DNA from: Mobula hypostoma | Taxonomy: Eukaryota | Length of the DNA stretch: 64,000 nucleotides | Assembly (NCBI RefSeq): GCF_963921235.1 | Contig: NC_086097.1 | Location: forward strand, 27,840,001-27,904,000 | Direction: 5' to 3' | In this document: positions 1-64,000 of the stretch, in pieces | Layout of the letters: each line of letters opens with the position of its first letter | Numbering within the stretch: position 1 is the first letter of the stretch | The notes under the pieces: model-generated | The model's database searches: none | What the model was told of the DNA's origin: nothing | The model's input: the letters and a program-made list of their open reading frames with translations, nothing else | Position numbers and translations under genes: made by a program

Positions 1-272
1 GTGGAATCATTAAAGAGGTATTTAGACAGGCAAAGAAGACCATTTACAGTGAGATGAGATTGGCATCATGGTCAGCACAGACAGGCTGGGCCAAAAGGCC
101 TGTTCCTGGGCTGTATTGTTCTATGTTCCTCACTTTACAAATGCTGCCTAGCCTGTTGAGTATTCCCAACATTCTCTGTCTTAAGAGAGGAACCTACCTC
201 TAAAAGCAGGTAGGGAGTAATGAAGAGGGAGGACAATGATGCAAATGGTCAGGAGGGGAAAACTGGTAACTA

Positions 273-476
<204 letters not shown>

Positions 477-497
477 TCAAGTTTAAATCTTAAAAAG

Positions 498-1043
498 CAT
501 AGAAAATAGAAGACATAGAAAACATAGAGCACAATACAGGCCCTTCGGCCCACAAAGCTGTGCCAAACATGTTCCTGCCTTAGAACTGCCTAGGCTTTAC
601 CCATAACCCTCTATTTTTCTAAGCTGCATGTACCCATCCAGGAGTCTCTTAAAAGACCCTATTGTTTCTGCCTCCACCACCGCCGCCAGCAGCCCATTCC
701 ACGCACTCATCACTCTTTGCTTAAAAAACTTACTCCTAACATCTCGCTGTACCTAGTTCCAAGCACCTTAAAACTGTGCCCTCTCGTGCCAGCTATTTCA
801 GCCCTGGAGAAAAGCCTCTGACCATTCACACGATCAATGCCTCTCATTATCTTGTACGCCTCTATCATGTCACCACTCATTCTCCGCTGCTCCAAGGAGA
901 AAAGGCTGAGTTCACTCAACCTATTCTCATAAGCCATGCTCCCTAATCCAGGCAATATCCTTGTAAATCTCCTCTGCACCCTTTCTATGATTTCCACGTC
1001 CTTCCTATACTGAGGCGACCAGAACTGAGCACAGTACTCCACT
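498..1043 (-). mobile_element. CR1-type LINE 3' fragment
   Basis: ORF 710-1042 EYCAQFWSPQYRKD..ERVQRRFTR matches the CR1 RT C-terminus; TTCTATG-like tail repeats. Confidence 0.85.
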
Positions 1044-1467
1044 GTGGAGGCAGGAGTATTATTTTTACTGTGCTGAATAGGTTTAGATCCATGACAATAT
1101 TTGTAAGCAAATCACTATTTTTCTCTAAGTATGGGATGCTTAAACAACTGGCTTGTCTACAAATAAATGCAGGTAGACAATAAAGTGCAAGTTTTACAAC
1201 AAGGTACATTGTGAGGTCAGGAGACAGTCTTATCACAGTAGGGGAATCAAAATCAAGTTTAAGTATCACTGGCCTATGTCATGAAAATTGTTGTTTTGCA
1301 GCAGCAATACACTGCAATACATAATAAAAAACTATAAATTACAGTAAGTATACACATAAAAATTAAATTCAGATAAATATGATCAAAAAGTGAGGTAGTG
1401 TTTATGGATTCATTGTCCAATAATCATATAATAGGGGGATAGAAGTTATCCCTTGTGCCTAGTTGTA

Positions 1468-2357
1468 CAGTCGGCCCTTCTTATCCACGAGTTCCACATA
1501 CATGAATTCAATCAACCGCGAATCGAGAAAACCCGGAAGTGCTCTTCCAGCACTTGTTGTTCGAGCATGTACAGACTTCTTTTTCTTGTCATTATTCCCT
1601 AAACAATGCAGTATAACAACTATTTTACATGGCATTTACATTCATTAGGTATTATAAGTAATCTAGAGACGATTTAAAGTATACGGGAGGATGTGTGTAG
1701 GTTATTGTGGAGCGGGATCGAAAAAAAAACGGAAGTTCTCTTACTAAGTAAGTTGGAACAGGTACATCTGGTATTATTTAGCGTCAGTTAGTCAAACGTT
1801 TGTCTTAGTATATACTTTATCTTTCTATGCATATAAAACACTTAAGAAACGTATGTTTCAGCACCGGGCTCGAGTTTGATCCAGTGACAGACCGCTCCTG
1901 AGCACGCTGTCCATGCCTGCCGGGTTGATGTGAAGGATCAAAAACCCAAACCCAAAAATTAAACCACTGCGTTGCTTAGTAATAATTGTAGCTTTAATCG
2001 GGGCAGGGCTTTTCTCACTTTATCCTTTAAAATTGATCCGATCGTTGACCGACTGTAGCCTAATGCTTCTCCAATGACCGATTGTGTTTCACCTCCTTCC
2101 AATTGCTTTATTATTTCCACTTTATTTTAAATCACGATCGAGATTATTTTCGTGAACAGAAACACTGCGGATTCAGAGCTCCGACGTCAGGTCCTAATGT
2201 CCACCGCACTGAGACAGGTTAAATAAGATCCGGGGTTCCGCTGGGTCCTAAGGTCCACCGAATTTAGACAGGTTGAATAAGGGACTTGAGCATCCACATT
2301 TTTTGGTATCCGCGAGGGGTCTGGAACCAATCCCTCTCCATTAAGGAGGGCCAACTG
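1468..2357. mobile_element. Tigger/pogo-type non-autonomous DNA transposon
   Basis: TIRs CAGTCGGCCCTTCTT / AAGGAGGGCCAACTG with TA on both sides; shares internal sequence with 20960-22525. Confidence 0.85.
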
Positions 2358-3079
2358 TACATGCTTGCAGGCTTTTGTGCCTTCTGTCCGATGGGTGGGG
2401 AGATGAGGGAATATATGGGGTGGGTAGGTCTTCAGTTATCTTGGCTACTTTACTATGGTAGTGAGAAATATAGACAGAGACTATGGAGGGGAGGCTGGTT
2501 GCCGTGATGTTCTGAGCTATGTCCATAGCTCTCTGTAGTTTCTTGCAGTCACGGAAACAGCAGTTGCCACACCAAGCTGTGATGCATCCAGATAGGATGC
2601 TTTCTATGGTACATCAATAAAAATTAGTGAGGTTCAATGGGGACATGCCAAATTTATTTAGTCTCCTGAGAAAGGAGAGGCACCAATGAGCTTTCTGTGG
2701 CATCTAAGTGGTTGGAGCAGGATAGGATATTTGTGTTGTTCACTCCAAGGAACTTCAATCCTATACTAATTCCATTATTTGAATCTCCCCACATGTCCAT
2801 AAACCTCCTGCTACCTACCACCCACAATGCTACAGTGGCTAATGAGCCTACAGGCCCGCACACCATTGGATGTGGCAGGAAACTGGACGATTCAGACACA
2901 TATCACATGTAGTCACATGGACAACATGCAAGCTCCACTAAGACAGCTGGAACTATTACATTAACTACAGTGCTACTGTGCCACCAAAGCTTTATTTATC
3001 CACCCATATTTATTTCAAGTAGCCACATTTAGTTTCCCAGATGCCATAGTGGGGTTTGATCTCATGCCTTTGGATCATA

Positions 3080-4141
3080 ATAGTCATAATCATAGTCATA
3101 CTTTATTGATCCCAGGGGAAATTGGTTTTCGTTACAGTTGCACCATAAATAATTAAATAGTAATAAAACCATAAATAGTTAAATAGTAATATGTAAATTA
3201 TGCCAGGAAATAAGTCCAGGACCAGCCTATTGGCTCAGGGTGTCTGACCCTCCAAGGGAGGAGTTGTAAAGTTTGATGGCCACAGGCAGGAATGACTTCC
3301 TATGACGCTCTGTGTTGCATCTCGGTGGAATGAGTCTCTGACTGAATGTACTCCTGTGCCCACCCAGTACATTATGTAGTGGATGGGAGACATTGTCCAA
3401 GATGGCAAGCAACTTGGACAGCATCCTCTTTTCAGACACCACCGTGAGAGAGTCCAGTTCCATCCCCACAACATCACTGGCCTTATGAATGAGTTTGTTG
3501 ATCCTGTTGGTGTCTGCTACCCTCAGCCTGCTGCCCCAGCACACAACAGCAAACATGATAGCACTGGCCACCACAGACTCGTAGAACATCCTCAGCATCG
3601 TCCGGCAGATGTTAAAGGACCTCAGTCTCCTCAGGAAATAGAGACGGCTCTGACCCTTCTTGTAGACAGCCTCAGTGTTCTTTGACCAGTCCAGTTTATT
3701 GTCAATACGTATCCCCAGGTATTTGTAATCCTCCACCATGTCCACACTGACCCCCTGGATGGAAACAGGGGTCACCGGTACCATAGCTCTCCTCAGGTCT
3801 ACCACCAGCTCCTTAGTCTTTTTCACATTAAGCTGCAGATAATTCTGCTCACACCATGTGACAAAGTTTCCTACCGTGGCCCTGTACTCAGCCTCATCTC
3901 CCTTGCGGATGCATCCAACTATGGCAGAGTCATCAGAAAACTTCTGAAGATGACAAGACTCTGTGCAGTAGTTGAAGTCCGAGGTGTAAATGGTGAAGAG
4001 AAAGGGAGACAAGACAGTCCCCTGTGGAGCCCCGGTGCTGCTGATCACTCTGTTGGACACACAGTGTTGCAAGCACACGTACTGTGGTCTGCCAGTCAGG
4101 TAATCAAGAATCCATGATACCAGGAAAGCATCCACCTGCAT
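3080..4141 (-). mobile_element. Rex1/Babar-like LINE, 5'-truncated, open RT C-terminal frame
   Basis: GAPQGTVLSPFLF..KFSDDSAIVG..KYLGIRIDNKLDW; TATGAC-type tail; near-identical copy at 40086-40734. Confidence 0.85.
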
Positions 4142-5673
4142 CCACAATGCAGTGTACCCCCATGTGACAGCGAATTCCATTCCCAAAAAAGCAGTCTGTA
4201 TTGCAAACCCCCCCCACCCAAGAGGGTGGTGAATCTGTGGAATTCATTGCCAGATTGGTTGTGGAGCCCAAGTCATTGGTCATTGGGTATTTTTTTAGAG
4301 GAGGTTGATAGATTCTTGGTTAGTAAGAGCGTCAAAAGTTAGGGGCTGAAGGCAGGAGAATGCAGTTGAGAGCGATAATAAATCAGCCATGACAGAAGGG
4401 CAGAGCAGACTCGATGAGCCAAATGGCCTAATTCTGTGTCATATGGTCTTGTGATTATAAATGGGGATATATTCCTACTGGAAGCTTTTCTCTCAACAGC
4501 AATGCCACAGTTTTGCACCTTCTACAAATAAGAGAATTCTAACTGCAGAAGAAAAAAAACCTTCGTTGTTTTAATTAACTACAAACGATGTTACATAAAG
4601 TATCATTGTACACTATCAACAAAAAAAACTGCCTTGTTAGTTTCCAAAGCAAAGCTCTTAAGCGGCCTCTTGTTGCCCTTTGTAAACCAGTTCAGTTCTC
4701 TACATTCATTTTGCATTTTCTTTTCCATATAAATTCCATACAAATGAATTTTTATTCTGGATCTAAATTCCCTTAGTCGTGATTTGTGAATTACCTCAAA
4801 CTGCCGTAACAGCGGGATACACTATCCACATGCACTTTTCTCAGAGGGGCTGCAAGGACACACTAGATTCAACACTGGCTGGCTGCAGAGCTGAAAGGTG
4901 AAGAGCTCTGGCAGATCAGGATTCCGTCCCCAACCCACTCTCTCCAGCTTCAGCAATATGTTTTCTCAGCCAAGCTGTAAAACTACCAGGATATAAATGC
5001 TGTACAATAATCTGAGTGAGTGTTAAATCCACAATAGATCTTAAAATGGGAATAACAGGGATAAAGACACAAGCCCATTCGACATAGCAGCAGAATTAGG
5101 CCATTCGGTCCATTTACTCTGCACAGCCATTCCATCATGGTGGATTTGGTATCCCTTTTAACCCCATTCTCCTGCCTTCTCCCACCTATCCACATAAATG
5201 AATAACACCCAGTCCTGCCTCTATGTTCAGTTTATTGTTTCTAATCATGTTTTTATAGAAATCAATGAAAAATAAGCATCTGTATTCCCTGGACAATAGA
5301 TAAGAAGCATGAATAGAGTGGACAGCACAGAGACTTTTTCTCTGAGCAGAAATGGCCAATACAAGAGTCCATAATTTTAAGGTAAGTGGAGGCAAATATG
5401 GGGGGGGGGAATGTTAGAAGTTTTTTCCCCCCACAGACAGTAGTAGGTCCATGGAATGTGCTGCTGGGGTAGTGGTAGAGGTAGGTACATTTAGGTCGTT
5501 TACTAGATTCTTAGATAGGAACATGAAAATGGAGGTGTATGTGGCAGGGAAGGATTAGATTGATCTTAAAGTAGGTTAAAAGGTTGATGTAACATCAACG
5601 GCTGCAGAGCTGTACTCTGCTGTATACTCCTGCGTTCTAGGCTCTATGTTCTATATCAGCCCAGGTCTTGCTA

Positions 5674-5874
<201 letters not shown>

Positions 5875-7204
5875 CTACAGAAGAACAGAAGGTGAGAAAA
5901 TAGAAACAGGACTATTAATAAATGTTGTTAGCCAGTAATAGTATAATGTTCAAGGAAGTATTCATGCAAAATTTCCTCTATCACATAATTGTTGCAAAAA
6001 TAACATTATAAACTGTAAAGGAGGATAATTTTTTGTCTTTCTAAAAACCATCAATTCACTAAAAATATCAATTACATCAGTGATTTTTGATTCAAAATCA
6101 TATTATAAGCACCTGGTTATTTTAGAGAACAGTTTAAAAATGGTAGAGATATATTTGAAGTGATGTGATCCATAGTCTGTTCACACTCTCAGCACTAATG
6201 CAATTATTTTAATTTACAAATGCCAAATGATAAACACCAATGCATATTACCAAGCACTTCCCATTGCTTCAGTATACACATAACCTCAACTTTAGCTTAA
6301 GACCATAAGACATGGAAGCAGAATTAGGTCATTGAATCCATTGAGTCTACTCTGCCATTGCTACTAACTGAAAATGATCCCTGCAGAGCATTACAAGGAG
6401 TCCTCCGTTCAGCTACTACCACTCATAGATTCACTGTAAAAACCATCGTAACATTTCTACAGTTGTGGGGGCCGAGTTATTGGGTATATTTAAAGCGGCA
6501 GTTGATAGGTTCTTGATTGAGAAGGATGTTGGGGGTTGCAGCAAGAGGATGAGAAAATGGGGTTGACAGGGGTAATAAATCAGACATGATGAAATGGTGG
6601 AGCAGACTTAATGAGTCAAATGGCCTAATTCTGCCCCTATGTCTTATGGTGCTGATTAAAGGCCTGCGGCTGACCAGCCTTGATCAGATTAAACAGTGAG
6701 GCAGATTTGAGGGGCTGAATGTTCTACCCCTGATCCTATTTCTTGTGGGAAAAATATTTGGGAAGATTATAAGGTGATGGGGAAGGCAGAGGGTAGAGAA
6801 GGGCAACACTGTTGAATAAGAGCCAATAAAGGCTGAAGCGATAAATTTATTTTCTAGAGTATTTTCTATGACTATCGGAAAAATCAACTTTTTTAACAGC
6901 AAGGTGTCCTGCCTAAAGATAGTTCATCTTCTCATCGAATGGTAAAATAGCAAATTGGTTTAGATCTTAGAGGTGAAGTTTAGAAGAATGAGGGGGATCT
7001 CATTGAAATGTACTGAATATTGAAAGGCCTAGATAGAGCAGATGTGGACAGGGTGTTTCCGATAGTGGGGGAGTCTAGGACCGGGGGAATAGCCTCAGAA
7101 TAGAAGGACATCCTTTTATATGTCAGGGGGCAGTGAATCTGTGGAATTCATTGCCACTGATGGCTGTGGAGGTCAAGTCATTGGGTATATTTAAATTGGA
7201 GGTT

Positions 7205-7430
7205 TAAACCCAGGTTCAATTCCCATTACTGCCTGTAAAGCGTTTGTACATTCTCCCCATGACCATGTGGATTTTCTTCGGGTGCTCCAGTTTCTTCCCA
7301 CAGTCCAAAGATGTACCGGTTGGTAGCATAATTGGTCATTGTAAAATTGTCCCATGATTAGGCTAGGATTAAATCGGGATTGCTGGGTGGTGTTGCTCGA
7401 GGGGAAGGAATGGCCTACTCCGTGCTGTAT
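7205..7430 (+). mobile_element. tRNA-derived V-SINE-like element nested in a CR1 tail
   Basis: B-box-like GGTTCAATTCC and core GGGTGCTCCAGTTTCTTCCCACAGTCCAAAGA; related remnants near 17620-17830, 30330-30550, 37020-37250 and 37725-37840. Confidence 0.65.
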
Positions 7431-7649
7431 AAAACTATAACTGAGTGGAGGAGCAGACTAGATGGGTCGAATGGCCTAACATTGCTCCTCGTGTCTTATG
7501 GGTTCCTGCAAAATCCCAATGTTTATTGTGTATGACTATGATATGATACAGTCTATAGACATCTGGCTTTGCACAGCTTGGTTCTGTACCTTTAAGGCAC
7601 AAATTAGCATTTATTTAATTAGGACTAGAATATTAAAGCAACAATGCTA

Positions 7650-8560
7650 AGGGCTCTGATGGGTGGAAGCGAGACCCCAATAATCCTATCAGCAGTCCTC
7701 GCAATCCTCTATAGGGACTTGTGGTCAAATGCCTTGCAATTCCCATACCAGACAGTGATGCAGCTGGTCAGAGCATTCTCAATGGTGCTGCTGTAAAAAA
7801 ATAGCTAGAATGGGGTGGGGGAAGGAGGGAGGCTCACTCTCCTCAGGAAGTGGAGATGTTGCTGTGCTTTCCTTACCAAAGGGGTGGTGTTGAGGGGCCA
7901 AGTAAGATCATCCACCATGTGCACTCCCAGGAATTTGGTGCTCCTAACTCTCTCCACGAAGGAGCCATTTATGTGCAGTGAGAAGTGGTCAACCTGCACC
8001 TCCTAAAGTCCACAATCATCTCTTTAACCTTGTCCACATGAAGTCTCAAGTTGTTGTGCCTGTACCACTCCACCAGCCGCTCTACCTCCTTTCTGTAATG
8101 CAGTCTCACAGCCATCGACAAGGCCAATCACTGCTGAATCATCAGTGAACTCGATGATTTGGTTTGAACTGGATCGAGAAGTACTGTCATACTGGATCAA
8201 GAAGTACTGTCATACTGGATCAAGAAGTACTGTCATGCGTCAGCAGCGTAAACAACAGCAGGCTGAGAATGCAGCCCTGAAGGAGGTACCAGTGCTCAGC
8301 ATGATGGAGCTAGGGTCATTGCAGTCAAACCAGACTGACCAATCTTTTAATCAAGTAACAGAGAGAAGTGTTGAGACCCAACAAGGACAGTTTACCCACC
8401 AGCTTCTGAGGGATTATTGTATTAAATGCCGAGCTGAAGTCAATAACAGCATCCTAGCATATGAGGCACCGTTTTCCAAGTGGGACAGGATGAAATGGAG
8501 GGCAGAGGCTATGGTATCATCAGTGGACCAACTTGAGCGATAAGTAATTGGAAAGGGTCC
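7650..8560 (-). mobile_element. Degraded Rex1/L2-like LINE RT fragment
   Basis: ORF 7805-7999 VERVRSTKFLGVH..DDLTW..KAQQHLHFLRR. Confidence 0.7.
8168..8236. repeat. 23-bp tandem repeat, 3 copies
   Basis: ACTGGATC(G/A)AGAAGTACTGTCAT three times, head to tail. Confidence 0.9.
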
Positions 8561-8947
8561 AAGGTAGCAGGAAGATGGAAGATGGGAGATAGTTCAGCAA
8601 GGCAAAGACCACAATGTTCACTATATTTTCTTTGTTCTAATTGTATTTGCTATTTGTAAAAAAATTTGTATAATCTATAATTATGTATTTCTTGTACAAG
8701 TTGCTTACATGATGCTGTGATGTGGGTGCAAGTAAGCATTTCATTGTACTTGTGCATATAATAATAAACGACTTTGACTCTCAGGCTTTTGGATTACAAC
8801 AAACTACCCATGCAGTACAATTTATATTTTTTAACTGTTGGTTAGGGTAAGGAGCTTTTTGGAGCACTAATATACAAAACATACAATGGCAGTTTATAGC
8901 AAGAGCATCAAATTTAATGTGCAGCAAATAGGTTGAAGTAAAGACTA

Positions 8948-9896
8948 AACATGAGAAATTCTGCAGATGCTGGAAATCCAAAGCAACACACACAAAATGC
9001 TGGAGGAACTCAGCAAGTCAGGTAGCATCGATGGAAACGAATCAACAGTCGCTGTTCGGGCCAACACATTTCATCAGTACTGGAAAGGAAGGGGAAAGAC
9101 TCAAGAATTAATTTAAAAGGTGGAAGGAGGGGAAGCAGGATAGCTAGAAGGTGACAGGTGAAGCCAGGTGGGTAGGAAAGGTAAAGGGCTAGAGAGGAAG
9201 GAATGCTATAGGAGAATAGAGTGGACCAGAGGCAAAGGGCGAGGAGGGAACCCTAGGGAAGGTAGGAAGCTAGAGTGGGGAATAGAAGAGAGGAGGAGAG
9301 AGGAATTTTTTTAAACCGAAAGGACAAATCGACATTCTTGCCATCATGTTGGAGGCTACCCAGGCAGAATAAGGTGTTGCTCCTCTATGGTGAGGGTGGC
9401 CTCATCCTGCGCAAGAGGAGGCCATGGACTGATATGTTGGAACAGGAATGGGAAATGGAATAAAAATGTTTCGCCACCAGAAAGTTCTGCTTGAGGCACT
9501 TGACAAAGTGGTCCTCCAATTTATGACGGGTCACCAATCTAGAGGAGCACCAGACACAATAGATGACCCCAGCAGATTTGCTGGTGAATTGTTGCCTCAT
9601 CGGGAAGGATTGTTTGGGGCGCTGAATGGAGGTGAGGGAGAAGGTGAACATGTGGGTGTAGCACTTTAGCTGCTTGCAGGAATAAGTGGTGGGAAAAAGT
9701 TCAATGGGGAGGGAAAATTGGACAAGGAAATCATGGAGGGCGTGATCCTCTGGTAAGTGGGGGGTGGGTTGGGGGGAAGAGAACTGTTCCTTTTCAGTCC
9801 TGAACAAATGCCTTGGCCCAAAACTTCGACTGTTTATTCATTTCCATAGATGCTGCCTGACCTGCTGAGTTTCTCCAGCATTTTGTGTGTGTTGCT
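8948..9896 (-). mobile_element. Penelope-like element fragment with inverted 5' end
   Basis: GIY-YIG remnant (AGVIYCVWCS, ORF 9385-9807); termini are inverted copies; TSD TTGAA(G/A)TAAAGACTA at 8933-8947 and 9897-9911. Confidence 0.8.
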
Positions 9897-11178
9897 TTGA
9901 AATAAAGACTATCCTGCCTGCAAAAATAGATGTGACTAGCAAAGAAGTATTTAAAATGAGAGCATAAATACATGATTTGCTTTCAAAGTCTAAACAGTGG
10001 CTTAGGTATTGGTATTGGTTTATCATTAATCAAAGATGGTGCCAAGCTACAACTTCCGTTGAGTCACAGCTCAGATTTATTGTACTTTAAATTGTTTTTT
10101 CTTAGGTTTGCAAGGGTTATTTTGGGGACAGGGAGAGGAGTTAGGTAACAAGTTAGGGATGTGGAGGAACTGGAGGTCGGTCCAGTGTCTAAGTCTCAGC
10201 TCCACATTTGAAGACCGGCGATGCAGACATGGGAAATCTGCGCTCGAATATCAGATGTTGGACTGGCAGATAGAGGATGGGCCCCACACCCACCCCAGGT
10301 CAGCAAGCTGTCAGCTTGTTCCAGAGCTGCAGTTTCTATGCAGGCAGGAGGAACAAGTTCTGATGACTCCCTGGGTTTGCAAATTGATGAGATCACAGTT
10401 CAAAGCCTACGGTATGGGGTCCCATCATCTGTGAGTCTGGAGCTCAACCTCTAGTGTTTGGTGATTGGTGTGTCATAAGATCACTGCAGAGGGCCATAAG
10501 ACATAAGAGTAGAATTAGGCCATTTGGCCCATCTAGTCTGCTCCGATGATCGAATTGGAAGTTGAGGCACATTGGCCATAGTCGAGTCTGCAAATCCCTT
10601 AGTTCACAAATTCCTGAGAGTCCGCTGGGGAGGTCGAAGCCCGGTGTCTGCAGGGCCCAAGTCAATGTCTGGTGGAGGCTGGAACCTTGGCCTGTTCTGC
10701 AGTTAAAGGACTATATATGTGTGTGGGTGGGGGAGGGGGAGAGAAGAGGATCAGGGCCTGTTTTTGCTGTTGCTGTATCGTTGTTTGTGTTCTGAGTTGT
10801 TCTACCAAGCACGTAGGTATGCTATGTTGGTGCCAGAAAGTGTGGCAACACTTGTAGTCTGCCCCCTAGTACACCCTTAGGTGTATTGATTATTAACGCA
10901 AACAACACATTTCACTGTACGTTTCAATGTACATGTCACAAATAAACTTCAGTCTTGAATCTTATTATTGTCATATGTACAAAAATACAGTGAAAGGCTA
11001 GTCTTGCATACTGTTTATGCAGTTCGAATCATTACATTAGAGCTAGAATAAGGTACAATAAAGTATAAAAACTACTGAAAGGGAGCAGTGTAGGTAAACA
11101 ATAACGTGTAAGATCGTAATGAGGTAAATTGAGGTAATAAAGTAGATTCTATTGTAAGAAGCAAATCTAATCAGATCT

Positions 11179-11358
11179 AGGAAGAGGTGCAGTCGACGTT
11201 TCAGGCCAAGACCCTTCGTCAGGACTAGTCCTGACAAAGGGTCTCGGCCTGAAACGTCGACTGCACCTCTTCCTAGAGATGCTGCCTGGCCTGCTGCGTT
11301 CACCAGCAACTTTTATGTGTGTTGCTTGAATTTCCAGCATCTGCAGAATCCCTGTTGT
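11179..11358 (+). mobile_element. Miniature Penelope-like insertion (palindromic double hammerhead)
   Basis: 13-bp TSD TCTAATCAGATCT at 11166-11178 and 11359-11371; 51-bp arms 11176-11226 / 11227-11277 with 2 mismatches. Confidence 0.85.
11191..11226 (-). ncRNA. Minimal type-I hammerhead ribozyme motif
   Basis: Minus strand reads AGUC-CUGACGA-A-GGGU-CUUG-GCCU-GAAA-C-GUC-GACU: stem I AGUC/GACU, catalytic core, short stem II, ACGU palindrome in place of stem III. Confidence 0.7.
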
Positions 11359-12279
11359 TCTAATCAGATCTGTTGAGTTCTTCGAGGTTTATTTTGAGTG
11401 GAAAATTTCTGATAGCAGAGCACTAACGAGCAAAAAAATAGGTTACCCAGAACCAAAGTGAACAGGATAATTTTTTATAAAACAGAAAATCTGCAGATGC
11501 TGGAAATCCAAGCAACACACACAAAATGCTGGAGGAACTCAGCAGGCCAGGCAGCATCTATGGAAAAGAGTACAGTCAACGTTTCAGGCCGAGACCTTTC
11601 ATCAAGACATCAGGATCATTTTACTCTTTTTTATCACAATGTGCCAATGCACCCTACCAACACTGTGAATTTAGGTCTCTGCTGGGAACTGACATTAACT
11701 GCTCCATTTTTGTTCATGGACCTCTCAGATCCCTCTCATCATCTCCTGCAGAGTCTAAGGTAACAAGCTCTTAAAACAAAATACAGAATAGATATCCGTT
11801 GAGTAATTGGTTTAGAGGACCAATGGCACTAAAATGAATCACTAATACAGGGCTGCATCAAGTACTTCGGTACACAAAAATAGCAAATCATGGAATTCAA
11901 TGCAAAGAGAGCGAGTTGATGTTTTTGCATAGACAATGATAGATTGGTGCAGACAAGACAGTAGATGCTTACTTGAGTGGTGCCTTGTGACTGCCTCATC
12001 TGCAGTTGAGGTAGAAAACATACACAAATGATACTAATACTACTTGTCTCATTTGCATTTGGACAGAACATTGTGACCTACTGAAGTACCACAAGACATA
12101 CTTAGAATCTGGTAATATAAATCTACTCAAGGTGATGATAACAAGGACTTTGCAAACTATTTGTATATAAACAATAACTTTTATTGTATTGAAGTACCTT
12201 ATAAATAGGAAAAGGTTATTAAAATGAGGCTTAAGAGAAAGTGGAAGGTGATAAGGTATTGTTGAAGGGACATATTTTG

Positions 12280-12850
12280 AGATGCACACACAAAATGCTG
12301 GAATTCAGCAAGCCAGGCAACATCAGTGGAGCAATATAAACAGTCAATGCGTACTGGAAAGGAAGGGTGAGACCAGGTGAGGGAAAAGGTTGGTGGTGGT
12401 GGAGGTTGATGTGATAAGCTGTGAGGAGATATGTGGGAAGAGGTAAAGGGCTATGAAAGAAATTTAATAGGAGAGAATCTCAACCCAAAGCATCAACTAC
12501 TTTTTTCCATAGATGCTGTCTAGCCTGCTGAATTCCTCCAGCATTTTGTATGTGTTGCTTGGATTTCCAGAGTCCCTGGATTCTGTAGATCTGTAGAGTT
12601 TGTAATAGGAGAGGATAGTGGACCATGGAAGAAATAGGAGGAGGAGGGGAACCAGAGGCAGGTGATGGCAGGTGAGCAGAAGGTCCTCACCTTCTTATTC
12701 TGGCTTCTGCCTTTTTATTTTCTATACTCTGATGAAAGCTCTTAGCCCAAAACATTGACTTTTTATTTCCCTCCACAATGCTGCCTGGCCTGCTAAGTTC
12801 TTCCAACATTATGTGTGTGCTGATCAGCATCTGTGGAATCCCTTGTACAT
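12280..12850. mobile_element. Degraded, nested Penelope-like terminal fragments
   Basis: CACACAAAATGCTGG and GATGCTGCCTGGCCTGCT motifs in both orientations; decayed CTGATGA core near 12729; a similar minus-strand end lies at 11480-11610. Confidence 0.65.
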
Positions 12851-13461
12851 CTGCATTTTGTGATGGTTGTAAGGAAGAACGTTGAAAGGTGGAAGAGTTC
12901 AGGAAGAGGTGGGAGTAGGTCTTGAGTGGGAAGAATGAAGGAGGAACCCATGTTGACTACACTTAACTTCAAACACTGTTAGACACAGGGTGGGGAAAAT
13001 CAAGGAAACATTAAAGGGAAATAATATCAAACAAACTTGTCACAAGCAATTACATCATTGAAATTAAAAATGCAGACCTGCACTACATGGACTAACATTG
13101 CAACCAAATTCTCTGAGATTAGATTTGAACGTTCTGTGTAAAATCACCAAGTCTTAAAGCCATGAGTTCTATAAACACCTGGCCATAAAGTAGTAGTGTT
13201 GTTCACTTTTTTGGCTGATTATGGCAATATATTTGACAGAGAGAACAGATTGAAAGTTATTTTTGTGAAGCAATGATGCTCGTCAAACTTTCGAGTCATA
13301 TACAGCAATTGTGCGACAGTACCACCAGATCTAGATTTACAGCACTCTTCACCATTGAAGTCAGCTGGGCATCAGAAACTTTGAAGGTGAAAAGGCTGTG
13401 GGATGGGGCGGCACATACCAGAGAAAGGTACAGTCAAGGGGAAAGGTAAGTACAGAAATTA

Positions 13462-13749
<288 letters not shown>

Positions 13750-14619
13750 TCAATAACTTGCTCATTGTGCTTGACTGACTGTTACTAATTTTCACTGAAA
13801 CAATAAAGATTTTGTTTCTTCACATTTTTCACAAATGCTAATACGTAAAGCAAGTCAAACACCCAAATACATTGTAAGTCTGCCTTCAGTCTGATGGCAG
13901 CAGCTAATTAAAGTTATTTCTCCCTATTTCATGGGCAAGACATTTGAAGTGCAGTCTTTTGATCAAATCATACGATGAGAGAAATAAAAAGTTGGATACT
14001 TGGAGAGACTTGAAAGCGAATTTGCTCTTCTTTTGCACTGAGGAGATTAAGACTGGTAAGAGGTATTCAAAACTGTAAAGGTCATCAACGAAGCACAGAG
14101 ATTTAAGATTATTAGAAAAAGAGCCAAGGATGAGATGAGCACCAATTTTCTTACACAGTGAATTGTTTCTACCTGAAATGTGCTGTTAGAAAGGGAGATG
14201 AAATCAAATTCAAAATTGACTTTCAAAGGAGGTTCTTAAAATTTTACATATCATTGAATCATAGAGAAACAGAACGGAAGCAGGCCATTCAGCCCACCAG
14301 AGCCTGTGCTGACCATCAAGCACCAATTTCTATAGTAATTGTACCCTAATCCATGTCTATGGGTAATAGGTGTGGGATAAAGTGGACAACTTGTTAATGC
14401 AAACAATACATTTCACTGTATATTTCTATGTACACACGATAAATAAATCTAATCTGAAAACCCAGTTAAATATAAACTGGGGGAAGGAAGCAAGATTGTT
14501 TGGAATTTTTTTTTGGTCTATTTGTTCTTGCATAAAACACACAAAGCAACTAATGACTTCAATTCCCTTTTTAAACAAAAATCGCAAGGCATTAATCCAG
14601 GATTAATGCAATTTTAATA

Positions 14620-16330
14620 TAGGTTGACCACTTCAAATCCGGAAATCAGTAATCCAGTTCCACCGCTGGTTCAGACATAACTTTTGCCAGCCTAACTTCA
14701 AATTTCCTGTGTCGCCGTGCCAAAGAAGCAAGTCATACTGTGTTTTTCTGCATTTATTTTTATAACGTGCTTATCTAACCCAAATCATGTCTTTATTGAA
14801 TAAAGAAAGTGCTTCTCATGGTGTAAAATGCAAACACCATATGTTAAAAATACAAGATAAGGTGGAAGTTTTGACAAAACTCGACAGTGGTGTGTCTGTG
14901 AAAAGCATATACAACTTGTATAACATTGGCTCTTCCACAGTTCATGAAACAAAGAAACAAAAAGATAAGTTGCTCCAGTTCTTTGCTAACAGCAAATCAG
15001 AAAAAAAAGATGTGCATATGGAAAAAAATGAAACATGAAAGATGTTCACAACTAGATTAAGTTCACATAAAGTGGTTTAAGCTCCGCGTCAGTGAAGGTG
15101 TAGAACTGTCAGGAGAGATGGTGAAGGAACAAGCAGTATTATTTCATGAAGAATTAGGACTGGATTATGAGTGTGATTACAGTGAAGGGTGGCTTTAGCA
15201 TTACAAGCAGCAACAGGGCATAAAATTTTGTACAGTGTGTGGTGAAAAACAGTCAGCAGACATGGAAGCAGCCGCCGAGTTTGTGATGAATTCGCTAAAT
15301 TAGTTTCTGATGAAGATTTAAATCTGGAGTAGTTCACAGGCTTTTTATTTGTCGTTTATTCTTGCTTTATTATCCAATTTGTACTATTTAATAATACAAT
15401 AACAAGGTAACCTACAGGGAAGAAGTCATCTCTCTGACACAGTGGTGTCAAGAAAACAATCTCTCCCTCAATGTCACAAAAACAAAGGAGCTGGTTGCGG
15501 ATTACAGGAGGGATGGAGACAGGCTAACCCAGATTAACATCAATGGATCTGGAGTTGAGAGGGTAAACAGCTTTAAATTCCTCGGCATCCACATCACCGA
15601 GGACCTCATGTGGTCTGTACACACCAGCTGTGTGGTGAAAAAGGCACAACAGTGCCTCTTTCACCTCAGATGGTTGAGGAAGTTTGGTATGGGTCCCCAA
15701 ATCCTAAGAACTTTCTACAGGGGCACAATTGAGAGCATCCTGACTAGAAGCAGCACTGCCTGGTACGGGAACTGTACCTCCCTTAACTGCAGGACTCTGC
15801 AGACAGTGGTATGGACAGCACAGCGCATCTATTGTTATGAACTTCCCATGATTCAGGACATTTACAAAGACAGGTGTGAAAAAAGGGCCCATAAGGATCA
15901 TTGGGGACCCGAGTCACCTCAGCCAGAAACTATTCCAGCTGCTACCATCTAGGAAACGGTACCACAGCATAAAAGCCAGGACCAACAGGCTCTGGGACAG
16001 CTTCTTCCACCAGGCCATCAGACTGATTAACTCATGCTGATTTGAGTGTATTTCCATGTTACATTGACTACTCCATTTATTATAAATTCTTATAAATTAC
16101 TATGATTGCACATTGCACATTTAGACGGAGACTTAACGTAAAGATTTTTACACCTCGTAAGAAATAAAGTCAATTTAATACAGGGTACTATAAAGGTTGG
16201 GTGAGGTGATCATCATGTGGATTAGAAGTGTTTGTTTATTTAATCCTAATTTAACCACCTGTGATTCGGCAAAATCACTATTCTGGCACTGCACAGATCC
16301 AGTGATTCTGGATTTGTGGTGGTCAACCTG
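14620..16330 (+). mobile_element. Internally deleted Tigger/pogo transposon with a nested Rex1-like LINE fragment (about 15408-16175)
   Basis: TIRs (T)AGGTTGACCAC / GTGGTCAACCTG with flanking TA; ORF 14787-15038 resembles a CENP-B/psq-type HTH (KVEVLTKLDSGVSVKSI..YNIGSSTV); ORF 15608-15952 is a Rex1-type RT tail. Confidence 0.8.
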
Positions 16331-16494
16331 TAACTGAATTATTGAAAATTAGAAGGGTTATTAATGGAAATGTTATTTTATTTAGTGATGCAGTGCAGTA
16401 ACAGGCCCATGGCCTAACAAGACCGCGCTGCACAACTCTCACCAAAGTTGCTGGTGAACGCAGCAGGCCAGGCAGCATCTCTAGGAAGAGGTAC

Positions 16495-16530
16495 AGTCGA
16501 CGTTTCAGGCCGAGACCCTTCATCAGGACT
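16495..16530 (-). ncRNA. Minimal type-I hammerhead ribozyme motif
   Basis: AGUC-CUGAUGA-A-GGGU-CUCG-GCCU-GAAA-C-GUC-GACU. Confidence 0.7.
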
Positions 16531-16759
16531 AACTGAAGGAAGAGCTAGTAAGAGATTTGAAAGTGGGAGGGGGAGGGGGAGATCCAAAATGATAGGAGAA
16601 GACAGGAGGGGGAGGGATGGAGCCAAGAGCTGGACAGGTGATTGGCAAAAGGGATATGAGAGGATCATGGGACAGGAGGCCCAGGGAGAAGGAAAAGGGG
16701 AGGGGGGGAAAAACCCAGAGGATGGCAAGGGGTATAGTCAGAGGGACAGAGGGAGAAAA

Positions 16760-16761
<2 letters not shown>

Positions 16762-16792
<31 letters not shown>
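16762..16792. repeat. (GA)n microsatellite within the Penelope-like arm
   Basis: Visible GA run, longer than in the partner arm. Confidence 0.9.
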
Positions 16793-16797
<5 letters not shown>

Positions 16798-17472
16798 ATG
16801 TGAGTATATAAATAAATAACGGATGGGGTACGAGGGGGAGGTGGGGCATTAGCGTAAGTTAGAGAAGTCGATGTTCATGCCATCAGGTTGGAGGCTACCC
16901 AGACGGAATATAGATGCTCCCGATGTGGCCTTCTATATATTGGTGAGACCCGACGCAGACTGGGAGATCGTTTTGCTGAACACCAACGCTCTGTCTGCCA
17001 GAGAAAGCAGGATCTCCCAGTGGCCACACATTTTAATTCCACATCCCATTCCCATTCTGATATGTCTATCCACGGCCTCCTCTACTGTAAAGATGAAGCC
17101 ACACCCAGGTTAGAAGGAACAACACCTTATATTCCGTCTGGGTAGCCTCTAACCTGATGGCATGAACACTGACTTCTGCTAATGCCCCACCTCCCCCTCA
17201 TACCCCATCCGTTAATTATTTATATACACACATTCTTTCTCTCTCTCTCCTTTTTCTCCCTCTGTCCCTCTGACTATACCCCTTGCTCATCCTCTGGGTT
17301 TCCCCCCTCCCCCTTCTCCTTCTCCCTGGGCCTCCTGTCCCATGATTCTCTCATATCCCTTTTGCCAATCACCTGACCAGTTCTTGGCTCCATCCCTCCC
17401 CTTCCGTCTTCTCCTATCATTTTGATTCTCCCCCTCCCCCTCTCAAATCTCTTACTAGCTCTTCCTTCAGTT

Positions 17473-17508
17473 AGTCCTGACGAAGGGTCTCGGCCCGAAA
17501 CATCGACT
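17473..17508 (+). ncRNA. Minimal type-I hammerhead ribozyme motif (G-to-A change in stem III)
   Basis: AGUC-CUGACGA-A-GGGU-CUCG-GCCC-GAAA-C-AUC-GACU. Confidence 0.6.
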
Positions 17509-19990
17509 GTACCTCTTCTTAGAGATGCTGCCTGGCCTGCTGCGTTCACCAGCAATTTTGATGTGTGTTGCTTGAATTTCCAGCATCTGCAGAATTCCTC
17601 GTGTTTACGCTGCACAATTCTACCCATTTGACCAATTAACTACCAACCTGGACGTCTTTGAAATTTGGGAGGAAACCAGAGCACCCAGAGGACACCTGTG
17701 CGGTCACAGAGAGAATATACAGGCTCCTTAAAGACAGTGGCTGAACTGAACTCTGGGCACTGATTCTGTAATATCATTCTGCTAACCACTACGCTACCAT
17801 CCTGCCCCAACTATGCTACCATGCCGCCCTATGTAGAGGTTATGTAGAAACTTGAAACAAAGAAGAAAATTCATGAAAGCAAATGTTTCTTTTGCTAATA
17901 CTGAATACTCGCCACCTTCCAGTCACATATTGAACCTGTCAAGGACTTATCTTTACAATGACTACACAGAGTTATGGTGTGGGATTGATGTGTATAATTG
18001 CAGATATTTACAGATCCCAGAGTTATTGTTTACCATATACCACAAAAACACTGGACAATTTTGGAGCATAGAAGAAACTATTTTTACTAGAATTTTTTTC
18101 TTAGTATCATAGAACTCCAAACAGACAGTTAAGATCACATTGAATAGCGTAGGTCAAGCAGTGTTGGAAGATACCAAGCTGCAATCCATCATGCCATACA
18201 ATAGAACATAGATCACTACAGTATAATACAACCCACAATGTTGTCCCAACCTTTTAACCTACTTTAAGATCAATCTAACTCATCCCTCCCACATAGCCAT
18301 CCATTTTTCTTTCATCCACTTGCCCATCTAGGAGTCTCCTAAATGTCCCTAACCAGTAACACTTAGTGGCTAATTACTAATCTAGTGGTTATAATACGGT
18401 GAGTGAGTTCCTGTAAATCACTCACTGTATTATAACCATTAGATTGAAAGAAAAAATAAAAAGGATAAAACCAGAAAATGTCCACTTCACAAACATTGAG
18501 CACTAGGTCTAAATTCTGAAATGTGCCCCACAGATTAGTCCAGTTAAAGCCTAACATAATGGTTCGTACAAAACCATACCATCCAAATATCAAGCGGACT
18601 CCACCTCAACAATCCCTAAAAATGTCCAGTCCACTCGGGAAGACAGACCCAGAGGTGGTGGTGCTACAGGTGTGTGGCAATATTCCTGGGAGCTTACAAC
18701 ACTGATGCCAGATGTTATGATGTTTTTGTGCATTAGATGAAGAAAGGACAAAAAAAACTCTGATTTCCACCCAAAGACACATGGATTAGGGTTAGTAAGT
18801 TGTGAGCATTCTATACTGGTGCTGTAAGCATAGTGACACTTAAGGGCTGCCTTCAGCACACTCTTGATGCAAAGGACCACACTTCACAGTATGTTTCAAT
18901 GCCTTGATATACATGTTATAAATAAAGCTAAGTTTTCTTTCTTTTCATTCCTGTTCATCCTTTCCTTATTTCCTTGAAACATTTGACCTAGCAATAAAGG
19001 AACAATGATATTGCTTTAAAATCAGGATGGTGTGCGGCAAGGAGGGGAACTGTAGGTACCATTGCTACTGTTGGGCGTTACTCCCTTCAGGTGGGATGTG
19101 CTTGGACCCACGTCATCATATCCAGGAGCAGTTGTTGCCCTGCAGCTATCAGGCTCCTGGACGGGCTTCATTCACCTCAGTGCTGAATGGGCTACGCAGT
19201 TGGGAACTCATTTTCAGCAATTCTACAAATCATGTTCCATGTGGTTTTGTTTACTATTTGATCAAGGCGTACAGGTCAAGGACGAAGGACGAACCAGTGT
19301 TATGCTCACGATTCCACAAGGTTTACTTGTTTCAGCACTGGCTATGGCCTGCAGTCATCGGGCTCCTGGACTGGCTTCCCTTACCTCAGTGCTGAACTGG
19401 CTCTGTGGCTGTGGACTGACTTTTGGAGACTCTGCGGTTCATGTTCTGTGTGTTTGTTTATTTTATATTGTTTGCACAAGTTGTTCTTTCCTTTCGCAGA
19501 TTGGGTGTTTGACTATCTTGGTTATGTGGGTTTATTTTGATGGGTTCTATTGTGTTTTTTGTTTTGTGGTTGGCTGCGAGACGAAGGATCTCAAGATTGT
19601 ATACAATATAGTACATGCTTTGATAATAAATACACTGCTAATTTTGAACTTTGTACTGTGCCTCCACAGCCCTACTTCTTGATTGTGATAAAGCTGCTGT
19701 CGGAATAAGTCAGCAACTGCAGTGCTTTTTGTACATATGTGTCATACACTATGGTTGTACCACTACATTGAGTTCAACGGCCACTGGGACATGCCTTCTT
19801 CTCATTGCTACCATCCAGGTGGTGGTACAGGAACTTGAAGACACACTCAACATTTTAGAAACAGCTTCTTCCCCTCTGTCATCAGATTTCTGAATGGACA
19901 ATGAACCCATGTACACTTCTTCAATATTTTTTTTCTTTGTTTTTTGCTCTTTATTTGCAATACTTCTTCCTTTTTTAAAAAAATATATAC

Positions 19991-20946
19991 TGGGTCAAAC
20001 AATGTTTTTGCCAAAGCCTAATGAAATTGAAACTTTAATTCAAAAAGGGAAAATTAAAAAATTTATTTCTTGTATGTATAATTTGATTCAAGAACAGACA
20101 ATTAAACAAGGAACCCATAAGTCAAAGCAAAAATGGGAAACAGATCTGAATATTAATATTGATGAAACAAATTGGTCAAGACTTTGTCTTGACAGTATGA
20201 CAAATACAATAAATGTTCGACTTAGATTAGTACAATATAATTTTTTACACCAATTATATATTACACCACAAAAAATAAATAGATTAAATTCAAATATATC
20301 TGATAAATGTTTTCGGTGTAATCAAGAAATTGGTACTTTTTTACATTCTACTTGGTCTTGTTTTAAAATTCAACCCTTTTGGATAAATTTAAGAGTCTTA
20401 TTGGAACAAATTACTGGAATTCAACTTCCACATAACCCTGTATTATTTCTATTAGGTGATATTGAAGGGATAAAACCGAAACTTAAATTGAATAAATATC
20501 AGAAAGAATTTATAAAAATTGCATTGGCAGTAGCTAAGAAGACTATAGCAGTTACTTGGAAATCTGATTCGTATTTAAGTATGGATCGTTGGAATAATAA
20601 AATGGCTAGTTCTATTCCACTTGAAAAAATTACTTATAATTTAAGAGATAAATATGAAATATTTTTGAATATTTGGCGCCCTTATTTACAAAAGAGAGGA
20701 TGGCATATTTAAGTGCTCCGATAAAGATTTTGGTTACTTGGGGAAAGTAACGAATAATTATACTAAATTTATTTTGAATCCCATGGAGCATGTGGAAACC
20801 TTCCAATACCCAGGCGGTTCTCTTTTTTTTCTCTTTCTTCTTTTTAGGTAGGACTATATATGGGGGGGAGGGTTAAGGGGAGGGGGAGTGGGTAGATTTT
20901 ATCTTTTCATGTATTCTTTTTGAAAATTTAATAAAAATTATATAAA
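19991..20946 (+). mobile_element. L1/Tx1-like LINE 3' fragment with poly(A)
   Basis: ORF2 C-terminal zinc-binding motif CFRCNQEIGTFLHSTWSC; AATAAA followed by an A-tail; TSD AAAAAAATATATAC ending at 19990 and 20960. Confidence 0.85.
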
Positions 20947-20959
20947 AAAAAAATATATA

Positions 20960-22525
20960 CAGTCGGTCTTCCGTATCCGCGGGTTCCACCAACTGCGGAT
21001 CAAAAATATTCGGAAAAAAAAATTCCAGGAATTTCCAAAATGCAAAACTTGAATTTGCCACGCGCCAAGCACTACGCTGAATCCACGCAAATGGAGTGAT
21101 GTGCAGGCATACCCTGCTGTAGCCTCCCGCCATTTCACAGATCCTCAGTCCCTCTCCAGCACTCGTTGTTTGAGCATTGTTTGCCTTGCATCTCGTTCGT
21201 TCGCGAGCATTGTTTGCCTCACATCTCGTTCGTTCGCTACTTGTGTTGTGAGCGAGAGGAAGGAGTTTAAGGCTAGTAAGGGATGGCTGGCTAACTATGT
21301 AAAGCGCTACAGCCTCAAGAACTTAAAGATCATGGGAGAATCAGCATTGGCTGATGCCGAGGCAGCATCAGTGTTCCTAGAAGAGCTACGATGGTTGCGT
21401 CTGTACCGGACATGAACAGACCTTTTTTCTTGTCATTATTCCCTAAACAATACGGTGTAACAACTATTTACATAGCATTTACATTGTATTGGGCATTATA
21501 AGTAATCTAGAGATGATTTAAAGTATACGGGAGGATGTGCAGAGGTTATAAGCAAATACTATGCCATTTTATAGAAACATAGAAAATAGGTGCAGGAGTA
21601 GGCCATTCAGCCCTTCGAGCCTGCACCGCCATTCGGTATGATCATGGTTGATCATCCAACTCAGAACCCTGTACCTGCCTTCTCTCCATACCCCCTGATC
21701 CCTTTAGTCACAAGTGCCATATCTAACTCTCTCTTAAATATAGCCAATGAACAGGCCTCAACTGTTTCCTGTGGCAGAGAATTCCACAGATTCACCACTC
21801 TCTGTGTGAAGAAGTTTTTCCTCATCTTGGTCCTAAAAGGCTTCCCCTTTATCCTTAAACTGTGACCCCTCGTCCTGGACTTCACTAACATCGAGAACAA
21901 TCTTCCTGCATCTAGCCTGTCCAATCCCTTTAGAACTTCATACGTTTCAATAAGATTCCACCTCAATCTTTTAAATTCCAGCGAGTATAAGCCTAGTCGA
22001 TCCAGTCTTTCATCATATGAAAGTCCTGCCATCCCAGGAATCAATCTGGTGAACTTTCTTTGTACTCCCTCTATGGCAAGAATGTCTTTCCTCAGATTAG
22101 CGTACCAAAACTGCACACAATACTCCAGGTGTGGTCTCACCAAGGCCTTGTACAACTGCAGTAGTACCTCCCTGCTCCTGTACTCGAATCCTCTCGCTAT
22201 AAATGCCAGCATACCATTCGCCTTTTTCACCGCCTGCTGTACCTGCATGCCCACTTTCAATGACTGGTGTATAATGACACCCAGGTCTCGTTGCACCTCC
22301 CCTTTTCCTAATCGGCCACCATTCAGATAATAATCTGTTTTCCTGTTCTTGCCACCAAAGTGGATAACCTCACATTTATCCACATTAAATTGCATCTGCC
22401 AGGATTTTGTCCACTCATCTAACCTATCCAAGTCACCCTGCATATAAGGGGCCTGAGCATCCGCGGATTTTGGTATCCATGGGGGGTCCTGGAACCAATC
22501 CCTCATGGATACCGAAGAACGACTT
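20960..22525 (+). mobile_element. Tigger-like non-autonomous element interrupted by CR1
   Basis: TIRs CAGTCGGTCTTCCGTATCC / GGATACCGAAGAACGACTT, TA flanks; transposase remnant EFKASKGWLANYVKRY..GESALADAEAA. Confidence 0.85.
21573..22442 (-). mobile_element. CR1 LINE 3' fragment with open RT C-terminal frame
   Basis: QGDLDRLDEW..WQMQFNVDKCEVIH..VRPHLEYCVQFW within ORF 21661-22506. Confidence 0.9.
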
Positions 22526-22967
22526 TATTTCTTATTGTAATTTATAGTTTTTTTTTTATTATGTCTTGCAATGTACTGCCTCCACAAAGCAACAAATTTC
22601 ACGACCTATGCCAGTGACATTAAACCTGACTCTGATTCTGTTGCAGCTCTATCAAACTCTGGTTTGTCCATACATGGGAGTATTGTGTTCAGTTCTAGTC
22701 ACTGCTCTATAGGAAGGAAATGGAAGTTTTAGAAGCTATGGAAGAGATTTACCAAGATGCTGTCTGGATTAGAGAGTGTCTTTTATGAGGACAGTTTGAA
22801 TGAGCTAGGGCTTTTCTCCTTGGAGCTAGAGAGGATGAGGGGTGTCTTGATAGAGGTATACAAGGTGATAAAAGGCTAAGACAGACTGGACAGCCAGAGA
22901 CTTTTTTCCCAGAATAGAACTGGCTAATACGAGGGGGCAAAACTTTAGATACTTGGAGGAAAATATA

Positions 22968-24584
<1,617 letters not shown>

Positions 24585-25169
24585 TAGGTGGGATGTCAGA
24601 AGTAGGATTTTTAAAAACAGAAATTGGTGGACGTGTGGAACACACTGCAAGACTTGGAGGTACAGGCAGATACATTAGACATTTATGAGACTTAAATAAG
24701 CACGTGGAGAAAAGAAAAATGGAGTGCTAGATTGATCTTTGAGTAGGTTAAAGGATTGGGACTATATTGTGGGTTGAAGTGTCCAATTAGGACAACGAAC
24801 TTCAGGAACGATGCAAAGTTTTAGGAGAGAGGGTGCAGAGGAAGTTTTGCTTAGAACTAAGCAGATTCCTGATAAAAGTACTTAAAATCATAAAATGTCC
24901 AGAAGAGATGAAAGAATGAAACTATTCCCATATTTGACAGAAAGGCAAAGAATCAGAACCACAGAATGAGGATGACCATGGCAAAAGCAGAAAAAAATGA
25001 CATGAGAGGAAGATATTATTTTGGAAATGAGTACTAAGAATCTGGAATTCAACAGCAGCACTCAAAAGCAACTGTGCAAAAATTTGAAAAGAAAGAAATA
25101 GAATGACAAGGAGAGTGTAGGGGAGTAGAATTAGCTGGATTACTCCTGCACAGAGCATGTGCATGCTCA

Positions 25170-25337
<168 letters not shown>

Positions 25338-25903
25338 TCAAAGAGACTCAAACACAAATAGAAATTCAGGTTAGAAGTTTGTATTTCTTTATTTAAAAAT
25401 TGTTTTTTTTAATGAAACCAAGGTACAATACTCATTAATCTATTCATACAAAGAAATTAGTTAACTTTACCCTAACCGGGATGTTCAGGCTACTTCAGTT
25501 TTGGTGATATTTATACTTTATTAGTCCTGTTGCTCTTTGGTAATAAAGTTAACACATTCAGGAGTCCAAGATAAAATATGTTAGGTAGTTCCTCTGGATT
25601 GAGGAGGATTTGCTGTCACTGTGTTTTTTCAAATTCTGAAGTGATTGATGAGGCCACTGTGGGAGTCACTGGCTCTTCCACCAATGGACTAGGATGTGGT
25701 TGAAGGGCTGTGTGCTTATTTGTGAGGTGGATTATACAGGGCTTCTCTGTGCTCTCAGTGTATGCTACTGAGGTCTACAATACTATTATGGGAGCTCCTT
25801 GTGCTCCTTCTCCACTTTCAGTCATAATAGGCCAGACATTCAGGAGGGGGTTGGGGGGGGGTTGCTACACTTCAAAAGGTGAGCAAACTTTTGAGTACAA
25901 CTA

Positions 25904-26406
25904 TACTCAGTTGCCAATTTATTAGGTACACCAGCACCTTCTGTTGCTGCACCCCATCCATTTCAAGGTTTGACATGCAGTGCATTCAAAGATGCTTTTC
26001 TGCACACCGCTGTTGTAACAAATTGTTATGTGAGTTACTGTTGCCTTTTTGTCAGCTTGAACCAGTCTGGCTATTCTCCTCTGACTTCTCTCATTAACAA
26101 AGCTTTTCACTCACAGAACTGCTGCTGTTATTTTGTTTCTCCCACCATTCTCTGTAAATTCTGGAAACTGTTGTGCATGAAAATTCCAGAAGATCAGCAG
26201 TTTTGAGATACTCAAAACATTGTATTTGGCATCAATAATCATTCCATGGTCAAAGATCTCATTTTTTTGTCATTCTAATGTTTGGTCTGAACAACGACTA
26301 AACCTCTTGACCATGTCTGCATGCTTTTATGCATTGAGTTGCTGACACTTGATTGGCTGATTAGATATTTGCATTAACAAGCAGGTGTACAGGTGTGGTC
26401 AGAGTG
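25904..26406 (-). mobile_element. Old non-autonomous Tc1-like element
   Basis: Decayed TIRs with TA flanks; N-terminal transposase remnant RSQRRIARLVQADKKATVTHIT. Confidence 0.65.
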
Positions 26407-27319
26407 TATATCTTTCACTCAGTCAGCTTGATTATTGCTTTCCATGACAGAGATCAGAAAAGAATGTTTGCTTCAAGAGTCTGGTGTTAGATATGCAAGT
26501 GACATGGCCTGTCTGATGTGGCTAAGAGTAACCAGGGTCTCAATGCTGGGTATGTTAGCCTGGAAAGGATACTGACCATGATTTGATAATCTTTTCAGTA
26601 CATTTAGAGAATTCTGCAGACCCAATTGGTGGTATTTTTTCAGAGCAGTCACTTAGCCATTGCTAGTAGTACAAATCTCAAGCATTTAGTAGGGCAGGAG
26701 TCACAGCCGCTTGGTAAATCATGAGTTTTGTGACTAATTGAGGGTTTCTTCTTCCCCCTTCCTTTTCAGTCCTGATGAAAGTCTCGGCCCGAAAAGGCAA
26801 CAGTTTATTCCTCTCCATAGATGCTACCTGACCTGCTGAGTACCTCCAGCATTTTGTTTGTGTTGCTCTTGTTCTTCAAATATCACAGGTGAAGCCCTGC
26901 CCAAAACTGAGCACATCTACAAAAGCGCTGTCACAGGAAAGCAGCATTGAACATCAAGTGCCTGCACCATCCAGGCTATGCTTTTCCTCTCGCTGCTACC
27001 ATTGGGGAGGTGGTACAGAAAGCCTTAGGTCGCACACCCCCAGATTCAGGAATAGTTATTATCCTTCAACTATCAGGCCCCTGAACCAGTCGTTACTCAT
27101 CTCAACTCTAACCTCACTCCACAACCTATGGACTCACTTTCAAGGTGTCTACAGCTCATGTTCTCAATATTATTTATTTATTTATCTGGTTGCTTATTTA
27201 TTGATTTATTTACTTATTGGCATTTTAATTGTATTTGTAGTTTTGCTCTGATTCTATCATATTCTATTCTACTGTGAATGTCTGCAAGAAAATGGATCTC
27301 AGAGTAGTATATGGTGACA

Positions 27320-27620
27320 GGTAGTTTGATAATACATTTAGCTGATATCCTTTTCCATCAATCAATCAAAGGCGGTGCTGACACACTGAAAGTGGTGATG
27401 AATTTCACTCTTGGTGTCTGCCAACATGAGAAGCAGCTCCTCAGGTACAGAAAGTGGTCAACATTTTTCAAAATTTCACTGTCTAAAGCAGGGTGGTACA
27501 GTGGAGGCACGCTGGTGGATGACCTTGGTCTTGGAGATAAGAGGAGAAAGCCCATACTACTGTATGCATGAAAGGACAAGTTGACAATGTCTTGCAGTTC
27601 AATCTCTGAGCACATGCAAA
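27320..27620 (-). mobile_element. RTE-type LINE remnant
   Basis: EILKNVDHFLYL motif resembles the RTE ORF at 43462-44166 (LKTVHQFSYLG). Confidence 0.5.
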
Positions 27621-29722
27621 CACCAAAGCCTAGTAATTCAACTACTGAGGTTTGAGTGACCTTGCTTCCGGAGTGCAGATGCCATAAGTTGAAAAGTTAC
27701 CAATTAAATTGGAAGAATAACTTTTTGTTCAGTTAGAATAATAAGAATATCATTCCTTGTTTATTGAAGTCAAAAGGAAAATAATCTGAAAATGAATCAC
27801 TAGGGCTCCTCGGGTTACTGATTACATGACTTATAGAAATTTGACGTTTTTGGAGCTGAGGTACAGCTTTAGGGTGGGAAGAATTGTGAAAATTGTTGAG
27901 CAATGATGCAGTTTTACCTGACATCAGTCCTCATTAACACTGATTCTGTTGTGGGCCCATTGATCAGTCTCAGGTTATGCATGTCATCATGGAACATAAG
28001 CAAGATGTGGATGAGTTTCTGTGGGGAGATGAATTTGAAGGTGTTCCATGGTCCCTTCTGATGTACAGCTTATGGCTGATAGTAGATGTTGGTACAATAC
28101 TCAACTGCCGCTACTCTAAAGGTAAATGCTCAGTAATCTGCACAGTATTGAACCGTATTTGATAATTGCTTTGTCTACTTACGATGGCACTTAAAAGAGT
28201 ACAATGGTGGCTGGGGAGAACAGTTGGTAAAAGGCTTTTAATGGCAATGGCTGACAACACTGGTGCAGAAAAATTAGAAGGAAGGAACATGATGTCTCCA
28301 CACATGCATTTAAAACATTCTAGAAGATGCATCTCTTTTGGGGTCCTTGGAATTTAGCACACTTCTAGAGAATAAAGAATATCAATACTCTCAAATATAC
28401 AAATACCCTCTTCCATCAGATTTCTGAGCAGACCATGAAATTCATCAACACTACCTCACTCTGTACTCTCTTTTTGAATGACTTATTTTTAGAATATACT
28501 TCTGACTGTAACTTAATTTTTTATGTATTGCTCTGTATTACTGCCACAAAACATATTTTATGACACACATCAGTGATAATAAACCTGATTCTAAGTATAC
28601 AAAGATTAAGAGTTCATATATCATTTAGAAAGGATACTGACAACTTTAACAATACCATTAGGCTACTTGGGTGTGATTATTTTCCACTCCTGATAACGGA
28701 CATGTTCTTACTGAGGAAAAGGAGCAAAGACCTTTATCAGCAAATGTTATGGAATGTTAAAGGAAAATAGCTTTTGCTAAATATACACTTATTTTGTTAC
28801 AATAAAAAAATGCTATGTCCGACAATCTGCCCTGACATTGTCTCAAATACAACTGAGGAAAAAAAGGACCAATAAAGGCAATTTGATGTTGTTGCAAGTG
28901 TTCATGATTACCATTATGTATTTGTAACATTCCTTCTGTCCAAAGAGTTCTGAACGTAAACACATCCAGACTAGTCTGTCCTGGTCAAGCCATGTTGATG
29001 TCACAGCCAAGAAAGCTCACCAGTGTCTCCATTTTTTATTGATGATCTATAGAAAGCATTTTGTCTGGATTCATAACGACTTGGTATGGCATCTGCTCTG
29101 CACGCGATCCCAAGAACCTGCAAAGTTGTGGACACAGCTCCGCACATCGCAGTACATCTCTCATTGCCTCTGTAAAGCAGCCAGGATAATGAAAGACCCT
29201 ACCCACACTGGATATTCTTTCTTCTTCCCTCTCCCATTGGGCAGAAGATACAAAAACCTGAAAGCATGCAGCACCAGGCTCAAGGGTAGCTTCTATCCAA
29301 CTATTACTAGAACCTTGAACAGACCACTTTTATGATAAGATCTACTCTTGGCCTCACAATCTACCTCCTTATGACCTTGCTCTTTATTGTTTACATGCAC
29401 TGCATTTTTCGGTAATATCTACACTTTATTCTGCGTTGTTAATGTTTTACCTTATCCTAGCTCAATGCACTGTGTAACGATTTGATTTGTATGAAGAGAT
29501 GAAAGAGAAGCTTTTCACTGTATCTTGATATAGATGACAATAATAAACCTATTCCAGTAACAAGACATGCCGTACCTGTTTACTGATTAAATAATATCAG
29601 TGGGACCTTTAATAGTATTTCTCAAACTAGAAATTAAATTAATTTGGATCAAGAGAATACTGGACAAGAAGGAATCTCTTACCGTAAAAATATCAAAATT
29701 AAGCCATCATGGTTTGGCATTA

Positions 29723-29950
<228 letters not shown>

Positions 29951-30918
29951 TTAAAACCAAATGCTACATAAACTGAAAGGATCAAAGTTTCTACTTGACA
30001 TTCATATTTAGGAAGGGGAAGTTGGAAGAACAGACAGTAGTCATCATCGGTAGAAAGGATCAGCAAGCAGCTTCAAGTTCCTGGGCATCAATGTCACGGA
30101 GGATCTATCCTGGGCCCAAAATGTTAGGAGTTTTGAGGAGATTTGAAATATCACTAAAGACACTCACATATTTTCAATGCATGGAGGAGAGCATTCTGAC
30201 CGATGGCATCTCAGCCTGGTGCGGAGACACCAGTGAACAAGATTACAAGAGGTTATAGACTTAGCCCATTACGGGCACAACACATCCTATCATCGAGGAC
30301 ATCTTCAAGAGACAGTATCATTTATTTCGGCTGGCACTATAGTGCCAGTGATCATCAACTGCTGCTGTCTGTAAGGAGTTTGTACATTCTACCCATAACC
30401 ATGTGGGTTTCCTCAGGATACTTTGGTTTCCTCTCACATTTCAAAGTCATATAGTAAGGATTAGTAAGCAGTGGGCATGCTACGTTGGCGAGAAAGTGCA
30501 CTTGCGGGTTGCCCCCAGCGTAATTGTCGCTCATTTGATTTGACTCATGACTCACTTCACTGTATGCTTTGATGTTTGTTCATTTGTTATGTACCATATC
30601 ACATGACATGGGCGACCATGGTTTTTCCAAGACCATGATTGGACTTGGCAAATTTTTCTACACAAGTGGTTTGCCACAGCCTTCTTCTGGGCGTAATCTT
30701 TACAAGATGGGTGACTCCGGCCTTCATCAAAATGCTTCAGAGATTGTCTGCCTGGCCTCAGTGGTCGCATAACCAGGACTTGTGATATGCACGAGCTGCT
30801 CATATAACCATCCACCACCTGCTCCCATGATTTCACGTTTCCCTGATCTGGAGGGCTAAGCAGGTGCTACACCTTGCCAATAGGTAACCTGCAGGCTAGA
30901 AGAGGGAAAGAGCACCTT

Positions 30919-32600
30919 CTTTCTTTTTAAATCTTTTTATTGAGTAAGTATACAAAAAAGGTAAGCCATATAAACATTAATACAATGTTAAAGTACAATA
31001 AAATTCCAAAAGATAACAATACCAAAAAGAAAATACTACAAACAATGTAATTTAAGCATAAGAAACCAAGATAACATAATAGTATACTAGATTTTATATA
31101 TATCAATGGAAAAAAAAAAGAAAAAAGAAAAAAAAACCCCCCAAAAAAAAACCCACCGTGCAACTACCTAAAAGCAAAGCAAAGCAATGGGCTAACTTGA
31201 AACCAAACAGAGTTAAACTTAAAATCACGTCCTCAATCCCGACCTCCATTAAAACAGTGAAAAAAAAACAAGAAGGGTAAATATTACATTAAATGAAAAT
31301 ATCGAATAAAAGGTCCCCAAATCTGTTCAAATTTAAATGAAGAATCATAAAGGTTACTTCTAATTTTCTCCAGATTCAAACATAAAATCGTCTGAGAAAA
31401 CCAAAAAAAGGTAGTTGGAGAGCATTAAGCTCTTTCCAATGTTGTAAAATACATCTTTTCGCCATTAAAGTAAGAAATGCAATCATTCTACGGGCTGAAG
31501 GGGAAAGATTACTAGAAATTTTAGGTAGTCCAAAGATAGCAGTAATAGGGTGAGGAGAGATATCTATATTTAATACCTTAGAAATAATATTGAAAATATC
31601 TCTCCAAAAAGTTTCCAAAGTAGGGCAAGACCAAAACATATGAGTTAAAGAGGCTATCTGCCCCGAACATCTATCACAGAAAGGATTAATATGCGAGTAA
31701 AAACGCGCTAACTTATCTTTGGACATATGTGCTCTATGAACCACTTTAAATTGAATTAGGGAATGTTTAGCACAAATAGAGGAAGTATTAACTAATTGTA
31801 AAATCTGCCCCCAATCATCCACAGAAATGGTAAGCCCCAATTCCTGTTCCCAATCTACCCTAATCTTATCAAATGGAGCTTTCCTAAGTTTCATAATAAT
31901 ATTATAAATCATAGCCGATGCACCTTTCTGACATGGATTAAGGTTAATTATCGAATCTAAAATATATATAGGAGGAAGCATTGGAAAGGAAGAAAGTATA
32001 GTACTTAGGAAATTTCTAACTTGTAAATATCTAAAAAAATGTATTCTTGATAAGTTATATTTATTAGATAATTGTTCAAAAGACATAAGGGAACCATCTA
32101 AAAATAAATCCAAAAACCGTAAAATACCCTTAGTCTTCCAAGTTTGAAAAGCGCGATCCGTAAAAGAGGGAGGAAAAAATATGTTACCTAAAATAGGAAT
32201 CGCTAACCCGAATTGATTAAGATCAAAAAATTTTCTGAATTGAAACCAAATGCGCAAAGCATATTTAACTATCGGGTTAGAGACCTGCTTAAGGCGTTTC
32301 GAATCAAAAGGAAGAGAGGAACCTAAAATAGAACCAAGTGTATAACCCTGAACAGATTGTAATTCCAATGCTACCCATTTAGGAATAGATAGTATGTCCC
32401 GGTCAAGTAACCAAAATTTCATATGTCGAATATTAATAGCCCAATAATAAAATCTAAAGTTAGGTAATGCTAAACCTCCATCTCTCTTAGCTTTCTGTAA
32501 ATGTATTTTACCCAGTCTCGGATTCTTATTCTGCCAAATAAATGAAGAAATTTTAGAGTCAACTTTATCAAAAAAAGATTTAGGAACGAAAATTGGTAAT
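30919..32600 (-). mobile_element. L1/Tx1-like LINE, 5'-truncated, about 400-codon open ORF2 C-terminal region
   Basis: GGLALPNFRFYYWA and CDRCSGQIASLTHMFWSC; AATAAA with A-rich tail; 9-bp TSD GAGCACCTT at 30910-30918 and 32601-32609. Confidence 0.9.
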
Positions 32601-32839
32601 GAGCACCTTACAACTCCCTTGGTAGAGATGAAATTCCACCCCACCACCCTATGCTTCGATGTGCATGTGACAAATAAAGCTAATCTTGCTTTTGGATCTG
32701 GGACATGCTCCTCTTCTCGTTTTGACCACTGAGAAGGAAGTAGAGGAACTTAAGGACTCACACTGAACAATGTAGAAAAAAGCTTATTTCCTTCTGCCAT
32801 CAAATTTCTGAATGGCTCATGAATATTATATCTTTTCTC

Positions 32840-35210
32840 CTTGGTGAATTGGCTGTTTGGATTCAGAACTGGCTTGTGCACAGAAGACAGAAGGTAGTGG
32901 TTGAGCTGGAGGTCTGTAATTAAAAGGTTCCACAGGGATCTGTGCTGGGATCTCTGCTGTTTGTGACTTATATAAATGACCTGGATGAAAATGCTAGTAA
33001 ATTTGCGATGATACCAAGATTGGTGGAATAGTGGATAGTGTAGAAGATTGGCAAAGAATATAGCATGATATAGATCATAAAGTCATAGAAAAGTACTACA
33101 CAGAAATAGGACCTTTTGCCCATCTAGTCCATAACAAAACCATTCACACTGCCTATTCCCAATGACCTGCAAATGGACCATAGCCCTCCACATCCCTACT
33201 ATCCATGTATCTCTCCAAACTTCTCTTTAACCTTGAAATCGAGCTCACATGCACCACTTGTGCTGGCAGCTTATTCCATACTCTCACAATCCCCTAAGTG
33301 AAGAAGTTTCCCATGATGTTCCCTTAACTATTTATCTTTCACCCTTAAGCCACGACCTCTAGTTGAAGTTTCCCCTAACTTCAGTGGAAAAAGCCTGCTT
33401 ACATTTACCTTATCTATACCCCTCATAATCTTGTATACCTCTATCAAATTCCTCTTAATCTCCTACGTTCTAAAGAATACAGCCCTAATCTATTCAATCT
33501 TTCCTTATAACTTTGGTACTCCAGATCCGATTAAATCCTTGTAAATTTTCTTTGCACTCTTTCAACCTTTCCTGTAGGTAGGTGACCAGAACTGCACACA
33601 CAATACTCCAAATTAGGCCTCACCAACATCTTATACAACTTCAACATAACATCCCATCTTCTATGCTCAATACACCGATTTATGAAGGCCAATGTGCCAA
33701 AAACTTTCTTCGCAACCCTATCTACCTATGATACCACTTTCAATGAATTATGGACTTGTATTCCCAAATCCCTTTGTACTACTACTCATTATTGCCTTGC
33801 TGTTCACACTGTACAACCTACCCTGGTTGGTCCTACCAAAGTGCAAAACCTCACACTTGTCTGCATTAATTTCCATCTGTCATTTTTCAGCCCATTTTCC
33901 AGCTAATGCAGATCTCTCTGCAAGCCACGATAGCCTTCTTCACTGCCCACTAAACCCCCAATCTTACTGTCATCCGCAAATTTGTTGATCCAGTTAACCA
34001 CATTATCAACCAGATCATTGATATTGACACCACTCATCACAGGCACCAGTCAAAGAGGCAACCCTCTACTACCACTCTCTGGCTTCTCCCAAGAAGCCAA
34101 TGTTTAATCCAATTTACTACCTCATCCTGAATGTCAAGTGACTGTACCTTCTTACCCAGCTTCCCATGCAGGACCTTGTCTAATGCCTTACTATCAGTTG
34201 CAGATATGGACTGAGAAATGGCAGGTGGAGTTTAACCCAGATAAATATGAGGTGTTGCACCTCGGTGGGGCAAATGCAAGGACCTTAACAGTGTGGCTGA
34301 GCAGAGAGACCTTGGGATCCAAGTCCATAGCTCCTTGAAAGTGGCTACACAGATTGATGAGGTGGTTAAGAAGGTTTATGGAATGCTTGCCTTTATTAAT
34401 GGAGGTATGCTTGCTTTTATTAATCTGGTTAAGACCACATAGAACCAAACCATAGAAACTACAGCACAGAAACAGGCCTTTTGGCCCTTCTTGGCTGTGC
34501 CAAACCATTTTCTGCCTAGTCCCACTGACCTGCACACAGACCATATCCCTCCATACACCTCCCATCCATGTATCTGTCCAATTTATTCTTAAATGTTAAA
34601 AAAGAACCCGCATTTACCACCTCATCTGGCAGCTCATTCCATACTCCCACCACTCTGGAGTATTGTGTATAGTTCTGGTCGTCCCACTACAGGAAGAATA
34701 CTAAGGCTTTGGAGAGAGTGCAGAAGAGGTTTACCAAGATGCTTCCTGGTTTAGAGGGCATGTGTTATCATGAGAGGCTAGATAAACTTGGCTTGTTTTC
34801 TCTGGAGTGTCAGAGGCTGAGGGAGATCTGATAAGAGGTTTACAAGATTATGAGAGGCATAGATAGAGTGTAGAAAGTATCTGTTTCCCAGGGTTGAAAT
34901 GTCTAATACCAGAGGGCATGCATTGAAGGTGAGAGGGGTAGGTTCAAGGGAGTTGTGAGGAGTAAGTTTTTTTTTTATTCAGATAGCCGTGGATGCCTGG
35001 AATGCATTGCCTGGTTTGGTGGAAGAAGCAAATACATTACAGGCTTTTAAGAGATGTTTGAATAGGCTCATAGATGTAAGGAAGATGGAGGAATAGGGAC
35101 ATGATGTAGGTAGGTGGGATCAGTGTTTGGGTTTTTTTGATTTGCTTTTTAGCTGGTTCTGCAAAAGTCTGTGGGCTGAATGGCCTGTTCTTGTGCATTA
35201 CTGTTCAATG
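32840..35210. mobile_element. Nested CR1 cluster (plus-strand copy interrupted by minus-strand copies at about 33076-34194 and 34437-34655)
   Basis: CR1 RT motifs (WQVEFNPDK; GGAGTATTGTGTATAGTTCTGG) resume on either side of CATAGAAA-tailed inserts. Confidence 0.75.
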
Positions 35211-35329
35211 TCCTTTTGCACCATTTATTTCTGTAATTTATAGTAAGATCATGTGTTTGCATTGTACCATTGCCACAAAGCGACAAAATTCTAAGTCATA
35301 AAAGTGTTAATAAATCTGATTGTGAATAC

Positions 35330-35455
35330 CTTCATCATAGCACTCCGTGCAATGGCAGTACTACCAGGGCGATCCACTCCAATATGAAGTTGAATGGGAT
35401 CAGTCATCACAGCGTTACGCTTGAAGAGAATGGATGGAGCAATGAAAGAATAGCC
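35330..35455 (-). CDS. RPS6KA5: MSK1 coding exon (hydrophobic motif FQ|GYSF and linker)
   Basis: GYSFIAPSILFKRNAVMTDPIQLHIGVDRPGSTAIARSAMMK; acag/gtattc; 126 bp. Confidence 0.96.
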
Positions 35456-35988
35456 CTGTCAAGAGAGCACAAAGATTAATCTTTAAACGCTGGTCATGTT
35501 TATACAGAGTTTACAGGATTAAAGGAGCCACATTGCACATGATTTATGTATAGGGTCTTTGGTAGTGTAATACAATAGAGGGGAGATGACCAGAAGAAGC
35601 ATCTGCAGTCCCTTGTGTCTTCTGGCAATTACCTACAAGTTTCTGTTGGTTTTTTTGGACACAAGGCCTTACCATCTGTACTTTTTCTAATTGTTTTAAG
35701 GCCACACTTGCCTGTTTGGTTCATACCACTACCACAAGAGTTGTAGGAACCTACATCTCATGTTCTTAATATTATTTACTTATTTATTTACTATCATTTT
35801 TTTGTATTTGCACAGTTTATCTCTCTTGCATATTGGTTGCTTGTCAGTCTTAATGTGTAGTTTTTCATTGATTCTATTCTATTTCTCTGCTCTACTGTGA
35901 ATGCCTGCAAGAAAATGAATCTTAAGGTCATGTAAATTTACTTTAAACTTTGAATCTGATTTAGCAGCTTCATTTTATGGGTACTGAC

Positions 35989-36150
35989 CTGAAAGATCCT
36001 ATCTGAGTTCTGAGGCAACGCTGCGGGCGAATATGTGGGATCCATTTCTGTGAATTCTTCTGCAAAATTGCTGACATCCAACTCGTCCCTGATGACTGGT
36101 TTAAACGGGGCTTCAATGTTTTTGGCAGCTAACTCATCCCAGTTTATTTT
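35989..36150 (-). CDS. RPS6KA5: MSK1 coding exon (AGC C-terminal tail, turn motif TYSP)
   Basis: KINWDELAAKNIEAPFKPVIRDELDVSNFAEEFTEMDPTYSPAALPQNSDRIFQ; gcag/gtcagt; 162 bp. Confidence 0.97.
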
Positions 36151-38929
36151 CTGCCAAAGCCAAATACAAAGCCGAGGGGTTACTAAGAATGGGCAATAGC
36201 AGCTCATTTTAACAGTTCTGTTTTATATACAGTAACATCCCACACACAGAAATAAAATGAGATAGATTTCCATGTGTTAATTAACAAATGCAATTCTAAA
36301 CACCTGGGAAAAAAAGTTAAACAAAATGCTCTACCTAGAATACATTAGAAAACAATCATTTAAATTTTAACAAAACTACAATACACAATTGGTAACTTAT
36401 TTTCTTGCTATTTCTCTCCCCTTCCCAGCCATGCTCACCCTTTCTCCAGACACCAAGATTAATAAACTGTATTGACAACACTGTTAACCAGTGGATCCTC
36501 TGGTGATTCTCACCCACAAAGCTTGTGCCAGGAAAGTAACAGACAGCAGGAATTATTGTGGCTAAACACTATTCTATCATTACCACTACAAGAAGGTACA
36601 CGCATTGAGATTAGGTGAGGAGTGACGATTGCTAGCTCATTTTTCTCTTGATAGAATGATTTATTAACCTGCTCAAGTCCAAAATCTGCTGTGTAGTATC
36701 AAATTCAGTCAATTTATAAGCAAGTAAATATTTATTTCAATTTAAACTGCTATTAAATTAATTGTCAGTGGCTAATAAGAAAATTATTTATTTCATGAAA
36801 CCAGATACCCAAGACCCTGAACCGTGCTGTAAGTGGCAGGGATACACCTTTATTAAATGGGGTGGCACAGTACTGTAGTGGTTAGGAGAGGGTAAACAGT
36901 GGATCCTCTGGCTGATCCTTATCCACAAAGCTTGTGTCAGGAGAATAGTACCTAGAGAGAATTATCATGGCTGAGCTGTATTCTAAAGATAAAGAGATTA
37001 ACTTTATTTGTCACATGTGCATCAAAACATTAAGTGAAATGAGCTGTTTGCTTTGAGAATGTGCTGGGGGCAACACACAAGTGTTGCTATGCTTCTGGTG
37101 CCAACATATCATAACAGCAATTTACTAATCCTTGGAATATGGTCATGGAAGGAATATATAAACTCCTTACAGGCAGTAGCGGGAATTGAACTCCAATCGT
37201 ACAGTTGGTGCTGTGGAGTGGTACACTAACAGCTACACTACCATGCTACCCATTACCACCACAGCAAGAGGGTGAGTAAGAAGTGAGGATTGAGGAGTAC
37301 TACCTCATTTTTCTGTTGATCGTATGAGCTGCTTACCTGCTCAAATTCAACGTCTGCTCTCTAATCCAAAGGGTTTAGTACAATGATGGGTGAACATATC
37401 AGAAGGGATATAGTAGCACTGGAGGCAGTCCAAAGGAGATTCGCCAGGCTAATCCTGAGATAAGAGGATTGTCTTATCAAGAGAGGCTAAATTGCTTGGA
37501 TATGTATTGTCTGCAGTTTATAAGAATGGTGGGTCTTATTGTAACATACTAAAGGGGGCTTGTCAGGGTAAATGTTAAGATGATTTCACTAGTGGGAGAA
37601 TCTCAAATCAGGGGACTCGTTTTAAAATAAAGGGCCAGTATTTAAAATAAGGTGTGTAGAAATCTCTGATCAAAGAGGGCAGTGAGTTTTTGGAATGAGG
37701 TACCTTTGTAAGAAGAATTAATACTTCACAGCTCCAGTGGCTAGGATCCAATCCTGAACCTCAGTGCTGTCTGTGTGGAGTCTGCATGATTTCTCTGTGG
37801 CTGCCTCCCACATCCCAAATTTGTGTGGGTTGAAAGATTAATACGAGAAGGCATTATTTTAAAAGATGATCGGAGGGAAGTATGGGGGGGGGGAATGTCA
37901 GAGGTAGGTTTTCGTTTATACACAGAAGAGTGCTGGGTGCATGGAACGTCTTTTGCCAGGGGTGGTAGTAGAGGCAGATACATAAGAAACTATTAGATAG
38001 GCACATTGATGGAAGGGAAATGGAAGGCTATGTGTGAGGAAAGGGTTAGATTCAGCTTACAATAGGTTAGAAAGTCAGCACAACAATGTGGGCCACAGGG
38101 CCTGTACTGAGCTGTACTATTACATGAACTATGTTAATTGTCTACTGTAAATTGCCTTGAGTGTGTACGTGAACAATAGAATCTGGGCAGAAGTCCAGAG
38201 AGGATATGCTCCACAGAAAATTAATGGAGGGATGGGATGGCTCTTTGCGGTGCTTCATAGACTTGATCAGCCAAAATGGGCTCTCAGAGGGTTTCAACCC
38301 AAAATGGCAACTATCCATTTCCCTTCCAGATGCTGCTTGACCAGCTGAGTTCCTCCAGCAGTTTGTTTGTTGACGTCTTTCTGAGTCATCAGGAAATATG
38401 TAACTATATATGAATTGTTGCCTGATGTCTCAGGAAGATAACATTCATCATTAAGTTTTTCACACAGAGAGTGATGGGTGTGTGGAATGCACTGCTGGTG
38501 GCGGCAGTGGAAGCAGATACAATAGGGTCTTTTAAGAGCCTCATAGTTGGGTACATGGAGCTTAGAAAAATAGAGGGCTAAGTGCTAGTGAAATTCTAAG
38601 CAGTTTCTAGAGTAGGTTATATGGTTGGCACAACACTGTGGGCCGAAAGGCCTGTAACGTGCCGCAGATTTCCATGTTCTTTGTACTATTAAGGTCCCTG
38701 AGCATCCAGGATATGCCTTCTTCTCAATACTGCCATCAGGCAGAAGGTATACGAGTCTGAATAACCACACTTCAAGGTTCAACAGCAGCTTATTCCCCAC
38801 AGTCATCAGGTTCTTGAAACGACCTGAAAAGCCCTAATTCTACCTGAGCTTGCTTCAACTTATTTCCCTCAACTTGCACTAAAGTTGTCTACTTTTTTTG
38901 CCCAAGTTATGCATAATAGAAGAGCAGAT

Positions 38930-39670
38930 TATTATTTAAATGGTGAAAGACTGCAGCATACTGTTGTGCAGAGGGACTTAGGAGTGCCTGTGCATGAATC
39001 GCAGGTACAACAGGTTATTAAGAAGGCAAATGGAATGTAGGCCTTCATTGCTAGAGGGATTGAATTCAAGAGCAGGGAGGTCGTGCTGCAACTATACAGG
39101 GTACTGGTGAGCCGCACCTGGAATACTGTGTGCAGTTCTGGTCTCCATACTTGAGGAAGGATATACTGGCTTTGGAGGCAGTGCAGAAGTTGTTTACCAG
39201 GTTGATTCCAGGGATGAAGGGGTTAACCTGTGAGGCGAGATTGAGTTGCCTGGGACTATACTCTCCGGAGTACAGAAGAGTGAGAGGTGATCTTAGAGAA
39301 ACATACAAAATTTTGAAAGGGATAGATAAGATAGTAGGAAAGTTGTTTCCATTGGTAGGTGAGAACTGGGGGACATTGCCTCAAGATTCAGGGGAGAAGA
39401 TTTAGGACTGAGATGAGGAGAAGCTGATTTTCCCAGACAGTGGGGAATCTGTGGAATTCTCTGCCCAGGGAAGCAGTTGAGGCTTCCTCACTAAATATAT
39501 TTAAGAAGCAGTTAGATAGGTTTTCACATAGTAAGGGAATTAAGGGTTATGGGGAAAAAGGCAGGTAGATGGAGCTGAGTTTATGGACAGATCAGCCATG
39601 ATCTTATTGAATGGCAGGGCAGGTTAGATGGGCCGAATGGCCTACTCCTACTCCTATTTCTTATGTTCTT
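38930..39670 (+). mobile_element. CR1 LINE 3' fragment
   Basis: QFWSPYLRKDILALEAVQ; ends in CCTATTTCTTATGTTCTT tail. Confidence 0.85.
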
Positions 39671-39796
39671 AAGGTCTTACGTAATTTATGTTAATTTGTT
39701 TATCTACCTTATGTTCCCATGTCTGTAATGTACAGTGCTGCTGTTGCAAAAAGCTAATTTTCATGGCATTTATACCTTGGGTATGTATGCTTAGGG

Positions 39797-42700
39797 GGGC
39801 AGGTGAGGTCTGGGCCTGACGTCCTGCTCACCCAGGGAAAGTGAACGTACAATACATCGCCTCTCCTTTCCCGGTGTAGTGATCGCCGCGTGGTCACTGT
39901 CTGGCCTGCTAGGCAGGAGGCCACTGCAACTGGCCTCTCCTACATTACTGCATCCGAGCGTTCAGCGGTATAACTGGATGGGTAGGCTGGGTTCGTTAGC
40001 CTTGGTTGGCAGCCAGCCTAAGAGAAGGACAACTCTGAATCCAAACTCGGGCAGGTGGGGCTCGTTAACCTTGTCAGGCCATCCAGTAGTAGTAGTAGTC
40101 ATACTTTATTAATCCCGAGGGAAATTGGTTTTCGGTACAGTTGCTCCATAAATAATAAATAGTAATAGAACCATAAATAGTTAAATAGTAATATGTAAAT
40201 TATGCCAGGAAATTATGAAATAAGTCCAGGACCAGCCTATTGGCTCAGAGTGTCTGACCCTCCAAGGGAGGAGTTGTAAAGTTTGATGGCCATAGGCAGG
40301 AATGACTTCCTATGACGCTCTGTGTTGCATCTCGGTGGGATGAGTCTCTGGCTGAATGTACTCCTGTGCCCACCCAGTACATTATGTAGTGGATGGGAGA
40401 CATTGACCAAGATGGCATGCAACTTAGACAGCATCCTCTTTTCAGACACCACCGTCAGAGAGTCCAGTTCCATCCCCACAACATCACTGGCCTTACGAAT
40501 GAGTTTGTTGATTCTGTTGGTGTCTGCCACCCTCAGCCTGCTGCCCAGCACACAACAGCAAACATGATAGCACTGGCCACCACAGACTCGTAGAACATCC
40601 TCAGCATCATCTGGCAGATGTTAAAGGACCTCAGTCTCCTCAGAAAATAGAGACGGCTCTGACCCTTCTTGTAGACAGCCTCAGTGTTCTTAGACCAGTC
40701 CAGTTTATTGTCAATTCGTATCCCCAAGTATTTGAAGGACATTCCAACGTAAATCCTACAACCTGAGGACCTCGCTGTCACCATCCCAGCTTGCCAGGCT
40801 ATGGCAGATGAACCCCAGGTGTAAAGGGTGGGGCCAGAACCGCACAAACTGCACTCCACCTAAAATACCATTGCACAGGCCGAAGGACATACTCACGTCT
40901 ACGACCATCCTCCCCAACCATTCATCAAGCCTTGCAGCGATGGGAAAGGGGCGAAAACGGCAGGAGGAAGATGACACTGGAAGCCGCAGTTGCGATCCTG
41001 CATACAGGCAGTTCAGGTGTATGGGTCATCTGATGTTGACCCCAGAGACAACAATATCATTCGGCAGCACCCTGAGCGACCAAGCAGCCTTCTCTAGGGA
41101 CAGCACTGCTTGCTCCACACGGAGAGGGGCCTAGAAAAGGTGGCCTAACCAAAGCTCGTTTCCATTTCCCCCAGTTGGCTAGCGCGGTCAATGGACATCC
41201 TCAAATGCGGTCGAACAACAACAAAAAAGAAAAGGTACACACCTGCCTCACAAGGAGTGCAAGGACTAAAGCTTGCATGCTGGAACATCAGGACCATGCT
41301 CGATACAGCAGACAGTGGTCGTCCAGGACGATGCTCCGCTCTAGTTGCGCATGAACTTTCAAGACTGAATGTCGACATCACTGCTCTCAGTGAAGTCTGC
41401 TTCCCAGAGGAAGGCAACCTTCAAGAACATGGCGCCGGCTACACCTCTACTGGTTGGGCAAGCCAGAGACTGAGAGACGCCTTTCTGGCATTGGCTTTAT
41501 GGTCAGGTACTCCATTGCCTCCAAACTTGAAAAATTGCCAACGGGTCACTCCGACTGCATCATCTCCATGCGCCTCCCACTTTGAACCAAGCAGCATGCC
41601 ACACTCTTCAAGCAGATCCTGCAGAAAAGGACAAGTTTTACACTGATCTGCGCAACCTCGTACGGAACGCCCCTGCAGATGACAAGGTCTTCAACCTTGG
41701 CGACTTCAATGCCAGAGTAGGCCAAGATTCAGAAGCCTGGAAAGGAGTACTTGGCAAACGTGGTGCTGGAAACTGCAACAACAACAGGCCCCTTCTGTTA
41801 AGAGTTTTGCGCAGAGCAGCAACTCACCATCACCAACAACATTTTCCAGCAGAAAGACAGTCTGAAGACAACCTGGATGCATCTTCAGTCCAAGCATTGG
41901 CACCTCATAGACTACATCTTGGTGCGCCAGAGAGACCTTTGGGATGTCTTACTCACCCGAGTGACGCCCAGCGCAGAGTGTCATATGGACCATCGTCTTG
42001 TCTGCTGCAAACTCAGTCTCCATTTCAAGCCCAAGCCAAAAAGTGGAGGTGCTCCAAGGAAGAAGCTTCAGGTTGGCAACCTCCAGTCAGCTGAAGTGAA
42101 AGCTGACTTTCAGACGAATCTTCAGTCAAGGCTTCAGGATCCCTGCTTCCCCACAGACACCTCTCCAGAAGTGCTTTGGGAATACCTAAAAACCACCATT
42201 CTCAAAATCTCTGAAGTCATCCTAGGGTTTTCCACAAAGAAGAACAAGGACTGGTTCAATGAAAACAACCAGGAGATCCAAGAATTGCTGGCGAAGAAGA
42301 GATCCGCCCACCAGGCGCACCTTGCTCAGCCGTCTTGTCCTAATAAGAAAGCAGCCTTCCGCCTTGTATGCAGCAACCTCCAGAGCATGTTTTGAGAGAT
42401 TCAGAACGTGTGGTGGACCAACCTCGCAAAGAGAACTCAGCTTTGCACAGACACTGGTGACTACAGAGGTTTTTATAAAGCCCTGAGAGCGGTGTACAGC
42501 CCTTGCACCAGGTCCAGAGTCCCTTGCACAGTGCAGACGGTCAGGCACTCTTCACAGACAAGGCGTCCATCCTGAACCGGTGGTCGGAACATTTCCAGAC
42601 TCTCTTCAGCGCCAACCGCATGGTCCAAGACTCAGCAATTCATTGCATCCCACAACAGCCAGAAAAAACAGAACTGGACAAGATTCCAACCCTAGAAGAG

Positions 42701-44290
42701 ACAGTCAAGGCCACAGAGCAGCTGAAAAGCAGCAAGGCAGCGGGAGTTAATGGAATCCTACCTGAGATTTGGAAGCATGGGGGCCCAGCATTACACACCA
42801 AACTCCATGAGTTCTTTGTCTGCAGCTGGGAACGAAGTAAACTACCACAGGACCTCCGTGATGCAGTCATCATTGCCCTGTATAAGAACAAGGGAGAAAA
42901 GTCCGACTGCTCCAACTACCAGTTGATAACTCTGCTATCGCAGGAAAAATCCTCGCAGGAGTACTCTGAACAGATCGGTGCCCATCATTGCAGAAGAACA
43001 ACACCTCCCAGAGAGCCAGTGTGGCTTCAGAGCCAACAGGAGCACCACCAACATGGTATTTGTTCTCAGGCAGTTCCACGAGAAATGCAGGGAACAGAAC
43101 AAGGGATTGTATGTGACGTTCGTTGACCTTACCAAAGCGTTCGACACTGTGAGCAGGGAAGGCCTGTGGCGAATCATGGAACGACTGGGATGCCCTCCAA
43201 AGTTCCTCAGCATGGTCATCCAGCTACATGAAGATCAGCGTGGCCAAACCAGACACAACGACGACCTCTCGGAACCCTTCCCAATAGGCGACGGGATAAA
43301 GCAAGGCTGCGTCCTCGCGCTGACTCTCTTCACCATCTTCTTCAGCATGATGCTTGAAAAGGGCCACAGAAGACCTTGATGACGAGGACGGTGTTTACAT
43401 CCAATACCGCACCGATGGCAGTCTGTTCAACCTGAGGCGATTATAGTCCCACACCAAGACATTGGAGCAACTCATCCGAGAGCTACTCGTCACAGACAAT
43501 GCTGCCCTTGTTGCCCACACAGAGACAGCCCTGCAGCGTATAACATCCTGCTTCGCAGAGGCTGCCGAGCTCTTTGGATCGGTAGTCAGCTTGAAGAAGA
43601 CAGAAGTTCTCCATCAGCCCGTGCCTCAGGAAAATTACCACCCTCCCTGCATCACCATCGGTGAGGTAGAGTTGAAGACAGTCCACCAGTTCAGCTACCT
43701 GGGGTGCACCATCTCATCAGATGCCAAGATTGACAACAGACTGGCAAAGGCAAACAGCGCATTCAGCAGGCTGTACAAGAGAGTCTGGAACAACAAGCAT
43801 TTGAAGAAAGGCACAAAGATCAGCGCGTACAGAGCCGTTGTACTGACCACCCTCCTGTATGGCTCCGAGTCGTGGGTCACCTACCGTCACCACCTACGAC
43901 TCCTTGAGCGTTTCCACCAGCGCTGCCTCCGCACCATCCTCAACATCCACTTGAGTGACTTCGTCACCAACATCGAAGTCCTCAAACAGGCGGAGGTCAC
44001 CAGCATCGAGGCCATGCTGTTGAAGATGCAGCTGCGCTGGGCAGGGCACATCTCTAGGATAGAGGATCATCGCCTGCTGTATGGCAAACTCTCCACTGGC
44101 CACCATGACAGAGGGGCACCGAAGAAGAGGTACCAGGACTCTCTGAAGAAATCCCTTGGTGCCTGACACACTGACCATCGTCAGTGGTCTAATCTAGCCT
44201 CCGATCGCGAGGCCTGGTGACACACCATTCATCAGTCTGTCTCCTCCTTCGAGAACGCACGCAGGGCTGGCATTGAGGACAAAAGGAGAC
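39797..44290 (+). mobile_element. Near full-length RTE (BovB-like clade) LINE, frameshifted
   Basis: APE domain (LACWNIRTM..ALSEV; GDFNARVG; WHLIDYILVR..DHRLV) followed by RT (ESQCGFR, FVDLTKAFDTV, GIKQGCVLA, YGSESW, LRWAGHISR) spread over several frames; long 5' UTR. Confidence 0.88.
40086..40734 (-). mobile_element. Rex1/Babar-like 3' fragment inserted in the RTE 5' UTR
   Basis: Nearly identical to 3090-3725. Confidence 0.88.
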
Positions 44291-46425
44291 AGGCCCCGGG
44301 GACTTATCTGTCCTAATGTATTTTAACAACTCCAACACTTCCTCTCCCTTAATATCAACATGCTCCAGAACATCAACCTCACTCATATTGTCCTCACCAT
44401 CATCAAGTTCCCTCTCATTGGTGAATACTGAAGAGAAGTATTCATTGAGGACCTCGCTCACTTCCACAGCCTCCAGGAACATCTTCCCACCTTTATCTCT
44501 AATCGGGCCTACCTTCACTCCTGTCATCCTTTTATCCTTCACATAATTGAAGAATGCCTTGGGGATCTCCTTTACCCTACTCGCCAAGGCCTTCTCATGC
44601 CCCCTTCTTGCTTTTCTCAGCCCCTTAAGCTCCTTTCTTGCTTCCCTATATTCCTGAATAGACCCATCTGATCCTTGCTTCCTAAACCTCATGTATGCTG
44701 CCTTCTTCCACCTGACTAGATTTTCCACCTCACTTGTCACCCATGGTTCCTTCACCCTACCATTCTTTATCTTCCTCACCGGGACAAATTTATCCCCGAC
44801 ATCCCGCAAGAGATCTCTAAACATCGACCACATGTCCATAGTACATTTCCCTGCAAAAACATCATCCCAATTCACACCCGCAAGTTCTAGCCTTATAGCC
44901 TCATAATTTGACTTTCCCCAATTAAAAATTCTCCTGTCCTCTCTGATTCTATCCTTTTCCATGATAATGCTAAAGGCCAGGGAGCGGTGGTCACTGTCCC
45001 CCAGATGCTCACCCACTGAGAGATCTGTGACCTGACCCGGTTCATTTCCTAGTACTAGATCTAGTATGGCATTCCCCCTAGTCAGCCTGTCCACCGACTG
45101 TTACAGGAAATCGTCCTGGACACACCTAACAAACTCTGCCCCATCTAAACCCTTGGAACTAATCAGGTTACAATCAATATTAGGGAAGTTAAAGTCACCC
45201 ATGATAACAACCCTGTTATTTTTGTACCTTTCCAAAATCTGCCTCCCAATCTGCTCCTCTGTATCTCTGCTGCTACCAGGGGGCCTATAGAATACCCCCA
45301 ATAGAGTAACTGCTCCCTTCCTGTTCCTGACTTCCACCCATATTGACTCAAAAGAGGATCCTGCTACATTACCCACCCTTTCTGTAGCTGTAATAGTATC
45401 CCTGACCAGTAATGCCACCCCTCCTCCCCTTTTTCCGCCCTCTCTATCCCTTTTAAAGCACTGAAATCCAGGAATATTGAGAATCCATTCCTGCCCTGGT
45501 GCCAGCCAAGTCTCTTGTGACAAAAGAACCAGTTATCAGAAGATTGATGCTGATAAGAGGACAATGGGGGAACATGCAAGGTGCTAATAAGAGAGAGACG
45601 AGAGAGATTACCGAAAGGAGACACAGTTCCGAGTATTGTCAGAGACTGGTGGCTTTGAACCCTGAACTGTTTGAAGTTGGATGGAATCCTGAACTGTTTG
45701 AAGTTTGATGGACAGGTGATACCCCAGCAGGGGGGATAAAAAGGGACAGGTTCGCTAAGGCAACAGACACACGACACCACGAGGTAACGAGACCCTGGAA
45801 GCGGTGTGCCCCCACAAGTTGCTGGGAGTTTTGGAGGTCTGGTCACGGGATCAGCCATAGACGCACAGGGTAGAAAGATACGGTCGGGCGGGAACCCGGT
45901 GTGTGTGTCCGCCCTTGCCTGGGTGCCGGGTTCACCGCAGAAGAACGATCGTATCTGGAATGGAGGGGTCACAGTCGGTGACCTCAGAAGACATTACAAA
46001 GGGCTCACCCGAAAGCTAACTGCGAGGAATATCGAAGGTCTGTGTGGAATCCGTTTTGAATATTCATTGGCTTTCGCTCTCTCTCTTCTCCCCGCCCCAA
46101 CGGCACAACAGCGATTACTGTGAACTGAACTGAACTCAATTGAACTGAACTTTGCGTCACTTGAAACTGATCATTTACCCCTAGACTGCGATAGAGCTTG
46201 ATTGATTCTATTATCCTAGTTCTGTATACATGTGTGTTTTATCATTGCTAAACTGTTGCATTTATATCCTTTTGATTAGAGTACTGTGTTATTTATTTCT
46301 TTAATAAAACTTTCTTAGTTCCAGTAATCCAGACTCCAACTAAGTGGTCCATTTCTGCTGGTTTGGCAACCCAGTTACGGGGTACATAACACTCTGTAAT
46401 GGCCACTACATCATAATTCCATGTA
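44291..46425 (-). mobile_element. CR1 LINE endonuclease/linker segment split by a solo LTR
   Basis: ETWL..GGGVALLV..YRPP..MGDFNFPNID; ILDLVLGNEP..DSDH; ends at DKSPGP; the CR1 sequence resumes at 46392-46425. Confidence 0.88.
45516..46391 (+). mobile_element. Solo LTR related to the LTRs at 54938/58947
   Basis: TG...CA termini; 4-bp TSD CTCT at 45512-45515 and 46392-46395; shared terminal sequence GGTTTGGCAACCCAGTTACGGGGTAC. Confidence 0.88.
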
Positions 46426-46429
46426 TTTA

Positions 46430-47747
46430 TATGGGAAAAATTTGTGAGTGTACGCAGACCCAAAAAATAACCTACTAAATCATGCCAAATAACACATAAA
46501 ACCTAAAATAACAGTAGCATATAGTAAAAGCAGGAATGATATGTTAAATATACAGCCTATATTAAGTAGAAATACTTCTCTGCAATCATTGCTGCACTGT
46601 CCACCATAGCGAAAATCTCACGCAAGCACTCTCGGCAGAAACACTCGGCGCAAGCCCTCTTGGCAGAAGCACTCTCTCCAGTAACCTTTAAGCTATGAAG
46701 CTGCCAAGTCATACCAAATAACTCATAAAAATACACAGCCTATATAAAGTAGAAATAATGTATGTACAGTGTAGTATAACTTACCGGAATCGCGAAGACA
46801 GCGAGCACACTGATGATGGTGTGTTAGGCTGAGTCGTCGGAGGTTGGTGTAGTGGGAAACTGGGGTGTCATCTCATCGTCGTCTGTTTCCATCAGGGCAG
46901 GCAGGTCATCTTCTGTGTCTGCCTGCCTTGATGTCGAAGGTCGAGGTTCGTCGTCTGCTGCGGCTGATGTGGAAGGCTTGAAAAACAACAGTATGCTCGA
47001 CTGCTTAGCCTCGCGCATTTTTCTATCGTACAGATCTTTGTAAGCACTCAAACCATCCTGCAAATATGCCCTAAACCTACGTAGTCTTTCAAAATTAAAG
47101 TCGTACTTTTCTGCAATCATTGCAGTGTTGTCAACTGCAGCAAAAATCTCACTCAGCTGCTTCACGTTCAGTTCCTGGATGACTTCACTTTTGGTCCATT
47201 CGCTACTGCATTTGGTTTCGATTGTTATCCTTTCCTCTTCCAATTGCATCAGCTCTTCATCTATCAGTTCTTGGTCATGGGATGCCAAAACCTCTTCAAC
47301 ATCATGTTCGTCAACTTCCACAAGCCAAACTCACTTTGTCCTTACTTCGTTCATCACAATCGAAACGCTTAATTATGTCTAGTTTTACACTAAGTGTAAC
47401 AGCCTTACGAGCTCTTTTAGGCTTTTCCGATACCTTAGAACTCATCTCGCTAACAGATGCTCAAAAGAAATTGACATAAAGCACAGATGCTCACAGGCAC
47501 GTGTTTAAGCAATGCCGACTAAAATGCAGTTCCGGGGGAGGAGCTTGGCTGCTCGAGGCGCGCGCTGCCTTTTATCGCGCGCTGCCTTTTTTCATGTGCT
47601 GCCTTTTTCGTGCGCTGCTTTTGTCACATGCTGCCTTTTTTCGTAACAGTGAGAACACCTTCTGTTAACGAAAACAGGTAACTAATGTAGGTCTTTCGTA
47701 ATAGTGAGGTGTTGTAAAGCGAACGTTCAAAAAGCGGGGGACACCTG
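46430..47747 (-). mobile_element. Internally deleted Tigger1-like transposon (one TIR visible)
   Basis: TA-CAGGTGTCCCCCGCTTTT terminus at 47747; N-terminal remnant KRARKAVTLSVKLDIIKRF; ORF 46824-47321 resembles the Tigger C-terminus and contains QSSILLFF. Confidence 0.8.
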
Positions 47748-48379
47748 TATCTCAGTTGATAATGACAAGATAGGCTGTTTGACATGTTCCATTTAGTATT
47801 ACTCTATTACTATTGCTGATAGTGACACTTGCCACAAAACTTTCAATTCAGTGGCTGAAGCCAAGTTGTCAAAGAGTTCAAAAGGCACAAATACCTATTT
47901 ATTATCTGTTGAACAGTTAAAAGTATTGATGAAGTGTTAGAATTTGGGTTTGCTAGAAAATACTTAATGGAAGGTCTGAACTGAGGCTCCAATTATTTTA
48001 TTGGGGATTATAAGACTGAGGATGAAAATACAAAAGGGCTTTGATATTCATGATTGTTTTCAAGTGTTTCTAATTTTTTTATTTATTTGCTTCCACAATA
48101 TTAAGAATACTTCTTAATTTTTAAATACACTATTTTATTATTTTTAAATGTTGCTAAAGTTTTACTTCCAGCAAAGCTGGGTTCTAGTGAGTTTTGGACT
48201 GGAGACTCAGTTACAAGGAGTCAGGAGGATGCAGATGGTGATTTTGGCTGAAGATGTAGCTCAATGTTTCCAACCAGCTCGTGTGTTAAAACAGGATTCC
48301 CCTGACAACCAGTGAAAGGACTACATTGATGAATATTAACCACAGAAAATACTCCAGATTCCAATGTCATCTTTCTCAC

Positions 48380-48530
48380 CTGAAAGAAGGGGTGAGATTT
48401 AATTTCCTCAGCACCTCCTGGACCAGAACCCAACCTTTTTTTGGGGTCTTTAACGAGCAGTTTCTTCATTATGTCTTTTGCTAAAGGACCAATTTCTGGG
48501 GGATAAGGAGGATCACTTTTTAGAATTCTC
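48380..48530 (-). CDS. RPS6KA5: MSK1 coding exon (end of N-terminal kinase domain)
   Basis: RILKSDPPYPPEIGPLAKDIMKKLLVKDPKKRLGSGPGGAEEIKSHPFFQ; ctag/gtgaga splice sites; 151 bp. Confidence 0.96.
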
Positions 48531-48589
48531 CTAGGAAAGAAGAAAACTTGTGCAATTGTTAAACTGCAAAAGCCGACATGATCATTCAA

Positions 48590-48796
48590 CAACAGTATTA
48601 TGACAAGAAATTCTGCAGATACTGGAAGTCCAGAGTAACAAACACAAACAGCTGCAGGTGCTCACCATATCAGACAGTATCTATGGAGAGGAATAAACAG
48701 TCAGTCCTGATAAGAGGTCTCAGCCTGAAATGCTGACTGTTTATTCTCCTCCATATATACTGCTTGACCTGTGGAGTTCCTCCAGCACTTGGTGTG
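48590..48796. mobile_element. Short inverted Penelope-like insertion with decayed hammerhead
   Basis: TSD TGATCATTCAA at 48579-48589 and 48797-48807; AGTC-CTGATAAG..GAAATGCTGACT. Confidence 0.7.
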
Positions 48797-49489
48797 TGAT
48801 CATTCAAACAGCTTGTATACTATCCTTCAAAATCATAATGAATTGGGTAAAAATATCTGGGAGAATTACCAATTCTGGGCTTAGAGAGATAAATTCAAAA
48901 ATGCTTTGATGAATTTGACAAATAATTCTAAGCCATTTAAGGTATGTCAGAAACCATCAAATGTAACAGGTAAAAATTTGTATTTGGAGCAATAGCAGAT
49001 GACTGTCAAAATTAGAACTAATTCAATAACAAGGTAAAACAGAAAGAAACTGGCTTCTGGGGCTTTTTACTCAGGAATGGAATGGATGATCTGGGAGAAA
49101 TGCAACATTCTTGTATAAGGGATCTAAATCATTATTCTGGAGCAAATTAAGAAAGCACAAAAGGGAGCACTCAAAGTTTAAGACCATCAGGAAATGCCTC
49201 TTTACTAAAAGTAGTTACATAACCCAACCTTGTCTACCTCTTCCCTTCACCTTTTCATATGAGCTATTTCCCCTCTTTTTTTCTGATCCAGATGAAAGGC
49301 ATTAACCTGAAATGATGTCTGTCCATTTGCTCCTATGAATGCTGCCTGACCTGCTGAGCTCCTCCAGCAATCATGTGCTGGCTTTGAATAGTATTCTACA
49401 TAAAATAGTGGAGGAAAAACCCAGAACCAATTAAAAATCACCGAATGGAGAGCCTATACAGAAGATTCAAAGATTAAGTAGTTCAACTG

Positions 49490-50800
49490 AAAAGACTGTA
49501 GAAAAGAGTTACAAGGATGATTCCGGAACTAGAGGGACTGAGTTATAAGGAGAGGTTGGTCAGGCTTAGGAGAATGAGGTGCAACCTTATAAAAACGTTT
49601 AAAATTAAGAGCCATAGATAAGGTAGCTGGTAACAGTCTTTTTGCCAGGACAGCAGTCCAAAAATAGACAGCATAGATTTAGGGTTCGAAGGGAAAAATT
49701 TAAAAGAGAGCTGAGGAATGACTTTTTCAAGCAGAAGGCGGTGAATTAGTGGAACAAGCTGCCAGAGGAAGTGGTTGAGGCAGATCATTTATCATTTAAG
49801 AAGCTGGGACTATTGTTGTTTGTCATCTATATCAACAATGTGGATGATAATGTGGTTAACTGGATCACAAATTTGCAGATGACACCAAGATTGCAGACGT
49901 GGTGAACAGCAAAGACGATCATGGCTTGCAGCGGGATCTGGACCCTTTGGAAAATAGGAGTTGAAAAATATGGCAGATGGAATTTAATGTAGGCAAGTGC
50001 AAAGTGTTGCCCTTCGGTACGACCGACCAGGGTAGGTCTTAAACAGTGAATGGCAGGGCACTGAGGAGCGTGATAGAACAAAGGGATCTGGGAATGAGGT
50101 CCATAATTAATTGAAAGTGGTGTCAATATTAAAAGTGTTGTAAAGAAAACTTTTGATACATTGGCCTTCACAAATCAAAGTACAGAGTACACGAGATGGG
50201 ATGTTATATTGAAGTTATACAAGACATTGGCGAGGCCTAATTTGGAGTACTGTGTGCAGCTTTGGTCTCCTACCAACAGGAAAGATGTAAATAAAGTTGA
50301 CAGAATACAGAGAAAATTTATAAGGATGTTGCCAGGTCTGAAGGACTAAAGTTATATGGAAAGATTGAATAGGTTAGGACTTTATTCCTTGGAACATCAA
50401 AGATTTGATAGATGTATACAAAATTATGTGGGGTGTAGAAAGGTAAATGCAAGCAGGCTTTTTCCACTGAGGTTGGGTGGGACTACAACTAGAGGTGAAA
50501 GGTTTAAGGGGAACAAGAAGGGAAATGCCTTCATTTAGTGGGTTGTGAGAGTGTGGAATGTGCTGCCAGTGCAAGTGGTGCATGCGAGCTCGATTTTGAT
50601 GGTTAAGAGAAATTTGAATAGGTACATTAATGGTAGGGGTATGAGGGCTATGGTACCAGTGCAGGTCGATGGGAGTAGGCAGCTTAAAATGGCTTGTCAT
50701 GGACTATATGGTTCAAAGGGCCTATTTTTTTGCTGTACTTTTCTATGACTCTAAGCACTTGGATAGATACTTGGAGGGTTGGGGCTTGGAGAAAGATGGG
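49490..50800 (+). mobile_element. Nested CR1 fragments
   Basis: LYKTLARPNLEYCVQLWSP; AAATTTGCAGATGACACCAAG (KFADDTK). Confidence 0.8.
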
Positions 50801-50909
50801 CTGAATTTATTTATTTAATTTTATCTTTGTGAAAGAACGATTTGGATAGTCTTTTTCACCTGCAGTTAAATGATAAAGTCTGTGTTACAAAAGAAATTGC
50901 ACTCCTTAC

Positions 50910-51013
50910 TTTGAAATCTCGGCTTGTGAATTTTTTTCTCCATCGACAGTAAAGGGCGATGCTCCAGTTTTTAGCTCATACATCAGCACCCCAAGGCTCC
51001 ACCAATCTACAGC
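50910..51013 (-). CDS. RPS6KA5: MSK1 coding exon (N-terminal kinase alphaF; probably equivalent to human exon 7)
   Basis: Manual translation AVDWWSLGVLMYELKTGASPFTVDGEKNSQAEIS(K). Acceptor ttag, donor gtaagg, 104 bp, ends in phase 2 and joins the next exon. Not present in the ORF track. Confidence 0.95.
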
Positions 51014-52410
51014 CTAAGCAAAGAAGAGGGCTAGATTAATTTACAATAGGATTGTACATCATACAATCTAACATACCACATTTATTACAAAGTACAGAGA
51101 AAATCCAGTTTGTTCAGTATTGCCCTTTGTTGAGCATTTAAATCACAGCACAATCCTTCGAAGTTAATTTGTCGGCCAAGAACAGCTCCCAGCTTGGCAT
51201 GATTTTGTTTACAATTATGAAGTGCAATATTTGATGCATCCATTAAAAATAAAACCAGAGCTGGCAACACAACAGCTTCAATGTTAAGCATTTTTGGTCC
51301 TCAGCTGTGGAAAACTGAATCAGTTATGCATATCCAGGTTCATTCAGCTCCCACCTCACCTCACACTGCCAAGGGTGACAATGGAGAAGAGGCCACTTTT
51401 CAAAAAGTCTGGTGGAGAAACCAATTTTGCCACTTTTGAGAAAGCCACTTGTTGTAGATGGGCTTTTCCCAATCAGAAAATTCCATGAACACTGGGAAAT
51501 AAATAACACAGGATGAAGAGAAGAGGCATTGCATGACAAAAATAACTGCAGCAATGAAAATCGCTAATCACTATTAAGCCGACATACAAGAGATTAAAAG
51601 CAAATTGTAACAAATCTCTGTTGATGTCACGCAAACCCACATCATGATGAAGACTGCCAGACTTACAGATATATCATAAATTCTTGGATTATTTAAATGA
51701 CACCCAAGGCTGTTTAGCCTCTCATGTCTTTGCTAGACAAAGAAAACAATGTTACAATTGGCTAAACCACTTCTGTTCCCTTGCAGGCTAATGTTTTAAA
51801 CATCGGTGCCAGTCACACAACTTTTTATATGATGCTGCAACATGCACGCTACTGAGTACCTAGCCCCGTGAAACCCCTCAAATAAAAACATCTTTGCCTC
51901 CTGCTACTAAATTTTGAATGCAATTTGCCTGAAACACAGAAGGTGGACAATTAGTAAGTCATTTGGTCCTTTGAGTCTGCTCCACAATTCAATATAACCA
52001 AAGCAAACTGCCCCTTTCAGAACCATATTGACGTCCTTTCTCCCCATATCAGCACTTGGAGCTATGATGCTGTGGCCATTACAGAGACTTGGATGGCTCA
52101 GGGGCAGGAATGGCTACTTAAGAGTGCCAGGCTTTAGATGTTTCAGAAAGGTCAGGGAGGGAGGCAAAAGAGGTGGGGACGCGGCACTGCTGATCAGAGA
52201 TAGTGTCACGGCTGCAGAACAGGAGGAAGTCATGGAGGGATTGTCCACTCAGTGTTTGTGGGTGGAAGTTAGGAACAGCAAGACCACCCAATAGTAACTG
52301 AGACATCGAGGAGTAAATAGGCAGACAGATTCCGGAAAGATGTAATAATAACAGGGTTGTAGTGGTGGGAGATTTTAATTTCCCTAATATTGATTGGCAT
52401 CTCCCTAGAG

Positions 52411-53144
52411 CAGCGGTCCCCAACCACCGGGCTCACAACCGGTACCGGGCCGTGAGGAAACTATATGAGTCAGCTGCACCCTTCCTCATTCCCTGTCATG
52501 CACTGTTGAACTTGAACATAGGGTTGCCAACTGTCCCATATTTGCCGGGACATCCTGTATATTGGGCTAAATTGGTTTGTCTCATACGGGACCACCCTTG
52601 TCCCATATTTCCCCCGCTAAGGTAGAGCGTTCCTATGAAACCTTTTGTGCCAAAATGGCGTGAAGCGAAGAAGCAATTACCATTGATTTATATGGGAAAA
52701 ATTTTTGAGCATTCCCAGACCCAAGAAATAACCGAACAAATCATACCAAATGATTCATAAAACCGAAAATAAATAACACTAACATATAGTAAAAGCAGGA
52801 ATGATATGATAAATACACAGCCTATATAAAGTAGAAGTAATGAATGTACAGTACAGTCAGGAAGATGAAGGCAAAACCGATTTGTGGGGGGGGGGAAATC
52901 GGCACGTACGCGCATGCGCACGTCACGCATGCAGACACAGGTGGCCGAACAAGGCTTCATTGTCATGGCAGTCCTTCCTGGGGTAAAGTGTCCCGGGATT
53001 TGACTGCTACTTTTGTCCCTTTTTTGGGAGTGAGAAAGTTGGCAACCCTAACTGTAAAAGACATGTTCAGGTGAGTTTAATCCTACTTGAACACAACACC
53101 CACCCCCCACCAGTTGGCAGTGCAAAAAAGGTTGGGAACCCCTG
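52411..53144. mobile_element. hAT-Charlie-type MITE containing a second hAT-like element and a Tigger fragment
   Basis: TIRs CAGCGGTCCCCAACC / GGTTGGGAACCCCTG; 8-bp TSD CCCTAGAG at 52403-52410 and 53145-53152. Confidence 0.88.
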
Positions 53145-55775
53145 CCCTAGAGCAAGGGGTTTAGATGGGGTGGAATTTGTTAGGTGTGTTCAGGAAGGTT
53201 TCCTGACACTATGTGTAGATAAGTCTACAAGAGAGGGTGTACTTGATCTGGTATTGGGAAATGAACCTGGTCAGGTGTCAGGTCTCTTAGTGGAGAGCAT
53301 TTTGGAGATAGTGATCACAATTCTATCTCCTTTACCATAGCATTGGAGAGGGATAGGAACAGACAAGTTAGGAAAGTGTTTAATTGGACTAAGGGGAAAT
53401 ATAAAGCTATCAGGCAGGAACTTGGAAGCATAAATTGGGAACAGATATTCTCGGGGAAATGTACGGCAGAAATGTGGCAAATGTTCAGGGGACATTTGCG
53501 TGGCATTCTGCATAGGTATGCTCCAGTGATACAGGGAAAGGATGGTAGGGTACAGGAACCATGGTGTACAAAGGTTATTGAAAATCTAGCCAAGAAGAAA
53601 AGAAAAGCTTATGAAAGGGTCAAAAAACTAGGTACTGATAGAGATCTATGAGATTATAAGGCTAGCAGGAAGGAGCTTAAGAATGAAATTAGGAGAGCCA
53701 GAAAGGGCCATGAGAAGGCCTTGGAGAGCACGACATGCGAGCAAGGCATTCTAGAAGTATGTGAAGAGCAAGAGGATAAAACTTAAGAGAGTAGGACCAA
53801 TCAAGTGCGACGGTGGAAAAGTGTGTATAGAGATAGCAGAGGTACTTAATGAATACTTTGCTTCAGTATTCACTATGGAAAAGGATCTTGGTGATTGTAG
53901 GGATGACTTAGAGCAGACTGAAAACTCTAGCATATAGACATTAAGAAAGAGGATGTGCTGGAGCTTTTGGAAAGCATCAAGTTGGATAAGTCACCAGGAC
54001 CGGACGAGATATACCCCAGGCTACTGTGGGAGGCGAATGAGGAGATTGCTGAGCCTCTGGCAATGATCTTTGCATCATCATTGGGGATGGGAGAGGTTCC
54101 GGAGGATTAGAGGGTTACAGATGTTGTTCCCTTATTCCAGAAAGGAAGTAGGGATAGCTCAGGAAATTATAGACCAGCGAGTCTGACTTCAGTGGTTGGT
54201 AAGTGGTTCTGGGACCTCTTCTCTTCGTGATTTTTATGACCTGGATGAGGAAGTGAAGGGATGGGTTAGTAAATTTGCGGATGACACAAAGTTGTGGGTG
54301 TTGTGGATAGTGTGGAGGGCTAACAGAGGTTACAGTGGGACATTGACAGGATGCAAAACTGGGCTAAGAAGCAGCAGATGAAGTTCAACCCAGTTAAGTG
54401 TGAGGTGGTTATTTGGTTGGTCAAATATGATGGCAGAATATAGTATTAATGGTAAGACTCTTGCCAGTGTGGAGGTTCAGAGGTCCACAGGACACTCAAA
54501 GCTGCTGTGCAGGTTGACTGTGTGGTTAAGGCAGCATACAGTGCATTGCTCATCTTAACCGTGGGATTGAGTTCAAGAGTCGAGAGGTAATGTTATAGCT
54601 GTATAGAACCCTGGTCAAACCCCACTTGGAGTACTGTGCTCAGTTCTGGTCACCTCACTACAGGAAGGATGTAGAAACTCTTGAAAGGCTGCACAGGAAA
54701 TTTACAAGGATGTTGCCTGGACTGGGGAGCATGCTGTACAAGAATAGGTTAAATGAACTTTGCCTTTTCTCCTTGGAGTGACGGAGGATGAGAGGTGACC
54801 TGATAGAGGTGTATAAAATGATGAAAGGCATTGGTCGTGTGGATAGTCAGAGGCTTTTTCCCCAGGGCTGAAATGGCTAACATGAGACAGCACAGTTTTA
54901 AGGTGTTTGGATGTAGGTACAGAGGAGATGTCAGGGGTGTTACGTACCCCGTAACTGGGTTGCCAAACCAGCAGAAATGGATCACTCAGTTGGAGTCTGG
55001 AGTACTAGAACTAAGAAAGTTTTATTAAAGAAACAAGCAACACAGTAATCGAAAGGATAATAAATGCAACAATTCAACAATGATAACCACACATGTGCAC
55101 AGAATTAAGATAACAGCATCAATCAAGCTCTATCGTTGTCTAGGGGTAAATGACCAATTTCAAAATGACTCAAAGTTCAGTTCGCAGTAATCGTTGCCAT
55201 GGCGATGGACAAGGTGGGGGAAGAGAGACAGAGAGAACAACTCATCATTCAGCACAGCTTCACTCACAGACCAGCGGGATGGCTCACAACCAGCTTTTGG
55301 GCAGGTCCTTGGTGATGTCACCTGAGGTCACCGACTGTGACCCCTCCTCCAGATGCGGTCGATCCTCTGCAGTGAACCCGGCACCCAGGCAAGGGCGGAC
55401 ACACACCGGGTTCCCGCTGATCGTACCTTTCCACCCTTGTCGTTGTCTGGGACTTCTCACCCACTCGTGAGAAGCGCACCGCTTCCAGGGTCTCGTTACC
55501 TCGGGTGGCGTGTGTGTCTGTCTTAGCGAACCTGTCCCTTTTTATCCCCCTGCTGGGGTATCGCCTGTCCATCACTTCAAACAGTTCAGGGTTCAAAGGG
55601 GGGAGCCGCTCCAGACAGCTCTTCCTCCCACATCCCTTCATTACACATCTCCAGACGCTGCTCCATTGTTCCTTATCTCTCCTTTCCCTGAGGGCAGGTG
55701 GCAGACCAACTGCTGATGCCACTGATGCTAGCCCAGGCCAGCAAACATCTTAATTTTATGTGTATTCTCGTAACA

Positions 55776-55787
55776 CTTCCCCCCTTT
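55776..55787 (-). promoter_or_regulatory. Polypurine tract
   Basis: AAAGGGGGGAAG directly abutting the 3' LTR. Confidence 0.9.
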
Positions 55788-55947
55788 AAGGATTTTTACC
55801 GGGAGGTAAAAATTACAAACATGACTACATTGTCTGATACATACACAATATACATCTTTAACAGTTATTTAGCTAATACAGAGAATTTGAAGCTGTCAAC
55901 ACCTTGACAGACAGTCATCACATTTTCTGTTCCTTTTACACGTGTTA

Positions 55948-58848
55948 TTAATAATCCCTTAGACCAGGCTCCAACTCAGCAAACTTCATAGTGGCCAAAA
56001 ACACTGATGAATTGCGACCAATGTAACCTCTCATTTGGTTTTGTCCCGGACCACAACAACAAGGGTCGTCCCATTCCGACTCAATTTTCCCTCGCAAGGG
56101 CTTAGTAGGAGGGGGACGGGTATTGACCGCAGAGTTATTGCAAAACTTCCTGCAGTACCCCACCATCTCCAAAAGCCTTCTGAGGGCCCTCTTGTCTGTC
56201 GGGGTTGGGAGGTCAGCGATAGCCTGCACTGTAGCTTGCATCACTGCCAGCTGCCCCTGTGTCACCACAATTCCCAGGTAAGTGACATTCGTGTGGCCGA
56301 ATTCATTTTTTCCAAGGCTCACTATCACGCTGGCTTCAGACAGCCGTATTAAATTGCCAATACACACCTCTGTGTTCATCAGCCCTTTAGTCACTGAATT
56401 ACTCGAAAAATATGGGTGTTGTTTGCTTGGCTGCCCTATTGTAACAGACATAACCCAACGTCCCAGTTCTTTGCATTTCCTCGGGACAATCAAACACATG
56501 GGTGCGAGTCGTTTAATTACTCCTTCGGGGATTAAGGGAGAGACCTTATCAGTAGACCTGGCCAAAACAATAGCCTTCTCCCATCTGACCGATCCCATCC
56601 TAATCTTTTCAAAATGGTTTTTTCCTCTTATCAAGGGGCCCCTAGCTTCATGGATTTCCACGCTAACACCGACTAGGTTTGTTAGCATATCAAAAGCCGG
56701 TGACCGTCTCAGTTCGCGTCGGTCATGATCAATAACATTTTTCCCCCTGGGCAGCCGGTAAATCTCTTTCATGATTCCACCAACTGTTTCCTCCAGCACC
56801 GCAAAATGTCCACCGGGGGGTACCTCGTGGGCCATGTTAAAAACCTCATCCCCGTAACTCTTTTGCACCACCCCCCACTCCTCATCTGCGGATGCTGTAC
56901 TTGATTTCCCTTTCTTCCTTAGCACTTCCTCATCCGCACAATAGCTTGTCAAGGCTGTGTCAGAGAGAGCGGTCTCGGCAAAAACCATCAGCCCCTCGTC
57001 TCGCTCCTGCGTCTGCACAAATTCTTTCCTGGCTACTGCTACGTCCGTCCCAGCTCCCTCACTACCTCTTATCTCACTACACCCTGTCTCATACAAGGTT
57101 GGCAGAAATGTTTCAGCCAAATTCACCATCGCGGGCGGGGCCTCCATGCTGGCAGGCTGACCTGTCAATCTCACGACTGGGAACACGATTCCTCCGGCGA
57201 TGTCATTACCGAGCAAGACTTCCACGTCTTTCATCGGTAATTCGGACCTCACCCCAATCGTGACTAGTCCAGAGACCAGGTTGCTCTGTAAATGTATCTG
57301 GTGCAAAGGGACTGACTCTGTCCCTTCCCCAACACCTTTGACCTCTACCTCCCCAATCTGGGTCTCTGAGCTAAACTCTAATACACTCTTCAGTATTAGT
57401 GACTGACACGCTCCCGTGTCTCTCCAGATCCGCACTGGAACTGGTTTTAACCTCTCCTTCACTGACACCAGTCCGGCCGAGATAAACCTCTCGCGCCCTT
57501 CCTGGACTTGTTCAGACCTGTCCTTCCCTAGCGGTTCGCTTAACAGCTCAATACAGCCATTCAAAATTTCCGCTTTTCCTTTCCCCGTCTCCTTCCTTGG
57601 GGCAAAGCACCTGGACGCAAAGTGTCCGACTTTCCCACAATTATAACAGACGACCCCAGGAGACTTCCTACCAGACTGCTCCCGGTCTACCTTATCCTTT
57701 TCACTAGTCCCCGGCTTACTTTCTGACTTTTCCGGTGGACTCCCCCCGCCGTCCTGACTACCCTTCTGGTAGCCTTTACTCGGGGCAAACTTCATTTTAT
57801 GCGTCAACGCATACTCATCCGCTAACTTAGCAGTTGCGGCTAACGTGGCTGCCTCTTTCTCATCGAGGTAGGGTCTCATACCCTCAGGGACACAACCTTT
57901 AAACTGCTCAATCAGAACCAGTTGCAGCAGTCTGTCGTAATCCCCCTCTACCCCTTTCGAGGCGCACCAACGCTCACAATATGTTTGCATCTCACAAGCA
58001 AACTCCAAATACGTGCGGTCCCACCGCTTCCTCGCATTCCGGAACCTCTGCCGGTATGCCTCCGGGACCAACTCATAAGTCCTGAGGATGGCCTCCTTCA
58101 CCACCTCATACTTCTGGGCATCTTCCGGGGATAAAGCGGAGTAAGCTTGTTGGGCTTTCCCTTTCAGTACACTCTGAAGTAAGACAACCCACTTATCCCT
58201 CGGCCATTCCTGACTTATAGCTACTTTTTCGAAGTGGAGAAAGTACCGATCCACATCGGTATCGTCAAATGGGGGAACCAGCCTAACCTCCTGGGTCGCC
58301 CGGAACCCTCCACCTTGGTTCGGCACGAGCCCCTGCTCGGCCCTTATCCTTAACTTTTCCAGCTCAAATTCCCTTTCCCTCTGTTTCTCCTCTCTCTCCA
58401 ACTGTCTGTCCCTCTCTCTCTCTTCTCTCTCCAACTGTCTGTCCCTCTCCTGCCTTTCTACCTCTCTCTCTTTCTCCTGCCTTTCTAACTCTCTCTCTTT
58501 CTCCTGCCTTTCTAACTCTCTCTCTTTCTCCTGCCTTTCTAACTCTCTCTCTTTCTCCTGCCTTTCTAACTGCCGTACCCGGAACTCGTGCTCGAGTCTC
58601 AGTTTTTCAAGCTGTACCTGTACCGCGTCTCCAGCAGGTTTTCCAATAGACACCTCCCCCAGCTCACCTTGGGGAAACACACCTTTAGATACATAGTGCT
58701 CTACAATAGCTCTGTGTATCTCCTCTCTCCTCATTGTCGACTTCACCTTAGAAAGATTCAACCGTTTGGCCACAGCTAACAATTCCGATTTCCTGGCATC
58801 CTCTAATGCCTCCAAGGTCGGCGCCTTTATAAATTCCTCAACCTCCAT
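55948..58848 (-). CDS. Gag (SCAN-like capsid, CCHC knuckle) - protease - vestigial IN/RT/RH polyprotein, 966 aa
   Basis: YFLHFEKVA..PEAYRQRFR; CYNCGKVGHFASRC; WRDTGACQSL; AHEVPPGGH (IN zinc-finger remnant); VTYLG..LRRLLEMVGYCRKF (RT thumb remnant). Confidence 0.9.
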   Translation of the reverse strand: MEVEEFIKAPTLEALEDARKSELLAVAKRLNLSKVKSTMRREEIHRAIVEHYVSKGVFPQGELGEVSIGKPAGDAVQVQLEKLRLEHEFRVRQLERQEKERELERQEKERELERQEKERELERQEKEREVERQERDRQLEREERERDRQLEREEKQREREFELEKLRIRAEQGLVPNQGGGFRATQEVRLVPPFDDTDVDRYFLHFEKVAISQEWPRDKWVVLLQSVLKGKAQQAYSALSPEDAQKYEVVKEAILRTYELVPEAYRQRFRNARKRWDRTYLEFACEMQTYCERWCASKGVEGDYDRLLQLVLIEQFKGCVPEGMRPYLDEKEAATLAATAKLADEYALTHKMKFAPSKGYQKGSQDGGGSPPEKSESKPGTSEKDKVDREQSGRKSPGVVCYNCGKVGHFASRCFAPRKETGKGKAEILNGCIELLSEPLGKDRSEQVQEGRERFISAGLVSVKERLKPVPVRIWRDTGACQSLILKSVLEFSSETQIGEVEVKGVGEGTESVPLHQIHLQSNLVSGLVTIGVRSELPMKDVEVLLGNDIAGGIVFPVVRLTGQPASMEAPPAMVNLAETFLPTLYETGCSEIRGSEGAGTDVAVARKEFVQTQERDEGLMVFAETALSDTALTSYCADEEVLRKKGKSSTASADEEWGVVQKSYGDEVFNMAHEVPPGGHFAVLEETVGGIMKEIYRLPRGKNVIDHDRRELRRSPAFDMLTNLVGVSVEIHEARGPLIRGKNHFEKIRMGSVRWEKAIVLARSTDKVSPLIPEGVIKRLAPMCLIVPRKCKELGRWVMSVTIGQPSKQHPYFSSNSVTKGLMNTEVCIGNLIRLSEASVIVSLGKNEFGHTNVTYLGIVVTQGQLAVMQATVQAIADLPTPTDKRALRRLLEMVGYCRKFCNNSAVNTRPPPTKPLRGKIESEWDDPCCCGPGQNQMRGYIGRNSSVFLATMKFAELEPGLRDY
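58447..58571 (-). repeat. 27-bp coding tandem repeat (LERQEKERE) in Gag
   Basis: CTCCTGCCTTTCTAACTCTCTCTCTTT repeated about 4.5 times. Confidence 0.9.
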
Positions 58849-58924
58849 TTCTGCTGTTTGTCTTTTCTTTCTTTCGGGAATTTTAACCCAATCAATTTAC
58901 TCCGTCCCAAATTTAGCGTTCAAA

Positions 58925-58942
58925 ATCCCGGACGAGCCCCCA
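58925..58942 (-). promoter_or_regulatory. Primer-binding site, tRNA-Pro
   Basis: TGGGGGCTCGTCCGGGAT, 4 nt downstream of the 5' LTR; the classic PBS-Pro sequence. Confidence 0.92.
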
Positions 58943-60394
58943 CTTATGTTACGTACCCCGTAACTGGGTTGCCAAACCAGCAGAAATGGATCACTCAGTT
59001 GGAGTCTGGAGTACTAGAACTAAGAAAGTTTTATTAAAGAAACAAGCAACACAGTAATCGAAAGGATAATAAATGCAACAATTCAACAATGATAACCACA
59101 CATGTGCACAGAATTAAGATAACAGCATCAATCAAGCTCTATCGTTGTCTAGGGGTAAATGACCAATTTCAAAATGACTCAAAGTTCAGTTCGCAGTAAT
59201 CGTTGCCATGGCGATGGACAAGGTGGGGGAAGAGAGACAGAGAGAACAACTCATCATTCAGCACAGCTTCACTCACAGACCAGCGGGATGGCTCACAACC
59301 AGCTTTTGGGCAGGTCCTTGGTGATGTCACCTGAGGTCACCGACTGTGACCCCTCCTCCAGATGCGGTCGATCCTCTGCAGTGAACCCGGCACCCAGGCA
59401 AGGGCGGACACACACCGGGTTCCCGCTGATCGTACCTTTCCACCCTTGTCGTTGTCTGGGACTTCTCACCCACTCGTGAGAAGCGCACCGCTTCCAGGGT
59501 CTCGTTACCTCGGGTGGCGTGTGTGTCTGTCTTAGCGAACCTGTCCCTTTTTATCCCCCTGCTGGGGTATCGCCTGTCCATCACTTCAAACAGTTCAGGG
59601 TTCAAAGGGGGGAGCCGCTCCAGACAGCTCTTCCTCCCACATCCCTTCATTACACATCTCCAGACGCTGCTCCATTGTTCCTTATCTCTCCTTCCCCTGA
59701 GGGCAGGTGGCAGACCAACTGCTGATGCCACTGATGCTAGCCCAGGCCAGCAAACATCTTAATTTTATGTGTATTCTCGTAACAGGGGTAAGTTGTTTTT
59801 TTAAACGCAGAGAGTGGTAAGTGTGTGGAATGGGCTGCCGGCGACTGTGGTGGAGGCAAATACAATAAGGTCTTTTAAGAGGCCCCTGGATATGTACATG
59901 GAGCTTAGGAAAATAGAGGGCTATGGGTAACCCCAGGTTATTTCTAAAGTAAGTAAATGTTTGGCACAGCATTGTGGGCTGAAGGGCCTGTACGGTGCTG
60001 TGGGTTTTCTATGTTTCAGTATCTTTAGATGCTTTATCCCTCCAGGAATTTAGTTCCTCTCCTCAAACATATTCAATGACTTGGCCTCAACAATCTTCCA
60101 TGGCTGTGAATTCCACAAGTTCATACTCAAAATGAGGAAGTTCTCATTTCAGTCCCAGATCTCTTGGTTTATAATCTGATACTGTATTCAGAACAACCCT
60201 GCCAAGAATAAACATCCTCCCTGCATGAAGTCCAGCTATCCCTGCCAGCATTTTGTAAGCTCAATTACCTCCTCTTTCATGTTACTAAACCCCAATGAAA
60301 AGAAAATTCTTTTATCTAATCTCTTCACTTTTAGCTGGAATTCGGAGAGCTTTACTGTACTTCCTCTATGGCAAGGAAGTACCAAGGTGGATAA

Positions 60395-60622
60395 CAAACA
60401 TGAGCAATTCTGCAGATTCTGGGAATCCAAAGCAATACACACAAAATGCTGGACAAATCAGAAGGCCAAACAGTTTCTATGGAAAAGAAGTAACAATTGA
60501 TGTTCTGGGTTGAGACCTCTCATCATGGGTCCTGATGAAGCGTCTAAGCCCAAAATGTCCCTGTTTACTCTTTTCCATAGATGCTGCCCGGCCTTCTGAT
60601 TTGTCCAGCATTGTGTGCGTGT
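60395..60622. mobile_element. Short palindromic Penelope-like insertion within a CR1 remnant
   Basis: 15-bp TSD TACCAAGGTGGATAA at 60380-60394 and 60623-60637; decayed back-to-back hammerhead motifs around 60490-60562. Confidence 0.8.
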
Positions 60623-61079
60623 TACCAAGGTGGATAATTTCACATTATTCATGTTACACTGCATCTGCCAAATTTTTGATAACTTGTTCCTTCTTCCATC
60701 ATTACTGTCCTGATGTCTGGCTGGCTTTTAACGGCCATTACTATCTGGTTTGGTGCAAAATATATGAGAACTACAGTGAACTGTTAGGTCAGCAGAAAAG
60801 ATAACTGGCTGCAGTCTATCATTACTGTAGGACTTATATGTGTCCAGGACAAAAAAGGGGGGAAGGAAATTCATTGCTGACACTACCCTCCCTGTAAACT
60901 ACCTTTTCCTAAATCTCTCTTCTGGAATGTGCTATAGGGCTATTAAAACAGAATCTTCATGGCATATTTTAAATGTCTTGCCCCAGGCAGGTAATCTGAT
61001 CAACCGTTCCAGTTAGCCACCTGGCCCCCACCCTCTATTTATTACCTTAGTAACGGTACTACATGCAAATACTTCTTAT

Positions 61080-61840
61080 AGTGCAACACAGACAAAATGC
61101 TTGAAGAACTCAGCAAATCAAGCAGCATCTATGGAAATGAATAAAAAGTTAACATTTTGGGCCAAAACTCTTCAGAAGAAGGTGGGGGTGTGGGAAGAAG
61201 AGAGAAAGAGTACTAACTAGAAGGTGAGGCTAGATGGGTTGGGGAAGGGGAGATGCAGTAAGAAGCTGGGAAGTTATAGGTAGAAAAGATAAAGGACTGG
61301 AGAAGAAGGATTCTCATAGGAGAGGAAAGTGGACCTTAGGCGAAAGGGAAGGAGGACACCGGGGAGGTGAGGAGAAGAGAAGAGGGGGGCCGGAGTAGGG
61401 AATTGAAGAAAAGGGAAGGGAGAGGAGGGAAAATTACTGTAAGTTAGAGAAATCAATGTTCATGCCATCAGGTTGGAGACTATCCAGATAGAATATGAGG
61501 GGTTCTCCTCCAACCTGAGAGAGGCCTCATCATGGCAGTAGTGGAGGACATGGACTTGCATGTCGGAATGGGAATGAGGATTGAAATTGAAGTGGTTAGC
61601 CAATGGGAAATCCTGCCTTTTGCAGATGGAGCAAAGGTGCTTGACAAAGCTGTCCCCCATCTATTTTGTGTCTTTCTAATCTAGAGAAGACCGTATTGGG
61701 AGCACTGGATACAGTAGATGAGCCCAAATGGCTCACCAGTGAGTGTTGTCTCACCCGGAAGGACTGTTTGGGGCGCTGAATGGAGGTGAGGGAGAAGGTG
61801 AATAGGCAGGTGTAGCTCTTCTTCTGCTTACCAGGAGGGA
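61080..61840 (-). mobile_element. Penelope-like element 3' fragment
   Basis: GDSFVKHL..LANHFNFNPHSHSDM parallels ORF 16888-17145; a further plus-strand fragment lies at about 62780-63075. Confidence 0.8.
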
Positions 61841-63161
61841 GATTAATGGGAGATTTTTTTTTCTGGTGCATGTTGTGCCAACACACCACAACAACTTCTA
61901 ATTCATGTAAATGTATATGGCAAATAAAGTTGATCCCTAATCCCTATCGAGGTTATCTCAAAGTTTTCAGTTCTCATTATTTGTCACTGTCTCCAGTTTC
62001 ATGTCACCAACAAACTGCAAATTACTACATTTTTCCCTCATCTAAATCATTATACATCATGAATAGTCGAACCTGAAGTACTCATCTCTTAAGTGCCCCA
62101 TTAGTTACCCAATTTACCACTTGCCACCCCTATTTATTCATTTTATTTCCTGTCAATCGATTTTCAAACATGTCAATACATTAGCCTTGATACCTGTGCT
62201 TTAATTTCACATTTTAATTTTTTTTTACAGGACTCTTTCAAAGACTTTCTAAAATTCAAATACACCCCATTCTCTGGATTTCCCTTATCTATACATTTTT
62301 AAAAAACTCCAGTAGGTTTGTCAAACACCATTTCCTTCTAAGAAATCCATCCTGACTTTGTCTAATCCCACTGATATTTTACCAGACTTGTGATAGCTCC
62401 CTTGCCACAGTCTCTAATACTTTCCTTATCAGTCTTTAAGATTTCAGTATCTGTAGTGTCTTTTATCTTCTTAAGTTTCCTGCTTTCTCTTTCTCTCTCA
62501 TTTGTTCTTAAAAGAATAAAACATGTGCAGCTTGCTATCTGGGACTGTGTTGAAATCCTTCCACAAATCCATGTGGATGACCTCAAAGGCACCATTCTTC
62601 ATTGTTGTTCCATGGCATCATAAAATCTCAACTGTTAGTCAGATATGACTTTCCTTTAATAAATCTACAGACCTGTACCCAGGGGTTCTAAAGGATTTTG
62701 CAGACATTTGCTGAAAAAAATGTTTCCCAAAGGGAGTGGTGGTGGTGGGGGGTGGGGGGGAGGTGTTGTCTTGAATGACAGACTACAGAATTTCTTCTAA
62801 TCCTCATTCCTATTTCAACATGTTGGTCACGTCCTCCTTTACTGCACAATGAGGCCACACTCTCAGGTTGGAGGAGCAACACCTCATATTCCGTCTAGAT
62901 AGCCTCCAATCTGATGGCATAAACATCGATTTCTCTAACTTCTGGTCCCCTCCCCCTTCTCTCTTCTTCTATTCTGGCTCCCCTCTTAGCTCTTTCTTTT
63001 CTCCTCACGTGCCGATCACCTCCCCCTGGTGCTCCTCTTCCCTCCCTTTCTCCCCTGGTTGAATCTCCTTTCATCTCAGATCAGAATCAGAATTAGGTTT
63101 AATATCACTGGCATATGTTGTGAAATTTATTAACTTTATGACAGCAGTACAATGAAATACA

Positions 63162-63817
63162 TGAAACACCCTGGTTTCCTTGGCTGCGCAAGTCTACAGA
63201 AGACAACCTCCGGCCCCGCCAAACTCGTGAAATTGAGGGTACTTGATCCCACCCCAAACCCCGGTTTGTGTGGATGCTGTGTAATTCACTACGCTGTCAC
63301 AAATTAATACAACAAAATAACAGACAGCACACTGCATACAATTAAAGGAATATTTATGAATCTCAACTGAAGGGTTAGCAAAGAATAACAAAAAGAAAAG
63401 GGCCCATTCTAATTAAACAGTTAAAGGTGCACAAGTTGGATCTCATCTTTAAATTCTCTGTCACTCACATGCTGGGCCCCCAGTCAATGAGAAAGCACAC
63501 ACCACCTTCCAAATGTCGCTCACAATCCATCTCAAATAAACGGATCTGCAACTGGAACATATGCTACAACCGGTTCTCCCCAGCATCTTCTCTCTTCATC
63601 TCCTCTCGAACAAAAGCTCCAAACCCAACCCTAGTGTCCTTCACCAGAGAAACCTCCCCTTAATCTGATCATCCTAATTGGGTGGCACACATTCCTCCTC
63701 TCTCTCATCTTCAACTGTAACCCAAACAAGCATGAAAACAGAACAAACAGCTCTTACAGAGCTGCCAAAATGAAATACATACAGCATAACAGTAAAAATA
63801 TGAACCACTGCATTACA
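63162..63817. mobile_element. Probable solo LTR of a second family
   Basis: TGAAACA...ATTACA termini with TACA direct repeats at 63158-63161 and 63818-63821, interrupting a LINE tail. Confidence 0.6.
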
Positions 63818-64000
63818 TACACAAGCAAATATAGAAAAAGAAAAACTTATCTACAGTAAGTACATATGTCCACAAAATAATTACATTAAAATAAGTACTG
63901 CAAAACAGAAATAAAAATGCAGCAAAGTAGTGTTCATGGATTCAATGTCCATTTGGAAATTGAATGGCAGAGGGGAAGACACTGTTCCTGAATCACTGGG

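Follow-up and report, generated by a model that had tools for sequence, protein, structure and literature searches.

Penelope-like elements (PLEs) have been known since 2014 to carry minimal type-I hammerhead ribozymes, with motif counts of about 4,000 in the coelacanth and about 9,000 in Xenopus given in the accessible part of the original survey (PMC4209133). The same part of that survey reports low activity for PLE hammerhead dimers and trimers and good cleavage by the fungal PLE hammerheads, and a later review grades the activity as "very low, even as dimers" (PMC6765202). In the anole, according to the sections of the study available to us, the PLE hammerhead cleaves only with protein, this cleavage is rescued by a C3/G8 double change and is dispensable for insertion in vitro, and no RNA-seq ends were found at the cut (PMC11167929). 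Among nine dimers of vertebrate retrozymes, one, from Xenopus, is described in the available text as cleaved, and it was cleaved very well (10.64898/2026.07.22.740005). PLE insertions are characterized, in the parts of the sources consulted, by an inverted truncated partner, a 30–40 bp tail at one end, duplications, and junction palindromes (PMC8557442, PMC3846280), and a zinc finger in the linker is presented as the mark of the Neptune and Nematis elements (PMC8557442).

We analyzed a 64-kb stretch of DNA from the ray Mobula hypostoma (64,000 nucleotides; hereafter, the window), in which the sequence-only reading had reported a hammerhead motif of this kind. A scan of the window with the 36-nt pattern recovered the sites that it had named, with no mismatch at 16495-16530(-) and 1 mismatch each at 11191-11226(-), 11227-11262(+), and 17473-17508(+), against a chance expectation of 0.00 matches in 100 shuffles. 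The first of these is an intact minimal type-I hammerhead, comprising a stem I of 4 bp, core box 1, the extra A, a stem II of 4 bp with a 4-nt loop, GAAA, the ACGU palindrome, and the GUC triplet, with the cut predicted between 16499 and 16498. A stricter descriptor, which combines the core boxes, stems I and II, a paired 15.2-16.2, and the lack of a loop III, is passed by 2 sites in the window, 16495-16530(-) and 11191-11226(-), and by none in 100 Markov-simulated windows. In the copy at 17473-17508(+), the 15.2-16.2 pair is broken by a change at 17502, and in that at 11227-11262(+), G8 is replaced by A; both intact copies have G10.1-U11.1 instead of G-C. Among 16 aligned copies, the CUGANGA and GAAA boxes and the UH triplet are intact in 3 as well as in the column consensus, the extra base after A9 is A in 14, and the 10.1-11.1 pair is most commonly G-C (5 copies), followed by G-U and A-U (3 each). 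The palindromic 15.2-16.2 without loop III reads ACGU in the intact copies and in the consensus. The identification as a PLE minimal type-I hammerhead, with an extra A after A9, an ACGU palindrome, and a GUC triplet, fits the published consensus, and we consider it likely that the motif lies in the pseudo-LTR (pLTR) of a hugely amplified, endonuclease-bearing PLE of myliobatiform rays.

Stems I and II were present in the minimum-energy fold of all 4 monomers, none of which exceeded its shuffles in stability (z from -0.82 to +0.23). The covariance-model check that had been suggested for the motif did not bear it out: no Rfam hammerhead family matched up to E = 10, either in the whole window or in 16440-16600, perhaps because the stem III loop is missing. 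Rfam microRNA matches at 11177-11567 and 48672-48765 were rejected, being far under the gathering scores and reflecting inverted repeats.

A search of the window with the motif and its downstream tail (nhmmer) yielded 19 copies, the query included, 17 of them with E < 1e-3, whereas the best match in the reversed window had E = 3.8. All 8 decayed sites listed in the sequence-only reading were among the 19, and the PLE family covers about 4.5 kb, or 7% of the window, by the interval list. Ten of the copies are paired (see below). The dispersed ones include decayed motif/tail copies at 12474-12579(+), which starts within stem II, 12729-12848(+), and 49285-49379(+); decayed motif/short-tail copies at 26750-26867(+), of a second subfamily, and, strongly decayed, at 38281-38372(+); and a decayed copy at 61083-61850(-), which retains an endonuclease remnant (61850-61437), a motif near 61143-61182, and a short tail. 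Two matches are weak, namely 12281-12380(-) (E 0.048), where upstream sequence of the second subfamily is joined to the tail, and 108-171(+) (E 0.036), which consists of the tail only. At 12281-12380(-), most of the motif between both stem I strands is deleted, with the upstream sequence and the tail kept. Self-comparison of the window revealed no tandem arrays of the motif/tail unit, and a same-strand motif pair is absent from every insertion in it; the layout of non-LTR retrozymes, with at least 2 consecutive head-to-tail units and a complete motif, was thus not found among these copies, which are dispersed or head-to-head. Pattern scans of viral contigs, metagenomes, and prokaryote genomes returned 0 loci.

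Remnants of a GIY-YIG endonuclease were located at 16912-17176(+), 16852-16911, 9813-9289, and 61850-61437, in the same sense as the motif, which lies about 300–400 nt 3' of them. The proposal that the motif marks the end of GIY-YIG-bearing repeats holds in this respect, but only 4 of the 19 copies reach an endonuclease remnant. In the protein comparison, which gave 9 matches among 19 candidate proteins, the remnant at 16912-17176(+) was 96% identical to a predicted Mobula hypostoma protein (P0002) and 90% identical to a predicted one of Hypanus sabinus; its match to the Pfam GIY-YIG profile was weak (E = 0.047) and below the cut-off. The longer forms of these ray proteins combine a YIDD-type motif, which lies upstream and which we take to be that of the reverse transcriptase (RT), with a CX3-4CxxC linker and a CCHH GIY-YIG domain. 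A CX2-5CxxC finger between the RT and the endonuclease is present in P0002-P0005 and P0010, and a decayed form of it occurs at 9813-9289. On the strength of these motifs rather than of a tree, the family probably belongs to the Neptune clade. The window contains no RT remnant, full-length element, or direct-tandem pLTR, and the layout of the master element is for that reason a reconstruction; comparison of a PLE protein profile with solved structures gave no match. A further endonuclease remnant of the same family, at 62793-62974(+), has no motif that we could find downstream; it faces away from the copy at 61083-61850(-), with which it may form an interrupted inverted pair.

The window also holds unrelated mobile elements. 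A very young LTR retroelement at 54938-59784 has two 838-bp LTRs that are 99.9% identical, an apparent 4-bp duplication at its ends, and a minus-strand open reading frame of 982 aa with SCAN and zinc-knuckle domains; Pfam revealed no RT or integrase in it, so it may be a non-autonomous derivative, and older related pieces lie at 45684-46574. A self-matching stretch of 1.6 kb (22966-24586), with DDE_3 transposase sequences at 23119-23646 on the minus and 23876-24364 on the plus strand, appears to be a Tc1-like element folded back on itself. The segments 3093-3725 and 40096-40734, which come from a LINE-like element, are 95% identical, and other RT, endonuclease, and zf-RVT remnants occur at 15395-15952, 31376-32749, 42930-43379, and 45101-45532. 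A near-perfect 67-bp hairpin at 18379-18445, matched far below the cut-off by plant microRNA models, is unrelated to the PLE.

The 10 paired copies form 5 head-to-head insertions (P1–P5), all flanked by target-site duplications of 11–15 bp, a score of 11 being reached by 0 of 5000 random pairs; no duplication was found for 8 of the 9 single copies. In P1 (8948-9896; 15-bp duplication with 1 mismatch), the minus arm carries the decayed linker zinc finger and endonuclease (9813-9289), a motif near 9047-9082, and a long tail, and the plus arm, from about 9787, carries the motif at 9796-9831 and a short tail. P2 (11179-11358) is a mini-insertion between 13-bp duplications (11166-11178 and 11359-11371), in which the intact motif at 11191-11226(-) stands head-to-head with the G8-changed motif at 11227-11262(+), both arms beginning at the motif's first base. 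P3 is the inverted insertion that contains the intact copy at 16495-16530(-). Its left arm (16440-16913, minus) contains the last ~20 codons of the endonuclease, the 3' UTR, the motif, and a short tail ending at +59 to +66 nt, and its right arm (16914-17607, plus) contains the GIY-YIG remnant at 16912-17176, frameshifted near 17115, the 3' UTR, the motif at 17473-17508, and a long tail to +103; the duplication of 14 bp, with 1 mismatch, occupies 16426-16439 and 17608-17621. The mini-insertion P4 (48590-48796; 11-bp duplication) joins a minus arm whose start (+1 to +3, 48702) coincides with the predicted cut to a plus arm that starts at the motif's first base (48703). In P5 (60395-60622; 15-bp duplication), two decayed motifs meet head-to-head at 60527/60528, with a long and a short tail. 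Among the single copies, that at 11475-11610(-), a motif with a long tail starting from the motif's first base, has a probable 12-bp duplication with 1 mismatch, for which the null of a wide search is 3%. In 4 of the 5 pairs, one arm ends about 59–69 nt and the other 100–113 nt past the predicted cut, the two tail lengths of the family being about +60–69 and +100–103 nt, and in public contigs the long element end falls at 17606/17607 against varied AT-rich flanks. The combination of 5' truncation, an inverted partner, an optional tail of 30–40 bp, and a duplication is the known PLE layout.

We compared the positions of the 5' starts in the 11 arms whose ends are fixed by a junction or a duplication, with coordinates read by eye; the 8 other copies have no definable ends. 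Relative to the cut, the starts lie at -736, -41, -32, -32, -415, -591, +1, -32, -30, -32, and -33, where the motif itself starts at -32. Six of the 11 arms, in 4 of the 6 insertions and in both subfamilies, begin at the motif's first base (-33 to -30), a clustering with P of 0.009–0.0002 under a uniform null over 100–400 nt corrected for window choice, which is a crude null applied to a small sample. The cut site is intact in 10 of the 11 arms, the remaining one, at 48702, starting at the cut, to within a microhomology of 2 nt. In the contigs, joints fell at 17466-17477 in 5 of 15 and 5 of 12 among the joints listed, some of which subfamily divergence could explain, and at the cut itself (17504|17505) in 4 among 15 listed of 45 and in 0 among 12 listed of 47. 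The uniform-null P of 1e-5 to 1e-4 for joints at the cut is not to be trusted, as 3 of the 4 are flagged "between: not known" and the reference has a private change at 17502; one of them may be the window's own 48702 junction. Together, arm 48702 and these joints offer hints that cut RNA is sometimes copied. Read most simply, the starts at the motif edge would reflect either an RNA that begins there or a point where the RT stops strongly, and they may record where the template RNA has its 5' end. An internal promoter is present in Drosophila Penelope. For the copy ending at 16530, the predicted probability of stems I and II is ~0.9 with 5 nt or less of upstream sequence and <0.07 with 10 nt or more, although such sequestration is not clearly special, being equaled by 7% of 300 shuffled upstream stretches. 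An RNA that starts at the motif would omit the 10–20 nt of upstream sequence with this predicted effect, so that only the motif of the 5' pLTR could fold. We tentatively raise the possibility that the template RNA has left a fossil record in the 5' ends of the insertions, in which the main cDNA class, ending at the motif's first base, would mark the start of the master RNA, and a minor class, ending at the GUC cut, would record cleavage in the germ line. If this were true, the 10^5–10^6 copies in ray genomes would allow in vivo cutting by PLE hammerheads to be tested from genomic data alone.

Variation among contigs aligned to the motif is dominated by CpG decay. Among the rows listed (40 of 54), 10 of the 11 variable sites in the motif belong to its five CpG dinucleotides, the eleventh, seen in one organism, is the base with which stem I ends, and the catalytic bases show no non-CpG change in four runs from three organisms. 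Non-CpG subfamily differences are many in the 36-nt flanks (12–14 of 70), compared with 1 of 26 inside the motif. The core had been expected to be more conserved than its surroundings, and an excess was indeed seen (P 0.044 in the first count), but it is marginal (P 0.04–0.08 overall, and 0.06–0.08 once the sites produced by a reference-copy deletion are dropped), and in the tail, the parts 17523-17542 and 17578-17606 likewise have no variable site listed. Support for selection is accordingly fair, not strong. The second anticipated signature, covariation of stems I and II, failed to appear, the 16 window copies being no better paired than shuffles (354 of 500 shuffles were as well paired); these copies are neutral relics of two close subfamilies, and the fourth stem II pair shows a one-sided U-G/U-A change. 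Non-CpG divergence in the window amounts to 18/142 in the core, 18/104 and 21/111 in the stems, and 124/808 in the tail (one CpG left out), so that the core decays as fast as the stems and the tail, consistent with neutral relics.

The pair next to the core varies among lineages. G10.1-C11.1 is the majority state in runs X1, X13, and X19, and C11.1 is changed to U (window 17496) at 46% of depth in X1 and 59.5% in X9, both from organism A, and organisms E and F have it at 18–20%; in organism A, the remaining C>T and G>A changes listed at CpGs reach 7–16% of depth. The 46% in organism A points to the spread of a subfamily with a G-U pair beside the core, and there appears to be a subfamily, specific to a lineage, in which stem II is closed by a G-U (or shifted A-U) pair. 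Loose contig ends pile up at 17473 in 4 of 4 runs and at 17510 in 3 of 4, that is, at both edges of the motif, suggesting a divergent subfamily that has the motif block with other immediate flanks. For X9, which is only guessed to be RNA and whose contigs cannot rank parts of the element, CpG decay at G8 is 1.5% against 7.3% in X1; with the same reservation, the X9/X1 depth ratio rises from ~0.035 upstream to ~0.14 in the tail.

Contig counts indicate that the family is very large. To a 270-nt stretch, 91,986 contigs of one DNA run align, with 33,764 and 2,291 contigs in runs of two other organisms, and the summed contig depth is ~1.1e7 at the motif and ~370 past 17616, none of these values being a copy number. 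Batoid genomes measure 2.2–4.0 Gb, as far as the source consulted covers them; scaled to this size, the 17 copies per 64 kb would correspond to ~0.3–1.7 million relics, if the intronic window is typical, and the 2 intact copies to 8,000–450,000 genome-wide (95% Poisson limits), again if the window is typical. The large reservoir of ribozyme motifs envisaged by the sequence-only reading is supported as to copy number, yet it is mostly decayed: in the window, 3 of 16 aligned copies keep every core base and 2 of 19 pass the full descriptor.

Nine exons of the host gene RPS6KA5 (MSK1) map to 282-51013(-), 89–100% identical to the Mobula protein. The copies between mapped exons are all intronic; those at 60.4–61.9 kb and 108-171 are not enclosed by them. 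Both intact motifs lie in introns of RPS6KA5 and have the orientation of its transcript, each transcribed after its antisense partner, and in the predicted pre-mRNA duplex with the partner arm 34/36 and 36/36 motif bases are paired. Duplexed in this way, the intact motifs should be inert, and the head-to-head arrangement of paired copies leads to mutual masking, not dimerization; with most of the motifs decayed and the intact ones predicted to be masked, the window copies are probably not able to cut. As a separate observation, in isoform X1 of the RPS6KA5 protein predicted for Mobula hypostoma (P0013), residues 1–24 resemble the translated PLE tail at 11557-11483 (64% over 25 aa, E 0.022) and are unlike the skate N-terminus; the Mobula residues would stem either from an error of annotation or from a PLE tail, located outside the window, that has become an exon.

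Dimer cleavage is reportedly the subject of a paper by Lunse et al., as its title has it. The assertion that such motifs cleave efficiently as dimers nevertheless goes beyond the accessible published results (PMC4209133, PMC6765202, PMC11167929, 10.64898/2026.07.22.740005), and we regard a slow, assisted hammerhead as the likely state of affairs. The element's protein would nick both target strands and start reverse transcription inside the RNA at two tail sites, as the anole work suggests in the sections available (PMC11167929). From these two sites, every cDNA longer than ~100 nt would include the motif, as a passenger, and two cDNAs joined by their ends would give a head-to-head insertion. 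The copied RNA would usually be uncut, given that the majority of arms extend across the position of the cut. The ribozyme would act, if at all, in the pLTR RNA of the master element, slowly and with the help of a second motif, through ACGU, or of the element's protein, and would serve to trim tandem or read-through transcripts. The first base of the motif would be the end point of many short cDNAs, the most likely reason being that the template RNA starts at this base or that the RT stops at it. After insertion, the copies would undergo neutral decay, mainly at CpGs, those in RPS6KA5 pre-mRNA being masked by the antisense partner. The original mechanism, in which efficient ACGU-paired cleavage yields unit-length, perhaps circular, RNA as the main template and the copies form an active reservoir, could draw on the retained palindrome and core, on the one arm that starts at the cut, on the 4 among 15 listed joints (of 45) that touch 17504|17505, and on the Xenopus retrozyme dimer. 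We find it quite unlikely, given that in 10 of the 11 mapped arms the sequence continues across the cut, that published rates are low and 8 of 9 retrozyme dimers were uncleaved in the accessible data (PMC4209133, PMC6765202, 10.64898/2026.07.22.740005), that no same-strand tandem pair occurs here and the intact copies are predicted to be masked, and that the descriptor accepts no more than 2 of the 19 copies.

A slow, assisted ribozyme must also be weighed against a motif kept for a non-catalytic job, as an internal promoter or initiator, a protein-binding site, or an RT stop, with cleavage vestigial in the family. That 6 of the 11 arms begin at the 5' edge of the motif instead of the cut would suit this, as would the subfamily that has spread in organism A with the weaker G-U next to the core (C11.1 changed to U at 46%), the in vitro insertion of the anole PLE without cleavage (PMC11167929), the proliferation of Naiad PLEs without canonical hammerheads, and the promoter inside Drosophila Penelope; still, the catalytic bases lack non-CpG changes in four runs from three organisms (among the rows listed, 40 of 54), the anole motif cleaves with protein and is rescued by the C3/G8 double change (PMC11167929), and fungal PLE versions cleave well (PMC4209133), all of which makes a non-catalytic role unlikely. 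The shared 5' edge would be explained without special RT behavior if the short copies belonged to a non-autonomous family of their own, similar to SINEs or retrozymes, with a master that begins at the motif's first base; 4 of the 6 mapped insertions have an arm that starts between -33 and -30, and PLE-derived non-autonomous retrozymes are described, one chondrichthyan included (10.64898/2026.07.22.740005). The edge, though, recurs across tail subfamilies (P2 versus P4, P5, and the copy ending at 11610), each with its own junction and duplication, and self-comparison of the window shows no tandem arrays, leaving a separate family very unlikely. Finally, both intact motifs are intronic and on the sense strand of the gene, and domesticated intronic hammerheads exist in amniotes, according to the part of the literature covered, so the two could in principle be ribozymes adopted by the host to act on RPS6KA5 pre-mRNA. 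We give this hardly any credence: in the transcript, each motif comes after its antisense partner, with which it is predicted to be fully duplexed, neither has a stem III loop or a same-strand partner, and the intact copies belong to the least diverged subfamily, with arms 87–93% alike, whose youth accounts for their intactness.

Among described systems, the minimal hammerheads of metazoan PLEs are, in the accessible part of the survey (PMC4209133), the nearest match in the motif itself. They share with the ray copies the core boxes, the unpaired base between A9 and 10.1, the lack of loop III, the palindromic 15.2-16.2, the short stem I, the site 3' of the endonuclease, and a prevalence of single truncated copies, with opposite-strand pairs 100–700 bp apart. 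Their consensus has G10.1-C11.1, which is also the commonest state among the aligned ray copies, although both intact ones have G-U; the 4-bp stem II resembles coral and anemone examples and differs from the 7 bp of teleosts; and the density here appears far above that of the coelacanth and Xenopus, by extrapolation from a single window (PMC4209133). No cartilaginous fish is among the Table S1 and Fig. S3 rows that we could consult in that source, and among the papers listed by a literature search none had a chondrichthyan PLE hammerhead beyond the mention of one chondrichthyan retrozyme. By comparison with these sources, the kind of ribozyme is known and the host lineage appears to be new; Repbase, Dfam, or preprint supplements may already contain the family. 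The vertebrate non-LTR retrozymes (Li et al. 2026, 10.64898/2026.07.22.740005) are, in the portion available, likewise PLE-derived, with a type-I hammerhead and one chondrichthyan genome among them, but are built of tandem units, arranged head-to-tail, each with its own motif, whereas the ray copies are dispersed or head-to-head.

The Poseidon element PAc of Anolis carolinensis (Frangieh et al. 2024, PMC11167929) has in common with the ray family, as far as the available sections show, the hammerhead in the pLTR, AT-rich targets, and extension of both target strands; its two internal RT start sites give an optional tail, and the corresponding sites here are ~35–40 nt apart. PAc belongs to the Penelope/Poseidon clade and its ORF starts inside the motif, and the ray family has the linker zinc finger. 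With the endonuclease-bearing Neptune PLEs (Craig et al. 2021, PMC8557442; Arkhipova et al. 2013, PMC3846280), in the parts consulted, it shares the C-terminal CCHH GIY-YIG domain and, in its relatives, the CX2-5CxxC linker, as well as 5' truncation, an inverted copy at the 5' end, a tail at one end, duplications, and junction palindromes. The duplications measure 11–15 bp here and 8–10 bp in Adineta PLEs, and the linker finger also occurs in Nematis (PMC8557442), so the Neptune assignment is a probable one. Many of the ray insertions are dated and flanked by duplications, and they allow a cheap count of cDNA ends relative to the motif. The locus extends PLE hammerheads to batoid Neptune-type elements, at a density that may be among the highest reported.

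Follow-up and report, generated by a model that had tools for sequence, protein, structure and literature searches.

A Gmr1-like LTR element of Mobula hypostoma with whole Gag and protease, a deleted pol held in frame and a likely full-length helper

The element at 54,938–59,784 of the window (the whole stretch of 64,000 nucleotides of DNA from the ray Mobula hypostoma that was analysed) belongs to a large family of LTR retrotransposons that have lost the integrase and reverse transcriptase (RT) cores. Our explanation, which we consider probable as a whole, is that these short elements supply Gag and protease, borrow RT and integrase, share their head with a full-length relative through recombination and keep a pol-derived tail in frame so that it is translated. 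The window copy is young, yet the sequence comparisons below place its deleted tail in a lineage older than the split between the A and B subfamilies of the helper. The first-pass annotation, which called the element very young, was right about the copy, while the tail is that of an old lineage that changed heads.

Structure of the window element

The LTRs and everything between them are read on the minus strand, where two 838-bp LTRs with one mismatch (T55685/C59694) enclose an internal region of 3,171 bp. By sequence inspection the TSD is GGGG on the 5′ LTR side (59785–59788), and the same letters stand on the 3′ LTR side (54934–54937). The insertion lies within an older repeat that retains remnants of LINE-like coding sequence, and an unbroken copy of this flanking repeat at window 494–1041 indicates a clean insertion. 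The 5′ LTR (58947–59784) runs from TG to CA and is of type A, common to the young full-length subfamily (92–97% with gaps); the 3′ LTR (54938–55775) has one AATAAA at LTR position 750. The primer-binding site (PBS, 58925–58942) is in a perfect form, which we take to be of the tRNA-Pro type, with a mismatched form in most copies and in the helpers, and the polypurine tract (PPT, 55776–55787) is identical to, or one base off, that of the young helper. A single ORF of 966 aa and a stop (58848–55948) encodes Gag, protease and in-frame pol remnants. The LTR length and single difference, the TSD, the PPT, the 3.17-kb interior and the 966-aa frame had all been described correctly from the letters of the window.

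In gag, a length-variable 27-nt repeat (58307–58596) encodes a coiled segment rich in E, R, K and Q. It is followed by the SCAN capsid C-terminal domain (aa 262–351, 57796–58065), which is under purifying selection by dN/dS, and by the CCHC zinc knuckle of the nucleocapsid (57607–57648). These two, proposed beforehand as a SCAN-like capsid and a knuckle, are the only Pfam matches above cut-off in the ORF (SCAN PF02023, E 2.7e-12; zf-CCHC). The aspartic protease region (57140–57600), which carries the allele of the deleted lineage, holds the DTG motif already pointed out (57412–57420) and LLGND (57202–57216); from these motifs and a dN/dS below 1, the protease is presumably active.

Downstream of the protease lies a tail of about 396 codons of pol-derived frame, longer than the first estimate of about 300 codons of eroded pol. 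Pfam/HMMER found neither rve, RVT_1 nor RNase H in the 966-aa ORF, even at E<=1, in keeping with the earlier statement that the integrase DDE core is missing; the complete RT or integrase cores that would have spoken against the first interpretation did not appear. A weak RT-thumb match (aa 833–910, E 0.001) came from comparison with solved structures. Set against L061, the intact full-length element described below, the window element has lost 888 nt from integrase, two stretches of 384 and 54 nt from RT and 258 nt from RNase H. What is left begins with the protease–integrase linker and an integrase zinc-finger remnant (56729–57076), in which two His are kept and the Cys pair is unmatched. 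The junction at which the integrase core lost 888 nt in frame (56680–56729) leads to an integrase–RT linker remnant and the 384-nt in-frame loss of the N-terminal part of RT (56410–56680), to the remnant of the RT catalytic motif and the 54-nt in-frame loss (56350–56405), and to the RT thumb remnant, after which most of RNase H is missing through an in-frame loss of 258 nt (56059–56347). The RNase H remnant (55899–56053) is in frame to ~55988, where the sole frame-breaking lesion lies, and the stop follows at 55948–55950. KGTENV and DCLSR stand 3′ of this stop and out of frame, as had been read. The zinc finger, RT thumb and RNase H end had been recognised in this order, but two further in-frame pieces, KQHPY of the integrase–RT linker and NSSVFLATMK of RNase H, had been overlooked. 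Likewise, a YxDD is indeed gone, but a remnant of the catalytic site survives, in which CIGN of the window element stands opposite YIDD of the helper.

The nearest named proteins bear the Mobula hypostoma label (80–97%), followed by those of other rays; further relatives have 1,500–1,600 aa and the full Gmr1-type domain set. The top match bears an unrelated gene name. For annotation, copies of the deleted family are being called host genes.

The deleted family and its likely full-length helper

A 24-mer adjoining the integrase junction, found in 47/47 young deleted copies and 0/31 others, has about 1,410 exact occurrences (reversed-word control 0). All 40 scored matches to a tail query were at >=99%, and the loci picked by it had two LTRs in 39/39 cases and a perfect 4-bp TSD in 33/39; these counts rule out a single dead copy. 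Among 20 loci picked by LTR, nine were of the deleted type and 11 were solo LTRs with TSDs. Sampling by position on one contig gave two LTR matches in 20/20 copies, with a median LTR-pair divergence of 0.36% (18 measured). The full frame is kept in 36 of the 47 close copies but in only seven of the 20 sampled by position, so the sister copies are not full of tail stops, which had been named as an outcome against the first interpretation; the low share among the position-sampled copies nonetheless weighs against our explanation. The counts exclude L010, whose LTR hits were split, L053 with its three LTRs, the rearranged loci L080 and L085 and, among the full-length loci, L063, L067 and L073.

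An older deleted wave exists as well. A query made of a B-type 3′ end and LTR also matched elements whose match stopped at the RNase H junction of the deleted family, and 18 of the 20 old loci fetched were whole elements with the pol deletions of the young wave and with B-type LTRs, an LTR type that is partly by construction because the query was rich in B-type LTR. A wave-specific exact word counts about 550 such copies (reversed-word control 0). Both waves have the same 888, 384, 54 and 258-nt junctions, and those old copies that have an open last frame end in the same residues as the young ones; the young wave is without four further pieces of 27, 21, 12 and 18 nt. Dispersed copies (1,410 + 550) with the same enzymes missing at the same junctions are what a non-autonomous family presents. 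One contig of organism B crosses the integrase-deletion junction, but its shorter arm covers just 33 letters, so that it hints only faintly at the presence of the deleted form there.

Full-length elements were found in the same genome with the integrase core of a stingray relative as query. Compared with the window element, the LTRs of 16 such loci are of type A in seven (92–97%), type B in six (~80%) and type C in three (~71–83% over part of the LTR). In L061 a single frame of 1,535 aa holds SCAN, the knuckle, integrase, RT and RNase H (H2C2 at 673, rve at 750, RVT_1 at 1162, RNase H at 1408), and this element has the PBS and PPT pattern of the window element. About 22 young, A-type full-length copies are counted by an A-specific integrase word, a wider full-length word occurs 88 times (reversed-word controls 0), and a DNA search of the genome gave 13 integrase cores at >=98%; the short form thus outnumbers the young full-length form by ~60 to 1. 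LTR-pair divergence in the young wave is 0.12–0.36% for deleted and 0.35% for full-length elements, and in the old wave the medians are 2.5% for deleted and 3.2% for B-type full-length elements. With LTR, PBS, PPT and LTR-pair age all matching, the young full-length subfamily is likely the helper of the deleted family, the autonomous partner whose existence had been predicted. The first interpretation, a non-autonomous lineage with its own capsid and protease, is thereby supported, and none of the three outcomes named against it occurred. Four long-frame rve matches from a genome scan (L076–L079) were rejected as relatives, having no internal similarity to the window element.

The PBS takes several forms among 67 young copies: mismatched in 46, perfect in 18 and mosaic or other in three, so that the perfect PBS-Pro first reported, although present in the window element, is a minority form. 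On two trees of weak resolution the perfect sites do not cluster, requiring 16 and 15 changes where shuffling gives 16.0 and 16.1. This pattern fits insertions at which the tRNA primer is copied into the PBS while the source copies are themselves mismatched; such copying of the primer has been described for mouse ERVs (PMC7472051). A narrow search with one exact pattern found 0 genomic tRNA matches for the mismatched PBS.

Drift of the tail, exchange of the head and preservation of the frame

Fixed differences between the young and old deleted waves give dN/dS of 0.12 for capsid–nucleocapsid, 0.59 for the protease and 1.02 for the tail. Against the helper, the tail of the deleted lineage has dN/dS 0.98, whereas homologous tail segments between helper subfamilies have 0.28 (p 6e-5 and 0.0014 in the dN/dS comparisons). 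Among 66 young copies, shared variants have dN/dS 0.18–0.26 in gag–protease and ~0.6 in the tail (p 0.04 against neutrality), and singletons 0.86 and 1.12, respectively. The shared polymorphisms leave room for a weak protein-level constraint that may act on the tail. They also speak for a tail repurposed as a protein domain, whether a spacer for capsid assembly or a decoy binding the helper's RT or integrase, with a functional peptide; the RT thumb is still recognisable, and a review credits the cis effect of the mouse IAP IΔ1 element to its fusion protein (PMC6466679). Such a domain had been offered as one reason for the open frame. We regard it as unlikely because the fixed dN/dS of the tail is ~1 in both comparisons; moreover, the young wave shed four more pieces, and the catalytic and zinc-binding residues are gone. 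The other reason offered, RNA stability, fits, as does translation acting in cis.

The head of the element has a history different from that of its tail. In LTR and gag, 74 diagnostic sites sort by wave and 0 by autonomy, whereas downstream of the knuckle as far as the 3′ UTR (protease and tail) nine sort by wave and 92 by autonomy (p 9e-40 across the two regions). Trees of 29 rows, with 8/47 young and 8/18 old short copies, agree: for LTR and gag, young short and young full-length elements are mixed in one clade, while for protease and tail both short waves are united with 100% support, in conflict with the LTR/gag trees at 100%. With 23 rows, AU tests likewise rule out one history for the whole element (p 7e-7 and 8e-4), without settling the direction of the exchange. 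The mosaic has one break, at the nucleocapsid end, which diagnostic sites and AU tests place approximately at 57602–57700 in the window element; upstream it matches the young helper and downstream it is of the deleted lineage, and, besides the LTR, the shared block takes in the PBS and gag as far as the zinc knuckle. Because LTR and gag group by wave, and protease and tail by autonomy, the heads must have been exchanged by recombination, likely through template switching in mixed particles, a route covered in a review (PMC6894440). Independent deletion in each wave is excluded, because both waves have the same junctions and form one tail clade. It is improbable, and more so than a repurposed tail, that the shared LTR and gag came from gene conversion at the DNA level, or from repeated deletion of each new helper, with no template switching. 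Some 2,000 copies would offer many substrates for conversion and the AU tests leave the direction undecided, but the four identical junctions and the single tail clade stand against it, as do the two LTRs of young copies, both A-type and near-identical, as reverse transcription yields.

Relative to the intact helpers L060 and L061, the net length changes after the protease are multiples of three in 12/12 cases (63, 21, 12, 15, -3, 888, 18, -3, 384, 54, -3 and 258 nt), a count that leaves aside a junction without net change and a 3-nt change within the protease. The first frame-breaking change affects the last 13 codons, and from there on 3/3 changes are not multiples of three (against L061). 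As a baseline, among the rare indels that old copies acquired after insertion, 12/39 preserve the frame (p 2e-5 for the comparison with 12/12). Fixed indels are in frame in 4/4 cases before the stop and out of frame in 4/4 after it. Stops would be expected to number 2.6 between the deleted waves and ~6 against the helper over 269 codons (both branches counted); among the 66 young copies one shared tail stop was observed and 2.4 were expected, a comparison of little power. Selection on translation to the end of the tail, and not on the peptide, is a likely reading of these counts. Frame-broken templates nonetheless seem to spread now and then: within the 66 copies, a 199-nt frameshifting protease deletion is common to two with different TSDs, a stop at codon 806 to two, and a 1-nt deletion to two; in addition, three old copies and a young one carry a recurrent 1-nt insertion. 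That the open frame is a by-product of an RNA-level constraint (packaging, structure) or of lucky in-frame deletions draws on these few shared variants and on the low expectation of stops between the deleted waves, but it is largely refuted, and scarcely credible, given the excess of in-frame changes over the baseline, the contrast of fixed indels on the two sides of the stop and the stops expected against the helper. An origin of the deletions from spliced RNA was also rejected, as no GT...AG was found at six gap ends against L075, with gaps loosely placed and the test therefore weak.

The mechanism we favour is then as follows. The short-form RNA would make Gag–protease and would be packaged together with helper RNA and helper Gag-Pol; the helper enzymes would copy and integrate the short form, as the missing RT and integrase cores and the young LTR pairs suggest, and template switching in these mixed particles would renew its head. 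The distance from stop to LTR is 172 nt in the window element, and in the helper it is 120 nt. With an early stop the 3′ UTR would be ~2.1 kb long instead of ~0.9 kb, which may expose the RNA to nonsense-mediated decay; alternatively, such a stop would shorten the time for which nascent Gag stays tied to its own RNA. Avoidance of decay is favoured over this tethering in cis: we would give the former somewhat more than half of the weight, the latter about a third and other causes the small remainder. In RSV, premature stops in gag are reported to reduce RNA packaging via nonsense-mediated decay (PMC5035971), in defective RNAs of MHV translation is needed and its product is not (PMC4395149), and the IAP IΔ1 fusion is described as working in cis (PMC6466679).

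A broader, two-component reading is possible, though as a whole we would rather doubt it. One head (LTR, PBS, gag) would be shared by two old pol cassettes, full or hollow. Since gag and pol of the helper form a single frame, the ~60-fold commoner short form would provide the surplus of capsid and protease required by the particles, making the partnership a mutual one. The hollow cassette would serve as a translated spacer, indifferent to sequence, and protect the RNA against decay; stingrays may have arrived at this design independently, with a duplicated gag–protease filler.

Meaning and comparison with known systems

The family offers a clean natural experiment in a vertebrate, in which selection on the frame is separated from selection on the protein (~400 codons at dN/dS 1, with all length changes in frame). 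Why defective LTR elements need translation, be it for avoidance of decay or for packaging in cis, can be tested on ~2,000 dated copies. The defective lineage survived the turnover of helpers by sharing their new LTR and gag, and for this reason LTR-based dating and family calls misjudge its age.

Gmr1-like Ty3/gypsy elements are described as having a SCAN capsid, then protease, integrase, RT and RNase H, and as abundant in fish (bioRxiv 10.1101/2025.03.03.638093). The Gmr1-like identity given at first is borne out: integrase lies upstream of RT and RNase H in L061, the remnants in the window are collinear with it, the capsid is of SCAN type, and there are TG...CA LTRs, a PBS, a PPT and a short TSD. 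The assignment rests on domain order, capsid and termini, and the nearest long relatives share the domain set. The helper thus resembles the known elements in having all domains in the same order, whereas the form dominant here is without the integrase and RT cores. Literature searches, with Repbase and Dfam outside their scope, found no publication on a non-autonomous Gmr1 element or on this ray family.

Each ingredient of the arrangement has a precedent, namely partners with only Gag and protease, defective forms with an older centre, and swapping of LTRs. The last was reportedly described by Du et al. 2010 for an autonomous/non-autonomous pair of soybean (SARE/SNARE), whose partners are said to exchange LTRs across waves, whereas in the ray the PBS and the part of gag before and including the nucleocapsid end are shared along with the LTR. 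Plant TR-GAG elements, the analogy drawn at first, are a class defined by size and content, in which gag is kept, RT and integrase are absent and a pol-derived coding remnant is not known. The ray element also keeps gag without RT and integrase, but it is from an animal and has ~396 codons of pol-derived frame, whereas the account in which plant TR-GAG elements are named (PMC13570524) gives them neither a long translated remnant nor a tracked helper. The analogy is therefore loose, and wheat RLG_Sabrina_SA and RLG_WHAM and mouse IAP IΔ1 are closer.

The two wheat elements, with RLG_Wilma as helper, are likewise Gypsy elements of high copy number with Gag and protease only; they co-evolve with their autonomous partner and are proposed to provide the Gag of a cooperative complex (PMC9744471). 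They differ in being from a plant, and that source describes no long in-frame pol remnant for them. In bovine ERVK[2-1-LTR] C/D, MusD/ETn and KoRVA/RecKoRV, as in the ray, defective copies with an older centre are more numerous than competent ones, with which they have their flanks in common and recombine (PMC10924933); the bovine D-type elements are, however, described there as without intact ORFs, whereas the centre of the ray element is its own old pol, in frame. Mouse IAP IΔ1 is non-autonomous too, with an internal deletion that created one in-frame gag-pol fusion ORF; it dominates new insertions, and its translation or fusion product acts in cis (PMC6466679, PMC10924933). The ray element likewise has a gag-pol fusion ORF formed by deletion in frame. 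IAP IΔ1 is, however, an ERV with one 1.9-kb deletion and with Gag needed in trans (PMC6466679, PMC10924933), whereas the ray element is a Gypsy element with whole Gag–protease, 12 successive in-frame length changes and neutral amino-acid drift.

Probable recombinant and LTR-sharing copies

Two full-length relatives, L060 and L064, are 96–100% identical to the young short form over the final 110 nt upstream of the 3′ LTR, whereas other copies with A-type LTRs reach 85–87% across the first half of the same stretch. The match is read, from sequence comparison, as a second exchange point, recent and lying close to the PPT. L088, which belongs to the old short wave, agrees with the young wave at the start of its protease and carries an additional internal deletion; it is possibly a transitional recombinant. 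Tandem, or apparently tandem, units that share an LTR were found at L053, L021, L027, L066-L067, L102 and L114, and such units occur among short forms and full-length forms alike. An older LTR of the same superfamily, apparently solo, lies on the plus strand of the window at 45560–46391; its identity is 87–89% to the B and C types and 78% to the LTR of the window element.

Coding frames and protein relatives

The gag carries a 27-nt coding repeat (window 58307–58596) whose length differs widely among copies, and for this reason intact frames range from 921 to 1,023 aa. P0001, a copy of the window element's ORF at 97% identity, is entered at source as “metastasis-associated in colon cancer protein 1 isoform X1”; this name is at odds with its sequence, which suggests a gene-model mix-up. 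Five other matched proteins, labelled at source as Hemitrygon and Hypanus (P0010, P0014, P0015, P0019 and P0029), have in common a Gag-protease followed by a long open tail unlike that of the window element. In the three of the five that were inspected, this tail lacks any pol domain and carries a degraded second copy of the gag-protease region. Possibly, these proteins represent a separate short family of independent origin with a filler tail, seen here at the protein level.

Two forms of the primer-binding site

Comparison across L001–L119 revealed two forms of the PBS (window 58925–58942) side by side, mismatched and perfect. The mismatched form is the most frequent in the young short wave, the old short wave and the full-length helpers alike, and the perfect one is present in 18 of 67 young copies, dispersed over the trees, as if it were renewed from the tRNA with every insertion and seldom became the founder of lineages. 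This two-form pattern recalls the way in which priming is traded off against silencing in mouse ERVs, as described in PMC7472051.
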